From Mustelus asterias (taxonomy: Eukaryota), in contig NW_027590338.1 of assembly GCF_964213995.1 (NCBI RefSeq), forward strand, positions 124,001-188,000: a stretch of DNA of 64,000 bases. The letters run 5' to 3'. The translations under genes and the position numbers were made by a program. The notes beneath the pieces were generated by a model. It did not search any database and was not told the origin of the DNA. It saw only the letters and a list, made by a program, of their open reading frames with translations. Numbering within the stretch: the stretch's first letter is position 1; every line of letters begins with the position of its first letter. Of the stretch, positions 1-64,000 are shown piece after piece.

Positions 1-420
1 TGGATTGAGTTATAAGGAGAGGCTGGATAGACTGGGACTTTTTTGTCTGGAGCGTAGGAGGCTTTGGAGTGACCTTATAGAGGTCTATAAAATAATGAGG
101 GGCACAGATCAGCAAGATAGTCAATATCTTTTCCCAAAGTAGGGGAGTCTAAAACTAGAGTCCATAGGTTTAAGGTGAGATGGGCAATTTTTTCACACAG
201 AGGGTGGTGAGTGTCTGGAACAAGCTGCCAGAGGTAGTAGTAGAGGAAGGTACAATTTTGACTTTTAAAAAGCATTTAGACAGTTATATGGGTAAGATGG
301 GTTTAGAGGGATATGGGCCAAATGCGGGCAATTGGGACTGGCTTAAGGGTTTAAAGAAAAAAGGCGGCATGGACAAATTGGGCCGAAGGGCCTGTTTCCA
401 TGCTGTAAACCTCTATGACT
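1..420 (+). mobile_element. CR1-clade LINE 3' end fragment
   Basis: Encodes LGLFCLERR..DLIEVYKIM and FFTQRVVSVWNKLP, typical of the CR1 ORF2 C-terminus; ends in a CTCTATGACT tail. Confidence 0.85.
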
Positions 421-1044
421 TTAAATAGACTGTCTGGCAGCCTGCATGGAGATTTTCAGCTCTCTGTGTCCAGTGAGCATGGATCTGTCAATCAGCACTT
501 TCAAGAGAATATGGAGGGTGAATATTAGATACAGCAGAGTGAGAATGGAGGGAGAGTGTGTGGGATGGAGATTTACAGCTTTTGGGGAATGGAAGAGGAA
601 AGAATGTTCCATTGAAACTAGAATTGTCTGTTCTGAATTTCTATCCTGTATTGACTGTGATGACTTTTGTAAACTCCTTTTACAGGATATCAGAAGTTGA
701 GGATTTACAGACAGAAATCTCAGACCAAACATCACGTCAACATCTGACAGAGTCACTCAATTCATCGGGACCTGAATATCATCGGCCTTTGAATCTAGAA
801 GGAGAAATGTTTCTCTGTTCTGTCTGCTTCAGGAGATTTTAAACATCAGTGTGACTGGAAAGCACTGAGACATACACACCCGAGTGAGAGTGTTCCAGTG
901 CACTGCGTGTGGAAAATGCTTCAGTTGCACAGCCTGAAAAAACATCGCAGCATTCACAGCGGGGAGAGACTGTACCCATGTTCTGTGTGTGGATGAGGTT
1001 TCAACTGATTGTCCGACCTGGAGAGTCACAAGGACACCTGCACC

Positions 1045-1719
1045 ATGGAAAAACGGTGGAAATGTGGGGACTGTGGGAAGGGATTTAGATACCCTTCTCA
1101 CCTGGAAACTCATCGACGCAGCCACACTGGGGAGAGACCGTTCACCTGTTCTCAGTGTGGGAATGGATTCAGTCAATTATCCGCCCTGCAGACACACCAG
1201 AGAGTTCACAATGAGGAAAGGCCATTCATCTGCTTTCATTGTGGGAAGAGATTCACTCAGTCATCCGCCCTGCAGACACACCAGCGAGTTCACAATGAGG
1301 AGAGACCATTCATCTGCTCTCAGTGTGGGAAGGGATTCAGTCAGTCATCCAGCCTGCAGAGACACCAGCGAGTTCACACTAGGGAGAGGCCGTTTACCTG
1401 CTCTCAGTGTGGGAATGGGTTCACTCAGTTATCCACCCTGCAGACACACCAGCGAGTTCACACTCAGGAGAGGCCGTTTATCTGCTCTCAGTGTGGGAAT
1501 GGGTTCACTCAGTTATCCCATCTGAAGACACACCAACGGTTTCACACTGGGGAGAGGCCGTTCACCTGCCCTCAGTGCGAGAAGGGATTTGCTCAGTTAT
1601 CCACTCTGCAAACACACCAGCGAATTCACACTAAGGAGAGACCGTTCACCTGCTCTCAGTGTGGGAAAGGATTCACTCAGTTATCCAATCTGCGGAGACA
1701 CCAGCGAGTTCACATGTGA
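1045..1719 (+). CDS. C2H2 zinc-finger protein, 8 fingers, no recognisable effector domain (ZNF-1)
   Basis: Eight CxxC-x12-HxxxH units with TGERP-like linkers. First ATG is at 1045 in caccATGg Kozak context; the ORF track start at 1009 is a TTG. Upstream intron 518-685 (GT..AG). Confidence 0.88.
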
Positions 1720-1999
1720 TTCCAGGGATTGAATTCTGCTGTTATTGTTTCTGCTCTCAATCACATCCAGGACTGCATTTTGTTCATTCTCACAGTTGGT
1801 CAATGGTGAGGGTCGGAGGGTTTCTTTCTGCTGGACTGGCCGGTCTCACCACTTTGCCTCCAGTGGGCTGATAATCTTTTAACCTTGTTGCGAATATCTG
1901 GCTTTGGATTTCTCAAGGATCACAGAGTGAAAGAGCGTTAGGAAGTTAAAAGATATTTTGTTCACAATTATGTTTGGAAGCCTCGCAAAGCACGCAGAG

Positions 2000-2330
2000 G
2001 GAGTAGTGAGCATGAGGAACTGAAAGAGATTAGTATTCGTGAAAAAGTAGCACTGGAGAAATTAATGGGGTTGGAAGTGAATAAATCCCCAAAAAGCTGC
2101 TGATCTACATCCCAGAGTGTTGGAAGAGGTGGCTGTGGAGATAGTGGATACATTGGTGGTCATCTTTCCAAATTCTATAGATTGTGGAATGGTTGCTGCA
2201 GATTGGAAGGTGGTAAATGTAACCCCACTGTTTAAGGAGGGAGAGAGAAAACGGGGAACCACAGACCCATCAGCCTGACATCAGCCGGAGGGAAAATGCT
2301 ACAATCTATTGTACAGGATGTGATAACAGA
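2000..2330 (+). mobile_element. CR1 ORF2 internal fragment (degraded)
   Basis: Remnants of KSP..LHPRVL.EVA..VP.DWKV.NVTPLFK.G. Confidence 0.75.
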
Positions 2331-2444
2331 TGAATATGCACATTCAGAATAGGGGTACGTCCCTCGAGCCTGCTCCACCATTCAATACATACACAGCTGA
2401 TCTGATTGTAACCTCAACTTCACATTCCCACCGACCCCCCCAAT

Positions 2445-2760
2445 GAGCTTCAGACTAAAACTCCCTCCTCTGGGCAACATCTGGAAGAAATCAATGTTTC
2501 CCCCTTTCCATTTCTTTTCTCATTCTGGGGGGAATTGGGGACTTGCAGCAACTGAAGGGAAAGGAAGTGAATCCAGGGAGGCTGCAGACTCTGGAAAGGT
2601 TGGCCCAGGTCTCTCTCTCTTAAAGATATTGACATCCTTTGCTCCCTCAGCTTGACACATTTATTTGTCTGGCTAAAAGGATGGTCTCTTTCCGAATGTT
2701 AACAATTAAAGGGTTGTTTCCCCAGGAAATGGCTGACATTTCAGGGGACAATGTAGTCAG
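2445..2760 (+). other. ZNF leader module (exon-1 end, short intron, 50-nt exon 2), copy
   Basis: Matches 63120-63430, 3000-3260 and reverse 13915-14080. Confidence 0.7.
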
Positions 2761-2994
2761 GTAGGTGATGTCTCTGTTATGACTCGTGTTACATTTACAT
2801 ACTCTATATTTATGATTTTCTGGTACAGTAGGTTTATTATATTTCTAATCTTGCAGTATACTACTCGTCCTGCACCTGAATGCAGGGCTGCCAGATGAGG
2901 GAGTGGTGGATGGAACTTTGCAAAATGTATTCTGTTTATTTTCTTACAAGTCAATACATTTTAATTTTTAACATCACAGGTTTTGTTTTTATCT

Positions 2995-3270
2995 TCACAC
3001 AGGCCAAAACCTCCTCCTGTCTCCAACACCTGTGAGTAAAACACCTTATTTTTCTCCCCCTTTCCATTTCTTTTCTCATTCTGGAGGAAATTGGGGACTT
3101 GCAGCAACTGAAGGGAAAGGAAGTGAATCCAGGGAGGCTGCAGACTCTGGAAAGGTTGGCCCAGGTCTCTCTCTCTCTCTCTTAAAGACATTGACATAAT
3201 TTCCTCTCTCAGCTTGACACATGTATTTGTCAGGCTAAAAGGATGGTCTCTTTTCTAATGTTCACGGGCT
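2995..3270 (+). other. ZNF leader module, second tandem copy upstream of ZNF-2
   Basis: ct|GTGAGT donor, pyrimidine tract, ttgcag acceptor, aag|GTTGGC donor. Confidence 0.7.
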
Positions 3271-4144
3271 GGTTTCCCCAGGAGATAGAAACCTGCTCGA
3301 CCATCCATTATGATCATGGCCGATCATCCCTCCCAATATCCCTTCAGCGCCGAGAACTCTATCTAATTTCTTCTTGAAATCACACAATGTCTTGGCTTCA
3401 GCTACTTTCTGTGGGAGTGAATTCCACACATTCACCATTCTCTGGGTGAAGAAATTTCTCACTTCAGTCCTGAAAGGTTGACCCCTTATCCTCAACTCCC
3501 CCACCGTCAGGAACATCGAGAGATGGCTGACATTTAAGGGGACAGTAAATATAGGACAGACATCTGTCTAATGTTGTTACATGGTGCATAATTGGTTCTG
3601 TAACAAAATACATTTATTATTTCTAGTTTTGTAATATAGTACTTCAGCGACATTATATATTTCCATTATACATTCACAGCACAGGTGTCCATTCAGTAAC
3701 TCGAGTCCATGCCGACTTTCTGTCGGACAATACAGTCAGTCCCACTACCCCTCTATAGCCCTGTTCCCCTGCAAGTTTATTTCCTTCAGATGCCCAACCC
3801 AATTTATTTTAAATTATTCTTCTCCACTTCCACACTGGTGTGATTTTCTGATTATACCCACTCGCTGTCTAAATAATGTTCTTCCTCACACATCCCCTAC
3901 TCTACCTCAAATTAAAAGATACAGCACTCTCGATCAAACATTTTCTGGACAGCTAATTGTGCATCTGGCGAGATATATGTACATTTACTGAATTAAAATG
4001 TTTGGGTGTCTGACTCCAGGACCTTGTATCGATAGATCAACATGACTCACTGATTCAGGAGAATTGGGAGGGTGAATGTTAGACACATCAGAGTGAGAAT
4101 GGAGGGACAGTGTGTGGGACGGAGATTTACAGCTTTTGGGATTT

Positions 4145-4346
4145 AAAAAATGTATTAGTGTCACAAGTAGGCTAACATTAACACTGCAATGAAGTTACTG
4201 CGAAAATCCCCAAGTCGCCACACTGGTTGGGTACACCAAGGGAGAATTTAGCATGGCCAATCCACCTAACCTGTGGATTGTGGGAGGAAACTGGAGCACC
4301 TGAAGGAAACCCATGCAGTCACGGGGAGAATGTGCAGACTCCACAC
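4145..4346 (-). mobile_element. HE1-like SINE fragment replacing the 3' part of the conserved ZNF intron
   Basis: Core ggagcacctgaaggaaacccatgcagtcacggggagaatgtgcagactccacac is shared with the other SINE copies. Confidence 0.7.
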
Positions 4347-4629
4347 ATCACATCAACATCTGACAGAGTCACTCAATTCACCGGGACCTGAATATCATCA
4401 GCCTTTGAATGTAGGAGAAATGTTTGTCTTTTTGTCTGCAACAGAAAATTTTAAACTGGAAAAGCACCTGGACGCACAGAGATCCGAGTGAGAATGTTTC
4501 AGCTTTAACTAGTTACACAGTTTTTCAAAACATTACCCTTTGGAGTCGGGAAAGACACTCTCCGTGGTCTGTGTTTGTGGACACCTCAGTTGGTTCTTGA
4601 ACGTGGAGAGTCACAAGGACACCTGCCCC

Positions 4630-5168
4630 ATGGAGAAACCTTGGGAATGTGGGAAGGGATTCGTTACCCCATCAAGACTGGAAAGTCACCGACGCGTTCA
4701 CACTGGGGAAAGGCCATTTACTTGCCCTGATTGTGGGAAGGGAGTCACTCAGTTATCCCACCTGTGGACACACCAGTGAATTCACACTGGGGAGAGGCCT
4801 TTTATCTGCACTGAATGTGGGAAGGGATTCACTCAGTCATCTAACCTGCTCGGACACCAGCGAGTTCACACTGGAGAGAGGCCATTCACCTGCACTGAGT
4901 GTGAAAAGGGATTCAGAGATTCATCCACTCTGCAGAAACACCAGAGAGTTCACACTGGGGAAAGACCATTCACTTGCTTTGATTATGGGAAGCAATTCCA
5001 AGATTCCTCCACCCAGGTGAGACACCATCAATTTTATACGGGGAGAGGCCGCTCACCTGCTCTGACTGTGGGAAGGGATTCACTCAGTTATCCACCCTGC
5101 AGACACACCAGCGAGTTCACAATTGCTTACATGAGGTGGATTCTTCTGTTAATCACATCCAGGACTGA
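4630..5168 (+). pseudogene. C2H2 ZNF pseudogene (ZNF-2)
   Basis: MEKPWECGKGF start; in-frame TGA at 4777-4779 (CGA>TGA in HQR); later frameshifts; exon acceptor lost to the SINE. Confidence 0.82.
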
Positions 5169-5334
5169 ACCATGTTCATTCTGACAGTTGGTGACGTGGG
5201 AGGGTCGGAGGGTTTCTTTGAGCCTGGGAGAGCACATTTCCACTGAATGATCCACAAAAACTGATGAAGGACATTTATTTACTCCAGGAGAGTAAATAGT
5301 GTTTTCCCCCGACTACATGCAGTTCTACAATAAA

Positions 5335-5720
5335 CGCAGAAAGAACTGGAAAAATGCAGCCGGTCTGGCAGCATCTGTGGAGAAGAATTTTGTAGAACAG
5401 AAGCAAAAGGCGAGGTAATGGTTGTTGCAAAGAAGTGAGTGTTCAGGACAGAATAATGAACATCTCTGTCTGAAACAAAAAACCATGAAAACAAGTTCAG
5501 GGGGTGAAGTTGTTGAACTCAATGTTGAGTCCAGAAGGCTGTAAAGTGCCTCATCGGAAGATGAGGGGCTGTTTGTCCAGCTTGTGTTGGGCCTCTCCGG
5601 AACATTGCAGCAGGTCGAGGACAGAAATGTGAGTGTGAGAACAAGGTGGTGAATTCTAATGACAAGCGGAAGGTCAGGGTCATGCTTGTGGACTGAGCGG
5701 AGGTGTTCCACAAAGAGGGC
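5335..5720 (-). mobile_element. Penelope-like element fragment (GIY-YIG C-terminus + pLTR)
   Basis: Remnants EHLRSVHKHDPDLP ... LIFR.GTLQPSGLNIEFNNF; pLTR-type ...cagatgctgccagacc... sequence. Confidence 0.7.
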
Positions 5721-7469
5721 AGGGAACAGGCTGCAGATGAATTAAAGAGAAACCATTTGTGTCCAGAACATTGTGAACATCCTTTTACTCTGGTTGTCTT
5801 TGATCCTCAAGTCATTTTCTGTTTGTTTTAACCATGTTCTGTTTCATTGATAAACTTTTATCAGTAAAAATATTTGATTGTTCTGGACTTTTCCTGGTGA
5901 GATTGATGCACTTTAGGGAAAGTGGGTGAGAGGGGTTGGCAGGCTCTTTAACAGAAAGTGAGTCCCTCTAAGGTAATTGGCAAAGGAGCCAGAGGGGGAG
6001 ATGAGATTTTATTCTTTTGACAAAGCGAGTTGTTCTGATCTGCCTGAAAGCAGATTCAATAGAATCTTTCCAAAGGGCAAAGACTTGAAAGGGAAGAATT
6101 TGCAGGACTGTGGGGACAGATCAGTGTGGTAGGATGAATCAGACAGTCCTTTCAAAGAGATAGCAGGGGCTCCTCCTGCAGCCTGTCAATCTCAGCCTCC
6201 TGCTTCTGTGCAGTTTAAAAGGGACAGATTTCAGTGCAGCCTTTTCCCTGTATCTGTATTTAAAGAGACAGGTTTCTCTTTAGCGCTGAGTGACTGATAT
6301 AACAATTGTTTGGAGGCCCATTTCCCACTCAGTCCTCCAGCACCTTCCTGTCTCTCTATTAGTGCGACGCTCATGGCAGTTTCCCAACTGGAGCGCAGGC
6401 CCCATTATTCTCAGCTCAATTCAGCCCTCAGCTCCGTCACCTGGCTGTCATTGACACCAGCAATAGAGAGACAGAAAGGTGCCCCAGGCTCAAATGGGAA
6501 ATTGAAACGTGGGGCTTTAAATGAAATGTTAGGATCTCTGTAACGATCAACAATTTAATAAAAATGAATTCTAAACCCAGTAAACAAATTAAAGAATCAC
6601 ATGATAAAACTTCAAGTTTTCTGATGTTTACTCCAACAAACTGGAAGCAACAATGATTAAACACTTTTTCATCGGGAACATAGCCCTTAAACTGTAAAAT
6701 TAAACTTTGTCCTTTTACTCTTAACACCATTAAATATCCACTCAATGGATATATTTTACCCTGCCTTGGAATGTTGACACACTTTCTCCAAAAACCAGTC
6801 CAAAGTGATTCTTTACTCCCCAAGGGTTTATTTCCATTGTTTTCCTTTTCCAGTCTGGCAACCTTTAATCCCAGAGCTGTCCTTCACAGTGATGGTTCTC
6901 CTGGACATTTTCCCACTAACACAAGCAAGGCGAATCTTCCAGCCTTGTTTCACAATCCTCAGAAATCTGTGACCAACATTCGACATCGGAGCAGAAGTCG
7001 GTCATTTGGCCCTTTGAGTCTGCTCCACCGTTTATTTACATCATGGCTGATCTTTTTGTGTTGAGTTCCACATTCCCGTTCTACACCCGATACTTTTGAC
7101 GCCCTTATCCAACAAGAATTGGTATAAAGGCAAAATTCTGCTGTTGTTGGAATCTGAAACAAAAACAGAAAATGCTGGACAATCTCAGCAAGTCTGACAG
7201 CATCTACAGAGAGAGAATAGAGACAACATTTTGAGTCAGGATTACTCTTTATCAGAGGTGAAGACAAGGAAAATCTGACAACATTTATCCTGTGAGGGTC
7301 AAGAATTGGGAAGCAATTATTAAACCTCCTCTGAACCACTTTCAATGCATTTGTATCATTTCTTAAATAGGAGATAAAGCTGCACCCAGTGTTCAAGATG
7401 CAGTCTCAGCAACGCCCTGTATAACTGAAGCAGAACATCTTTACTTCTATGTTCAATTTCTCTCGTAAT

Positions 7470-8275
7470 AGAACAAAGAACAAAGAAAATTACAGCACAG
7501 GAACAGGCCCTTCGGCCCTCCAAGCCTGCACCGACCATGCTGCCCGACTTAACTAAAACCCCCTACTCTTCCGGGGACCATATCCCTCTATTCCCATCCT
7601 ATTCATGTACTTGTCAAGGCGCTCCTTAAAAGTCACTCCCGTATCCGGTTCCATTACCTCCCCCGCCAACAAGTTCCAGGCACCCACTACTCTCTGTGTA
7701 AAAAATCTGCCTCGTACATCTCCTTGAAACCTTGCCCCTTGCACCTTAAACCTGTGCCCCCGGATAATTGACTCTTCCACCCTGGGAAACAGCTTCTGAC
7801 GATCCACTCTGTCCATGCCTCTCATAATCTTGTAGACTTCTATCAGGTCTCCCCTCAACCTCCGTCGCTCCAGTGAGAACAAACCAAGTTTCTCCAACCT
7901 CTCCTCATAGTTAATGCCCTCCATACCAGGCAACATCCTGGTAAATCTTTTCTGAACCCTCTCCAAAGCCACCACATCCTTCTGGTAGTGTGGCAACAAA
8001 CATTGAACACTATATTCCAAGTGCGGCCTAACTAAGCTTCTACAAAGCTGCAACATGACTTGCCAATTTTTAAACTCAATACCCCGGCCGATGAAGGCAA
8101 GCATGCCGTATGCCTTCTTGACTACCTTCTCCATCTGCATTGCCACTTTCAGTGACCTGTGTACCTGTACACCCAGATCCCTTTGCCTATCAATACTCTT
8201 AAGGGTTCTGCCATTTACTGTATATTTCCTATCTGTATTAGACCTTCCAAAATACATTACCTCACATTTGTCCAG
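7470..8275 (-). mobile_element. 5'-truncated CR1 LINE, ORF2 C-terminus largely intact
   Basis: ORF 7553-8293: DKCEVMYFG, RDLGVQVH, LVRPHLEY, FFTQRVVGAWN; (TTCTTTG)n tail. Confidence 0.9.
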
Positions 8276-9146
8276 AATAATAAAGGATAACATTCCATTT
8301 ATCAGAACTTTGATTTATTTGAACTAAGATTTATGGGGGTTCTCTTGTTTACAAAAACCTCCCCAATCGTAAATCACACCAGGTTCCAGTGTCTTGACCA
8401 TATGGCAAGAAAGAACACTTTAAATCGTGAATTCAGAAAGTTTATTAAGCATTAAAATATAACAAGTCAGAAAGATAAAAAACAGAGTGTCGATTAACAG
8501 TTAATAGAGAAAGTTTAACATTAACAATTGAACAGACTTCTCTCCATCCCTCTCAGACCAGGACATGAAGTGACCGCTCCAAAAACATGGATAACTTGTA
8601 AAACCAACAGCTCTCAACACCTCTCTGTAAACATATCTCCCTCCACCTCTCTCTACCAAATTGCCTTCTCAAGACCACTTTTTTATACTTTAAAAATGTC
8701 GAGAGTCCATCTTAGCCAATTCCCATAAATCTTCAATTATGAACTAAAATAGACACGAGTTTTTGGGCGATTTAAAAACAAATGAACTGTCTGCTGAAAG
8801 GGTTAACTTTTCTACAGAACCTAAAGGGGTGGGGAGTGAGCAGCAAAAACTTGGCACACAATTACATCACTTTACACAAGTTTAAAACAAAACAAATGAT
8901 TTTAAACTTAATCTATTAATTTTTTTTGTTATATTCCTCAACCTATTTAATTTGATCAGTTTTTGTTAGGGATGGGTAACGTTTGTTCTTTATAAACTGA
9001 TTCACTCATTTTGTTGATTCTACATGGGCTCAGAGAATCAGAACCCAGACTTTATCATCCTTATCCTTTTTCTCCTTCTGCCACCACTCCCTCTGTTTTG
9101 CGGGAGGGTCCTGGGGATTCCAATCAGAACTAATCATTTTATCATA

Positions 9147-9322
9147 AAAGTAAAATACTGCGGATACTGGAATCTGAAACAAAAACAGAAAAGGCTGGAA
9201 AATCTCAGCAGGTCTGACAGCATCTGTGGAGAGAGGATAGAGCCAATGTTTTGAGTCTGGATGACCCTTGATAAGAGCTCTTACGAAGTGTTATCCAGAC
9301 TCGAAAGATTGGCTCTATTCTC
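9147..9322. mobile_element. Penelope-like pLTR with palindromic end and two decayed hammerhead cores
   Basis: Imperfect palindrome centred on AAGAGCTCTT (9273-9282); CTTACGA..ctcGAAA resembles the CUGANGA..GAAA core. Related pLTR pieces at ~7130-7260, 51865-51990 and 60950-61050. Confidence 0.6.
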
Positions 9323-9692
9323 GAATCATTTTAATCGATAAGTTTCTCATTCTTAGTTTCCAAATGGCAGGTAAGAGACCTGTCCAGTCCCCACTTGAGC
9401 TCTGATTTGTCACTGGCCATGCTTGGGTAGGATTATAACCATTAGAATCTACTCTCAGAGGTCTGCTTTTCAGTCCAGTGCTACTTGGAGTATACCGTCA
9501 CTTCACCGACTATCAGGTCACAAGTCCCTCACAGTTCTTATCACAAATTCATGATAAAATAATTTAAACATGCCTGAGAACACTTCTTAACTTCTTAGTC
9601 AGCTACCTACCCCATTTGTTGATTAGTCAGACCCCTTTTTCACAGATTCCAGGTTTCTCAGCTGCTGAACACCAGCCGGTCCTGCAATAATC

Positions 9693-10014
9693 TCATAGAA
9701 TCTCTACAGTGCAGAAGGAGGCCATTCGGCCCATCAAGTCTGCACCAACCACAATCCCACTGACCCTATCCCCATAACCTCATGCATTTACCCTAGCTAG
9801 TCCCCCTGACACGATGGGGCAATTTAGCATGGCCAATCTACCTAACCCGCACTTCTTTGGACTGTGGGAGGAAACCAGAGCACCCAGAGGAAACTTACAC
9901 AGACACGGGGAGAATGTGCAAACTCCACATAGACAGTGATCCAAGCTGGAAATCGAACCCGGGTCCCTGGCGCTGTAAGGCAGCAGTGCTAACCACTGTG
10001 CTACCGTGCCGCCC
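9693..10014 (-). mobile_element. HE1-like tRNA-derived SINE, full length
   Basis: Head with A/B-box-like ggtagcacagtggttagc and gggttcgatttcc; CR1-like 3' tail. Confidence 0.85.
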
Positions 10015-10524
10015 CAGTTTAATTCTAACTCATTCTGAGTAAATATTCTCACCAGGTCCTCTGTTGGAGCCCTGCTAAGCAGCTTTAATGGTCCGTGATT
10101 GCAGAAACTGAGCAGTCACAGGAATGTGGTCAAGATTGTCCAGTCCCACAATGCCTCACATTCAATCTGCAGTCCTTCAATTATAACAGAATATGTGGCT
10201 GTATGTAGCTGCCTCGGCCATGGTCAACCCCAACACTGCCTTCCTGAACTGTTACAATGCCTGAGGTGTAAGTACACCCACAGTGCTGTTAGGGAGGGAT
10301 TTCCAGCTACATATTCCAGACTTTCACTGGACTGTAGGTGGATATCAGAAACTGTTGGTGGGTTCCAGATTGATATATTCCAATTAACCACATCCAAGGT
10401 GAGTTATTCAAATCCCTTTATTGTCCAGGACAATATATTCACAATATCTTTAAAACAGAAATTAAACATTCCCATTTGATTTCAGGTACTAACATATTCT
10501 GTTAGTTTGTTCTTTATTGTTAAT

Positions 10525-10820
10525 GTCAGGCTGGGGTTGTTCCTCTTGGAGCAAAGGAGGTTGAGGGGAGATTTGATAGATGTGGAAAAGATTCTGACAG
10601 GTTTAGATAAGGTGGACAAAGAAAAGCTGTTCCCATTAGCTGACGGGACAAGGATGAGGGGGACGCAGATTTAAGGTTTTGGTTCAGAGATGCAGGGGGG
10701 GATGTGAGGAAGAATATTTTGATGCAGTGAATGGTAATGACCTGGAACTCGCTGCCTTCGAGGGTGGAGGAAGTGGAGACAATAAACAATTACAAAGGAA
10801 ATTGGATGGGCATCTGGGGG
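10525..10820 (+). mobile_element. CR1 3' fragment (old)
   Basis: Remnant LGLFLLEQRRLRGDLI. Confidence 0.7.
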
Positions 10821-11163
10821 AGTTTCAAACAGAAATAGTGACGAAATATCTCTGAACTTCCTCACACCCTGTCACTCTGTGATCCTTGTGAAATTTAAAA
10901 CCAGGTATTCGCAACAAGACTCAAAGAGCATCAGTCCACTGGAAGTAAAGTTGTGAGACCGGCCAGTCCAGCAGAAAGAAACCCTCCGACCCTCCCCATT
11001 GACCAACTGTGAGAATGAACAAAATGCAGTCCTGGATGTAATTGAGAGCAGAAACAACAACAGCAGAATCAAACCCCTGGAATCACTCGTGAACTTGTTG
11101 GTGTCTCAGCAGGTGGGATAAAAGACTGAATCTCTTCTCACACACAGAGCAGGTGAATGGCCT

Positions 11164-11757
11164 CTACCCAATGTGAATTCGCTGGTGTGTCAGCAGGTTG
11201 GATGAATCACAGAATCCCTTCCCACATTGAGAGCAGTTGAATGGTCTCTCCCCGGTGTGAACTCGTTGGTGTTTCCGCAGGTTGGAAGACTGAGTGAATC
11301 TCTTCCCACACTGAGAGCAGGTGAACGGCCTCTCCCCGGTGTGAACTCGCTGGTGTTTCCGCAGGTTGGAAGACTGAGTGAATCTCTTCCCACACTGAGA
11401 GCAGGTGAACGGCCTCTCCCCAGTATGAATGCGCTCATGGACCGGCAGGTCGGAAGATCGACTGAATCCCTCCCCACACTGAGAACACGTGAATGGCCTC
11501 TCCCCAGTGTGAACTCGCTGGTGTCTCTGCAGGCTGGATGACTGAGTGAATCCCTTCCCACACTGAGAGCAGATGAACGGCCTCTGCCCAGTGTGAACTC
11601 GCTGGTGTTTCTGCAGGCCGGATGAGTAGGTGAATCCCTTCCCACACTGAGAGCAGGTGAATGGTCTCTTCCCAGTGTGGCTGCGCCGATGAGCTTCCAG
11701 CAGAGATGGGGATCTGTATCTCTTCTCACAGTCCGCACATTTCCATGGTTTCTCCAT
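11164..11757 (-). CDS. C2H2 zinc-finger protein, 7 fingers; an eighth finger lies behind a premature TAG (ZNF-3)
   Basis: MEKPWKC start; GAG>TAG in the linker at 11164-11166; a further finger runs to ~11085, followed by the conserved tail. Confidence 0.8.
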
Positions 11758-13436
11758 GGTGCAGGTGTCCTTGCCTCTCCCTTGGGTGACCAATCAGTTG
11801 AAGCCTTGTCCACACACACAACACGGGTACCGTCTCTCCCTGCTGTGAATGGTGTGATATTTATTCAGGCTGTGTAACTGGTTAAAGCTCTTTAGTCAGT
11901 GCACTGGAACACTCTCACTCGAGTGTGGCAGTGTGTCGCTGCTTTTCCAGTCACACTGACATTTGAAATCTTTTCAAATCAACAGACCGGATAATCATTT
12001 CTTCTTCTAGATTCAAAGTCCGATGATATTCAGCTCCCAAGGAATATGACTCTGTCAGATCTAGATGTGACGTTTGAGATTTCAGCCTGTGATTCCTCTT
12101 TCAATATCCTGTAAAACGAGTTTACAAAAGTCATCAGTGTCAGTACAGGATAGAAATTCAGAACAGACAATTCTAGTTTCTATGGAACATTCTTTCCTAT
12201 TTCAGTCCCAAAAAGCTGTAAATCTCCATCCCACACACTCTCCCTCCATTCTCACTCTGCTGTATCTAATATTCACCCTCCCAATTCTCCTGAAGGTGCT
12301 GATTGAGGCTGATTGACAGATCCATGCTCACTGCTTCCTGTCCTGGACACAGAGACCATAACAAATAGGAGCTGCAGTCGGCCATTTGGTCCATCGAGCC
12401 TTTTAAACTATTCAATGAGATAATTCGTTCATCTACCTCAGCATCATTCTCCCCACACTAAACCCATATCCCTTGATATCCTCAATATCTAGAAACCAAT
12501 CAATCTCTCTCTCGAAAATAGTTGATGACTGAGGCTTCACTGTCCTCAGGGGTTGAGAATTCCAAAGCTTCACCACATCCTTGAGTGAAGAAATCCCCCC
12601 ACATCTTAGCTTTTGCTCCATCTTCTTCTCTGTTCCCCATAACCCTTGACACCCTTGTCAGTCAAAGATCTGTCTAACTGGAATATATTCAATGATCCTC
12701 AGCCTCCACTGGTCCCTGTGGAAGAGAAATCCAAAAGACTAACAACCCTCTGAGGGAAGAGATGTCTGGAAATATATAACGTAGCTACAGTTCCATATTA
12801 CAAGATATTCAGATCCCAAGGAATATGACTCTTTCTAGATGTGACAGTTGAGATTTCTGCCTGTGATTCCTCGTTCAAAATCCTGTGAAATGAGTTTGCA
12901 AAAGTCATCACAGTCAGTATAGGATAGAAATTCAGAGCAGACAATTCTAGTTTCTATGGAATGTTATTTCCTATTTCATTCCCAAAATGTTGTAACTCTC
13001 CATCCATATCTATGGATTCTATTTAAAAATGAAAGTGGATGGGCACTTGAAGGAAATAAACTTTCAGGAGAATGGGGATATAGAGTGGGAATGGGACTGG
13101 AATGTTATACAGAGAGTCAGCATGGACTTGAGTTACCGAATGGATTCCTTCTGTGCTGTAATGACTTTATGACTGGAAATGTATAACATCGCTGCAGCAT
13201 TATATTATAATGCAAGAAATAATAATAAATGTATTTTACTACAGAAACATAAATAATATATCTAATCTGGGTACCTTATAATAACACTAGACATATCTCT
13301 GTCCTATATTAATTTACTGTCCCCTTAAATGTCAGCCATCTCCTGGGGAAAGCTGCCCTTTAATGTGAACATTAGGAAAAAGACCATCCTTTTAGACAGA
13401 CAAATAAATGTGTCAAGCTGAGGGAGCAAAGGATGT

Positions 13437-13915
13437 TCACCAGGCTGATTCAGGGAATCGCGGGACTGATGTATGAGGAGAGACTGACTGGGTTAGAATT
13501 GTTTTCATTGGAGTTCAGATGAATGAGGGGGGAGTCTCAAAGAGACTTATAAAATTCTAAGGGTCGAGACAGGATAGATGCAGGGAGGATGTTCCCGATG
13601 GAGTCCAGAACCGGGGGTCACAGTCTGAGGATTCAGGGCAGACCATTTAGGACGGATTTGAGGAGACATTTCTTCACCCAAAGAATAGTGACCCTGTGGA
13701 ATTTATTACCACAGGAAGTGGTTGATGCCAAAACATTGAATGTATTCAAGAGGCGGCTGGATAAAGCACTTGGGGCGAATGGGATCACAGGTTATGGGGA
13801 AAAAGCAGGATTAGGCTATTGAGTTGGATGATTAGCCATGATTGTAATGAATGGCGGAGCAGGCTCGAAGGGCCAAATGGCCTCCTCCTGCTCCTATCTT
13901 CTATGTTTCTATATC
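13437..13915 (+). mobile_element. CR1 3' fragment inserted in the ZNF-3 leader intron
   Basis: FFTQRIVTLWNLLP; splits the otherwise contiguous aaggatgt/caatgtctttaag. Confidence 0.8.
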
Positions 13916-13951
13916 AATGTCTTTAAGAGAGAGAGAGAGACCTGGGCCAAC

Positions 13952-14001
13952 CTTTCCAGAGTCTGCAACCTCCCTGGATTCACTTCCTTTCCCTTCAGTT
14001 G
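13952..14001 (-). other. Predicted 50-nt leader exon 2 of ZNF-3
   Basis: Upstream intron 14002-14073 (GTGAGT...ttgcag, 72 nt); downstream donor AAG|GTTGGC. Confidence 0.65.
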
Positions 14002-14142
14002 CTGCAAGTCCCCAATTTCCCCCAGAATGAGAAAAGAAATGGAAAGGGGGAGAAAAGAAAGTGTTTTACTCACAGATGTTGGCCTCTTTAAAGGAATGCA
14101 GTGCCAATTTGCAGATAGCACAGAAAGCCAGCAAAGGGGCCC

Positions 14143-14195
14143 TGCCGAAACCCGGGATTGAACCAGGGACCTTTAGATCTTCAGTCTCACACTCT
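14143..14195 (-). pseudogene. 5'-truncated tRNA-Phe(GAA) gene fragment
   Basis: Reverse complement agagtgtgagactGAAgatctaaaggtccctggttcaatcccgggtttcggca matches the 3' ~53 nt of vertebrate tRNA-Phe. The 5' acceptor strand and most of the D arm are missing; the B box is retained. Confidence 0.9.
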
Positions 14196-14259
14196 TAATT
14201 GCTTGCACTTAATTGAAACAGGAGGAAGTTTGAATCTGCCTGAAGCTCAATCTTCAATC

Positions 14260-14640
14260 ACACAAGGCCCGCGCTCTGCTTGGCTGGAGGACCAGAATCC
14301 TTCCGGTCCTCCAACTCTTCCCATTGGCCAGAGCTGGTGAGGGGCAGTGAATCAAAAGTGCGCATGTGTGGGTTTTTAGGAGGAATGCGCATGTGCGGGT
14401 GTGGGGGGGGCCCGGGACAAAGCCGGCGCACTGACCATTGTCTGTCCGGGTCTTCCAACCTTTTCCAATGGACAACAGCTCAGCGCGGCTGGAGGGCAAA
14501 GTCCCGCCCACCCCCACGAGGGGCTCCGCCCCTCATTGTCTGTCTGCAGGGGATTGACCAATGGGAACTCTGGAGGACCGGAAGGACTCTGGTTCAGCTG
14601 CTCATTCCTGCACAGCAAAGCTGCTGCTGCTCTCTGTCTG
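14260..14640. promoter_or_regulatory. CpG-rich bidirectional promoter between ZNF-3 (-) and ZNF-4 (+)
   Basis: Two TGCGCATGTG (NRF1-like) motifs, several CCAAT/ATTGG, CCCGCCC and CCGCCCC GC boxes; inverted symmetric halves. Confidence 0.7.
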
Positions 14641-14692
14641 AATGAAGATTGAGCTTTCGACAGACTCAAGGAAGTGAAAAGAATCAGCCAAT

Positions 14693-14803
14693 GCCAACGG
14701 CAATACCAGACTGAAAACGCCTGACCTCGGAAGCTAAGCAGACTCAGGCCTGTTTAGTACTTGAATAGGAGACCTCCTGGGAATACTAGGTGTAGTAGAC
14801 TTT
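14693..14803 (+). pseudogene. 5S rRNA gene copy with ~10-nt internal deletion
   Basis: gccaacggcaataccagactgaaaacgcctga-cctcggaagctaagcagactcaggcctgtttagtacttgaataggagacctcctgggaatactaggtgtagtagacttt aligns end to end with vertebrate 5S, lacking ~TCTCGTCTGA. Confidence 0.9.
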
Positions 14804-14805
14804 AG

Positions 14806-15129
14806 GATGGCATGGTGGCACAGTGGTTAGCACTGCTGCCTCACAGCGTCAGGGACTTGGGTCAATTCCTGTTTTGAGTCACTGTCTGTGTGGACTTTGC
14901 ATGTTCTCTCCCCATGTGGGTTTCCCCCGGGTGCTCCGGTTTCCTCCCACGGTCCAAAAGATGTGCGGGTCGGGTGGATTGGCCATGTTAAATTGCCCCT
15001 TAGTGCCAGGGGGACAAGTTAGGGTAAATGCACAGAGGTACGGGGATAGGGCCCGAGTGGGATTGTGGTTGGTGCAGACTCGATGGGACGAATGGCCTCC
15101 TTCTACACTATAGGATTGTATGATTCTAT
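14806..15129 (+). mobile_element. HE1-like SINE directly after the 5S copy
   Basis: tggtggcacagtggttagc head; ...gattgtatgattctatg tail; replaces the exon-1 donor/intron of the leader module. Confidence 0.85.
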
Positions 15130-16110
15130 GAAGTGAATCCAGAGAGGGTGCAGACTCTGGAAAGGTTGGCCCAGGTCTCTCTCCCTCTCTTAAAGACATT
15201 GACGTTCTTTGCTCCCTCAGCTTGACACATTGATTTGCTTGGTTAAGAGGATGTTCTCTTTCCTAATGTTCAGAATTAAAGGGCTGCTTTCCCCAGGAGA
15301 TGGCTGACATTTAAGGGGACAGTAAATTAATATAGGACAGAGATATATCTTGTGATTTTTTTTGTCACAGATTAGATAAATTATTTATGGTTCTGCAATG
15401 AAGTAATTTATTCTTATTTATATTCTTGTAATATTGTTCTGTACCTCTGTTATATACTTCCAGTTATGGAGTCATTACAGCAAAGGGGTCCTTTCAGCCA
15501 CACACGTCCATCCTGACTCTTGGTCAAAGTGAAGCAGTGAACATGGATCTGTCAATCAGCCTCAATCAGCACCTTCAGGAGAATTGGGAGGGTGAGTATT
15601 AGATACAGCAGAGTGAGAATGGAGGGAGAGTGTGTGGGATGGAGATTCACAGGAATGAGAGAGGAAAGAATGTTCCATAGAAACTAGAATTGTCTGTTCT
15701 GAATTTCTATCCTGTACTGACACTGATGCATTTTGTAAACTCCTTTTACAGGATATCTGAAGGTGATGATTTGCAGGCAGAAATATCAAACCAAATGTCA
15801 CACTAAGATCTCACAAATTCACTCTATTTATCGGAACCTGAATATCATCAGTCTTTCAATTTAGAAGGATAAATATTTGTCTGTTCTGTCTTTTTCAGGA
15901 GATCTTCAATATCAGTGTGCCTGGAAAAGCACTGAAACACACACACACCTGAGTGAGCGTGTTCCAGTGCACGGACTGTGGAAAGAGCTTTAACACAGTC
16001 TGAAAAAACATTGCATCATTCACATCAGGGAGAGAAATTAATTGTGTTCTGTGTGTGCACGAGGCTTCAGCAGATCGTGAAACCAGCAGAGTCACAAGGA
16101 CACCTGCACC

Positions 16111-16785
16111 ATGGAGAAACGGTGGAAATGTGGGGACTGTGGGAAGGGATTCAATTACCCATCAAAGCTGGAAACTCATCGACGCAGTCACACTGGGGAG
16201 AGACCATTCACCTGCTCTCAGTATGGGAAGGGATTTAGTCAATTCTCCCTTCTGCTTACACACCAGCGAGTTCACACTGGGGAGAGGCCGTTCACCTGTT
16301 CGGAGTGTGGGAAGGGATTCAGCGATTTACCCACACTGCGGAGACACCAGCGAGTTCACACTGGGGAGAGACCATTCACCTGCCCTGTTTGTGGAAATGT
16401 TTTCAGCAATTCATCCACACTACTGACACACCAGTGAGTTCACACTGGAGACAGACCGTTCAATTGCTCTGACTGTGGAAAGGGATTCATTCGGTCATCC
16501 CACTTGCTGACACACCAGCGGGTCCACATAGGGGAAAAGCCATTCACCTGCTCTGAGTGTGGGAGAGGATTCAGTGATTCATCAAACCTGCTGACACACC
16601 AGCGAGTTCACACTGAGAAGAAGCCATTCAACTGCTCTGTGTGTGGAAGGGGATTCAAACATTCAGCAACCGTGATGAAACGCCAGCGAGTTCACACCAG
16701 GGAGAGGCCGTTCACCTGCTCCATGTGTGGGAAGGGATTCACATTGTTCTGCAACTTGCAGAGACACCAGCGAGTTCACAAATGA
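16111..16785 (+). pseudogene. C2H2 ZNF, 8 finger units, interrupted by in-frame TGA (ZNF-4)
   Basis: TGA at 16435-16437 (CGA>TGA); finger 2 has C>Y and finger 7 has H>R; the frame is otherwise continuous. Confidence 0.8.
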
Positions 16786-17645
16786 TGACAGGGTTGGATT
16801 CTGCTGTTATTGCTGTGGTTAATCACATACAGGCCCGAACCATGTTCATTCTGACAGTAGGTGAAGTGGGAGGGTCGGAGGGTTTCTTTCTCGTGGACTG
16901 GCCGGTCCCACAACTTTGCTTCCAGTGGCTGATGCTCTTTGAGCCTGGGAGAGCACATTTCCATTGAAATGATCCACATTTGATGGCAGGATTAGAGGAT
17001 ACATGTGAAGCTTCTTGTAGTTTAATTGTGAATGTCAATTCTGGAGAAATGCTATTTCTTAAATTGTATTCGCTTTTTAACTTAAAGAGAAATAGTCACT
17101 TTCCTTCAACATACACACAGATTAGTGTGGGTTTGATTATCAGTTTCTGTAATGGTGTTGTTGTGATGTATTTTCTGTGACTTTTATTTCTTATGAAAAT
17201 AAAATAAAAATGGTATTTTGTAATGTGTATATTGCTTCCTGAGCTTTAGCACACCCGTCACCTTTCTGTGTAGATTTTCTATGTTCTGTAATAATTGTAT
17301 TAGTTTAAGTTTGTGTATCTCTTGTACTTAGAGTTATTTGTCTTTCAGTAACTTGCTTCAGGCGTCGGCAGTCACTAAGAAATGAAACATCCCACCTCAG
17401 ATGTAGCAGTTCGGTCGATGAGCCTGACGAACATCAATCATCAGGAAGTGACACCACACGTCCTTTTATTACAAGGAAGCAGACACACAAATGACCTTGT
17501 GCTGCCTTGTTATCTCAGTGGAAAAGCTTTGAACTTACTACAGCAGCAGGGAAAAGCAGTAAGGAAAAGGATGTTGCTGCAAGTGACTGAGATCCTGGAT
17601 TAACTCAGTTAGGAGTTAATGGGAAGTGATATCAGGAAGGTGACC

Positions 17646-17980
17646 CGGGCAGCACGGTGGCACAGTGGTTCGCACTGCTGCCTCACAACACCAGGACCCC
17701 GGGTTCAATTCCAATCTCAGGTGACTGTGTGTGTGGAGTTTGTACATTCTCCCCGTATCTGCGTGGGTTTCCTCCAGGTGCTCCAATTTCCTCCCACACT
17801 CCAAAGATGTGTGGGTTAGGTTGATTGGCTGTGCTAAATTGCCCTTAGTGTCGGGGGGGGGGGGGTGGGGGTTAGCAAGGTAAATACATGGGGTTACTGG
17901 GATAGGGTCTGGGGTGGTCGATGCAGACTCGATGGGCCGAATGGCCTCCTTCTGCACTGTCGGGATTCGATGATTTCTAT
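17646..17980 (+). mobile_element. HE1-like SINE with 33-bp flanking duplication
   Basis: Flanked by 17613-17645 and 17981-18013 (3 mismatches). Confidence 0.85.
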
Positions 17981-18324
17981 GAGTTAATGGGAAGTGACAT
18001 CAGCAAGATGACCAATATCCTTCAGGGACCAATCAGACATTGATCATGCACCATTTTATCAATCAGGGGCTGATCATGTGCTGCTTGGGCCAATCAGAAC
18101 CACAGCAGACGAGCGACAAAGCTGAATGAGCGAATACCGCACAGAGATAGTTGTGAGCGAGGGTTAATGAGTGACAATTTTCCGGAGCTCGGTGCGCAAC
18201 ACAACACTACATGAAGTAAGATAGACTTTGGTCAACAGAACAGCCGACAGCCACAGTCAACCAGAAGCCGAGAGCTGGTGTTCCAGAGTGAACAGACTGA
18301 TCCACTGTGTTTAAATAGACCACA

Positions 18325-21300
18325 GAACATAGAACAGTACAGCACAGAACAGGCCCTTTGGCCCACGATGTTGTGCCAAGCTTTATCTGAAACCAAGATC
18401 AAGCTATCCCACTCCCTATCATCCTGGTGTGCTCCATGTGGCTATCCAATATCCGCTTATATGTTCCTAAAGTGTCTGACTCCACTATCACTGCAGGAAG
18501 TCCATTCCACACCCCAACCACTCTCTGCATAAAGAACCTACCTCTGATATCCTTCCTATATCTCCCACCATGAACCCTATAGTTATGCCCGCTTGTAATA
18601 GCTCCATCCACCCGAGGAAATAGTGTTTGAACGTTCACTCTATCCCCTTCATCATTTTATAAACCTCTATTAAGTCTCCCCTCAGCCTCCTCCGCTCCAG
18701 AGAGAACTGCCCCAGCTCCCTCAACCTTTCCTCATAAGACCTACCCTCCAAACCAGGCAGCATCCTGGTAAATCTCCTCTGCACTCTTTCCAGCGCTTCC
18801 ACATCCTTCTTATAGTGAGGTGACCAGAACTGCACACAATATTCCAAATGTGGTCTCACCAAGGTCCTGTACAGTTGCAGCATAACCCCATGGCTCTTAA
18901 ACTCCAACCCCCTGTTAATAAAAGCTAACACACTATAGGCCTTCTTCACAGCTCTATCCACGTAACTGCCAACCTTTAGAGATCTGTGGATATGAACCCC
19001 AAGATCTCTCTGTTCCTCCACAGTCTTCAGAACCCTACCTTTGACCCTGTAATCCACATTTAAATTAGTCCTACCAAAATTAATCACCTCACATTTATCA
19101 GGGTTAAACTCCATTTGCCATTTTTCAGCCCAGCTTTGCATCCTATCTATGTCTCTTTGCAGCCTACAACAGCCCTCCACCTCATCCACTACTCCACCAA
19201 TCTTGGTGTCATCAGCAAATTTGCTGATCCACCCTTCAGCCCCCTCCTCTAAGTCATTAATAAAAATCACAAAGAGCAGAGGACCAAGTACTGATCCCTG
19301 CGGCACTCCGCTAGCAACCTGCCTCCAATCCGAAAATTTTCCATCGACCACCACCCTCTGTCTTCGATCAGACAGCCAGTTCCCTATCCAATCGGCCAAC
19401 TTTCCCTCTATCCCACACCTCCTCACTTTCATCATAAGCCGACCATGGGGGACCTTATCAAACGCCTTACTAAAATCCATGTATATGACATCAACTGCCC
19501 TACCTTCATCAACACACTTAGTTACCTCCTCAAAAAATTCAATCAAATTTGTGAGGCACGACTTGCCCTTCACGAATCCGTGCTGACTATCCCGGATTAA
19601 TCCGCCTATTTCTAAATGGTCGTAAATCCCATCTCTAAGGACCTTTTCCCATCAATTTACCAACCACCGAAGTAAGACTAACTGGTCTATAATTACCAGG
19701 GTCATTTCTATTCCCTTTCTTAAACAGAGGAACAACATTCGCCATTCTCCAGTCCTCTGGCACCATCCCCGTGGACAGCGAGGACCCAAAGATCAAAGCC
19801 AAAGGCTCTGCAATCTCATCCCTTGCCTCCCAAAGAATCCTAGGATACATTTCATCAGGCCCAGGGGACTTATCGACCTTCAGTTTATTCAAAACTGCCA
19901 GGACATCCTCCCTCCGAACATCTATTTCCTCCAGCCTATTAGCCTGTAACACCTTCTCTTCCTCAAAAACATGGCCCCTCTCCTTGGTGAACACTGAAGA
20001 AAAGTATTCATTCATCACCTCGCCTATCTCCACTGACTCCATACACAAGTTCCCACTACTGTCCTTGACCGGCCCTAACCTCACCCTGGTCATTCTTTTA
20101 TTCCTCACATAAGAGTAAAAAGCCTTGGGGTTTTCCTTGATCCGACCCGCCAAGGACTTCTCGTGTCCCCTCCTAGCTCTCCTAAGCCCCTTTTTCAGCT
20201 CATTCCTTGCTAACTTGTAACCCTCAATCGAGCCATCTGAACCTTGCTTCCTCATCCCTACATAAGCTTCCCTCTTCCTTTTCACAAGACATTCCACCTT
20301 TTTTGTGAACCATGGTTCCCTCACTTGGCCATTTCCTCCCTGCCTGACAGGGACATACCTATCAAGGGCATCCAGTATTAGTTCCTTGAAAAAGTTCCAC
20401 TTTTCATTAGTTCCTTTCTCTGACAGTTTCTGTTCCCAACTTATGCCCCCTAATTCTTGCCTAATCGCATCATAATTACCTCTCCCCCAATTGTAAACCT
20501 TGCCCTGCCGTACGGCCCTATCCCTGTCCATTGCAATAACAAAAGACACCGAATTGTGGTCACTATCTCCAAAGTGCTCTCCCACAACCAAATCTAACAC
20601 TTGGCCCGGTTCATTTCCCAGTACCAAATCCAATGTGGCCTCACCTCTTGTCGGCCTATCCACATATTGTGTCAGGAAACCCTCCTGCACACACTGCACA
20701 AAAACTGCCCCATCCGAACTATTTGACCTACAAAGGTTCCAATCAATATTTGGAAAGTTAAAGTCCCCCATGACAACTACCCTGTGACCTCCACACCTAT
20801 CCATAATCTGATTAGCAATTTCTTCCTCCACATCTCTATTACTATTTGGGGGCCTATAGTAAACTCCTAACAACGTGACCGCTCCTTTCCTATTTCTAAC
20901 CTCAGCCCATATTACCTCAGTGTGCAGATCCCCCTCGAAGTGCCTTTCCGCCGCCGTTAAACTATCCTTGATTCACAATGCCACTCCTCCACCTCTTTTA
21001 CCAGCTTCCCTACACTTAGTGAAACATCTATACCCCGGAACGTCCAACAACCATTCCTGTCCTTGTTCTTCCCACGTCTCCGTAATGGCCACAACATCGT
21101 AGTCCCAAGTACCAATCCACGCCCCAAGGTCATCTACCTTGTTCCGGATGCTCCTTGCATTGAAGTAGACACACTTCAACCCACCTTCCTGTCTACCGCT
21201 ACCCATCCTTGACCCTGAAAAATTCCCCAATACCTCACCACCCTCACTGACTTCTGGACTACAACTCCTTTTCCCACTCCCCTGACAAATTAGTTTAAAC

Positions 21301-22640
21301 CCCCCTGAAGAGCCGTAACAAATTTCCCTCCTAGGAAATTGGTGCCCCTCTGGTTCAGGTGCACCCCGTCCTGTTTGTACAGGTCTCACCTTCCCCAGAA
21401 TGTGTTCCAATTATCCACGTATCTGAAACCCTCCCTCCTACACCATCCCTGCAACCACATGTTTAACTGCACTCTCTCCCTGTTCCTCAACTAGCTATCA
21501 CGTGGCACCGGCAATGTACCAGAGATGACCACATGTTTTGTCTTGGCTCTCAGCTTCCAGCCCAGCTCCAGAAATTCCTGCTTTAAATCCCCATCCCTTC
21601 TCTTACCTATGTCATTGGTACCAATGTGCACCACGACTTGTGACTGTTTCCCCTCCCCCTTCAGAATCCGGAAAACACGGTCTGAGACGTCACGGACCTT
21701 GGCATCCGGTAGGCAACATACCATCCGTGAGTCTCTTTTGCTGCCACAGAACCTCCTATCTATCCCTCTAACTAACGAGTCCCCAATAACCATTGCACTC
21801 CCGCTCTGCCCCTTACCCTCCCGAGCCACAGAGACGGACACAGTGCTTGAGATCCTCTCACTGCGGCTCACCACTGGTATGTCATCCCCCTCAACCGTAT
21901 CCAAAGCGGAATACTTGTTGCTAAGGGGAACGGCCACCGGGGATCCCTGCATGGACTGCTTCCTCCCAGCCCCTCTCACCATCACCCATCTGTTTTCATT
22001 CCTTGGAGTAACTGTATTCCTAAAGCTTCTGTCTATGGCCAAATCTGTGTCCCTGATGATCCTAAGTTCATCCAACTCCAGCTCCAGTTCCCTAACACGG
22101 TTTTGGAGGAGCTGCAGATGGGTGCACTTCCCACAGATGTAATCAGCAGGGACACTGTCGTCGTCCCTCACCTCAAACATAGTGCAAGAGGAACATTGAA
22201 CTGCCTGCACACCCATCCCCTCCAGCTACCTTGCCAGTACCAGGTAGAAAGTGCAAAAAAGAATTAAACTCACCCCTGCTCGCCCTTTCTGCCTAAGCCC
22301 TGTGAGCCAAAGCCTTATAGCTCACACTCTGCTTCCCACTCACTCAAGCCCTGTGAGCCAAAGCCTTATAGCTCACACTCTGCTTCCCACTCACTCCACT
22401 GCCCGCTCCCGACGCTGCCCGCTGTATACTGCAGCCTACCTTTTATACTTCACACGCTTAAAAAACCCTTCCCAGACTCCTTAGCAGCCCACTTCCAATT
22501 TTCACTTTAAACTTAACATACTACTGCAAAAGTAAAGGCCAAAAAAAACACACACTAGCTGACTAATTAAATAAATAAACAATTCAATTAATCTCTCACC
22601 AGCACTGCTGCCTCCAATCACTCCCTCTGAGCTTGCTCCA
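18325..22640 (-). mobile_element. Near full-length CR1 LINE (ORF1 zinc finger/leucine zipper + SGNH esterase; ORF2 APE endonuclease + RT), few inactivating lesions
   Basis: ORF1 21491-22216: CSSC..CGKC, GDSLVRG, VHIGTND. ORF2: NARS, ITETW, GDFN, SDH, GVPQGSVLGP, FADD. Stops at ~21491 and ~20973; frameshifts near 19640 and 18640. Confidence 0.95.
22295..22396. repeat. Exact 51-bp tandem duplication in the CR1 5' UTR
   Basis: aagccctgtgagccaaagccttatagctcacactctgcttcccactcactc x2. Confidence 0.92.
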
Positions 22641-23487
22641 GTGGAACAAATATTGTGATTTTATACTTATTACAATTAATAAATTCTGTGACAACATTCT
22701 TGTACCTGGAATGGTCTGTAACTAGTCAGGAGCTGCAGATTCCTTTCACAACTTATTCCAATGGGTAACTGACTTGACTGTTACAATTGAGATTGGAGCC
22801 AAACCCAGATCTTACAATAGGATAGAATTTCACATTCTGTTTGAAGGGGAGAAATGTGGGTCTAAGACCAGTGTTTTGAATCTAAATAAATGGTCTGAAA
22901 GCAGAGCTGGCGAAGCCATACAAAATGAGGGAAATTATATTTTTTCATCTTTGATTTGTTTTGAAATATTTTCTGTGAATATCGTTATAATCCTGGTTGG
23001 GGCCGTTAATGTTTAAAAAAAAATTCAAATAGCCAGTGATTAACGGAAGAATAATGTCACAAGAATCTTTAAACAAAAACATGCTTTATTGGATATATAA
23101 AACAAAAGAAAATTAAAAACCAACACTACAAACTTAACACTGTCGGTTAAAAAGATTTATGTTATAAACACAGTTCTACTTTTTAACTTCTACCCAAAAT
23201 TTCCCTGATACTTAATATCTTGAAGGCTCATTCACTTCTGTTCCTGTGAACATATGGAAGGTACGACGAAGCTCACCAGAATTCACTTTAATCCTCCTCA
23301 GTGTTCCAGCTACTCTCCAAGCGTTTATGAGGTCCTTCCATTAGCTTCCCACTCAACAACCCTTCAACTTTCCTCTATGATCTCAAAACTGTGGACTCCT
23401 CAGTCAAAGCCTGAGCTTCACTGTCTTCTTGCTGAGGGATTTAAACATTAGGAACAGCACTGGTTCCTCATGGCCCTCCAGGCTTCC

Positions 23488-23697
23488 AGTCCCACAGCTG
23501 GTTCACAGCTCCTGCTCCCACAGCTCCTGGTCCCACAGCTGGTTCACAGCTCCTGCTCCCACAGCTGGTTCACAGCTCCTGTTCCCACAGCTGGTTCACA
23601 GCTCCTGCTCCCACAGCTGGTCCACAGCTCCTGGTCCCACAGCTGGATCACAGCTCCCGGTCCCACAGCTGGTTCACAGCTCCTGCATCCACAGCTG
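23488..23697. repeat. Minisatellite built from CACAGCT units (dominant ~26-bp period)
   Basis: Repeated cccacagctggttcacagctcctgct variants. Confidence 0.9.
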
Positions 23698-23802
23698 ACG
23701 GCTTCCAGGCTAACTGCAGACTGCCTGCTTTCTGTGAGAGGTCAAAGCCTTTCTCTTTTCACCATCCCATTTAACTAAGGATCTGTGGAATATTCCATTC
23801 AG

Positions 23803-24195
23803 GGGGAGGTGGTGGGATAGTTGGAATGTCGCTGGCCGAGTAATGCAGAGACCCAGCAAAGGATCTGGGGACAGGCAGCTGGTGGGATTTGAATTCAGTG
23901 AATCAATCTGGAATTATATAAAGTTAGTCTCAGTAACGGTGACCATGAAACTATCATTGATTGTTGTAAAAACCCATCCAGTTCACCCTATTAATGCTCC
24001 CTATTAGGGAAGGAAATCTGCCATCCTTACCCGGTCTGGCCTACGTGTGAATCCAGACCCACACAGCGATGTGGGTGACTCTTAACTCCCCCTCTGAAAT
24101 GGCTGAGCAAGTCACTCCGTTCAGGGGCAATTAGGAGCTGAGCACCGTGTGCTGGGGCTTTGCCAGCAGTGTCCACATCCCAGGGAAGAATAAAG
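23803..24195 (+). mobile_element. SacSINE1/DeuSINE-like element
   Basis: Deu-domain-like ...agggaaggaaatctgccatccttacccggtctggcctac...; L2-type tail. Confidence 0.75.
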
Positions 24196-24829
24196 AATAT
24201 TCCACGGAAAGTGATGGGTGATTTGAAATGAATTGAAAGTAGGTCAGGAGGTGCTCGTATCGTCCAGAGCTGCTTTTCAATGGATCCTCCTGTTTAAAAT
24301 AAAAACACATCAGTGTGCCCCTTTCCCAGACACACTGACCTTGGAATATCACAATGCTGTTTTTAAACATTCCTTTGTTAAAGAATCAGTCATTTAGAAT
24401 TGTGAAACAGACAGAAATTGAATGTTCCGTTTTTCCTGGGATCCTCCTGTGCCTGGCACCGGTGTCCTGAACAAGGTTATTAACATTCTCTGTGTTAAAG
24501 GTTCCTCCTGGTTCTTGCTGTCTGTTGTGTCCTTTGTCACAGTCGGTACCAGGACATTTCTATTGAAAGGTTGTTAAGAAATTCCAGTGAATTCCAGCCC
24601 CTTGTGTAACGTTCCATTTGGTGTGTGTCAGATTCAGAGATGTCCACGTGTGTGTGAAAAGGGTTCTGGGTCAGGGTTTTAACTCTTCTTTCCCCGTTAG
24701 TAACAATGAGCCCTTTATTCAATTCTAAAGTATAAAGTCCTCATTCGATATCAATTCTACCTGTTATCTACATTTCACTGAACCAGTCTATATTTTCATC
24801 ACAGGACTGCAGTGGGAGCACCGTCAACA

Positions 24830-26010
24830 TCTTACTGACTTGATTGATTTTATCGAGGAGGTGACGAAGGTGATCGATGAGGATAGAGCAGTGGATGTTG
24901 TGTACATGGATTTTAGTGAGGCTTTCGACAAGGTCCCTCATGGTCGGCTCATCCAGAAGATTAAGATGCATGGGATTCACGGTGACTTGGCCACTTGGAT
25001 TCAGAATTGACTTGCCCATAGAAGTCAGAGAGTAGTGGTGGAGGGTGTTTTTCTGACTGGAGGTCTGTGACTAGTGGTGTTCTGCAGGGATCCGTACTGG
25101 GACCTGCGCTATTTGTGATATATATCAATGACTTGGATGAAAACGTGGATGGGTGGGTTAGTAAGCTTGCAGACGACACAAAACTAGATGGAGTTGTAGA
25201 TAGTGTAGAAGGTTGTCAAAGGATACAGTGGGATGTAGATCAGCTACAGATATGAGCAGAGAAATGGCAGATGGATTTTAATCCGGGCAAGTGTGTGGTG
25301 CTGCACTTTGGGAGATCAAATATTAAGGATAAGTATACAGTTAATGTACAGAGGGATCTTGAGGTTCAAGTCCAGAGCTCCCTGAAATTAGCTACACAAA
25401 TATTTAGTCACTAAAGAAGGCATATGGCATGCTTGCCTTTATTGAGTACAAGAGTCAGCATGCCATGTTGCAGCTTTATAAAAGTTTGTTTGGGCCGCGC
25501 TTAGAATATTGCGTTCAATTCTGGTCGCCACATTACAGAAAGGATGCAGAGGTTTTGATGAGGGTGCAGAAGAGGTTTCCCAGGATGCTGCCTGGATTGG
25601 AGGGTGTGAGCGACTGACAAACGAGGGGTGTTTTCTCGATAGCGGTGGAGGGTGAGGGGAGACCTGATAGCAGTCTATAAAATGAGAGACGTAGAATCTT
25701 TTCCTCAGAGTTGATATGTCTAATACCAGGGAGCATGCACTGAAGGTGAGACGGGGAAAGTTCAAAGGAGATGTGAGAGGTAAGTGTTTTTACACAGAGA
25801 GTGGTAGGTGTCTGGGATGCGCTGCTAGGAATGGTGGTGGAGGCAGATACGATAGGGGTGTTTAAGGGGGTTTTAAATAAGCACATGAATATGCAAGGAA
25901 TAGAGGAATATGGACCAAGGGCAGGCAGAAAGGAATAGTTTAATTTGGCATCATGTTCGACACAACATGGTGGGCTGAAGGTTCTGTTCCTGTGCTGTAC
26001 TGTTCTACGT
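24830..26010 (+). mobile_element. Degraded CR1 RT + 3' end
   Basis: SGVLQGSVLGP, LADDTK, LEYCVQFWSP; multiple frameshifts. Confidence 0.85.
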
Positions 26011-26479
26011 TCTATTTGTGATCTCCATTTAGAAAAAGGAAATAGAGGCACTGGAGAAGGGTCAAGAAAGATTCACAAGAATAATCCCAGAACTGTAATC
26101 ACTTGTGAACTCACTGGTGTTTCACCAAGTTTGCTGACTGAGTGAATCCCTTCCCAGTCAGAGCAGGTGACCAGCCTCTGCCTGGTGTGAACTCACTGGT
26201 GGGACATTAGTTCCCGAGAGCTTTTGAAGCCACGCCCACATTTAAAGGGTCTCTCCTGGGTGTGATGATGTTGTGTCTGAGCAGGCTGGATAACTGAGTA
26301 AATCCTTTCGCACACACCAAGCAGGTGAATGGTTTCTCCCCGGTGTGAACTCACTGGTGTTTCAGCAGTGTTGATGATATTCTAAACCTCCTTGAACAGC
26401 GAGAGCAGCTGAACGGCCTCTCCCCGGTGTGAATGTGCTCGGGGATCATCAGTTCCTGAGAGCTTCTGAAGCCGGCCTC

Positions 26480-27685
26480 TCAGGCAGAGCATTTAAAGGG
26501 GCTCTCCTTGGAGTGAGTGGCTTTGTGTCTCAGCAAGCTGGATGAAGCAGTGAATCCCTTCCCACACACAGAGCAGGTGAATGGTCTCTCCCCGGTGTGA
26601 ACTCGCTGGTGTATCCGCAGGTTGGATGACGTTTTAAACCTCTTTGAGCAGTGAGAGCAGCTGAACGGTCTGTCCTCAGTGTGAATGCGCTGGTGGGACA
26701 CCAGATCCTGAGAGCTTCTGAATCCGCTCCCACAGTCAGAGCATTTAAACGGTCTCTCATTGGTGTGAGTGAGATTGTGTGTGCGCAGGTGGAATGACTG
26801 AATGAATCCCTTCCCACACACCGAGCAGGTGAATGGCCTTTCCCCAGTGTGAACTCGCTGGTGTATCCGCAGGTGGTATGATGTTCTAAATCTCTTTGTG
26901 CAGTGAGAGCAGCTGAACGGTCTCTCTTCAGTGTGAATGCGCTGGTGGGATACCAGTTCTCCAGAGCTTTTGAAACCTCCCCCACAGTCAGAGCAGTTAA
27001 AGGGTCTCTCCTGGATGTGAGTAATTTTGTGTTTCAGCAGGGTGGATAATTGAGTGAATCCCTTCCCACACACAGAGCAGGTGAATGGCCTCTCCCCAGT
27101 GTGAACTCGCTCGTGTGTCTGCAGGTTGGATGAAGTTCTAAACCTCTTTGTGCAGTGAGAGCAGCTGAACGGTCTCTCCTCAGTGTGAATGCGCTGGTGG
27201 GACACGAGATCCTGAGAGCTTTTGAATCCGCTCCCACAGTCAGAGCATTTAAACGGTCTCTCATTGCTGTGAGTGACTCGGTGTGTCTTCAGGGTGGATG
27301 ACTGAGTGAATCCCTTCCCACACACAGAGCAGGGGAACGGCCTTTCCCCAGTGTGAACTCGCTGGTGTCTCCGCAGGTGGTATGATGTTCTAAACCTCTT
27401 TGAGCAGTGAGAGCAGCTGAACGGTCTCTCCTCACTGTGAATGCGCTGGTGGGACACGAGATCCTGAGAGCGTTTGAATCTGCTCCCACAGTCAGAACAT
27501 TTAAAAGGTCTCTCCTGGGTATGAGTGACCTTGTGTTTCTGCAGGCTGCCTAAATGAATGAATCCCTTCCCACACACAGAGCAGGTGAATGGTCTCTCCC
27601 CAGTATGACTGCGTTGATGAATTTCCAGCTCAGATGGGGCTCTGTATCTCTTCCCACAGTCCCCACATTTGCACGGTTTCTCCAT
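26480..27685 (-). CDS. C2H2 zinc-finger protein, 14 fingers with 3-finger periodicity (ZNF-5)
   Basis: MEKPCKC start; FTCSVC/FKCSDC/FSCSHC triplets; decayed fingers continue to ~26100 after the stop. Confidence 0.88.
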
Positions 27686-28988
27686 GGTGTGGGTGTCCTT
27701 GTGACTCTGCAGGTTAAACAATCAGTTAAATCTCACACAGAACGTGGGTACAGTCTCTCCCCGCTGTGAATGCTGTGATGTATTTTCAGGCTGTGTAACT
27801 GGTTAAAGCTCTTTCCACACTCAGTGCACTGGAACACTCTCACTCGGGTGTGTGTATCTCAGTGCATTCCTAGTCACAGTGATGTTTACAATCTTTTGAA
27901 GCCAAGAGGCCAAACAAACATTTCTCCTGCTAGGTTCAAAGGCCGATGATATTCAGGTCCCAAGAAATCGAGTCACTCTGTCAGATCTCGATGTGATGTT
28001 GGAGATTTCTGTCTGATTTCTCCTTGTCTAATATCCTGTAAGTCAATTTAGAAAAAAAACATCGCAATTCAGAATACGATCGAAATTCAAATCTACATTT
28101 CTAGTTTCTATGGAGCATTCATTAAAGACACAGTCATGGAGCATTAAACTTGCCGAGCAGGTCCTCCCGTATCAGCACACAGGCAGCTGCTTTGTGAGAC
28201 TGCCAGCAGTACGGACAAGTCAGAGATAAGGGTGTCCTCAGAAGTGGGATTCATTGTGAAAGCTCAGGGATGGTTGATAAGATGTAAGAACTCGATGATT
28301 CTAATGAACGTTCTTTCCTCTCCCATTCCCCAAAAGCTGTGAATCTCCATCCCACACACTCTCCCTCCATTCTCACTCTGCTGTATCTAATATTCACCCT
28401 CCCAATTCTCCTGAAGGTGCTGATTGAGGCTGATGGACAGATCCATGCTCACTGCTTCCACTCCAGCACAGAAATCAGAACAAATAGGAGCTGCAGTCAG
28501 CATTCGGCCCATCGAGTCTGCTCAACCATTCATTGAGATTATTGGTTGATCTACCTCTGCATTATTTTCCCCACACTGTCCCCCATATCCATCAATATCT
28601 TCAATATCTAGAAACCTATCAATCCCTCTCTTGAAAATTCTTGATGACTGAGGCTCTATAGTCCTCTGGGGTAGAGAATCCAAAACATCACCACATCCTT
28701 GAGTGAAGAAATCCTTCCTCATTTAAGCTTTCTCTCCATTTTCCAGCCTGTTCCCAATAATTATTGACTCCCTTGTCATTCAAAAACTGTCTAACTCATC
28801 CTTGAATATATTCAATCCCTCCACTGGTCCCTATGGAAGAGAAATCTAGATACTAACAATTCTCTGAGGGAAGAGATTGTTGGAAATATATAATATAGCT
28901 GCAGTCCAAAATTACACAGCCAGATATAATAAGTGTATTTTATTACAGAGCTATAAATAATATATCTAATCTGTACCATATAACAACA

Positions 28989-29378
28989 GGGGAGCTGATA
29001 GCCTCGTGGTATTATCGCTAGACTATTAATCCAGAAACTTAGCTGATGTTCTGGGGACCCAGGTTCGAATCCTGCCACGGCAGATGGCGGAATTTGAATT
29101 TAAAAACAAAATCTGGAATTAAGAATCTACTGATGACCATGAAACCATTGTCGATTGACCAAAAAACACATCTGGTCCATGAATGTGCTTTAGGGAAGGA
29201 AATCTGCCGTCCTTACCCAGTCTGGCCTACATGTGACTCCAGAGCCACAGCAATGTGGTTGACTCTCAACCAGCTTCTGAAATGGCCCAGCGAGCCACTC
29301 AGTTCAAGGGCAATTAGGGATGGGCAATAAATGCTGGCCCAGCCGGCAATGCCCGTGTCCCAAGGATGAATAAAAAAA
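28989..29378 (+). mobile_element. SacSINE1/DeuSINE-like element, full length
   Basis: tRNA-like head (ggttcgaatcc B box), Deu core, gaataaaaaaa tail. Confidence 0.8.
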
Positions 29379-30029
29379 CACCATCGGACACGTCTTTGTC
29401 CGATATTGCTTTACTGTCCCCTTTAATATATTTCAGAAATTAGATGGGCACATGAAGGAAATAAAGTTGCAGGGGAACGGGAATATAGAAAGGGAATGGG
29501 ACTGATTGGAATGTTCTACAGAGAGTCGGCATGGATTCGAGTTACTGAATGGACTCCTTCTGCGCTGTAATGACTCGATGAGTGGAAATATATAACATAG
29601 CATCAGTGTTACAATACAAAACGAGAAATAATAATAAATGTACTTTGTTACAGGACCATAAATAATATACCAAATCTACAATATAACAACACAAGGCATA
29701 TCTCTGTCCTATATTAATTTATTCTTCTTTTAAATGTCAGCCATCTCCTGGGGAAACCAGCCCTTTAATTGTGAACATTCGGAAAGGGACTTTTTAACCA
29801 AACAAATAAATGTGTCAAGCTGAGGGAGCAAAGGATGTCAATGTCTTTAAGAGAAATTGCAGTGTTAAAATAAGCTTTACTTGTGACTAATAAATAAACT
29901 TTAAACTTTAATATATACCCACCCAATTCTCCTGAAGGTGCTAATTAATGCTGATCGACACTCACCATTTCATGTTCCTGACAGATCATAAGAAATAGTT
30001 AGAAATTCAGCCCACCAAGCTGCTCAAGT

Positions 30030-30470
30030 GAATTTTTTTTATTCATTCATGGGACATGGATGTTGCTGGCTGGCCAGCATTTATTACCCATCCCTAGTTG
30101 CTCTTGAAGGGCAGTTGAGAGTCAACCACGTTGTTGTGGCTTTGGAGTCACATGTAGGCCAGACCAATTAAGGATGGCAGATTTCATTCCCTGAAGGACA
30201 TTAGTGAACCAGATAGGTTTGTCCGACAATCGAAAGAGTTTCATGGTCATCAGTAATTTCTTAATTCCAGATATTTTTAATTGAATTCAAATTCCACCAG
30301 CTGCTATGGGGTGGGATTGTTGTCGGTGCAGACTCGATGGGCTGAATGGCCTCCTTCTGTACTGTAGGGATTCTATGATTCTATAGCAGGATTCAAACCC
30401 GGGTCCCCAGAACATTCGCTGAGTTTCTGAATTAATAGTTCAGCAATAATACCACAAGGCCATCGTCTCC
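30030..30470 (-). mobile_element. SacSINE1-like element with a nested HE1 3' fragment (~30305-30380, +)
   Basis: Reverse match to 28989-29378, interrupted by SINE-tail sequence. Confidence 0.7.
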
Positions 30471-31283
30471 CCATCAAGATCATGGCTGATCTGATTGTGA
30501 TCTTAACTCCACTTTTCTTCCTGTCACCCTTGACTCCCTTTTCGATCAGAATTCTCTGTATTTTGAGTATATTTAATGATGCAGCCTCCACTGCTCTCTG
30601 GGGAAGAGAATTGCAAAGACTAACGGCCCTCTGAGGGAAGACATTTCTCCTCCTCACCATCAGAAATGGGGGACCCTTTATTTTGACAATCTGCCGACTA
30701 ATTCTGGAATCCCCAACATTGGAAACATCCTCTCTTCATCCATACTAATCACTACCTCACAATCTGATGTCAATACTATGATCACCTCTAAACTCCAGTC
30801 AGTACAGGCCCAAACTTTCCTCCCAAAACAACACCTTCATCCCAGGTATCAGCCTGCAGATCCTTCTCTGAACTGACAATGACAGAGAGGTGATCAGGGA
30901 GGGCAGGGGTGAAACAAAGCAATGGATGGACATGGATTCAGATCCACAGTAACGGAGTCACACCAGCCCCAGAGACGTGGAACCAGAGTACAGATAACAG
31001 AGCACAGGACGAAAATTCAAAATTATAGGTAAATGTTCAATAATACTCACCTCTGAAACAATTTCACTGTTTTCTAATTTAAAACCTGCGGCTGGAAAGA
31101 TGTCAGAAGCACTGGAATCAGAGAAAAATTGCAATGTTCAAATATTCTAACTTCCTGCAAAAAGAGATTACAAGAGTCATGTGTCAATTGTGGCTTGAAA
31201 TTAAGAAATACACATTTTTGGGGGTTTGAGATTGCTGTAAAAATCCTCTTCTTCTAACCATCTGTAAAAGGAGATTCCAAAAA

Positions 31284-31619
31284 TCACAGAATCTCTGCAG
31301 TGCAGAAGGAGGCCTTTTAGCCCATCGAGTCTGCACCAAGTTTCTAACAGATCACCTTTACTCAGGCCCTATACCTGAAACCTGATGTACGTACATCACT
31401 AATCCTTTCCTTCCCCCTCATCTTGGGACACAAAGGGACAATTTAGCATGGTCGATCAACCCACTCTTTGGAGTGTGGGAGGAAACCAGAGCACCCAGAG
31501 GAAACCCACACAGACAGAGGGAGAATGTGCAAACTCCATACAGACAATCACCCGAGGCTGGAATTGAACCGGGTCTCTGGCGCTATGAGACAGAAGTGCT
31601 AACCACTGTGTCACCCCCC
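31284..31619 (-). mobile_element. HE1-like SINE
   Basis: Matches 9693-10014. Confidence 0.8.
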
Positions 31620-32319
31620 AACAGTCATTTGTCCGCCCTGAATATAAATCCATAACATTCTCCCCTCCTGTTTTCTAGCATAAGATTACTTAAGATGGAA
31701 TATACTTACATTGGAAGCTATTCAGACAAGGTTCATGAGCTGATTTCGGGCATGAAGGGGTCTGTTTTATGAGGAAAGGTTAGGCAGGGTGCATCTGTGC
31801 TCATTGGATTTTAGATAAATGAGATGTGATTGTTGGAGTGAAATTAAGACTGTGACCTTTGAAAGTTAATGCGTACGTGACTACAGGACCGGCTGCACCC
31901 AGCACTTATCCTGTGGTTAACAAAGATCATTCTGTTGCTGACTAAATAACGAACTAACCTTTGAGCTACAGCTTGTTATTGTATAAAAAATACGGAACAG
32001 ACAAAAAAAACCAGACCGCGAGGTCCAGATGGTCAGCTTAGCTTAAGATAAAGCGGAACCGAAACTTGTGGGCTTTTGTTAACGGTTGTTTTTGAAGGAA
32101 TGTGATTGGAGGTCAATTATTGCGAGGGGAGCCCAATTGGCTAAGTACAGGTAACCACCCAAAGCTAATGACGAAGTAACCGCTAATGTCTGTATGATTA
32201 AAGTGTATAAAAGACGGCGAGCCGCCGCTCCAAACTGAGAAGGTGAAAGGCAGCATCCATGAACCCGGCCTGTCAGTCAATGACTCAAACATTGTCTCTC
32301 CTGGTCACCCAAATCCTAA

Positions 32320-32700
32320 AGCTCCGCCCACTGACCGCGCATGCGCTCTGCTCCCCGCTAAACAAAGATGGCGGCCGCGGCACCGGGCCTGATCCCGGAT
32401 AAAATCCCCGGAGCTGCAAACCCGGGACCGGAAGGCTCTTATTCAGGCCTGGCGCCCTACAGCAGATGTTTATGAAGCCTCTGCTCCCTCCCCACCCCGG
32501 CTCCCGTTCCATTCCTCCCTCCGCCCCACTGATTCTCACCCCTTGAAACAAGCGTCTCGCGGACTCGCGGGGCTCCGAGCAAAGTGACACTGCGCATGCC
32601 CCAGATACAGCGCTGCGCCTGCGTACTGGGCTCCTGTGGCGTGAATAGGGCACTTTCACACCCGCAGCGAATGCTGGGCAATAACCGCCATTGAAACTTC
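32320..32700 (-). promoter_or_regulatory. CpG-island promoter / first exon, probably for ZNF-5
   Basis: CGCGCATGCGC, TGCGCATGCC, AAGATGGCGGC; minus-strand GTGAG donor at ~32539; homologous to 38760-38930 and reverse 52500-52690. Confidence 0.6.
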
Positions 32701-33069
32701 ATATAGTTAGTTCAAAATAACATTGTTAGCATTTGAGGTAAATTAATGAAATATTGAGAATTGGTGATATGCTGTGCTCTATTTCTCAAAGTTCTGCTGC
32801 AGGACCATGCAATGGTTTCAAAGCTTTTTACCGTTTCCCCCTCACTCCTCCCTTTATGGTGCTGATTCTGGCTGGGTTCAATCGCACAGTCACTGGTTCT
32901 TCTCTCTGTCCCTGATACTGAATATTCACTCTTTTAGAGAAGGATACAGCATAAGTAGAAACCATTTGGCCCATTATGTCTCTGCAGGCTCTCTGGAAGA
33001 TCTATCCAATTAATTCCACAGCCCGGCTGCTCGAGTCAGAACAATGCATATCTGCTGTAGTAATCTGAG

Positions 33070-35175
33070 ACAAAGAACAATACAGCACAGGAACAGGCCC
33101 TTCGGCCCTCCAAGACCATGCCGCTCCCTGGTCCAAACTAGACCATTCTTTTGTATCCCTCCATTCCCACTCCATTCATATGGCTATCTAGATAAGTCTT
33201 AAACGTTCCCAGTGTGTCCACCTCCACCACCTTGCCTGGCAGCGCATTCCAGGCCCCCACCACCCTCTGTGTAAAATATGTCCTTCTGATATCCGTGTTA
33301 AACCTCCCCCCCTTCACCTTGAACCTATGACCCCTCGTGAACGTCACCACCGACCTGGGGAAAAGCTTCCCACCGTTCACCCTATCTATGCCTTTCAAAA
33401 TTTTATACACCTCTATTAAGTCTCCCCTCATCCTCCGTCTTTCCAGGGAGAACAACCCCAGTTTACCCAATCTCTCCTCATAACTAAGCCCCTCCATACC
33501 AGGCAACATCCTGGTAAACCTCCTCTGTACTCTCTCCAAAGCCTCCATGTCCCTTCTGGTAGTGTGGTGACCAGAACTGGACGCAGTATTCCAAATGCGG
33601 CCGAACCAACGTTCTATACATCTGCAACATCAGACCCCAACTTTTATACTCGATGCCCCGTCCTATAAAGGCAAGCATGCCATATGCCTTTTTCACCACC
33701 TTCTCCACCTGTGACGTCACCTTCAAGGATCTGTGGACTTGCACACCCAGGTCCCTCTGTGTATCTACACCCTTTACGGTTCTGCCATTTATCGTATAGC
33801 TCCTCCCTACATTATTTCTACCAAAATGCAACACTTCGCATTGATCAGGATTGAACTCCATCTGCCATTTCTTTGCCCAAATTTCCAGCCTATCTATATC
33901 CTTCTGTAGCTTCTGACAATGCTCCTCACTATCTGCAAGTCCTGCCAATTTTGTGTCGTCCGCAAACTTACTGATCACCCCAGTTACACCTTCTTCCAGA
34001 TCGTTTATGTGACCAAGCCAGTTCTCCACCCATCTAGCCACCTCCCCATTTATGCCATGAGATCCAACCTTTTTCACCAGCCTACCATGAGGGACTTTGT
34101 CAAACGCTTTACTAAAGTCCATATAGACGACATCCACGGCCCTTCCCTCGTCAACCATTCTGGTCACTTCTTCAAATAACTCCACCAGGTTAGTGAGGCA
34201 TGACCTCCCTCTCACAAAACCATGCTGACTATCGTTAATGAGTTTATTCCTTTCTAAATGCGCATACATCCTATCTCTAAGAATCTTCTCCGACAACTTC
34301 CCCACCAGGGACGTCAAGCTCACCGGCCTATAATTACCCAGGTTATCCTTCCTACCCTTCTTAAATAACGGGACCACATTAGCTATCCTCCACTCCTCTG
34401 GGACGTCACCTGTGTCCAGTGACGAGACAAAGATTTGCGTCAGAGGCCCAGCGATTTCATCTCTCGTCTCCCTGAGCAGCCTGGGATAGATTCCATCAGG
34501 CCCTGGGGATTTGTCAGTCTTTATATTCTCTAACAAACCTAACACTTCCTCCCTTGTAATGGAGATTTTCTCCAACGGTTCAGCACTCCCCTCCAAGACA
34601 CTCCCAGTCAACACATCCCTCTCCTTTGTGAATACCGATGCAAAGTATTCATTTCGGATCTCCCCTACTTCTTTGGGCTCCAAGCATAATTCCCCACTTT
34701 TGTCCCTGAGAGGTCTGATTTTTTTCCCTGACAACCCTTTTGTTCCTAACGTATGAATAAAATGCCTTGGGATTCTCCTTAATCCTGTCTGCCAAGAACA
34801 TTTCGTGACCCCTTTTTGCCCTTCTAATTCCCCGTTTGAGTTCTTTCCTACTTTCATTGTACTCCTCCAGAGCTCCCTCCGTTTTTAGCTGCCTGGACCT
34901 AACATACGCCTCTCTTTTCTTTTTGACCAGTCCCTCAATTTCCCTGGTTATCCACGGTTCTCGAATCCTACCCTTCCTATCCTTCTTTTTTACAGGCACA
35001 TGCCTGTCCTGTAGCCCTAACAACTGTTCCTTAAAAGACTCCCACATGCCAGATGTGGATTTACCCTCAAACAGCCTCTCCCAATCAAGAGCTGCCAATT
35101 TCTGCCTAATCCCACTAAAGTTAGCCTTCCCCCAATCCAACACCTTACCCTTGGGACACCACTCATCCTTTTCCA
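33070..35175 (-). mobile_element. 5'-truncated CR1 LINE with an internal RT deletion
   Basis: ORFs 34649-35188, 33484-34857 and 33138-33548; the GVPQG segment is missing (ENWLG-HINDLEE junction). Confidence 0.92.
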
Positions 35176-35252
35176 CCCACACACACACAACACGTGTACA
35201 GTTTCTCCCAGCTGTGAATAGTGTGATGTTTTTATAGCCTGTGTTACTGGTC
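35175..35252 (-). pseudogene. Orphan fragment of the ZNF vestigial-finger leader, cut by CR1
   Basis: Matches 11810-11885 and 27735-27805. Confidence 0.6.
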
Positions 35253-35740
35253 CACAGAGAATCAAATGGGTTTGAGAAAACGAATGTATTCCTTCAGTGC
35301 CGTGATGACTCTGATTGAAAGATACAGCGTAGCTACATTTATTATGATCCTAATCTAGTAAATAAGAAATGCACTGCATTAGGAAATGATAAAAAGGTCA
35401 AACGGGTAACTGAAATGTCTCCTCACAGTCTCTAGATTTCCACGGTTTCTCCCGAATGTGACTGTAGTTGTGAATGGTGCTGTTTCCTTCCGTGTTCAAA
35501 GCTCCCTGCTTTTCAATTTACTATAAATTGTGCAGCTCCATCCAATGCTGATTTGATGTTTTGTGTGAGATTCCTGACCCCAGATCCTCCCTTTATAAGA
35601 CCAATTATATTAACATCTATAACAGAGCTGGAGTTTTTTTTCAATTCAGCAGAAACAGGCCGAAATGAACATGATTCAATCTGAATATTAACAGGAAAAT
35701 TCCAACCACAATAGTTCCTTGTGAATTCGCTGGTGTCTCA

Positions 35741-36995
<1,255 letters not shown>

Positions 36996-37841
36996 GTTCA
37001 AAATGCAATGATATTCAGGTTACAATAAATTGGCCGCCTCCATCAGATTCTGATATGATGTTTGGTTTCAGTTTCCAAACTCCAAATCCTTTTCTAAAAC
37101 CCTGTGAAATTGATTTAAAACGGAAAAAAGGGAGTGAGAGAGAACCCACAAAAAGACAAAGGTAGCTTGTGAAATTGAGCTGAATGAATCTGGGAATTTG
37201 TGGGGCCGGCATTGCTGGCTTGTCATAAAAATCCAACCGGTTCCCCAATGTTCTCAAGGAATGAAACCTGCCACCCAGTCTGGATCTACACAAGACTGTG
37301 GACACTGTGGGAGGAGACAAAGAGAAATAGGAGAGAGCCGGGGTGAAGGAGAGGGATTTTATACATCTACAACTCAACAAGAACTTTGACAGAATCTCCC
37401 AAACCCTCAACCTCCATGACCAAGGACCAGGGTAGTAGGTTAGAAAGGAACCCCATCAACTCCAAGTTCCCCTACAACTTACACATCATGCTGACTTGTC
37501 TGAAATCCTGTACTAAAAGAACATGAACTTTTTTTTATATAACTACTGGGAAGACTGAACCCATTGTGTTCAGTCCCCACTGCAAATTCCACTCCCTCGC
37601 CAGCAACTCTATCCCTCCTCCTGGCAACTGAAAGAGGCAGATCCAGGCTGTTCACAACTGTAGTGAAATATATCACCCCAGGTTGAGCTTCCAACCACAT
37701 ATTCAGATCATCATCAAGGCTGCCTACTTCCATGGAGACAGAGTTTCATGGTGAGAGAGGGAAAGTTTCAAGGAGATGTGAATGAGGAAGTTTTTCATGC
37801 AGAGAGTGGTGGGTGTCTGGAAGGCGCTACTAAAGGAGGTC

Positions 37842-38444
37842 ATCGAGTCATAGAGATTTACAGCATGGAAACAGGCCCTTCGGCCCAACTTGTCCATGCC
37901 ACCCTTTTTTTAAAACCCCTAAACCAATCCCAATTGCTCATATTTGGCCCATATCCCTCTGCACCATCTTACCCATGTAACTAACTGAATGCTTTTTAAA
38001 AGATAAAATTGTACCCGCCTCTACTACCTCTGGCAGCTTGTTCCAGACACTCCCAACCCTGTGTGTGAAAAGATTGCCCCTCTGGACACTTTTGTATCTC
38101 TCCCCTCAAACCTATGCCCTCTAGTTTTAGACTCCCCTACCTTTGGGAAACGATATTGACTATCTAGCTGATCTGTGCCCCTCATTATTTTATAGACCTC
38201 TCTAAGATCACCCCTCAGCCTCCTACGCTCCAGGGAATAAAGTCCCAGTCTATGCAGCCTCTCCTTATAACCCAAACCATCAAGCCCTGGTAGTATCCTA
38301 GTAAATCTTTTCTGCACTCTTTCTAGTTTAATAATATCCTTTCTATAATAGGGTGACCGGAATTGCACACAGTATTCCGAGTGTGGCCTTACCAATGTCT
38401 TGTACAACTTCAACAAGACGTCCCAGCTCCTGTATTCAATGTTC
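37842..38444 (-). mobile_element. CR1 3' fragment nested in an older + strand CR1 3' end (37745-38630)
   Basis: IEYRSWDVLLKLYKTLVRPH; the host resumes at 38445. Confidence 0.8.
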
Positions 38445-38689
38445 TGTGGTGGAAACACACACTAGCAACATTTAAGAGGCATCTGGATGGATAATGAATA
38501 GGGAGGGAATAGAGAGATACAGACCGAGTAAGGACGGAAGGTTTTTTTTAAGTTTAGTGAGGCCATCGTGGTCAGCACAGGCTTGGAGGGCCGAAGGGCC
38601 TGTTCCTGTGCTGTACTGTTCTTTGTTCTTCCACCTCAGTGACATCGCCCGACTCCCCCAGTCTCAGCTCATCTGGAACTCTCACCCAT

Positions 38690-40250
38690 TCCATTGTGAC
38701 GTCTGGAACCTCCGAGCACTCCTTCATTGCGCATGCACCAGACCAGACACCATCCCCAGTAAATATGGCGGCTGTTCACACGGGCCTCTCTCGGGGAAAA
38801 GCCTGAGCAGCTTCCGCCGCTACAAACTCCGCATTGGAGCTTCGGCCCACACGGGATGTTTATGAGGCCTCTAAACCTACCCGCCGGCTCCATCCCTCCC
38901 TCATGACCCATCCCACGGTATCTCACCGGCTGATAATTTCCACAACCGTCTCGATCGTGAGTTCTCATCGGCACTGCGCATGTTCTCAGTCGCAACAGGA
39001 GTTGCGACTGAGAACAGTAGCCATCCTAGACCTTAGGACGGTCGTGCTCGGCCCCGAAACTGCACGCAAACTTGAGACGGCGCAGGCGTGCGGTGGGATC
39101 CCGCCCGAGCGTTCCCCTGTTCGGGCGGAATTCCACATTGGCCCAAAGCCTCAGCCCCCTCCCCTGGGTGAGGTGCCCCACAGCCTGAGCCGCCTCGCGG
39201 AAATGCCCTCCGTGCCTTTTTCTACCGCGCGGAGGCGTTTCCTGTGCGGGCTGCTGCTGCACACCTTCCACTACCGCCTCCTCGCCTGTCGCCCGGATAC
39301 ACCTTGGCGGGCCTTGTTGCCGCCGGGCGGCGGAGGTCCCCGCTGGAGGTCCCTCTACGGAGGGATCTCCCCCAATTACGTCGGGGACCTGGGGTGGAGG
39401 GTGATGCATGCAGCAGTTCCGCACAACCGTAGGATTCACTGGTTCACGGGCTCCGAAGACTGCCCTTTCTGTGGCCTTGTGGAGTCCGTGGACCATGTCT
39501 ATGTTGAGTGTCTTAGGCTGCACTCCCTTTATGTTTTCCTGAAGAACCTTTTATTGATGTTTTGTTTGCACTTCAGTCCCACGCTCCTGATCTACGGACA
39601 CCCGGTGCGGAGAGGGGAGGGTCGGGATGGCGACCTCCTCGTGAACCTGCTCCTGGGCCTGGCGAAACGCGCTATTTACCGGTCCAGGCAGCGGGCGATC
39701 GAGGGGGCCGTCCATCCTGACTGTCTTCCCCTCTACCGCGGCTACGTTCGCGGCCAGGTGTCCCTGGAGAGGGAGCATGCGGTGTCCACGGGCGAGGTTG
39801 ACGCTTTCCGCGCCCGCTGGGCACCGCAGGGGTTGGGGTGCATTATTGACCCTAATAATCACGTTTTAATTTGATGTTTTTTAAGTTTCCTTTGTATTTT
39901 GATTTCTGTTCGGACTGTTCCCCCTCCTTTTTGGGGAGCTGCCCCTTTTACTTTGTCCTGATTTAATTTGAGTTTGTTTACTTGGTTTGACCTAAAAAGA
40001 AAAAAAAACAGGAGTGTTCTGGTCTAGACCCGCCCCTCGTTCACTCCGATTGGCTGGAGGACCAGCCTCTCCTGCTCGGTCCTCCAGCCCCGCCCTCTCT
40101 TTCTATTGGTCCAGAATCGCCGTCAATCACTCCCAGGCATTGTGAACTGGAGCATGCGCAGTGCCGATGTTAGGATCGGGCTGCAAAGCCGCAGGAGCAA
40201 AGCCTCAGAGATTGAAATCAACGGGTTGTTGTAAAGCAGGAGGTCAGGGT
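38690..40250. promoter_or_regulatory. Bidirectional CpG promoter of ZNF-6/ZNF-7, split by a Tx1 insertion
   Basis: TGCGCATG x2, AAATATGGCGGC, GATTGG/TATTGG, CCCGCCCC, AGCATGCGCA on the two sides of the insert. Confidence 0.6.
39017..40006 (+). mobile_element. 5'-truncated L1/Tx1-clade LINE (ORF2 C-terminal zinc knuckle, 3' UTR, poly-A)
   Basis: CPFCGLVESVDHVYVEC motif, A tail, TSD AACAGGAGT at 38994-39002 and 40007-40015; CpG-rich, so probably young. Confidence 0.88.
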
Positions 40251-40409
40251 TCCAGTCAGCAACAACTTCTATTTATTTAAAACCTTTAACATCAGAAATC
40301 ATCCCAGTGCATTTCACATGAACATCCAGATACAGCAGGATATATTAACACATGAGCAAAAGATTGGACAAAGAGGTGAGTTTTAAAGAGTTTTAAGGGA
40401 TTTGATTTA

Positions 40410-41740
40410 ACATTGTCACATTTGATTGATTTGATTTATTATTGTCACAAGTATTACTATGACGTGAAAAGTATTGTTCTTGTGCTAGACAGACAAAAAC
40501 ATACCGTTCATAGAATGCATAGGGGAGAAGGAAAGGAGAGTGTGCAGAATGTAGTGTTACAGTTATAGCTGGGGGTGTATAAGGCAAGTCCATTCAGAAG
40601 TCTGATGACAGCAAGGAAGAAGCTGTGAAGGTAGAGGCGTTGGTGGGCTTTCTTAACCATATCATCAGCGTGGCAGGACCAGGACAGGCTGTTGGTGATC
40701 TGGACACCTAGAAACTTGAAGCTGTCAGCCATTTCCACTTCACCCATTGATGTAGACAGGGGCGTGTCCTTCACTACGCTTCTTGAAGTCAATGACTATC
40801 TCCTTCCTTTTGCTGACATTGAGGGAGAGATTATTGTCACCGCACCAGTTCACCAGATTCTCTCTCACTTTCCTGTACTCCGTCTCATTATTGTTTGAGA
40901 TCCAACCCACTACGGTGGTGTCATCAGCAAACTTGAAAATTGAGTTGAAGGGGAATTTGTCCACACAGTCATAGGTGTATAAGGAGTATATTAAAGGGCT
41001 GAGGACACAGCCTGTGGGCACTTGTGTTGAGGATGATTGTGGAGGTGTTGTTGTTGCCTATTTTTACTGATTGTGGTCTGTGGGTTAGGAAGTTTAGGAT
41101 CCAGTCACAGAGGGAGGAGCTGAGCCCCAGGCCACAGAGTTTGGAGATGAGTTCTGTTAGAATAAAGGTGTTGAAGGTTGAGATGTGGTCAATAGGAGTC
41201 TGACATAAGTGTCTTTGTTATTCAGGTGTTCCAGGTGTTGAGTGTAGGGCCAAGGAGATGGTGTCTGCTATGGACCTATTGCGGTGATAGGCAAACTGTA
41301 GTGGATCCAGGCAATCTGGGAGGCTGAAATTGATTTTGAGCCATGACTAATCTTTTGAAGCACTTCATACTGATGGATGTCAGAGCCACTGGGCAATAGT
41401 CATTAAGGCATGCTGCCTTGCTTTTCTTTAGCATCGGGATGATGTTTGCCTTCTTGAAGCAGATAAGGACCTCAGATTGGTATAAAAAGAGGTTAAAGAT
41501 GTCTACGAATAACCCTGTGAGCTGGTCTGCACAAGATCTGTGTGCTCGCCCGGGTACCCCATTCGGGCTGGTCACTTTCCATGGGTTGACTTTTGAGAAG
41601 GCTGCTCAGATGTCGACAATGGTGAGCTCGAATGGAGGTTTGACAGAGCTTCCCAGATGGAGGGCGTGCTCTCGCTGACCTCTTGCTCAAAACGGGCATA
41701 GAATGCGTTGAGCTCATCGGGGAGAGGTGCAATGGAGACA
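40410..41740 (-). mobile_element. Degraded Rex1/Babar-like LINE RT
   Basis: CLNDYCPVALTS..MKCF, GCVLSPLIYSLYT.DC, KFADDTTVVG; (TCAAA)n-like tail. Confidence 0.8.
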
Positions 41741-42785
41741 GTGATTTTAGCTGCCTGGAGGAGGTTGTTTAGTGTTGAAAGCCAGATGGGAGTGTGTTAT
41801 AATAACTTGGTTTAGAGGTAACAAAGGAATGGATGATTTTGCAGTGGATAAACTGAGGCTAATGTATAATTGGGTGATGTCACGGAGATGAAAATAGGTG
41901 ATTTTGGTGCTGATGTGGATGAGTTTGGAAGATCATCTTGGGTTGAAATATTTCACCATGGTTGTGAACAGTCTGCTTCAGACTCAGACATTTGGCAGGG
42001 ACAGGGATGGAGTTGATGGCGAGAGACTGAAGGAAATGGGCTCAGTCTTGTCATTATTTAAATGGAGGACATTTCCGCTAATTCAATCTTGGATGTCAGA
42101 CAAGTTCAGATGGTGTGTAGCTCGAAGGGGAACTTGCAGATGATGGTGTCCAAATACTCCTGCTGCCCTAGTCCATCCAGGTGGTGGAGGTTGAGGGCAT
42201 AGAAGGTTCTGTCAAATTGTTCTGTCTATAAAATATCTCCCATTTGCCCCCATCTCTCCCACCTTCTCTCTCTGTCACTCTCACTACTTTCTGATTTTCT
42301 CTCTCTTGCTGTCTCTCTTGTGAGATAGATTTCTGTTACCCAGAGGGTTCCATCATTGACTATATTTAATGCTGAGACGATAAGATGTGGCTGAATGGCA
42401 GAGCAGCCTCGACAGGCCGAATGGCCTACCCCTGCTCCTATTTCTTGTGTTCTTGCAGAGGCCAGAGCCTTGGGTAGACTCAGACCGGGTGGCAGGCTTT
42501 CTTCACTGAAGGATATTCGTGACCATTTCAGTTCTGACAAAAGATTGAACAAATTTCATGGTCACTTTTTCCGAGTGCCGGCCCCACAAATGACCAGATA
42601 CATTCAATTCAATTTCACAACCTGCCTTTGTGAGTCTTTCTCATCGCCTTTTTTCTGTTTAAAATCAATTTCACAGATTATCTGAAGCGGAGGATTTCCA
42701 ATCAGAAAACTCAAACCAAACATCCCATCAGGATCAGATGGAGTCACCCAATTTATTGTCAGCTGAATATTTGTGAATTTTGAAC

Positions 42786-43895
42786 ATGGAAGGAAAAGGC
42801 ACTGTTCACAGTGGGGAGAAACAGTGGGAATGTGGGGAGGGATTCAGATCCCCACCCGAACTGGAAACTCATTGGCCCAGACACACCGGGGAGAGGTCAT
42901 TCACTTGCTCCAAGTGTGGGAAGGGATTCTCTCGCTCATCCAGCCTGCTGCAACACCAGCGAGTTCACACTGGAGAGAGACCTTTCAATTGTTCCAACTG
43001 TGGGAAGGGATTCGCTCAGTCAGGCAACCTGCTGAGACACCAGCGAGTTCACACTGGGAAGAGACCATTCACTTGCTCAGAGTGTGGGAAAGGATTCGCT
43101 CGGTCCTCTGACTTGATGGCGCACCAGCGAGTTCACACTGACGAGAGACCATTTAAATGTCCAGACTGTGGGAAGTGCTATAAAAGTTCCCGGGACCTGA
43201 TACTCCATCAACGTGCTCACAGTGACGAGAGGCCATTCAGATGCTCTCATTGTGGGACTGGGTTCAAACAATCATCTCAACTCACTGAGCACCAGCATAC
43301 TCACACCGGGGAGAGGCCATTCACCTGCTCTGTGTGTGGGAATGGGTTCAGTCGGGCATCTAACCTGCGGATACACCAGCGAATTCACACTGGGGAGAAA
43401 CCTTTCACCTGTTCTGAGTGTGGGAAGGGATTCACTCAATTATCCACTCTGTTGAATCACCAGAGTGTTCACAATGAGAAGAGACCATTTCAATGTCCAG
43501 ACTGCAGGAAGTGCTACAAAAGTTCCCGGCAACTGCTCCACCATCAACGAGTTCACACTGAGGAGAGACCTTTTAACTGCCCAGACTGTGAGAAATGCTT
43601 TAAAAGTTCTGGGGAACTGATGCGCCATCGTGTTCACACTGACGAGAAACCATTCAGGTGCTCTCACTGTGACACTGGGTTCAAGACATCATCTGACCTC
43701 ACTGCACATCAGCGAGTTCACACTGGGGAGCGACCATTCACCTGCTCCCAGTGTGGGAAGGGATTCACTCAGTCATCCTCCCTGCTGACACACCAGCGAG
43801 TTCACACCAGGGAAAGGCCGTTCACCTGCCCCAAGTGTGGGAAGAGATTCACTCAGTCATCCAACCTGCTGAGACACCAGCGAATTCACAAATAA
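42786..43895 (+). CDS. C2H2 zinc-finger protein, 12 fingers plus one degenerate (ZNF-7)
   Basis: [12 protein letters not shown] start; one finger has a 1-codon deletion (LMRHRVH). Confidence 0.88.
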
Positions 43896-43959
43896 TTTCA
43901 ATAAATTAGCTTTGTGTTAACAGTGTTTAACCTTTTAACATTTTTAACATATGTTATTT

Positions 43960-44490
43960 CCTTTCGAAGGGTTCTCACGCTCCCCTGTCTCTTCCATCCT
44001 CACCTCCAAGTGTGAGGAGCTCATGGAGCTTCTTTGTGAGATTGGGACAATCTGATCAGCTGCCTCTGCTGCTTCCCTCCCTTCCACAAGCCCACCGGGA
44101 CAAACCATGTCTAAGGTTCCATCTTGCCCAAGCCCAGAACCTATAGTTTCCTCCAGTTTCTCTCCTATCTCCCTTCATGCCCTCTGCATCTTGTCCATGA
44201 GACCCGCCTTGTGCTCCATCAATCCTATTCTCACTAAACTGCTGATCATCCACCTTCCCCACATTAGGTGATATTGTTGACGGTTCTCTTTTCTCTCACA
44301 CTGTCCCTCTCACTTTCAAATCCACTGTCATCACCAATCCTAAAAAAACACTCAATCCCATAGTCTTTGCCAACTACTACCCCATCTCCAACCTCTCTTT
44401 CCTCTCCAAAGCCCCTGCACTAGGTGTCCCCCAAGTGTTTATCCTTTGCCCCTCCTGTTTCTCATCTACATGCCGCCACAGGGTGACATA
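43960..44490 (+). mobile_element. L2-like LINE fragment (old)
   Basis: Remnant NYYPISNLSFLSK and GVPQ; related antisense pieces at ~37480-37730 and 41750-42150. Confidence 0.6.
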
Positions 44491-44659
44491 ATACAGATAG
44501 ACTGTTGTCTATCTTCTTCCTACTCAGCTTCTCTGAGCTGTGAACCGGGCAGCTGAAAGCTGATACTTATTAACTTTTTCTGGACACAGCCCCTTGTACA
44601 TGATCAATGGTGTTCCTGAACTCTGGTTCACATGATCAGTCTCTGATTGATTTAATTCC

Positions 44660-44980
44660 ATCTACAGGTCCAGGCAGAGGGCGATCGAGAGGGTCTCCAA
44701 CCTGTCTGCCCCCTCTACCGCAGCTATATTCATGGCCAGGTGTCCCTGGAAAGGGAGCATGCGGTGTCCAAGGGCACCACTGAAGCCTTCCGTGCCCACA
44801 GGGCACTGCAGGGACTGGGGTGTGTTATTGACCCCTTTAATCACATTTTAATTTGATGTTTTAAGTTTCCTTTCCACTTTGTTTTTTGTTTCGGGCGGTT
44901 CCCCTCCTTTTAGAGAGCTGCCACTTTTGAGTTGTCCCGAAGTTAAGCTGATTTTGTTTATTTGGTTGGACACAAGAAAG
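44660..44980 (+). mobile_element. Second Tx1-family 3' fragment
   Basis: Aligns with 39675-40000. Confidence 0.8.
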
Positions 44981-45990
44981 ATGTCCCTGATTGATGTCGT
45001 TGGTGCGTAATCAGTTTCTGATTGGTTTCTTCATGGTGATGGTCATCTACCGATCATTTCCTGCAACCTCCTGGCTGGCCCTCTAATGTATCAGTTACTT
45101 TCGGAGTCTGCCCCACGTTATAACCTTTCCTGTCATTTTATTAAATTTTATGGCTTTGTACTGAGATAATGGGGACCGAAAGATATCTTCTTTGTCACTT
45201 ATTTGAAATAAGCAAGTTTATGGTGTCAAATCCCAATGGTTAACATTTGGGCTCATTGTCTCAAATGTCTCATTGATGTGCAGGAATCCTGTAGAGTTCT
45301 CATTGGGGCAGGTGACCATCAGTGTATTTTGGTTAAAGAAAGTGCTTGCTGGTTTTTGTAGTGGTTGCCAGAGCTTGGAACACAGTTAATTAAAAGGACA
45401 CAAAATGACACACAGCCTTAAACTAATACAGAAATGACAAAGTTACTTCAGATCTGAAATCCAAAGAAAGTGGGCATCAAATCAGTGTGTAAAAGGTGAG
45501 ATAGCTGGAAACACAAATACAGTATGATACATTCAATTGATAAATGTTCAAAACTAATTAGTCAGAATAACTACTGTGTTACGAAAACTGGAGAACTGAA
45601 ATCTTTAATTTTTCAAACCAAATATGGTGATTTGGTGTGAAGGAAAGTGATTGCTTCTTTTAAGATATTACAAGTTAAAAGATTAAACTAATTTATGACA
45701 CAGTGCTGAAGGTTTGAAACTTCACAGCTGGTTTCTTCACACAATATGGCCTCTAACTCAAGTATAACTGTTGTTGTCAATGGCTGACGGGTAACAGTTC
45801 CAGACCTCAGCTCATCCAGAGTTGATGGGATCCACAGGACTCTGTAATTAAAGTATAAAAGTGTAGCTTTACACCGGCCTCGGGTCATGTGATGTATTTC
45901 ACTTGTCAAATAAGGATGCAGCTACAGACAAAGCCAGTTACATGATACTAACGTATTACAATTAAGCAGAATATTACAGCAGATTAGAAT

Positions 45991-46323
45991 GTCATAGAAG
46001 CCCTACAGTGCAGAAAGAAGCCATTTGGCCCATCAAGTCGGCACCGACCACAATCCCATCCCTGCCCTACCCCCTTATCCCTACATATTTACCCACTAAT
46101 CCCTCTAAGCTACGCATCTCAGGACACTAAGGAGCAATTTTACCATGGCCAATCAACCTAACCCGCACATCTTTGGACTGTGGGAGGAAACCGGAGCACC
46201 CGGAGGAAACCCACGCAGACACGAGGAGAATGTGCAAACTCCACACAGACAGCGACCCAAGCTGGGAATCGAACCCAGGTCCCTGGAGCTGTGAAGCAGC
46301 AGTGCTAACCACTGTGCCATCGT
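45991..46323 (-). mobile_element. HE1-like SINE
   Basis: Matches the other copies. Confidence 0.82.
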
Positions 46324-46469
46324 GATTAATAAGCTTCAATTACTTGATTATTACACATAACTAAGCTACAAACTATTAAATATGACCGTTCCTACAGTCG
46401 AACAGTCCAGTCAAGCAACAGGCTGACACAGACATACTTTGAATCATATCTTACTGCCAATGTCTCACA

Positions 46470-47610
46470 GGAACAAGGAGCAGGATTCGGCTATTTGGCC
46501 CCTTGAGTCTGCTCCACCATTTAATCAGATCAGGGTTGATCTGATAGTAACTTTAAATCTGCATCCTGCCTACCCCCAATAATCTATCACCCACTTGCTT
46601 GCCAAGAATCTATCTACATCTGCCTTAAAAATCTTCAAAGACTCTGCTTCCACCGCCTTTTCAGAAGAGTGTTCCAGAGACTCTGAAAGAAAATATTTCA
46701 CCTCATCTCCGTTTTAAATGTGCGAACCCTTATTTTTAAACAGGGACCCAGAGCTCTAGATTCTCACACAAGAGGAAACATCCTTTCCACATCAACCTGT
46801 CAAGACCCTTCAGGATCTTCTATGTTTCGATCAAATTTATCTTACTCTTCTAAACTCCAGCAGACACAAACCTAGCCTGTCCAAGCTTTACCCATAATCC
46901 ACACATTTCTGACATTAGTCTGGTCAATCGACTGCTTCCAATGTATTTACATCCTTGCTTAAACAAGATGACCAATACTGTACACCGTACTTCAGATGTG
47001 GTCTCACTGGTGCTCTGGATAACTGAAGCATAACCTCCATATTTATGTAATCAATTCCCCTCACAAATGATAGCTTTCCTAATTACTTGCTTTACCTGCT
47101 TACGAGCTTTTTGTAATTCATGCAAAAAACAAAGAACAGCACAGGAACAGGCCCTTCGGTCTACGCTGATCACATTGTCCTATCGAGACCAACCGCTTAT
47201 ATCCCTCTATTCCCCATCTGTTCATGTGTCTATCCAGATAAGACTTAAATGTCACTAACGTGTCTGCCTCAACCACCTCACTTGGCACTGCATTCCAGGC
47301 CCCCACCACCCTCTGTGTAAAAAACCTTCCCCCGCACATCTCCACTGAACCTTTCCCCCTTATCTTGAACTTGTGCCCTCTTGTAATTGTCATTTCTGCC
47401 CTGGGAAAAAGCTCCCAACTGTTCACCCTATCCATGCCCCTCATAATTTTATAAATGTCTATCAGGTCGCACCTCAGCCTCCATCTTTCCAGGGAGAACA
47501 ATCCCAGTTTATTCAATCTCTAGGACACTCAGATCCCTCTGCATCTCAGAGCTCGACAATCTCTCAGCATTTAGATAATCTGCTTCCCTTTTATCCTTCC
47601 TGCCAAAATG
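46470..47610 (-). mobile_element. Nested CR1 3' fragments
   Basis: ORF 47118-47516 (LGLFSLERWRLR..FFTQRVVGAWN) lies inside an older CR1. Confidence 0.75.
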
Positions 47611-47699
47611 TCCTGTCCTCCCAGCAGTTCAGACCTGAGTAGAGGGAGCAGCACAGAGGTGGACAGTGCAAGTGAGTCATCCTGGGAGTCCTCAACTTG

Positions 47700-48062
47700 A
47701 AATTCTTTTTTATTCATTCGTGGGAAATGGGCATTGCTGGATGGCCAGCATTTATGGCCCAGTCCTTGTTGCCCTTGAACTGACTGACTTGCGAGGCCAT
47801 TTCAGAGGGAGTCACATGTAGGCCAGACCGGGTAAGGAGAGCAGATTTCCTTCCCTAAAGGGCATTAGTGAGCCAGATGGGTTTTTTATGATAATCAACA
47901 ATGGTTTTATGGTCATCAATAAATTCTTAATTCCAGATTTTTTTCATTGAATTCAAATTCCACCAACTGATGTGGCAGGATTCGAAACCCGGTCCCCAAA
48001 TCATTAGCTGAGTTTCTGGATTAATAGTTCAGCAATAATACCACCAAGTCATCACCTCCCCT
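47700..48062 (-). mobile_element. SacSINE1/DeuSINE-like element
   Basis: Reverse match to 28989-29378. Confidence 0.75.
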
Positions 48063-48706
48063 AGTTCAAGATGGAGTGTAGGAGAACAAGTCAGGAGCAG
48101 CACGAGGCACCCTAAAACTGAGATTCCAATCTGGTGACTCTATAACACGGGACCATAAGCATGCTAAACAGCAGAGGCAGCATGTCCCAGGCAGGACCAA
48201 GTGATCCCACAAACAACGGATCAGATCAAAGCTGCAGTCCCCCCACATCCAGTCGTGAATGGTGGGGGACAATTAAACAAATCACAGAGAGAGAAAGCTC
48301 CACAAACATCACCATCCTGAATGACTGGGGAAAGAAGTGGATCAGTGAAAACAACTGTGATTTGTGTTTGGTGATCACGGATGTGTTACTGATGCCTTCC
48401 ATAGATTCCAAGGCCAGGAAAGACACTCTGGAAGGTATGGGGAGCTGGGACTTGTCCAGGAGAGTAACAAGGTATGAAAACTGAAATAATCTAGAACTAG
48501 AAAGGAGAAAAGGTCACAAAAATGCAGCAATTGGTAACAAGACATTGATTAATCTTTTCTTGTCCTGAAGAAATGAAGGTCTCAGCTTTGTGTCTTTAAA
48601 CAATATTAGTTAATTTGACATTTATCCGGAGTAATAAACTCCAGCCCAGTTATAGCAATCACAAACATCAGCAAAAACACACCCCAACTGTCAGAATGAA
48701 CATGGT

Positions 48707-49768
48707 TCAGTCCTGGATGTGATTGACAGCAGCAATAACAGCAGAATCCAATTCCTCCAGACACTTGCCAATTTGTTGGTGTGTTAGAAGATGGGTTGAC
48801 TGAGTGAATCCCATCTCACACTCAGAGAAGGTGAACGGTCTCTCTCCATTGTGAGTGTGTTGGTGTCTCAGCAGGTGGGATGAGTGAGAAAATCCCATTC
48901 TGCACTCAGAGCAAGTGAACGGTTTCTCCCCGGTGTGAATGTGCTGGTGTGTTCGCAGGTTGGATGAGCGAGTGAATCCCTTTCCACAGTCAGAGCAGGT
49001 GAACGGTCTCTCCCCAGTGTGAACTTGTTGGTGTCTCAGCAGAACACTTGAGGTCTTAAAGCTCTTCTCACATTCAGAACATCTGAAAGGTTTCTTATCT
49101 GAGTGAACAAGTTGGTGTGATCTGAGGCTGGTTAAATAAATGAATCCTTTTCCACACAAGGAGCAGGTGAACGACCTCTCCCCAGTGTGAACTCGCTGGT
49201 GTTTCTGGAGGCTGGATAACAGAGTGAATCCCTTCCCACACACTGTACATCTGAATGGCCTCTCCTCATTGTGAACTCGCTGGTGTATCAGCAGATCACT
49301 TGTGGTTTTATAACTCTTCTCACATTCGGAACATTTGAAAGGTCTGTTATCAGTGTGAACCAGTCGGTGTGTAGCGAGGTGGGATGATCGTGTGAATCCC
49401 TTCCCACACACAGAGCAGGTGAACGGCCTTTCCCCAGTATGAGTGCGTTTGTGTTCAATGAGATTCTGTGATCGCTTAAATAACTTCCCACAGTAAGAGC
49501 AGCAGAACTGTTTCTCGGTGTGAATAGATTGGTGCGTGACCAGGTCCTCAGGGCTTTTAGAGCTGTGATCACCGTCAGCATGGTTAAAAAGCCTCTCTTC
49601 AATGTGAACTTGCTGGTGGGTCAGCAGGTGGGATGACTGAATGAATCCCTTCCCACACATGGAGCAGGTGAATGGTCTCTCCCCAGTGTGACTGCGCCGA
49701 TGCATTTCCAGCAGAGATGGGTAACTGAATCCCTTCCCACAGTCCCCACATTTCCATGGTTTCTCCAT
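48707..49768 (-). CDS. C2H2 zinc-finger protein, 10 intact + 2 degenerate fingers, C-terminal LDSAVIAAVNHIQD tail (ZNF-8)
   Basis: ATG-initiated 353-aa ORF starting MEKPWKC. Confidence 0.88.
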   Translation of the reverse strand: MEKPWKCGDCGKGFSYPSLLEMHRRSHTGERPFTCSMCGKGFIQSSHLLTHQQVHIEERLFNHADGDHSSKSPEDLVTHQSIHTEKQFCCSYCGKLFKRSQNLIEHKRTHTGERPFTCSVCGKGFTRSSHLATHRLVHTDNRPFKCSECEKSYKTTSDLLIHQRVHNEERPFRCTVCGKGFTLLSSLQKHQRVHTGERSFTCSLCGKGFIYLTSLRSHQLVHSDKKPFRCSECEKSFKTSSVLLRHQQVHTGERPFTCSDCGKGFTRSSNLRTHQHIHTGEKPFTCSECRMGFSHSSHLLRHQHTHNGERPFTFSECEMGFTQSTHLLTHQQIGKCLEELDSAVIAAVNHIQD

Positions 49769-51236
49769 GGTGCAGGTGTTCTTGTCTGTTCAAGCCTTGT
49801 CCACACACAACATGTGTATTGCTTCTAAGTAAGGCTATTAAGGGTTATGGGACAAGGCAGAAAATTGGATTGTCATATCATATCAGCCGTGATCTCATTG
49901 AATGGAGGAGCAGACTCGATGAGTCCAATGGCCTAATTCTGATCCTAATTCTTATGATCTTATTGTTCTCTGCTGTGAATGGTGTGATGTTTCTTTCAGG
50001 CTGTGTAACTGGTTAAAGCTCTTTCCAGTCAGTTCACTCTCACTCAGGTGTATGTCTCGGCGCTTTTCCAGTCACACTGATGTTTGAAATTGTTCCCCAC
50101 CGCCAGAACAGACAAACATTTCTCCTTCCACATTTAAAGGTCGATGATATTCAGGTTCTGATGAATTGAGTGACTCTGTCAGCTCTTGATGTGATGTTTG
50201 GTTTCAGTTTCCCATCTGCAATTCATCGTCCTTGTGGACCTTGTAAAAGACATTGACAGAGTCAGTATCGCTGTCAGCACAGGATAGAAATTCAGAACAA
50301 ACAATTCTAGTTTCCATGGAATATTATTTCAAATCTTGTTTCCCCAAATCTTGTGGTCCAATCGAACTTCCATCTGAACTAAACCAGAACTTTGTTTCCA
50401 GTGTTTGTGAGACACTCTGTACCCTGAGTTGCGGAAGATATCGAGTGTTCCAGTCGACACTGTCTGCTCCCTCTCCAGGACCACACGAGCATGGACAAGA
50501 AAGTTAAAGTTTACTTTTATTAGTCACAAGTAAGGCTTGCAGTAACACTGTAATGAAGTTACTGTGAAACCACAGAAGAACCACAGCCAAGTTACCCTCT
50601 GCTGAACTACAAATTACTGTTTTAACCAGCCCCAAGAACAGGTCCAGGAAAAGATCCTCTGACCTCCCCAGTCTCCTCCACACTGGGCAGTCAACGAACA
50701 GGAGCGTGGGGCAGAACAGAATTGTAACTAAAAGTGGAGAAGCAGCTCCTTCAGGGGTTGCAATCTCTCACACTGAATATGTACATGGCTCATGGATTTC
50801 TCAAGGCTGCAAATTAATTTAAAGAGGAGAAAAAACAGTGATAAACACAAAGGCAGGTTGTGAAATTGAGCTGAATGAATCCGGTAATTTGTGGAGCCGG
50901 CACAAGGAAGAAGTGACTCCGGAAGCTGCTGGATTGTGATTAAAAACCCAAATGGTTTGTTAATGTCCTTCAATGCAGGAAACCTGCCACCCAGTCCAGA
51001 TCTACACAAGAATTCAGCCTCAATGGGAGGAGAAAGATAAAGATGAAACAGGGAGGGAATGAATGGTAAGGACTTTATACATCTACAACTGGACAAGAAC
51101 TTTGACAGAACCTGCCAAACCACAGCCTTCACCAACTCAAAGGATGCAGGAAAACTATCACCTCAAAATGTCATTTTCAATCTCAAATCTCAAAACAACT
51201 TGTAATCCTGAGATAACTGTATCCTCCTGCGTTTAA

Positions 51237-51423
51237 CGGGCAATTTAGCATAGCCAATCCACCTAACCTGTACACCTTTGGGGTGTGGGAGGAAACCGGA
51301 GCACCTGAAGGAAACTCATGCAGTCACAGAGAGAACGTGCAAACTCCACACAGTCACCCAAAGCTGGAATCAAACCTGGGTCCCTGGTGCTGTGAGACAG
51401 CAGTGCTGACCACTGTGCCACCC
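51237..51423 (-). mobile_element. HE1-like SINE 5' portion
   Basis: Matches the other copies. Confidence 0.75.
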
Positions 51424-52319
51424 TGAGCCACTGTACTGTGTTGCTCGGAAATAAGTTTTAGGATTTTGGCTGAGTGATTATGAAGGCAGAGCAGTATACT
51501 ACCAAATCAGAATAGTGCGTGATTCTGAAGAGTAAATGCAGGTAGTGGGGTTTCTGTGCACAAACTGCCCTTATCCATGTTGGAGAAGAGGTTTGTAGTT
51601 TTGGAAGCTGCTGTCAAAGGAGGTTTAGACAATTGCTGGTAATTCTAGTAATTTCCATGTTCCAGTTGTGAACTCGCTGGTGCCTCAGCAGCGTGGATGA
51701 ATGACTGAATCCCTTCCCACACACTGAAAAATTTGAAATTTTTCTAAATGTAAATTTAATGAAAATACCCGACAGAACTACTTTTTCCTTACTTGAAACA
51801 CAGCTTTAAACGGTCCATTTGTTTTGAGGCTCGGTTCCATGAGCAACGCCTTCAACTAAACAAAATCAAAACACTGCAACTGCTGGAAATCGGAAATGAA
51901 AAGAGAAAACGTTGGAAATATTCATCAGGTTAGACAGCATCTATGGAGACAGAAACAGAGTTAATGTTTGCAGTCACTGACGCTTCTCTAATAAAACTCA
52001 TACCAATAGCTGCTGTTTAATGGGGCCGTGGATCCCACAATCCCCTGTGCCCCACAAACCGCTCTATCCATCACACACATTTCCCATTATGACACTTCTG
52101 TGTCAAGAGGGCGAGCTGTTTAAAGGTGTCAAGTTCCATTTTTGTGTGTTGATGTTCATTAAAAATACGGATCGATTTCCCTCTCATTATGTATCAATTT
52201 CAGATACTTCGGTTGAGAATTTCCAATCCCTTACTTTCTGGTGGATAATGAATGCCTTGAGTACTTAGATTACAGTATAATTTGATTCCTAATTTTATTG
52301 ACTGCACCCTATCCCTAAT

Positions 52320-52800
52320 TTTCACATCGCAGCAGAAAAAGCTCACTTCACAAATGAGGAGTTTCGATGGCGTGCGCTTTACCCACCATTCCTCGCGGTG
52401 GGGAATGTCCCCTATCCACAGCACGGGAGAGTTGTGTATGCGCAGTCAGGCAGAGTGTAGCGCATGCGCAGCGTGGATGATGGCAATGGGGAGAGACGTT
52501 CCTCTGTCTCATCAGCAACCGGTAAGGATGCGGATACATGGAGGGAGGATTGGAACCGGCAGATGGACGGAGAGGGTTTCTAAATATCTGCTGAAGGTCT
52601 CAAACCTTTAATAGTAATCCGCAGGTCCCGTGTTTGCAGCTTTGGGTCTTTTTCCCGGGACGAGGCTCAGGTTAACAGCCGCCATCTTGATTCAGCAGGG
52701 AGCGGAGCCCGCCTGCGCTGGGATCTTTGTGACGCAACAGTGAGTGGGTGGGGCTTCAGCGTTTTCTGCTCCCAATCGGGTCCGAGTGACCGGAATGCAC
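52320..52800. promoter_or_regulatory. CpG promoter, probably bidirectional (ZNF-8 -, ZNF-9 +)
   Basis: GCGCATGCGCA, GCCGCCATCTTG (YY1-like), + strand donor CCG|GTAAGG at ~52522, - strand GTGAGC at ~52345. Confidence 0.55.
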
Positions 52801-52869
52801 AGAAAACCGGACAACAGGTTTTAAACACCCACTCCCAGGCTGCAGCTAATGTTTGCAGCCGAGAGGAGT

Positions 52870-54900
52870 CCATGGGCCATGTACATACTCCAGAAGTTGT
52901 TTATTCCTGTTTGGCGCAAGAGTGGTAAGGGAATTGTGGCCAAACCATGGCTTACAAGGGAAATTAGAGGTAGTATCAGATTCAAGGAAGAAGCATTCAA
53001 ATCGGCAAGAAAAAGCAATAGGCCCGAGGATTGGGAGCAGTTTAAAATTCAGCAAAGGAGGACCAAGGGATTGATTAAGAAGGGAAAAATGGAGTATGAA
53101 AGGAAGCGAGCAGGGAACATAAAAACTGACTGTAAAAGTTTCTATAGATATGTAAAGAGAAGAAGATTGACAAAAACAAATGTTAGAAATGGGAGAATTC
53201 ATAACGGGGAATAAAGAAATGGCTGAGGAATTAAATTGGTACTTTGCTTCAGTCTTCACAAAGGAAGACGTGAATAATGTACCAGAAGTGCTGAAAGAAA
53301 CATGTTTTAGTCAGGGGCTGAAGGAAATCAGCATCAGTTGAGAAGTTTTTGGGGAAATTGATGGGATTGAAGGTGGATAAATCTCCAGGTCCAGATAAGC
53401 TTCATCCCAGAGTATCTCAGGAAGTGGTCCTGGAAATAGTAGATACATTGGTGGTTATTTTCCCAAATTCTTTGGAATCGGTAATAGTTCCGACAGATTG
53501 GAGGGTAGCTAATGTAAACCCACTATTCAAAAAGGGAGGGAGAGAGAAAACAGGGAACTATAGACCAGTGAGCCTAACATTGGTATTGGGGAAGTTGCTG
53601 GTGTCTATTATCAAGGATTTCACAACTCGGCATTTGGAAGGCAGTGGTATAATCAGACAAAGACAGCATGGATTTACAAAAGGGAAATCATGCTTGACGA
53701 ATCTATTGGAATTTTGTAAGGATGTAAGTAGTAGAGTTGACCGAGGAGAACCAGTGGATGTGGTTTATTTAGACTTTCAGAAGGCTTTCGACAAGGTCTC
53801 ACATATGAGACTGCTATGTAAAGTTAAAGGACATGGGATTGCAGGGAATGTCTTGAGATGGATAGAAAGCTGGTTCGCAGATAAGAAGTGAAGCATTGGC
53901 ATAAATGAGTCTTTTTCTGATTGGCAGTCAGTGACTAGTGGGGTTTGGCAGGGATCTGTGCTAGGACCCCAACTCTTCACATTATATATTAATGATTTGG
54001 AAGAGGGAATGGAATGTATTATCTCCAAGTTTGCAGATAATACAAAGTTGAGTGGGAGGGTGAGCTGTGAGGAGGTTGCAGAGATGCTTTAGCGTGATTT
54101 GGACAGGCTGAGTGTGTGGGCGTCAGCATTGCAGATGCAGTATAATGTGGATAAATGTGAGATTATCCACTTTGGTAGCAATAATAGGAAGACAGATTAT
54201 TACTTGAATAGGTGTAAATTGAGGGAGGTATATACTCAACAAGATGTTTGATTCCTCGTGCATCAGTCGCTGAAAGTAAGCGTGCAGGTACAGTAGGCAG
54301 TAAAGAAGGCAAATGATATGTAGGCCTTCATAGCAAGAGGATTTGAGTATAGGGATCGGGATGTTTTGCTGCAGTTCTATAGGGCGTTGGTGAGGCCACA
54401 CCTGGAGTATTGTGTACAGTTTTGGTGTCCTTATCTGAGGAAGGATGTCCTTGTTATAGAGGGAGTGCAGCGAAGGTTTACCAGGCTGATTCCTGGGATG
54501 GCAAGTCAGTCATATGAGGAGAAACTAAATCGGTTAAGATTATATTCACTGGAGTTTGGAAGAGTTGGATCTCATAGAAACTTAAAAATTCTAACAGGGT
54601 TCGACAGGGTAGATACAGGAAGAATGTTCCCAATGGTGGGGGGAGTCCGGAACTCGGGGTCATAGTTTGAGGATAAGGGGTAAACCTTTTAGAACTGAGG
54701 TGAGGAGAAATTTCTTCACCCAGAGGGTGATGAATGTGTGGAATTCACTGCCACAGAATATAGATCAAGGGATATGGGGGAACGGGAGTGGGGTGGGGGG
54801 GGGGATTAGGATATTGAATTTGATGATCAACCATGACCATAATGAATGGTGGAACAAGCTCGAAGGGCTGAATGACCTACCCCCACTTCTAGATTCTATG
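52870..54900 (+). mobile_element. Degraded CR1 ORF2 + 3' end
   Basis: KPWLT, KSPGPD, NYRPVSLT, YLDFQKAFDKV, LEYCVQFW; many stops. Confidence 0.9.
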
Positions 54901-55347
54901 TTTCAGTGTGAAAAGTTGCCTGAAGCGGTGGCAAAATATTTGGTTACATTTCAGCCCCAGGCTCCTCATGTTTACATAGAAACATACTGGAAAGTAGAAG
55001 TGGGGAGGACGCTATTCGGCCCTTCGAGCCTGCTCCGCCGTTCATTATGGTCATGGCTGATCATCAAATTCAATATCATAATCCCGCTTCCCCCCCCACC
55101 CCCCGTATCCCTTGATCCCCAAGAAATGTATCTAATTCCTTATTGAAATCAGACTCTACTTCTACTTTTGAGGAAGGGAGTTCCAAAGATTCAAGACTCT
55201 CTGAGTGAAAAAAAATCTTCTCATCTCTGTCTTCAATGGGCAACACTTTTTTATGATGTGGAGCTGCCGGCGTTGGACTGGGGTAAGCACAGTAAGAAGT
55301 CTCACAACACCAGGTTAAAGTCCAACAGGTTTATTTGGTAGCAAATA

Positions 55348-55384
55348 CCATAAGCTTTCGGAGCGCTGCTCCTTCGTCAGATGG
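55348..55384 (-). ncRNA. Minimal hammerhead ribozyme, identical inverted copy
   Basis: Exact reverse complement of 55777-55813. Confidence 0.8.
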
Positions 55385-55776
55385 AGTGGATATCTGCTCT
55401 CAAACAGTGCACAGAGACACAAAATCAAGTTACAGAATACTGATTAGAATGCGAATCCCTACAGCTAGCCAGGTCGTAAAGATACAGACAATTTGGGTGG
55501 AGGGAGCATTAAGCACAGGTTCAAGAGATGTGTATTGTCTCCAGACAGAACAGCTAGTAAGATCAGGAGGCAAGCTGTGGGGGTTACTGATAATGTGACA
55601 TAAATCCAACATCCCGGTTTAGGCCGTCCTCATGCGTGCGGAACTTGGCTATCAGTTTCTGCTCAGCGACTCTGCGCTGTCGTGTGTCGTGAAGGCTGCC
55701 TTGGAGAACGCTTACCTGAAGATCCGAGGCTGAATGCCCGTGACTGCTGTGCACTGTTTGAGAGCACATTTCCGCT

Positions 55777-55813
55777 CCATCTGACGAAGGAGCAGCGCTC
55801 CGAAAGCTTATGG
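55777..55813 (+). ncRNA. Minimal hammerhead ribozyme (PLE type)
   Basis: ccat-CTGACGA-a-ggagc(agc)gctcc-GAAA-gctt-atgg: stem I, intact core, stem II, palindromic stem III. Confidence 0.8.
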
Positions 55814-56441
55814 TATTTGCTACCAAATAAACCTGTTGGACTTTAACCTGGTGTTGTTACAACACTTTTAAAACAGTGACCCCAAGATTCTCCCATAAGA
55901 GTAAACATCCTCTCCACATCCAAGGTCTTTCAGGATCTTGAAGGTTTAAATTAAGTTGCCTCTTACTCTTTTAAAGTCGAGCAGAAGCTAAACTTGAGCA
56001 GAGACAGTCTCTGGTGTTATTATATGGGACTGATTTACTTCTGGTCCTGTAATAAATGCATTTATTATTTCCAGTCTTGTAATATAGTCCTGTAGCTACG
56101 TTATATATTTCCAGTCACAGAGTCATTCCAGCACAGAAGGAGTCCATTGGATAACTCGAGTCCATACCGACTCTCACAGTAACTTCATACTTTTTCATGA
56201 TTTTCACAGTGACTTCATTGCAGTGTTAATGTCAGCATCCTTGTGACACTAATTAATAAATTATCAAAACTAAACTATAAACTGTCTGTCGAGCAGTTCT
56301 GTCCGTCTGGAGTGGGTCCCATTCTGTAACCCTGCAGCACCCATCCAATCTCATTTAGAAATTATTGATCCCCTCGGCTTGACTACCTCCACAGTCAGCA
56401 AGTTCAAGATCATCATTAATCACAACCCCCTGTATCTTAAC

Positions 56442-57470
56442 TGTGGAGGGGTCTTTCTCTGCATGGAGGTCAGTGACCAGTGGAGTGCCCCAGGGATCTG
56501 TTCTGGGACCCTTGCTGTTTGTCATTTTCATAAATGACCTGGATGAGGAAGTGGAGGGATGGGTTGGTAAGTTTGCTGACGACACCAAGGTAGGTGGTGT
56601 TGTGGATAGTTTGGAGGGATGTCAGAAATTGCAGCGAGACATAGATAGAATGCAAGACTGGGCGGAGAAGTGGCAGATGGACTTCAACCCGGATAAGTGT
56701 GTGGTGGTCCATTTTGGCAGATCCAATGGGATGAAGCAGCAGTATAATATGAAGGGTACCATTCTTAGCAGTGTAGAGGATCAGAAGGACCTTGGGGTCC
56801 GGGTCCATAGGACTCTTAAATCGGCCTCGCAGGTGGAGGATGCGGTCAAGAAGGCGTACGGCGTACTGGCCTTCATTAATCGAGGGATTGAGTTTAGGAG
56901 TCGGGAGATAATGCTGCAGCTTTATAGGACCCTGGTTAGACCCCACTTGGAGTACTGCGCGCAGTTCTGGTCACCTCATTACAGGAAAGATGTTGAAGCC
57001 ATTGAAAGGGTGCAGAGGAGATTTACAAGGATGTTGCCTGGATTGGGGGGCATGCCTTATGAGGATAGGTTGAGGGAGCTTGGTCTCTTCTCCCTGGAGA
57101 GACGAAGGATGAGAGGTGACCTGATAGAGGTTTACAAGATGTTGAGAGGTCTGGATAGGGTAGACTCTCAGAGGCTATTTCCAAGGGCTGAAATGGTTGC
57201 TACGAGAGGACACAGGTTTAAGGTGCTGGGGGGTAGGTACAGAGGAGATGTCAGGGGTAAGTTTTTCACTCAGAGGGTGGTGGGTGAGTGGAATCGGCTG
57301 ACGTCGGTGGTGGTGGAGGCAAACTCGTTGGGGTCTTTTAAGAGACTTCTGGATGAGTACATGGGATTTAATGGGATTGAGGGCTATAGATAGGCCTAGA
57401 GGTGGAGATGTGATCGGCGCAACTTGTGGGCCGAAGGGCCTGTTTGTGCTGTGGCTTTCTATGTTCTATG
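56442..57470 (+). mobile_element. Young 5'-truncated CR1 with uninterrupted RT C-terminal ORF
   Basis: 316-aa ORF with GVPQGSVLGP and FADD; (TTCTATG)2 tail; TTAAC TSD at 56437-56441 and 57471-57475. Confidence 0.92.
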
Positions 57471-57514
57471 TTAACCCAACTAGAGCCATCCGATCCATTA
57501 AATATATTTTTAGT

Positions 57515-58380
57515 TCAGTCATAGCAGAGATATTTGTATCATCGATAGTCACAGGTGAGGTGCCTGAAGATTGGAGGGTGGCAAATGTTGTGCCTTTGTT
57601 TAAAAAGGGCTGCAGGGAAAAGCCTGGGAACTACAGGCCAGTGAGCCTCACATCTGTGGTGGGTAAGTTGTTGGAAGGTATTTTGAGAGACAGGATCTAC
57701 AGGCATTTCAAGATGCAATGACTGATTAGGGACAGTCAGCATGGCTTTGTGAGTGGTGAAGAAGGCATTCAGCGTGCTTGATTTCATTGGTCAGAACATT
57801 GAATACAGGAGTTGGGATGTCTTGTTGAAGTTGTACAAGACATTGGTAAGGCAACACTTGGAATGCTGTGTGCAGTTCTGGTCACCCTATTATAGAAAGG
57901 ATATTATTAAACTAGAAAGAGTGCAGAAAAGACTTATTAGGATGCTACCGGGACTTGATGGATTGAGTTATAAGGAGAGGCTGGATAGACTGGGACTTTT
58001 TTGTCTGGAGCGTAGGAGGCTGAGGGGTGACCTTATAGAGGTCTATAAAATAATGAGGGGCACAGACAAGGTAGATAGTCAATATCTTTTCCCAAAGTAG
58101 GGGAGTCTAAAACTAGAGGGCATAGGTTTAAGGTGAGAAGGGCAATTTTTTCATACAGAGAATGGTGAGTGTCTGGAACAAGCTGCCAGAGATAGTAGTA
58201 GAGGCGGGTATGATTTTGACTTTTAAAAAGCATTTAGACAGTTACATGGGTAAGATGGGTTTCGAGGGATATGGGCCAAATGCGGGCAATTGGGACGAGC
58301 TTAAGGGTTTAAAAAAAAGGCGGCATGGACAAATTGGGCCGAAGGGCCTGTTTCCATGCTGTAAACCTCTATGACTCTGT
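57515..58380 (+). mobile_element. CR1 with a large internal deletion (same insertion as 1-420)
   Basis: NYRPVSLTS..QHGFV joined directly to VVKKAF..3' end. Confidence 0.85.
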
Positions 58381-58415
58381 ATAGACTGTCTGGCAGCCTG
58401 CATGGAGATTTTCAG

Positions 58416-58491
58416 CTGTGGCCAGGACAGGAAGCAGTGAGCATGGATCTGTCAATCAGCCTCAATCAGCACCTTCAGGAGAATTGAAAGG
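58416..58491 (+). other. Predicted 76-nt leader exon 3 of ZNF-9; intron 58492-58659
   Basis: ttttcag| acceptor, |GTGAAT donor, CTGAC/CTGAT branch-like site, ttttacag acceptor. Confidence 0.7.
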
Positions 58492-59016
58492 GTGAATATT
58501 AGATACAGCAGAGTGAGAATGGAGGGAGAGTGTGTGGGATGGAGATTTACAGCTTTTGGGGAAAGAGAGAGGAAAGAATGTTCCATAGAAACTAGAATTG
58601 TCTGCTCTGAATTTCTATCCTGTACTGACACTGATGACTTTTGTAAACACCTTTTACAGGCTATCAGAAGGTGAGGGTTTACAGACAGAAATCTCAAACC
58701 AAACATCACGTCAACATCTGACAGAGTCACTCAATTCATCGGGACCTGAATATCATCGGCCTTTGAATCTAGAAGGAGAAATGTTTCTCTGCTCTGTCTG
58801 CTTCAGGAGATTTTAAACATCAGTGTGACTGGAAAGCACTGAGACATACACACCCGGGTGAGAGTGTTCCAGTGCACTGTGTGGAAAACACTTCAGTTGC
58901 ACAGCCTGAAAAAACATCGCAGCATTCACAGCGGGGAGAGACTGTACCCGTGTTCTGTGTGTGGATGAGGTTTCAACTGATTGTCCGACCTGGAGAGTCA
59001 CAAGGACACCTGCACC

Positions 59017-59607
59017 ATGGAGAAACGGTGGAAATGTGGGGACTGTGGGAAGGGATTTAGATACCCTTCTCACCTGGAAACCCATCGACGCAGCCACACT
59101 GGGGAGAGACCGTTCACCTGTTCTCAGTGTGGGAATGGATTCAGTCGATTATCCACTCTGCAGACACACCAGCGAGTTCACAATGAGGAAAGGCCATTCA
59201 TCTGCTTTCATTGTGGGAAGAGATTCACTCAGTCATCCGCCCTGCAGACACACCAGCGAGTTCACAATGAGGAGCGACCATTCATCTGCTCTCAGTGTGG
59301 GAAGGGATTCAGTCAGTCATCCAGCCTGCGGACACACCAGCGAGTTCACACTAGGGAGAGGCCGTTTATCTGCTCTCAGTGTGGGAATGGGTTCACTCAG
59401 TTATCCCATCTGAAGACACACCAACGGTTTCACACTGGGGAGAGGCCGTTCACCTGCCCTCAGTGCGAGAAGGGATTTGCTCAGTTATCCACTCTTCAGA
59501 CACACCAGCGAGTTCACACCAAGGAGAGACCGTTCACCTGCTCTCAGTGTGGGAAAGGATTCACTCAGTTATCCAACCTGCGGAGACACCAGCGAGTTCA
59601 CATGTGA
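59017..59607 (+). CDS. C2H2 zinc-finger protein, 7 fingers (ZNF-9; paralog of ZNF-1)
   Basis: Same as ZNF-1 minus finger 5. Confidence 0.88.
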
Positions 59608-60949
59608 TTCCAGGGGTTGGATTCTGCTGTTATTGTTTCTGCTCTCAATTACATCCAGGACTGCATTTTGTTCATTCTCATAGTTGGTCACTGGGGAGAA
59701 TTGGAGGCTCTCTTTCTGCTGGACTGGCCGGTCTCACCACTTTGCCTCCAGTGGGCTGATAATCTTTTAACCTTGTTGCGAATATCTGGCTTTGGATTTC
59801 TCAAGGATCACAGAGTGAAAGGGTGTTGGGAAGTTTAAAGATATTTTGTTCGCAATTATGTTTGGAAGCCTCGCAAAGCATGCAGAGGGAGTAGTGAGCA
59901 TGAGGAACTGAAAGAGATTAGTATTAGTGAAAAAGTAGCACTGGAGAAATTAATGGGGTTGGAAGTGAATAAATCCCCAAAAACTGCTGATCTACATCCC
60001 AGAGTGTTGGAAGAGGTGGCTGTGGAGATAGTGGATACATTGGTGGTCATCTTTCCAAATTCTATAGATTGTGGAATGGTTGCTGCAGATTGGAAGGTGG
60101 TAAATGAAACCCCACTGTTTAAGGAGGGAGAGAGAAAACGGGGAACCACAGACCCATCAGCCTGACATCAGCCAGAGGGAAAATGCTCCAATCTATTGTA
60201 CAGGATGTGATAACAGATGAATGTGCATATTCAGAACAGGGGTACGTCCCTCGAGCCTACTTCACCATTCAATATGTGCACAGCTGATCTGATTGTAACC
60301 TCAACTCCACATTCCCGCCGACCCCCCGATAACCTTTCAGCCCCTTGCTTATTAAGAATCTGTCCAGCTCTGCCTTCAAAAGATTCAGAGACTCTGCGTC
60401 CACTGCCCTTTGAGGAAGAGAGTTCCAGATATTCAGACCCTCTGAGAGGAAGAAGTTCTCCTGTTATTTGTTTTAATCGAGCCGCCTCTTACTCTTCTAA
60501 ACTCCAGTGGATACAAGCCCAGCCTGTCCAATCAATCCTCATTAGACAAACCAGCCATTTCAGGTATTAGTCCAGTAAACCTTCTCTGAGCTGTTTCCAA
60601 TGTGTTTACATCTTTCCTAAATGAGAGCCATATTGTACACAGTACTCCAGATGGTTTCACCAATATCCTGTATAATCTCCCTACTTTTTTATTCAATTCC
60701 CTTCGCAATAAACAACAACATTCTATTAGCTTTCCCAATTCCCTGCTGTACCTGTATACCGGCCTTTTGTGATTCAAGCACTGGGACACCCAGATCCCTC
60801 TGTAATCTCAGCTCTGCAATCTCACACCATTTAAATGATAAGCTTCTCTTTTATTCTTCCTGCCAAAATGGATGATTTGACTTTTTGCCACATTATATTA
60901 CATTTGGCGGATCTTTGCCCCTGTTTTAACCGATCTATATATTTTTGTA

Positions 60950-61350
60950 ACCAAAAACAGAAGATGCTGGAAAATCTCAGCAGGTCTGGCAGCATCTGTA
61001 AGGAGAGAAAAGAGCTGATGTTTCGAGTCCAGATGACCCTTTGTCAAAGCTAAAAGGCAGAGAAAGTGGGAGATATTTATACTGCCGGGTGAGGGAATTA
61101 AAGATGAGTCATAGCCACAGAAACCAGGGGAAAAGACTGCTCATAGCTGTCCACAGAGAGAATAAAGGGTGTGAATGGCCAAAAGAGAGAGGGAGGGGCG
61201 GGGGAGGGGAGAGAGTAATGAATGGGACGAGGTAAGATTTAGCAAAGGGGGAGAAAAGGTCAGAGAAGGGGAATAAAGAAGGGGGAAAGAGTGGGAGGGA
61301 GGAAGAAAAATGAAGAAACAATAAAGAAATTAAAGGAATAAAAATATATA
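60950..61350 (-). mobile_element. Penelope-like pLTR with decayed hammerhead, nested in a CR1
   Basis: Reverse strand agctTTGACAAagggtcatctggactcGAAAcatcagct. Confidence 0.55.
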
Positions 61351-61449
61351 TTTTTGTCGTCTCCTTATGTCATCTTCACAACTTTCCTACCTATCTTTAT
61401 GCCATTAGCAAATTTAGCAACCATCCCCTCAGTCCTTTCACCCAAGTCT

Positions 61450-61785
61450 GAGGGCGAAAAGGGGTCACGAGAAAGCATTGGGCAGCAGGATTAAGGAAAA
61501 TCCCAAGGCTTTTTATACATATATAAAGAGCAACAGGGAGAGGGTTGGTCCACTCAAGGACAGGGGAGGGAATCTATGTCTGGAGCCAGAGGAAATGGCG
61601 ATGTATTAAATGAGTACTTTGCGTCCGTATTCATCAAAGAGAAGGACTTGGTGGATGATGAGTCTGGGAAAGGGTGTGTGGATAGTTTGAGTCATGTTGA
61701 GATCAAAAAGGAGGAGGTATTGGGATTCTTGAGAAACATTAAAGTAGACAAGTCCCCAGGGCCTAAAGGGATATACCCCAGAATA
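61450..61785 (+). mobile_element. CR1 ORF2 internal fragment abutting ZNF-10
   Basis: [32 protein letters not shown]. Confidence 0.85.
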
Positions 61786-62238
61786 CCCGCATTGAGAGCA
61801 CATGAATGTCATCTCCCCAGAATGAACTCGCTGGTGTATCTGCAGGCTGGATGCCTGAATGAATCCCTTCCCACACTGAGAGCAGGTGAACGGCCTCTCC
61901 CCAATGTGAACTCGCTGGTGTGTCTGCAGGTCAGATGACCGAGTGAATCTCTTCCCACACTGAGAGCAGGTGAATGGCCTCTCTCCAGTGTGAGTTCGCT
62001 GGTGTCTCTGCAAGGTGGATGACACAGTGAATCCCTTCCCACACTGAGAGCAGGTGAACGGTCTCTCCCCAGTGTGAACTCGCTGGTGTGACTGCAGGTG
62101 GGAAAAACAAATGAATCCCTCCCCACACTGAGAGCAGATGAATGGCCTCTCCCCAGTGTGGCTGCTTCGATGAGCATCCAGCAGAGATGGGGCACTGTAT
62201 CTCTTTCCACAGTCTACACATTTCCATGGTTTCTCCAT
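61606..62238 (-). CDS. 3'-truncated C2H2 ZNF, 5 fingers, reading into antisense CR1 (ZNF-10; paralog of ZNF-3)
   Basis: The sixth finger is cut at FMCSQCG (~61786); the ORF continues ~59 codons in CR1 antisense. Confidence 0.6.
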
Positions 62239-62879
62239 GGTGCAGGTGTCCTTGCCTCTCTCTTGGGTGGCCAATCAATTGAAGCCTCGTCCACACACAC
62301 AACACGAGTGCAGTCTCTCCCCGCTGTGAATGATGTGATATTTATTCAGGCTGTGTAATTGGTTAAAGCTCTTTAGCCAGTGCACTGGAACACTCTTACT
62401 CAAGTGTGGCAGTGTGTTGATGCTTTTCCAGTTACACTGATGTTTGAAATGTTTTCAAATCAACAGACTGGACAACAATTTCTCCTTCTCGATTCAATGG
62501 CCGATGATATTCAGCTCCCAAGGAATATGACTCTGTCACGTCTCGACGTGACGTTTGAGATTTCAGCCTGTGATTTCTCTTTCAATATCCTGTAAAACAA
62601 GTTGACACAAGTCATCAGTGTCAGTACAGGATAGAAATTCAGAACAGACAATTCTAGTTTCTATGGAACATTCTTTCCTCTCTCATTCCCCAAAAGCTGT
62701 GAATCTCCATCCCACACACTCTCCCTCCATTCTCACTCTGCTGTATCTAATATTCACCCTCCCAATTCTCCTGAAGGTGCTGATTGAGGCTGATTGACAG
62801 ATCCATGCTCACTGCTTCCTGTCCTGGACACAGCTGAAAATCTCCAAGCAGGCTGCCAGACAGATATATGCCCATATGT

Positions 62880-63130
62880 CTGCACCCTGGGCCCGGCACT
62901 GCGCATGTCCAATGGAGAGGGGAAGATGCGCATGTGCGGGGGGAGCCAACCTGTTGACCTGCTGCTTGAGGTGTTGGCCAATGGAAAGCTGGAGGACCGG
63001 ACGTTCTCTGGTCCTCAAGCCAATCAGAGCTCCCCCATTGTCTGAATGCGGAAGTTGGACAATGAGCTTGTTCAGCTGCTCATTCCTGCCCAGCAAAGCT
63101 GCTGCTGCTCTGTCTCTGAATGAAGATTGA
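62880..63130. promoter_or_regulatory. CpG promoter paralogous to 14340-14650
   Basis: Two TGCGCATGT motifs, several CCAAT, GGAGGACC..GGTCCTC dyad. Confidence 0.65.
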
Positions 63131-63240
63131 GTACAGACAGACTCAAACGTCTTCTGTCTCCAACATCTGTGAGTAAAATACTTTCTTTTTTCCCCCTTTC
63201 CATTTCTTTTCTCATTCTGGGGGAAACTGGGGACTTGCAG

Positions 63241-63290
63241 CAACTGAAAGGAAAGGAAGTGAATCCAGGGAGGCTGCAGACTCTGGAAAG
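63241..63290 (+). other. Predicted 50-nt leader exon 2 of a + strand ZNF gene beyond the window
   Basis: Intron 63169-63240 (GTGAGT..ttgcag, 72 nt); donor AAG|GTTGGC. Confidence 0.65.
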
Positions 63291-63779
63291 GTTGGCCCGG
63301 GTCTCTTTCTCTGAAAGACATTGACATCCTTTGCTCCCTCAGCTTGACACATTGATTTGTCTGGCTCAAAGGTCCCTTTCCTAATGTTCACAATTAAAGG
63401 GCTGGTTTCCCTCGGAGATGGCTGACATTTAAAAGAACAACAAATTAATAGAGGGCAGAGATATGCCTCGTGTTGTTATATTATAGATTTGGTATATTAT
63501 TTATGGTTCTGTAACAAAGTACATTTATTATTATTTCTTGTCTTGTAATGTAGCAATGAAGCTATGTTATATATTTCCACTCATTGAGTCATTACAGCGC
63601 AGAAGGAGTCCATTCAATAACTCGATTCCCTGCCGACTCTCTGTCGAACAATCCAATCAGTCCCATTCCCTTTCTATATTCCCTTTCCCCTGCAACTTTA
63701 TTTCCTTCGTGTGCCCATCTAATTTCTGAAATATATTAAAGGGGACAGTAAACTAATATAGGACAGAGATGTGTCTGAT

Positions 63780-64000
63780 GTTTTTTTTATTCATCCTTGG
63801 GATATGGGTGTTGCTGGGCCAGCATTTATTGCCCATCCCTAACTGCCCTTGAACTGAGTGGCTCGCTGGGCCATTTCAGAAGCTGTTTGAGAGTCAACCA
63901 CATTGCTGTGGCTCTGGAGTCACATGTAGGCCAGACTGGGTAAGGACAGCAGATTTCCTTCCCTAAAGCACATTAATGAACCAGATGGGTTTTTCTGGTC
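63780..64000 (-). mobile_element. SacSINE1/DeuSINE-like element (runs off the window)
   Basis: Reverse match to 29160-29378 at the same insertion site. Confidence 0.78.

Follow-up and report, generated by a model that had tools for sequence, protein, structure and literature searches.

Elasmobranch C2H2 zinc finger genes with a fossil 5' leader and a probable start codon in a former finger linker

The stretch of Mustelus asterias DNA analysed here, 64 kb in length and called the window below, is a tandem cluster of ten C2H2 zinc finger genes with CR1-type retroelements lying between the arrays. The reading that we regard as probable is that these genes belong to an old elasmobranch ZNF family, in which a fossil leader serves as 5' UTR, translation starts at an ATG inside a former linker, and the products are finger-only DNA-binding proteins with a conserved cap finger.

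Results

Organization of the genes

The genes were named Z1 to Z10 in order of position, and their exon limits are predicted (Table 1). Krüppel-type features are present (repeated Cx2Cx12Hx3H fingers and TGEKP-type linkers), and the paralogs are clustered, each array lying on a single predicted exon. Eight genes are of type 1 and two of type 2. Stops or frameshifts were found in the arrays of five of the ten genes (Z2, Z3, Z4, Z5 and Z6), and Z10 is truncated besides.

Several neighboring features were also detected. Finger units in the Z5 array (26480-27685, minus strand) recur in threes (CSVC, CSDC, CSHC), pointing to triplet duplication. The plus-strand region 63040-64000 holds a first exon (donor near 63169) followed by intron 1, both belonging to an eleventh member that is divergently oriented and leaves the window, and 63306-64000 is 92% identical to 29157-29856. 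Upstream of Z8, the region 50700-51800 (minus strand) is a remnant of a further type-2 gene, with an intron homologous to that of Z6 (50843-51121) and a finger fragment (51662-51722). A nearly full-length CR1-like element occupies 18435-22225 (minus strand), its ORF1, endonuclease and RT frames being interrupted by a small number of lesions, and a GC-rich stretch at 38807-39874 (plus strand) holds an open frame of 355 aa with a weak zf-RVT match, in which a LINE other than CR1, for example Tx1/L1, probably ends.

Table 1. Positions, strands and characteristics of the features in the window
Feature	Position	Strand	Remarks
Z1 exon 2, non-coding or uORF exon	441..517 (5' edge uncertain)	+	Upstream ATG near 478 in strong context; donor AGG/GTGAAT after 517; splicing predicted
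Exon-2 copies	Ends 12277 (-), 15591 (+), 28398 (-), 58491 (+), 62758 (-)
Intron 2, 168 nt	518..685	+	Cassette with exon 2; ~95% identity between paralogs
Exon 2 + intron 2 cassette	471-685 (+); 12333-12109 (-); 15535-15751 (+); 58434-58659 (+); 62815-62590 (-)
Fossil acidic/Ser-rich spacer, start of last exon, now probably 5' UTR	686..806	+	dN/dS 0.83; frames differ between shark gene models
Three vestigial finger units	807..1044	+	Shared stops 852 and 1006; frameshifts lineage-specific
Putative start codon caccATGg at G position of former linker	1045..1047	+	Selection steps up here
WKC finger and linker with family signature	1045..1146	+
Z1 ORF	1045..1719	+	Type 1, 224 aa, 8 C2H2 fingers, without other domain
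Z2	4630..5125	+	Type 1, ATG 4630, decayed: stop after 49 aa, frameshift
Z3 last exon	11085..12108	-	Type 1, ATG 11757, 197 aa
Z4 last exon	15752..16782	+	Type 1, ATG 16111, stop after 108 aa
Z5 last exon	26090..28035	-	Type 1, ATG 27685, 401 aa, then decayed fingers
Z6 last exon	35716..37101	-	Type 2, ATG 36995 at spacer end; finger -1 coding
Z7 last exon	42677..43895	+	Type 2, ATG 42786; finger -1 and part of WKC finger deleted
Z8 last exon	48707..50240	-	Type 1, ATG 49768; leader repeat insert ~49820-49960
Z9 last exon	58660..59607	+	Type 1, ATG 59017; recent Z1 duplicate
Z10 last exon	61786..62589	-	Type 1, ATG 62238; CR1 copy cuts array after 5 fingers
Putative bidirectional promoter of Z3/Z4	14230..14670	.	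CCAAT and TGCGCATG-type motifs; Z3 first-exon donor ~14073
Putative bidirectional promoter	62900..63170	.	Directly upstream of Z10 exon 2

Type-1 last exons begin with a disrupted leader

The last exon of the eight type-1 genes begins with about 350 nt of former coding sequence, consisting of a spacer of about 120 nt, three finger-length units (fingers -3, -2 and -1) and then HKDTCT-M-EK. The conserved acceptor that the initial annotation placed before this leader was recovered (TTTTACAG/G at 685/686 in Z1, with the ATG at 1045), as were the stops it quoted, at 1006, 11796, 27724, 58978 and 62277. A stop is found in finger -1 of five of the eight genes and in finger -3 of six of the seven genes that keep this region. 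These stops had been described as recurring; they occupy the same aligned codons and are thus shared rather than independent. In finger -1 the aligned codon is TGA in Z1, Z3, Z5, Z9 and Z10, AGA with a stop two codons later in Z4, and TGG in Z2. Single inheritance would most simply explain the shared stops, though a change from CGA to TGA can recur. Of the three fingers formerly called dead, fingers -3 and -1 carry shared stops, whereas finger -2 has none and is intact in Z5 (27766-27828); finger -2 is stranded, not itself dead.

In its ancestral frame the leader has a dN/dS of 0.72 (NG86, all pairs of six leaders; shifted-frame controls 1.03 and 0.69), and the values in three disjoint-pair sets are 0.73-0.88 (NG86, P-value = 0.14-0.54). 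Seven leaders contain 50 disruptions in 780 codons (21 frameshifts and 29 stops, many of them shared and hence not independent), while ten arrays contain 12 in 2800 codons (5 frameshifts and 7 stops, of which 10 lie in the distal quarter), so that the load of stops and frameshifts is about 15 times as high in the leader. The dN/dS of 0.72-0.88 and the excess of disruptions support the earlier proposal that the type-1 leader is non-coding, and suggest nearly neutral evolution. The repeat within the Z8 leader, also cited in favor of that proposal, is an insert of about 140 nt; its other copies lie at CR1 ends and adjoin RT ORFs, from which the label CR1 is taken.

Two other explanations of the leader were rejected: stop readthrough is ruled out by the frameshifts, and CpG decay does not account for the leader diverging more than the intron, because the gap stays after removal of CpG columns (0.196 vs. 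0.047). A possible alternative acceptor with 17 of 20 pyrimidines was noticed around 811-833 (plus strand), inside dead finger -3 and 214 nt before the ATG, with equivalents in Z4 and Z9; its use would shorten the UTR and not restore coding.

Selection steps up at the linker ATG

Within the five-residue linker that follows finger -1, the ATG stands at the second position, and the linkers downstream are mostly TGERP or TGEKP. Its placement at the G position of a TGEKP linker in the context caccATGg, as initially annotated, was confirmed in seven of the eight type-1 genes, Z2 having ccccATGg. The ATG is kept in all eight copies, and the 15-18 nt before it are nearly invariant (divergence 0.09 at 1024-1053). 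Across three disjoint-pair sets, the dN/dS of the ATG plus finger 1 is 0.33, 0.45 and 0.61 (NG86, P-value = 0.015, 0.042 and 0.32, one of the three not significant), and from the ATG through finger 2 it is 0.38, 0.44 and 0.60 (P-value = 0.0007, 0.002 and 0.07). Between Z1 and Z9 the ORF shows 5.5 nonsynonymous and 9.5 synonymous differences (dN/dS 0.15, P-value = 2e-4, Fisher test). These values support purifying selection on the ORF from the linker ATG (dN/dS 0.15-0.61), and the comparison proposed in the initial annotation, of leader (0.72-0.88) with finger ORFs, thus gives finger ORFs that are not neutral. Together with the disruption counts, it indicates that selection starts approximately at the ATG and acted after the leader broke; this order follows because the paralogs share the stops.

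Could most type-1 copies instead be untranslated relics, whose apparent selection came through gene conversion or recent descent from a few working genes, for instance of type 2? Z2, Z3, Z4, Z5, Z6 and Z10 each have premature stops, frameshifts or a truncation, which would agree with this, as would non-ATG start codons in several homologs and the signs of homogenisation in the 5' cassette described below. We nevertheless consider it decidedly unlikely, given the dN/dS of the young duplicates Z1 and Z9, the retention of the ATG in every type-1 copy despite the decay of the leader, and the distal clustering of array disruptions; the working genes would be finger-only even so.

Homologs and age of the leader

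A profile of the spacer obtained six matches, of which the four with a named source are all from sharks, and a search with fingers 1-2 obtained 22 matches, of which 14 are from sharks or a skate. The finger -3 stop is the exact end point of two models from the sawshark Pristiophorus, and the finger -1 stop is that of one model from the white shark Carcharodon. Pristiophorus is a squalomorph and Carcharodon a galeomorph, lineages that split about 250 My ago. Both stops are present in the window, so at least one of them would predate this split. The leader is retained at 73% protein-level identity. With the low mutation rate of the epaulette shark, 7e-10 per generation (PMC10587355), neutral decay would, as a rough estimate, be slow, and this retention needs no function.

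The elasmobranch models at NCBI named 'zinc finger protein 239-like', 'XlCGF-like' or 'uncharacterized' belong to the same family, having the spacer, both start types and the WKC finger in common with the window genes. These names are automatic, and many of the models differ in carrying unrelated N-terminal extensions. The spacer is read in another frame in P0008, P0022, P0027 and part of P0005, which is expected of a UTR, while P0007, P0019 and P0011 start at homologous ATGs. Six homologs have no Met at the start position, namely P0009, P0014 and P0015 of type 1 (T or V) and P0016, P0010 and P0018 of type 2 (T, V or I). In P0010 an open spacer runs in frame into the fingers as a 95-aa extension of no known family. 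These homologs weigh against the proposed reading; they may be genuine exceptions, or pseudogenes on which a gene model was forced. Two individual models are peculiar: in P0001 from Pristiophorus a histone H2A is fused to the spacer, suggesting that ZNF and histone genes are interspersed there, and the N-terminus of P0009 is a read-through of a promoter similar to window 52360-52587. Judging by this family, many of the N-terminal extensions annotated in shark ZNFs would be artefacts.

In the alignment, the type-2 ATG falls where the type-1 spacer ends. A second start type in Z6 and Z7, following loss of the leader fingers, had been proposed; the type is real, but the loss is incomplete, as Z6 codes finger -1. 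This finger is also intact in P0005, P0007, P0010 and P0019, and the WKC finger is therefore the second finger in all five. Trees built from the spacer and from finger 1 gave little resolution (a single starred branch in each) and did not separate the order of origin of the two types.

Upstream exons and the search for an N-terminal domain

The initial annotation described a 76-nt upstream exon splicing in frame to the spacer and took it as a sign of a longer ancestral N-terminus. Its GSSEH frame does meet the spacer in Z3, Z4, Z5, Z9 and Z10, but not in Z1 (10-nt deletion), and the 76-nt boundary is found only in Z9 and Z10, being altered in Z1. Exon 2 is absent from Z6-Z8, and the Z5 copy carries an insertion and is more diverged toward its 3' end. 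The GSSEH frame has no ATG within exon 2 and runs into the leader stops. In another frame a strong ATG opens uORFs of 14-53 codons that end 246-361 nt before the main ATG; in Z1 and Z9, where a CR1 copy lies directly upstream of exon 2, out-of-frame uORFs overlap the start. Neither frame was found attached to fingers among database proteins, the uORF frame obtaining no matches and the other a single unnamed 94-aa match ending at the exon end; these are weak negatives. Exon 2 was accordingly rejected as a coding exon, and the lack of an in-frame ATG and of database fingers attached to either frame leaves the longer N-terminus unsupported.

Exon 2 and intron 2 form a cassette about four times more conserved between paralogs than the leader, with star-like distances. 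Among Z3, Z4 and Z9, 13 of 215 non-CpG columns differ in the cassette, compared with 85 of 305 for the leader and 37 of 155 for the 3' UTR, the change being abrupt at the acceptor. Where the intron measures 160-168 nt, as it does in five copies, every pair differs by 0.04-0.07, and the Z1-Z9 cassette distance (9/168) matches that of the flanks (22/418 and 31/720). Such a pattern looks more like homogenisation by gene conversion than constraint on a functional element. RNA structure was rejected as a cause of the conservation (z-scores -0.34 and +0.43; none of 67 predicted pairs compensatory; no Rfam matches there).

Pfam was run on all 212 sense-strand stop-free segments that are at least 38 codons long and precede the ATGs, except segments of which more than half was TE coding sequence; the region upstream of Z1 lies outside the window. 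No KRAB, SCAN, BTB or ZAD domain was detected in these 212 segments, in a scan blind to domains not yet described, to exons of fewer than 38 codons and to exons in TE-masked sequence. Its matches were confined to two remnants of fingers and a DUF1877 below threshold. Effector domains are listed for none of the 14 elasmobranch homologs. Among the best 25 families per protein, five window ORFs and five homologs matched only zinc-finger-type or cross-matching small families, or none. The N-terminus free of effector domains that the initial annotation described thus stands for these segments and homologs.

Promoter-like elements rich in CpG, CCAAT and TGCGCA were found around 14.2-14.7, 32.2-32.7, 52.3-52.7 and 62.9-63.1 kb; their motifs are presumably NRF1 and YY1 sites. 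Exon 2 of Z10 lies about 100 nt from one of these elements, which would leave no room for an effector exon. Near the Z3/Z4 element, a 5S rRNA-like sequence (14693-14801, plus strand; Rfam 59.8 bits), either a pseudogene or the front part of a SINE derived from 5S, lies within or just past the putative Z4 first exon, and a tRNA-like fragment was seen by eye in the Z3 first exon around 14140-14195, where ARAGORN and Rfam made no call.

A hidden upstream exon coding for a shark counterpart of KRAB or FiNZ might still join in frame through an alternative acceptor just before the ATG, in which case the proteins would not be effector-less. The near invariance of the 15-18 nt before the ATG and the open spacer of P0010 fit this, and standard annotation missed the FiNZ exons in zebrafish (PMC10547256). 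Yet with splicing at the main acceptor, or at the pyrimidine-rich AG inside the leader at -214, translation still runs into the finger -1 stop. Four of six genes have their best internal AG before this stop; in the other two, Z3 and Z10, it lies downstream and has 12 of 20 pyrimidines against 14-15 at the true acceptor. With the short distance from the promoter-like element to exon 2 in Z10, and the spacer as the only N-terminal sequence seen in common among database models, we judge such a hidden exon very improbable. FiNZ genes and the KRAB-like genes of actinopterygians have a conserved acidic N-terminal coding exon of about 28 aa; exon 2 of the window genes is not acidic, its frames are absent from finger-bearing database proteins, and stops block read-through.

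A family signature in the WKC finger

The first finger was compared as a set of 21 WKC fingers, 8 from the window (excluding Z2 and Z7, where the finger is partly deleted) and 13 from the database (excluding P0016, where it is non-canonical), with 91 later fingers; the database fingers were retrieved with finger 1 as query and are thus a biased set. W precedes the first Cys in 17 of 21 WKC fingers and in none of the 91 later ones, D stands between the Cys residues in 19 (12 of 91 later), P at +1 in 19 (3 of 91), E at +5 in 20 (0 of 91), S before the last His in 20 (0 of 91), and a hydrophobic residue at -1 in 15 (10 of 91). The window fingers by themselves have W in six, P and E in seven each, and S in all eight. 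Helix positions +1, +5 and +8/+9 face away from the bases, and the WKC finger is variable at -1, +3 and +6. The atypical first finger noted initially is therefore a signature conserved across sharks and a skate in which base-contact positions vary. Overall, finger 1 (dN/dS 0.41) is under no extra constraint relative to finger 2 (0.46). A docking face and a stabilising cap would fit this signature equally well, and the support for docking is indirect. A PDB search with finger 1 returned only generic multi-finger proteins.

At the base-contact positions of the arrays dN/dS is 1.45-1.59, compared with 0.03-0.10 at structural positions (non-independent pairs, no formal test). Change at base contacts together with canonical linkers is the pattern of DNA-binding arrays, and would favor DNA binding here. 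That the proteins act mainly on RNA, or as passive competitors without partners, finger 1 being conserved for folding only, appears unlikely: no effector was found and the signature residues could be structural (W as part of the hydrophobic core, P as the residue starting the helix), but TGERP and TGEKP linkers dominate, change is concentrated at base contacts, and no result points to RNA or specifically to steric competition.

Discussion

The history that we favor would begin with an ancestor whose last exon coded the spacer together with additional fingers at the N-terminus. Stops in the founder of type 1 would have killed this front part, and the linker ATG before the WKC finger would have become the start; in type 2, where fingers -3 and -2 are missing, the ATG at the spacer end would be used. 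Duplication then spread the fossil as probable 5' UTR, as the shared lesions and neutral evolution show. The main ATG is most likely reached by reinitiation after the exon-2 uORF or by leaky scanning past it. The products would be finger-only proteins of up to 14 fingers with canonical linkers, binding DNA with fast-diversifying specificity. Their targets are plausibly repeats, by analogy with KRAB- and FiNZ-ZNFs. The splicing pattern, initiation mode, DNA binding and repeat targets are all deduced from sequence.

The cluster resembles the KRAB-ZNF clusters of sarcopterygians in tandem arrangement, short upstream exons, one last exon with spacer and array, birth-and-death evolution and variable contact residues. 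It differs in that no KRAB exon was detected, the spacer itself is probably non-coding, and the effector-less state seems family-wide. In mammals effector domains were repeatedly lost by degeneration (PMC2443715), and in cartilaginous fishes KRAB-box families are reported to be absent (PMC8455134). A lineage-specific expansion without canonical KRAB is also shared with the FiNZ-ZNFs of cyprinids and KRAB-like ZNFs in ray-finned fishes, whose expansions are tied to retroelement control (PMC10547256, PMC11603059). Those families, compared here through their descriptions, have a conserved coding N-terminal exon, whereas none was seen in the shark cluster.

Wells et al. (PMC10547256) list 475-3586 ZNF ORFs in eight chondrichthyan rows, with roughly 700-3600 multi-finger ORFs per genome in seven rows for sharks and rays, and the strings 'shark' and 'chondrichth' do not occur in its main text. 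The shark family is likewise not described in the accessible parts of PMC11603059, PMC10380595, PMC2667407 and PMC13047888. ZNF expansion and KRAB absence in sharks are thus already known; of the fossil leader, the linker start and the finger-1 signature we found no description, for the leader and signature mainly in openly readable literature.

C2H2 fingers serve as protein-contact modules in FOG, at the C-terminus of Ikaros and in the CWCH2 fingers of Zic and Gli. No specific similarity of the WKC finger to these was seen, its W preceding the first Cys and not lying between the Cys residues. We read this finger as a cap conserved throughout the family, which would serve either for structure or for binding a partner in place of an effector domain; the latter role is speculative and rather unlikely. 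The fuller proposal, that elasmobranchs enlarged their ZNF repertoire after dropping the N-terminal extension, a repurposed WKC finger being a shared cofactor dock and a third solution beside KRAB and FiNZ, and that the uORF/intron cassette co-regulates dosage, we think unlikely to be right.

Sharks and rays have many multi-finger ORFs and lack KRAB-box families. For them the present family offers a defined start, a datable fossil UTR and one conserved finger as a candidate effector. If finger 1 is only structural, the family would be an ordinary class of genes that has evolved in an unusual way.

Follow-up and report, generated by a model that had tools for sequence, protein, structure and literature searches.

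Why should two divergently arranged zinc-finger (ZNF) genes carry pieces of RNA polymerase III (Pol III) genes in their leaders, a tRNA-Phe on one arm and a 5S rRNA on the other? An earlier note on the window (the whole 64,000-nt stretch of DNA analysed here, from a 3.68-Gb genome) had placed both pieces at homologous positions of one slot in leader exon 1, and had proposed that ZNF promoters recurrently capture Pol III loci at the DNA level. The slot turns out to be a preferred target site, CCAACATCT followed by GTGAGT, of a Tx1-like LINE; the tRNA-Phe lies in it and the 5S does not.

The ZNF modules and the empty slot

C2H2 zinc-finger arrays are clustered across the window. ZNF-3 has an array of eight fingers on the minus strand (11089–11739), with an in-frame stop in the linker preceding the last finger, and ZNF-4 has its array on the plus strand (16129–16779), with an in-frame stop in the fourth finger. 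Between them lies a divergent promoter region (14256–14612) with CCAAT-like and GCGCATG motifs of putative promoter function. The exon structure, including exon 1 and its splice donor, is predicted from sequence. The ZNF-3 leader 5′ of the insertion, a predicted non-coding exon 1, occupies 14216–14255 on the minus strand and the LINE target CCAACATCTGTGAG occupies 14069–14082, overlapping the predicted exon-1 donor (GT at 14073–14072). The ZNF-4 leader (14613–14669, plus strand) runs up to the left border of a 108-nt deletion, with the loss of both target and donor.

The uninterrupted leader that had been reported near 63121–63174 is indeed found at 63122–63174 (plus strand) and serves as the empty comparator. 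The two further empty leaders, at ~2.4 kb and ~3.0 kb, are both only partial, and the 2.4-kb copy lacks the GTGAGT donor. ARAGORN found no tRNA gene in the window, and the sole Rfam match at gathering score in the whole window is the 5S copy at 14693–14801. Among the joints listed for the ZNF-3 arm in RNA contigs from four runs, none links exon 1 to exon 2, a result made uninformative by heavy cross-mapping of paralogs; in a screen of 22 RNA runs by sequence words, no run contained half of the words.

The tRNA-Phe insert of ZNF-3

Between the ZNF-3 leader and the target, the minus arm holds an insert of 133 nt (14083–14215). It agrees well with the earlier description of ~130 bp containing the 3′ ~53 nt of tRNA-Phe and a trailer, without CCA or poly-A, and this piece and the 5S are both in the sense orientation of their own ZNF exon, as had been stated. 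Read in the sense of the gene, the insert begins with a scrambled 5′ end (14196–14215) made up of a 6-nt filler, 9 nt (14201–14209) matching the native leader and the first two tRNA bases, and a 5-nt filler that stands in place of tRNA positions 3–20, which include the A box. Positions 21–73 of tRNA-Phe(GAA) follow at 14143–14195, with the B box intact and no CCA. Next comes a 48-nt 3′ trailer of the native tRNA-Phe gene (14095–14142), which breaks off after the first two bases of the native T4 terminator; compared with the native 670-bp array on contig C3, identity is 92% over 101 nt, and the first T4 is at trailer position 47. The final 12 nt (14083–14094), CCTTTAAAGAGG, are the last 12 nt of the Tx1-like LINE, whose own end reads CCTWAAAAGAGG. 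By its native leader bases and its trailer, the piece looks like an unprocessed pre-tRNA.

The duplication at this insert is 3 nt only, so that no donor is re-created upstream and the piece is predicted to be exonic. All 15 ZNF copies of the Phe insert (a count that, like the locus counts below for Arg, Gly, SNORA41 and 5S, may include uncollapsed haplotigs) have both junctions in common, and the Phe cargo is therefore a single event. In the subgroup of Phe copies to which that of the window belongs, two substitutions at 14190 (minus strand) create a donor-like hexamer within the tRNA piece, which the remaining Phe copies lack. The intact B box has the sequence expected of an ETC or TFIIIC site. 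Neither arm holds a complete tRNA or 5S gene with an intact internal promoter, the A box being absent from the one and the other having a 10-nt deletion and C-box changes.

A Tx1-like LINE behind the slot

The main tail found on the slot, GACCTWAAAAGAGG, belongs to a LINE with an APE endonuclease domain (PF03372, E 4e-6) and a reverse transcriptase (RT) domain (PF00078, E 4e-35) in ORF2. A 745-aa piece of ORF2 is 53% identical over 99% of its length to the Xenopus Tx1L ORF2 (YTX2_XENLA), the best named full-length match in a similarity comparison restricted to long proteins; full-length proteins from fish and unnamed ones reach 35–40%. The LINE that drives insertion is thus likely to be Tx1-like, as judged from protein similarity. 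Many of its copies have 12–16-bp target duplications, with 14–15 bp frequent, and the inserts in the slot measure between 6 nt and 8.7 kb, their 5′ junctions differing and their 5′ truncation points being many. Re-created targets have been struck again at four loci (L095, L105, L109 and L203).

How strongly is the site preferred? The donor 18-mer occurs exactly 718 times in the genome, and 375 of these occurrences have non-canonical bases just upstream, a number that takes in a few point variants; together with the share of filled modules given below, it puts use of the slot well above chance. Among the first 30 non-canonical loci, 27 have the tail of a family-A or family-B LINE directly on CCAACATCT; the other three are point variants or not clearly readable. 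In a hand tally of 884 kb of ZNF clusters, a non-random set from four contigs partly picked for known matches, 13 of 44 modules are filled at the slot base, 30 are empty and the last is the arm with the 5S; another four modules, along with several 3′-only fragments, were left out of the tally because the slot in them is absent or ambiguous. Nine of the 13 fillings are LINE sequence (five truncated copies of family A, three elements of family B and a full LINE headed by tRNA-Val), and small-RNA cargoes account for the other four. Elsewhere in the 375-nt module there are scattered insertions of SINEs and other repeats, single or duplicated, and no tRNA-gene piece was found at any other module position in the 884 kb. 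An excess of Pol III-derived inserts at the slot over other module positions, the absence of which the earlier note had named as refuting its reading, is present in this sample. The proposal that the slot subfamily consists mostly of the Phe cargo was rejected, most of its members being LINE ends; a pattern that leaves out long LINE ends still gives 99 matches at the slot.

Seen from the side of the LINE, 81 exact 3′ ends stand on CCAACATCTG, and 80 of them are on ZNF-cluster contigs. At least 1092 exact family-A ends are present genome-wide, with ~7% on the ZNF site, and of the first 100 LINE ends listed, 99 are off-site, with a loose (G/C/A)CA start. A strictly site-specific LINE of the R2/Keno type was rejected on these numbers: the LINE prefers the multicopy ZNF target strongly, not strictly. 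Of 15 dispersed LINE copies, three resisted parsing and a fourth was parsed wrongly.

Several other arrangements were met in the course of reading these loci. The window itself holds a 5′-truncated copy of the same LINE outside the slot (39019–40000, plus strand; 93% to L096 over 982 nt) and, at 44658–44971, an older 3′ remnant from a related LINE (81% identical). An LTR-retroelement-like protease/RT fragment is nested within a LINE copy (L118:3981–6000). A second element, with units of ~1.2–1.9 kb that end in AAACAAAAAGAAA and have no long ORF (L094, L129, L136 and L132), uses the same target with 15-bp duplications and tandem copies. At some loci (C306 segment a; L066, L072 and L080) the LINE tail adjoins TCTCTCTGAATG, another site in this leader that lies ~50 nt further upstream. 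The downstream duplication copy reads CCAACATC even where the upstream copy is GCACCATC or similar (L142, L143, L093 and others); this mismatch could come from an RNA-templated flank or from recombination among paralogs, and the search pattern also selects for CCAACATC. At two loci without a ZNF leader, L138 (C13) and C1:59087385, the LINE tail is joined to the ZNF donor and the start of the intron, possibly by 3′ transduction; L138 holds a deleted tRNA-Gly piece.

Other cargoes at the same base

The recurrence of Pol III pieces in the slot, as the earlier note had it, is confirmed: the tRNA pieces represent no fewer than four independent events (one Phe, two Arg and one Gly), besides tRNA-Val heads. 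The Arg cargo is a pre-tRNA-Arg(ACG) of full length, preceded by a 5-nt leader and followed by a trailer that runs to TTTT; its duplication is 14 bp, and two junction types occur. Its trailer has 56 of 60 matches on cluster contigs; no native array with the exact trailer was found, only degenerate native-like genes. Counting further independent Arg insertions from differing upstream haplotypes was given up, since the common downstream flank points to recombination among paralogs. The tRNA-Gly(GCC) cargo carries ~115 nt of upstream spacer within a duplication of ~6 bp. Its native counterpart is a Gly-Gly pair lacking any T4 between the two genes, and the cargo stops precisely at the first T4 of this pair; of 40 candidates scored, 23 lie on cluster contigs, and 19 junctions were read. 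A scan for T-run and tail junctions returned 13 matches, four of them Gly cargoes and nine LINE ends or unassigned. The Arg, Gly and Phe cargoes all end at T-run terminators and carry the LINE 3′ tail, and the small-RNA cargoes retain 9–14 nt of the LINE.

Not every cargo is a Pol III product. The 3′ 100 nt of SNORA41 form a further cargo, found in 24 of 25 matches, which ends six matching bases beyond the Rfam 3′ end. SNORA41 is a Pol II snoRNA. This cargo and plain LINE fragments use the same site, so that the slot has no specificity for Pol III.

Some slot LINEs are themselves headed by a tRNA. Seven of nine exact tRNA-Val(GAC) pattern matches (L333–L341) are 5′ heads of such LINEs, while C89 and C166 hold the other two as native-like genes. 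A captured copy of the exon end and donor comes after the head in several of the tRNA-Val-headed LINEs. GAC anticodons are rare in eukaryotes.

Four copies of a tRNA with the tail lie outside ZNF modules, so that capture is characteristic of the LINE itself, with the slot as a frequent landing place. Three of them have a recognisable duplication of their own (L168, L184 and L201), which encloses the whole tRNA and tail unit in L201 (12 bp) and L168 (8 bp); in L202 it is weak.

The 5S unit of ZNF-4

The 5S copy claimed for the divergent ZNF-4 arm is present at 14693–14801 (Rfam, 59.8 bits), 23 nt past CAGACTCAA, but it is not at the slot. From left to right on the plus strand, the unit begins with the left copy of a TSD-like duplication, GAAGTGAA (14671–14678), followed by a 14-nt 5′ flank (14679–14692) of which 6 nt are unmatched and 8 nt resemble the native 5S upstream spacer (7/8). 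The 5S pseudogene (14693–14803), which ends in TTT, has lost 10 internal nt and differs by 12 substitutions, G82A and G85A among them. Fused to its 3′ end is a full-length tRNA-derived SINE (14804–15129), which we take to be HE1-like. The HE1 SINE is listed for sharks and rays in the accessible part of one report (PMC3747384), and from the likeness of its main SINE to HE1 we describe the genome as shark-like. The right copy of GAAGTGAA stands at 15130–15137, where the conserved intron block resumes.

A single native copy of GAAGTGAA lies ~90 nt into the intron, and that is where the flanked 5S unit belongs; the homologous position suggested for the tRNA-Phe and 5S pieces does not stand. Compared with the copy at 63 kb, the ZNF-4 arm lacks 108 nt (63147–63254), including target and donor, and it is because of this deletion that the 5S adjoins the leader. 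The arm junction is found at 38 cluster loci, and all 30 loci that were read have a 5S that terminates in TTT, is fused to the SINE (interrupted by another repeat in some) and has no LINE tail. With another site and no LINE tail, it cannot be counted as a second cargo of the same slot. It is likely, on the arrangement of flanks and fusion, a separate 5S-SINE fusion that would have inserted at GAAGTGAA in the intron.

The fusion may have formed by template switching or by insertion of a SINE behind a 5S pseudogene, in either case at another site and by another route. No native 5S with the 14-nt flank was found, 38 of 41 matches being on ZNF contigs and the remaining three being two-mismatch matches elsewhere; nor was a deletion-only precursor of the arm, for which there is one one-mismatch match on a non-cluster contig. 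A search with an 18-nt 5S pattern found the 5S 3′ end joined to the SINE start at six non-ZNF loci as well, none with a convincing duplication. The native 427-bp 5S array (L081–L083, C5) has units with the same 10-nt deletion as the ZNF copies, and seven of 50 Rfam matches in the native array score ~90 bits, versus 98–113 for full-length units. In the C box, all 30 ZNF copies carry G82A, and 25 of them a further change. The changed bases are presumably contacts of TFIIIA.

Origin of the cargoes

We consider it probable that the slot is a recurrent insertion site of the Tx1-like LINE and that the tRNA-Phe was copied from a pre-tRNA through a template switch of its RT. In such a mechanism, the endonuclease would cut the ZNF donor site and prime reverse transcription there on the LINE 3′ end, and after ~12 bases of its own LINE RNA the RT would switch template, as modelled for U6/LINE chimeras. 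A small RNA of the nucleus, with a U-rich 3′ end, would be reached either by a jump of the enzyme or through RNA ligation to the LINE RNA. Ligation before reverse transcription would fit as well as a jump. The partners would be a pre-tRNA, a read-through precursor of two tRNAs or a 3′-extended SNORA41. Segmental duplication of ZNF genes would then have multiplied each event, to 15 loci for Phe, ~56 for Arg, at least 23 for Gly and 24 for SNORA41, and the separate 5S-SINE unit would have been duplicated to 38. Where the 14-bp duplication is complete, it would re-create the GTGAG donor upstream and leave the insert intronic and harmless; this is a plausible reason why a splice donor may be tolerable as a target. 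By default the cargoes are expected to be passengers.

Several observations sit badly with this origin. The Phe insert of the window, with its 3-nt duplication and scrambled 5′ end, would not by itself pass for a textbook retrocopy; the Gly and 5S pieces, one with ~115 nt of spacer upstream and the other with 8 nt resembling spacer, would need read-through transcripts; and a deficit of mutations in Pol III boxes fits pure neutrality poorly. The loose site preference of the LINE, the failure to find a native array with the exact Arg trailer and the lack of convincing duplications at the six other 5S-SINE fusions also weigh against it. That ZNF promoters took up pieces of tRNA and 5S loci as DNA into one homologous slot could draw on the upstream spacer within the Gly and 5S pieces, and on native tRNA genes that lie on the same contigs as ZNF clusters (C87, C89 and C166). 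But every tRNA cargo read has the LINE tail, and the three whose source or T-run can be read (Arg, Gly and Phe) stop at the terminator; most of the fillings (nine of 13) are LINE sequence itself, the 5S is at another site without the tail, and SNORA41 is not Pol III. We hold the DNA-level capture of the earlier note to be most improbable.

An unlikely though conceivable alternative is that the cargoes are proto-SINEs, in which a tRNA gene gained the LINE tail, was transcribed as a unit from its own A and B boxes and was re-inserted into ZNF slots by the LINE. Arg variant 2 fits this, having the same junction and diagnostic changes on C10 (L202) and at ZNF slots (L143 and L162), which hints at a possible SINE-like re-mobilisation between two sites. 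The window Phe cargo and L168, at different sites, likewise have the trailer and the CCTTTAAAGAGG tail variant in common; 10 of 12 distinct Arg cargo sequences still score as tRNA, and the boxes are under-mutated. Yet flanks and 5′ junctions are common within each cargo family, as segmental duplication predicts, the other off-cluster copies (L184 and L201) differ in junction, and the window Phe copy has no A box from which it could be transcribed.

The under-mutated boxes bear equally on whether some cargoes, once acquired by template switching, were then retained, their B boxes perhaps recruiting TFIIIC at ZNF promoters in a barrier or architectural role. When derived alleles are counted with CpG sites excluded (an earlier version that counted differences from the source gene was replaced), the A and B boxes or the internal control region carry 14 against 26.9 expected, pooled (Poisson P ~0.005), in a test that is post hoc, uses related copies in which gene conversion is possible and leaves fixed changes uncounted. 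By cargo, the values are 0 against 3.6 for Gly, 6 against 12.4 for 5S, 0 against 0.5 for Phe and 8 against 10.4 for Arg, so that the pooled deficit is weak and driven by Gly and 5S. The B box of distinct Phe copies is unchanged, with no box variant, and sites that have only a B box (ETC sites) bind TFIIIC in yeast, according to the accessible part of PMC3395662. On the other side, the C box of the 5S has changed as described above, the Pol II snoRNA cargo has been equally amplified (24 loci), and both ZNF arrays of the window have in-frame stops. We regard such retention as unlikely, and co-option of the cargoes by the host, for instance as insulators or structured 5′ UTRs, as doubtful. A wider scheme is similarly speculative: the tRNA-Val-headed Tx1 LINE would use the first donor of ZNF genes as a self-repairing safe haven and convey nascent Pol III transcripts into their promoters, some of them now being selected proto-SINEs or TFIIIC-bound cis-elements. 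If it were true, subfamilies of a ZNF family of several hundred genes would have gained a new promoter-proximal element.

Comparison with known systems

Copying by template switch at a LINE target, the reading that we prefer, has close relatives. In the accessible text of PMC4494074, the Tx1 clade includes Xenopus Tx1L, Keno (U2), Kibi, Koshi and Tx1-Mar, and that of PMC3706591 gives Dewa, with the tRNA-Leu spacer as target, and Mutsu, with 5S. The LINE described here resembles them in its APE and RT ORF2 (53% to Tx1L), a multicopy target, mid-length TSDs, tandem re-insertion and an RNA-gene 5′ head, such as the U1 or U2 head that PMC4494074, in the same part, describes for some crocodilian Tx1-Mar families. 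It differs in that it inserts at what is predicted to be the first splice donor in a protein-coding family, its head is tRNA-Val(GAC) followed by the captured exon-end copy, and its preference is loose (~7% of exact family-A ends on site). The splice donor of a protein-coding family thereby joins the list of Tx1 targets; we found no report of a ZNF-exon target for Tx1 in the open-access literature searched.

The cargoes, in turn, resemble U6/LINE chimeras (Doucet 2015, PMC4476161), in which, by the accessible part of that report, a sense small RNA ending in a U tract is joined to a 5′-truncated LINE 3′ end; Phe, Gly and Arg are all sense small RNAs joined through the 3′ U tract to the LINE 3′ end. 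Such template-switch chimeras, within one TSD, are there described for L1, L2, RTE and SINE partners. Here, in contrast, the small RNAs are unprocessed pre-tRNAs, two-tRNA precursors and a snoRNA, with 9–14 nt of LINE, one recurrent site and a Tx1 partner. Human tRNA/L1 and 5S/L1 chimeras (bioRxiv 10.1101/2025.02.02.635956, accessible part) also unite a tRNA or 5S with a retroelement in a single insertion; there, the 21 tRNA loci are mostly half-length and antisense and are ascribed to twin priming, whereas the cargoes here are in sense, with leader and trailer. As for pre-tRNA/Tx1 chimeras, no report was found in the open-access literature, judging from search listings. The crocodilian SINEU elements, by the accessible text of PMC4494074, are alike in being non-autonomous, headed by a small RNA and directed to a target common with Tx1 LINEs, but they form true families, while most copies here are single events followed by segmental duplication.

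What makes the slot useful is that the first step of SINE birth, a tRNA head gaining a LINE tail, is repeated at one readable site with empty controls alongside. The ~100 tRNA-cargo loci, set against hundreds of empty paralogs, make insulation of Pol II promoters by B boxes directly testable. The retrocopies probably also preserve nascent Pol III transcripts in fossil form, and among these would be vertebrate precursors with two tRNAs. At L168/L046 (C70), a tRNA-Ser(TGA), a 36-nt spacer and a tRNA-Phe lie within one 8-bp duplication, and at L240 (C2058) there is a native Gly-Gly pair without T4 between the genes; from their sequences, the retrocopy and the pair suggest that such two-tRNA Pol III precursors may be made. 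Degenerate tRNA-Glu, Gln and Arg genes in native context occur inside one ZNF cluster (C87:2129229–2129677, 2191266–2191300 and 2199436–2199510), and the leader and trailer of the Arg gene there resemble those of the Arg cargo.
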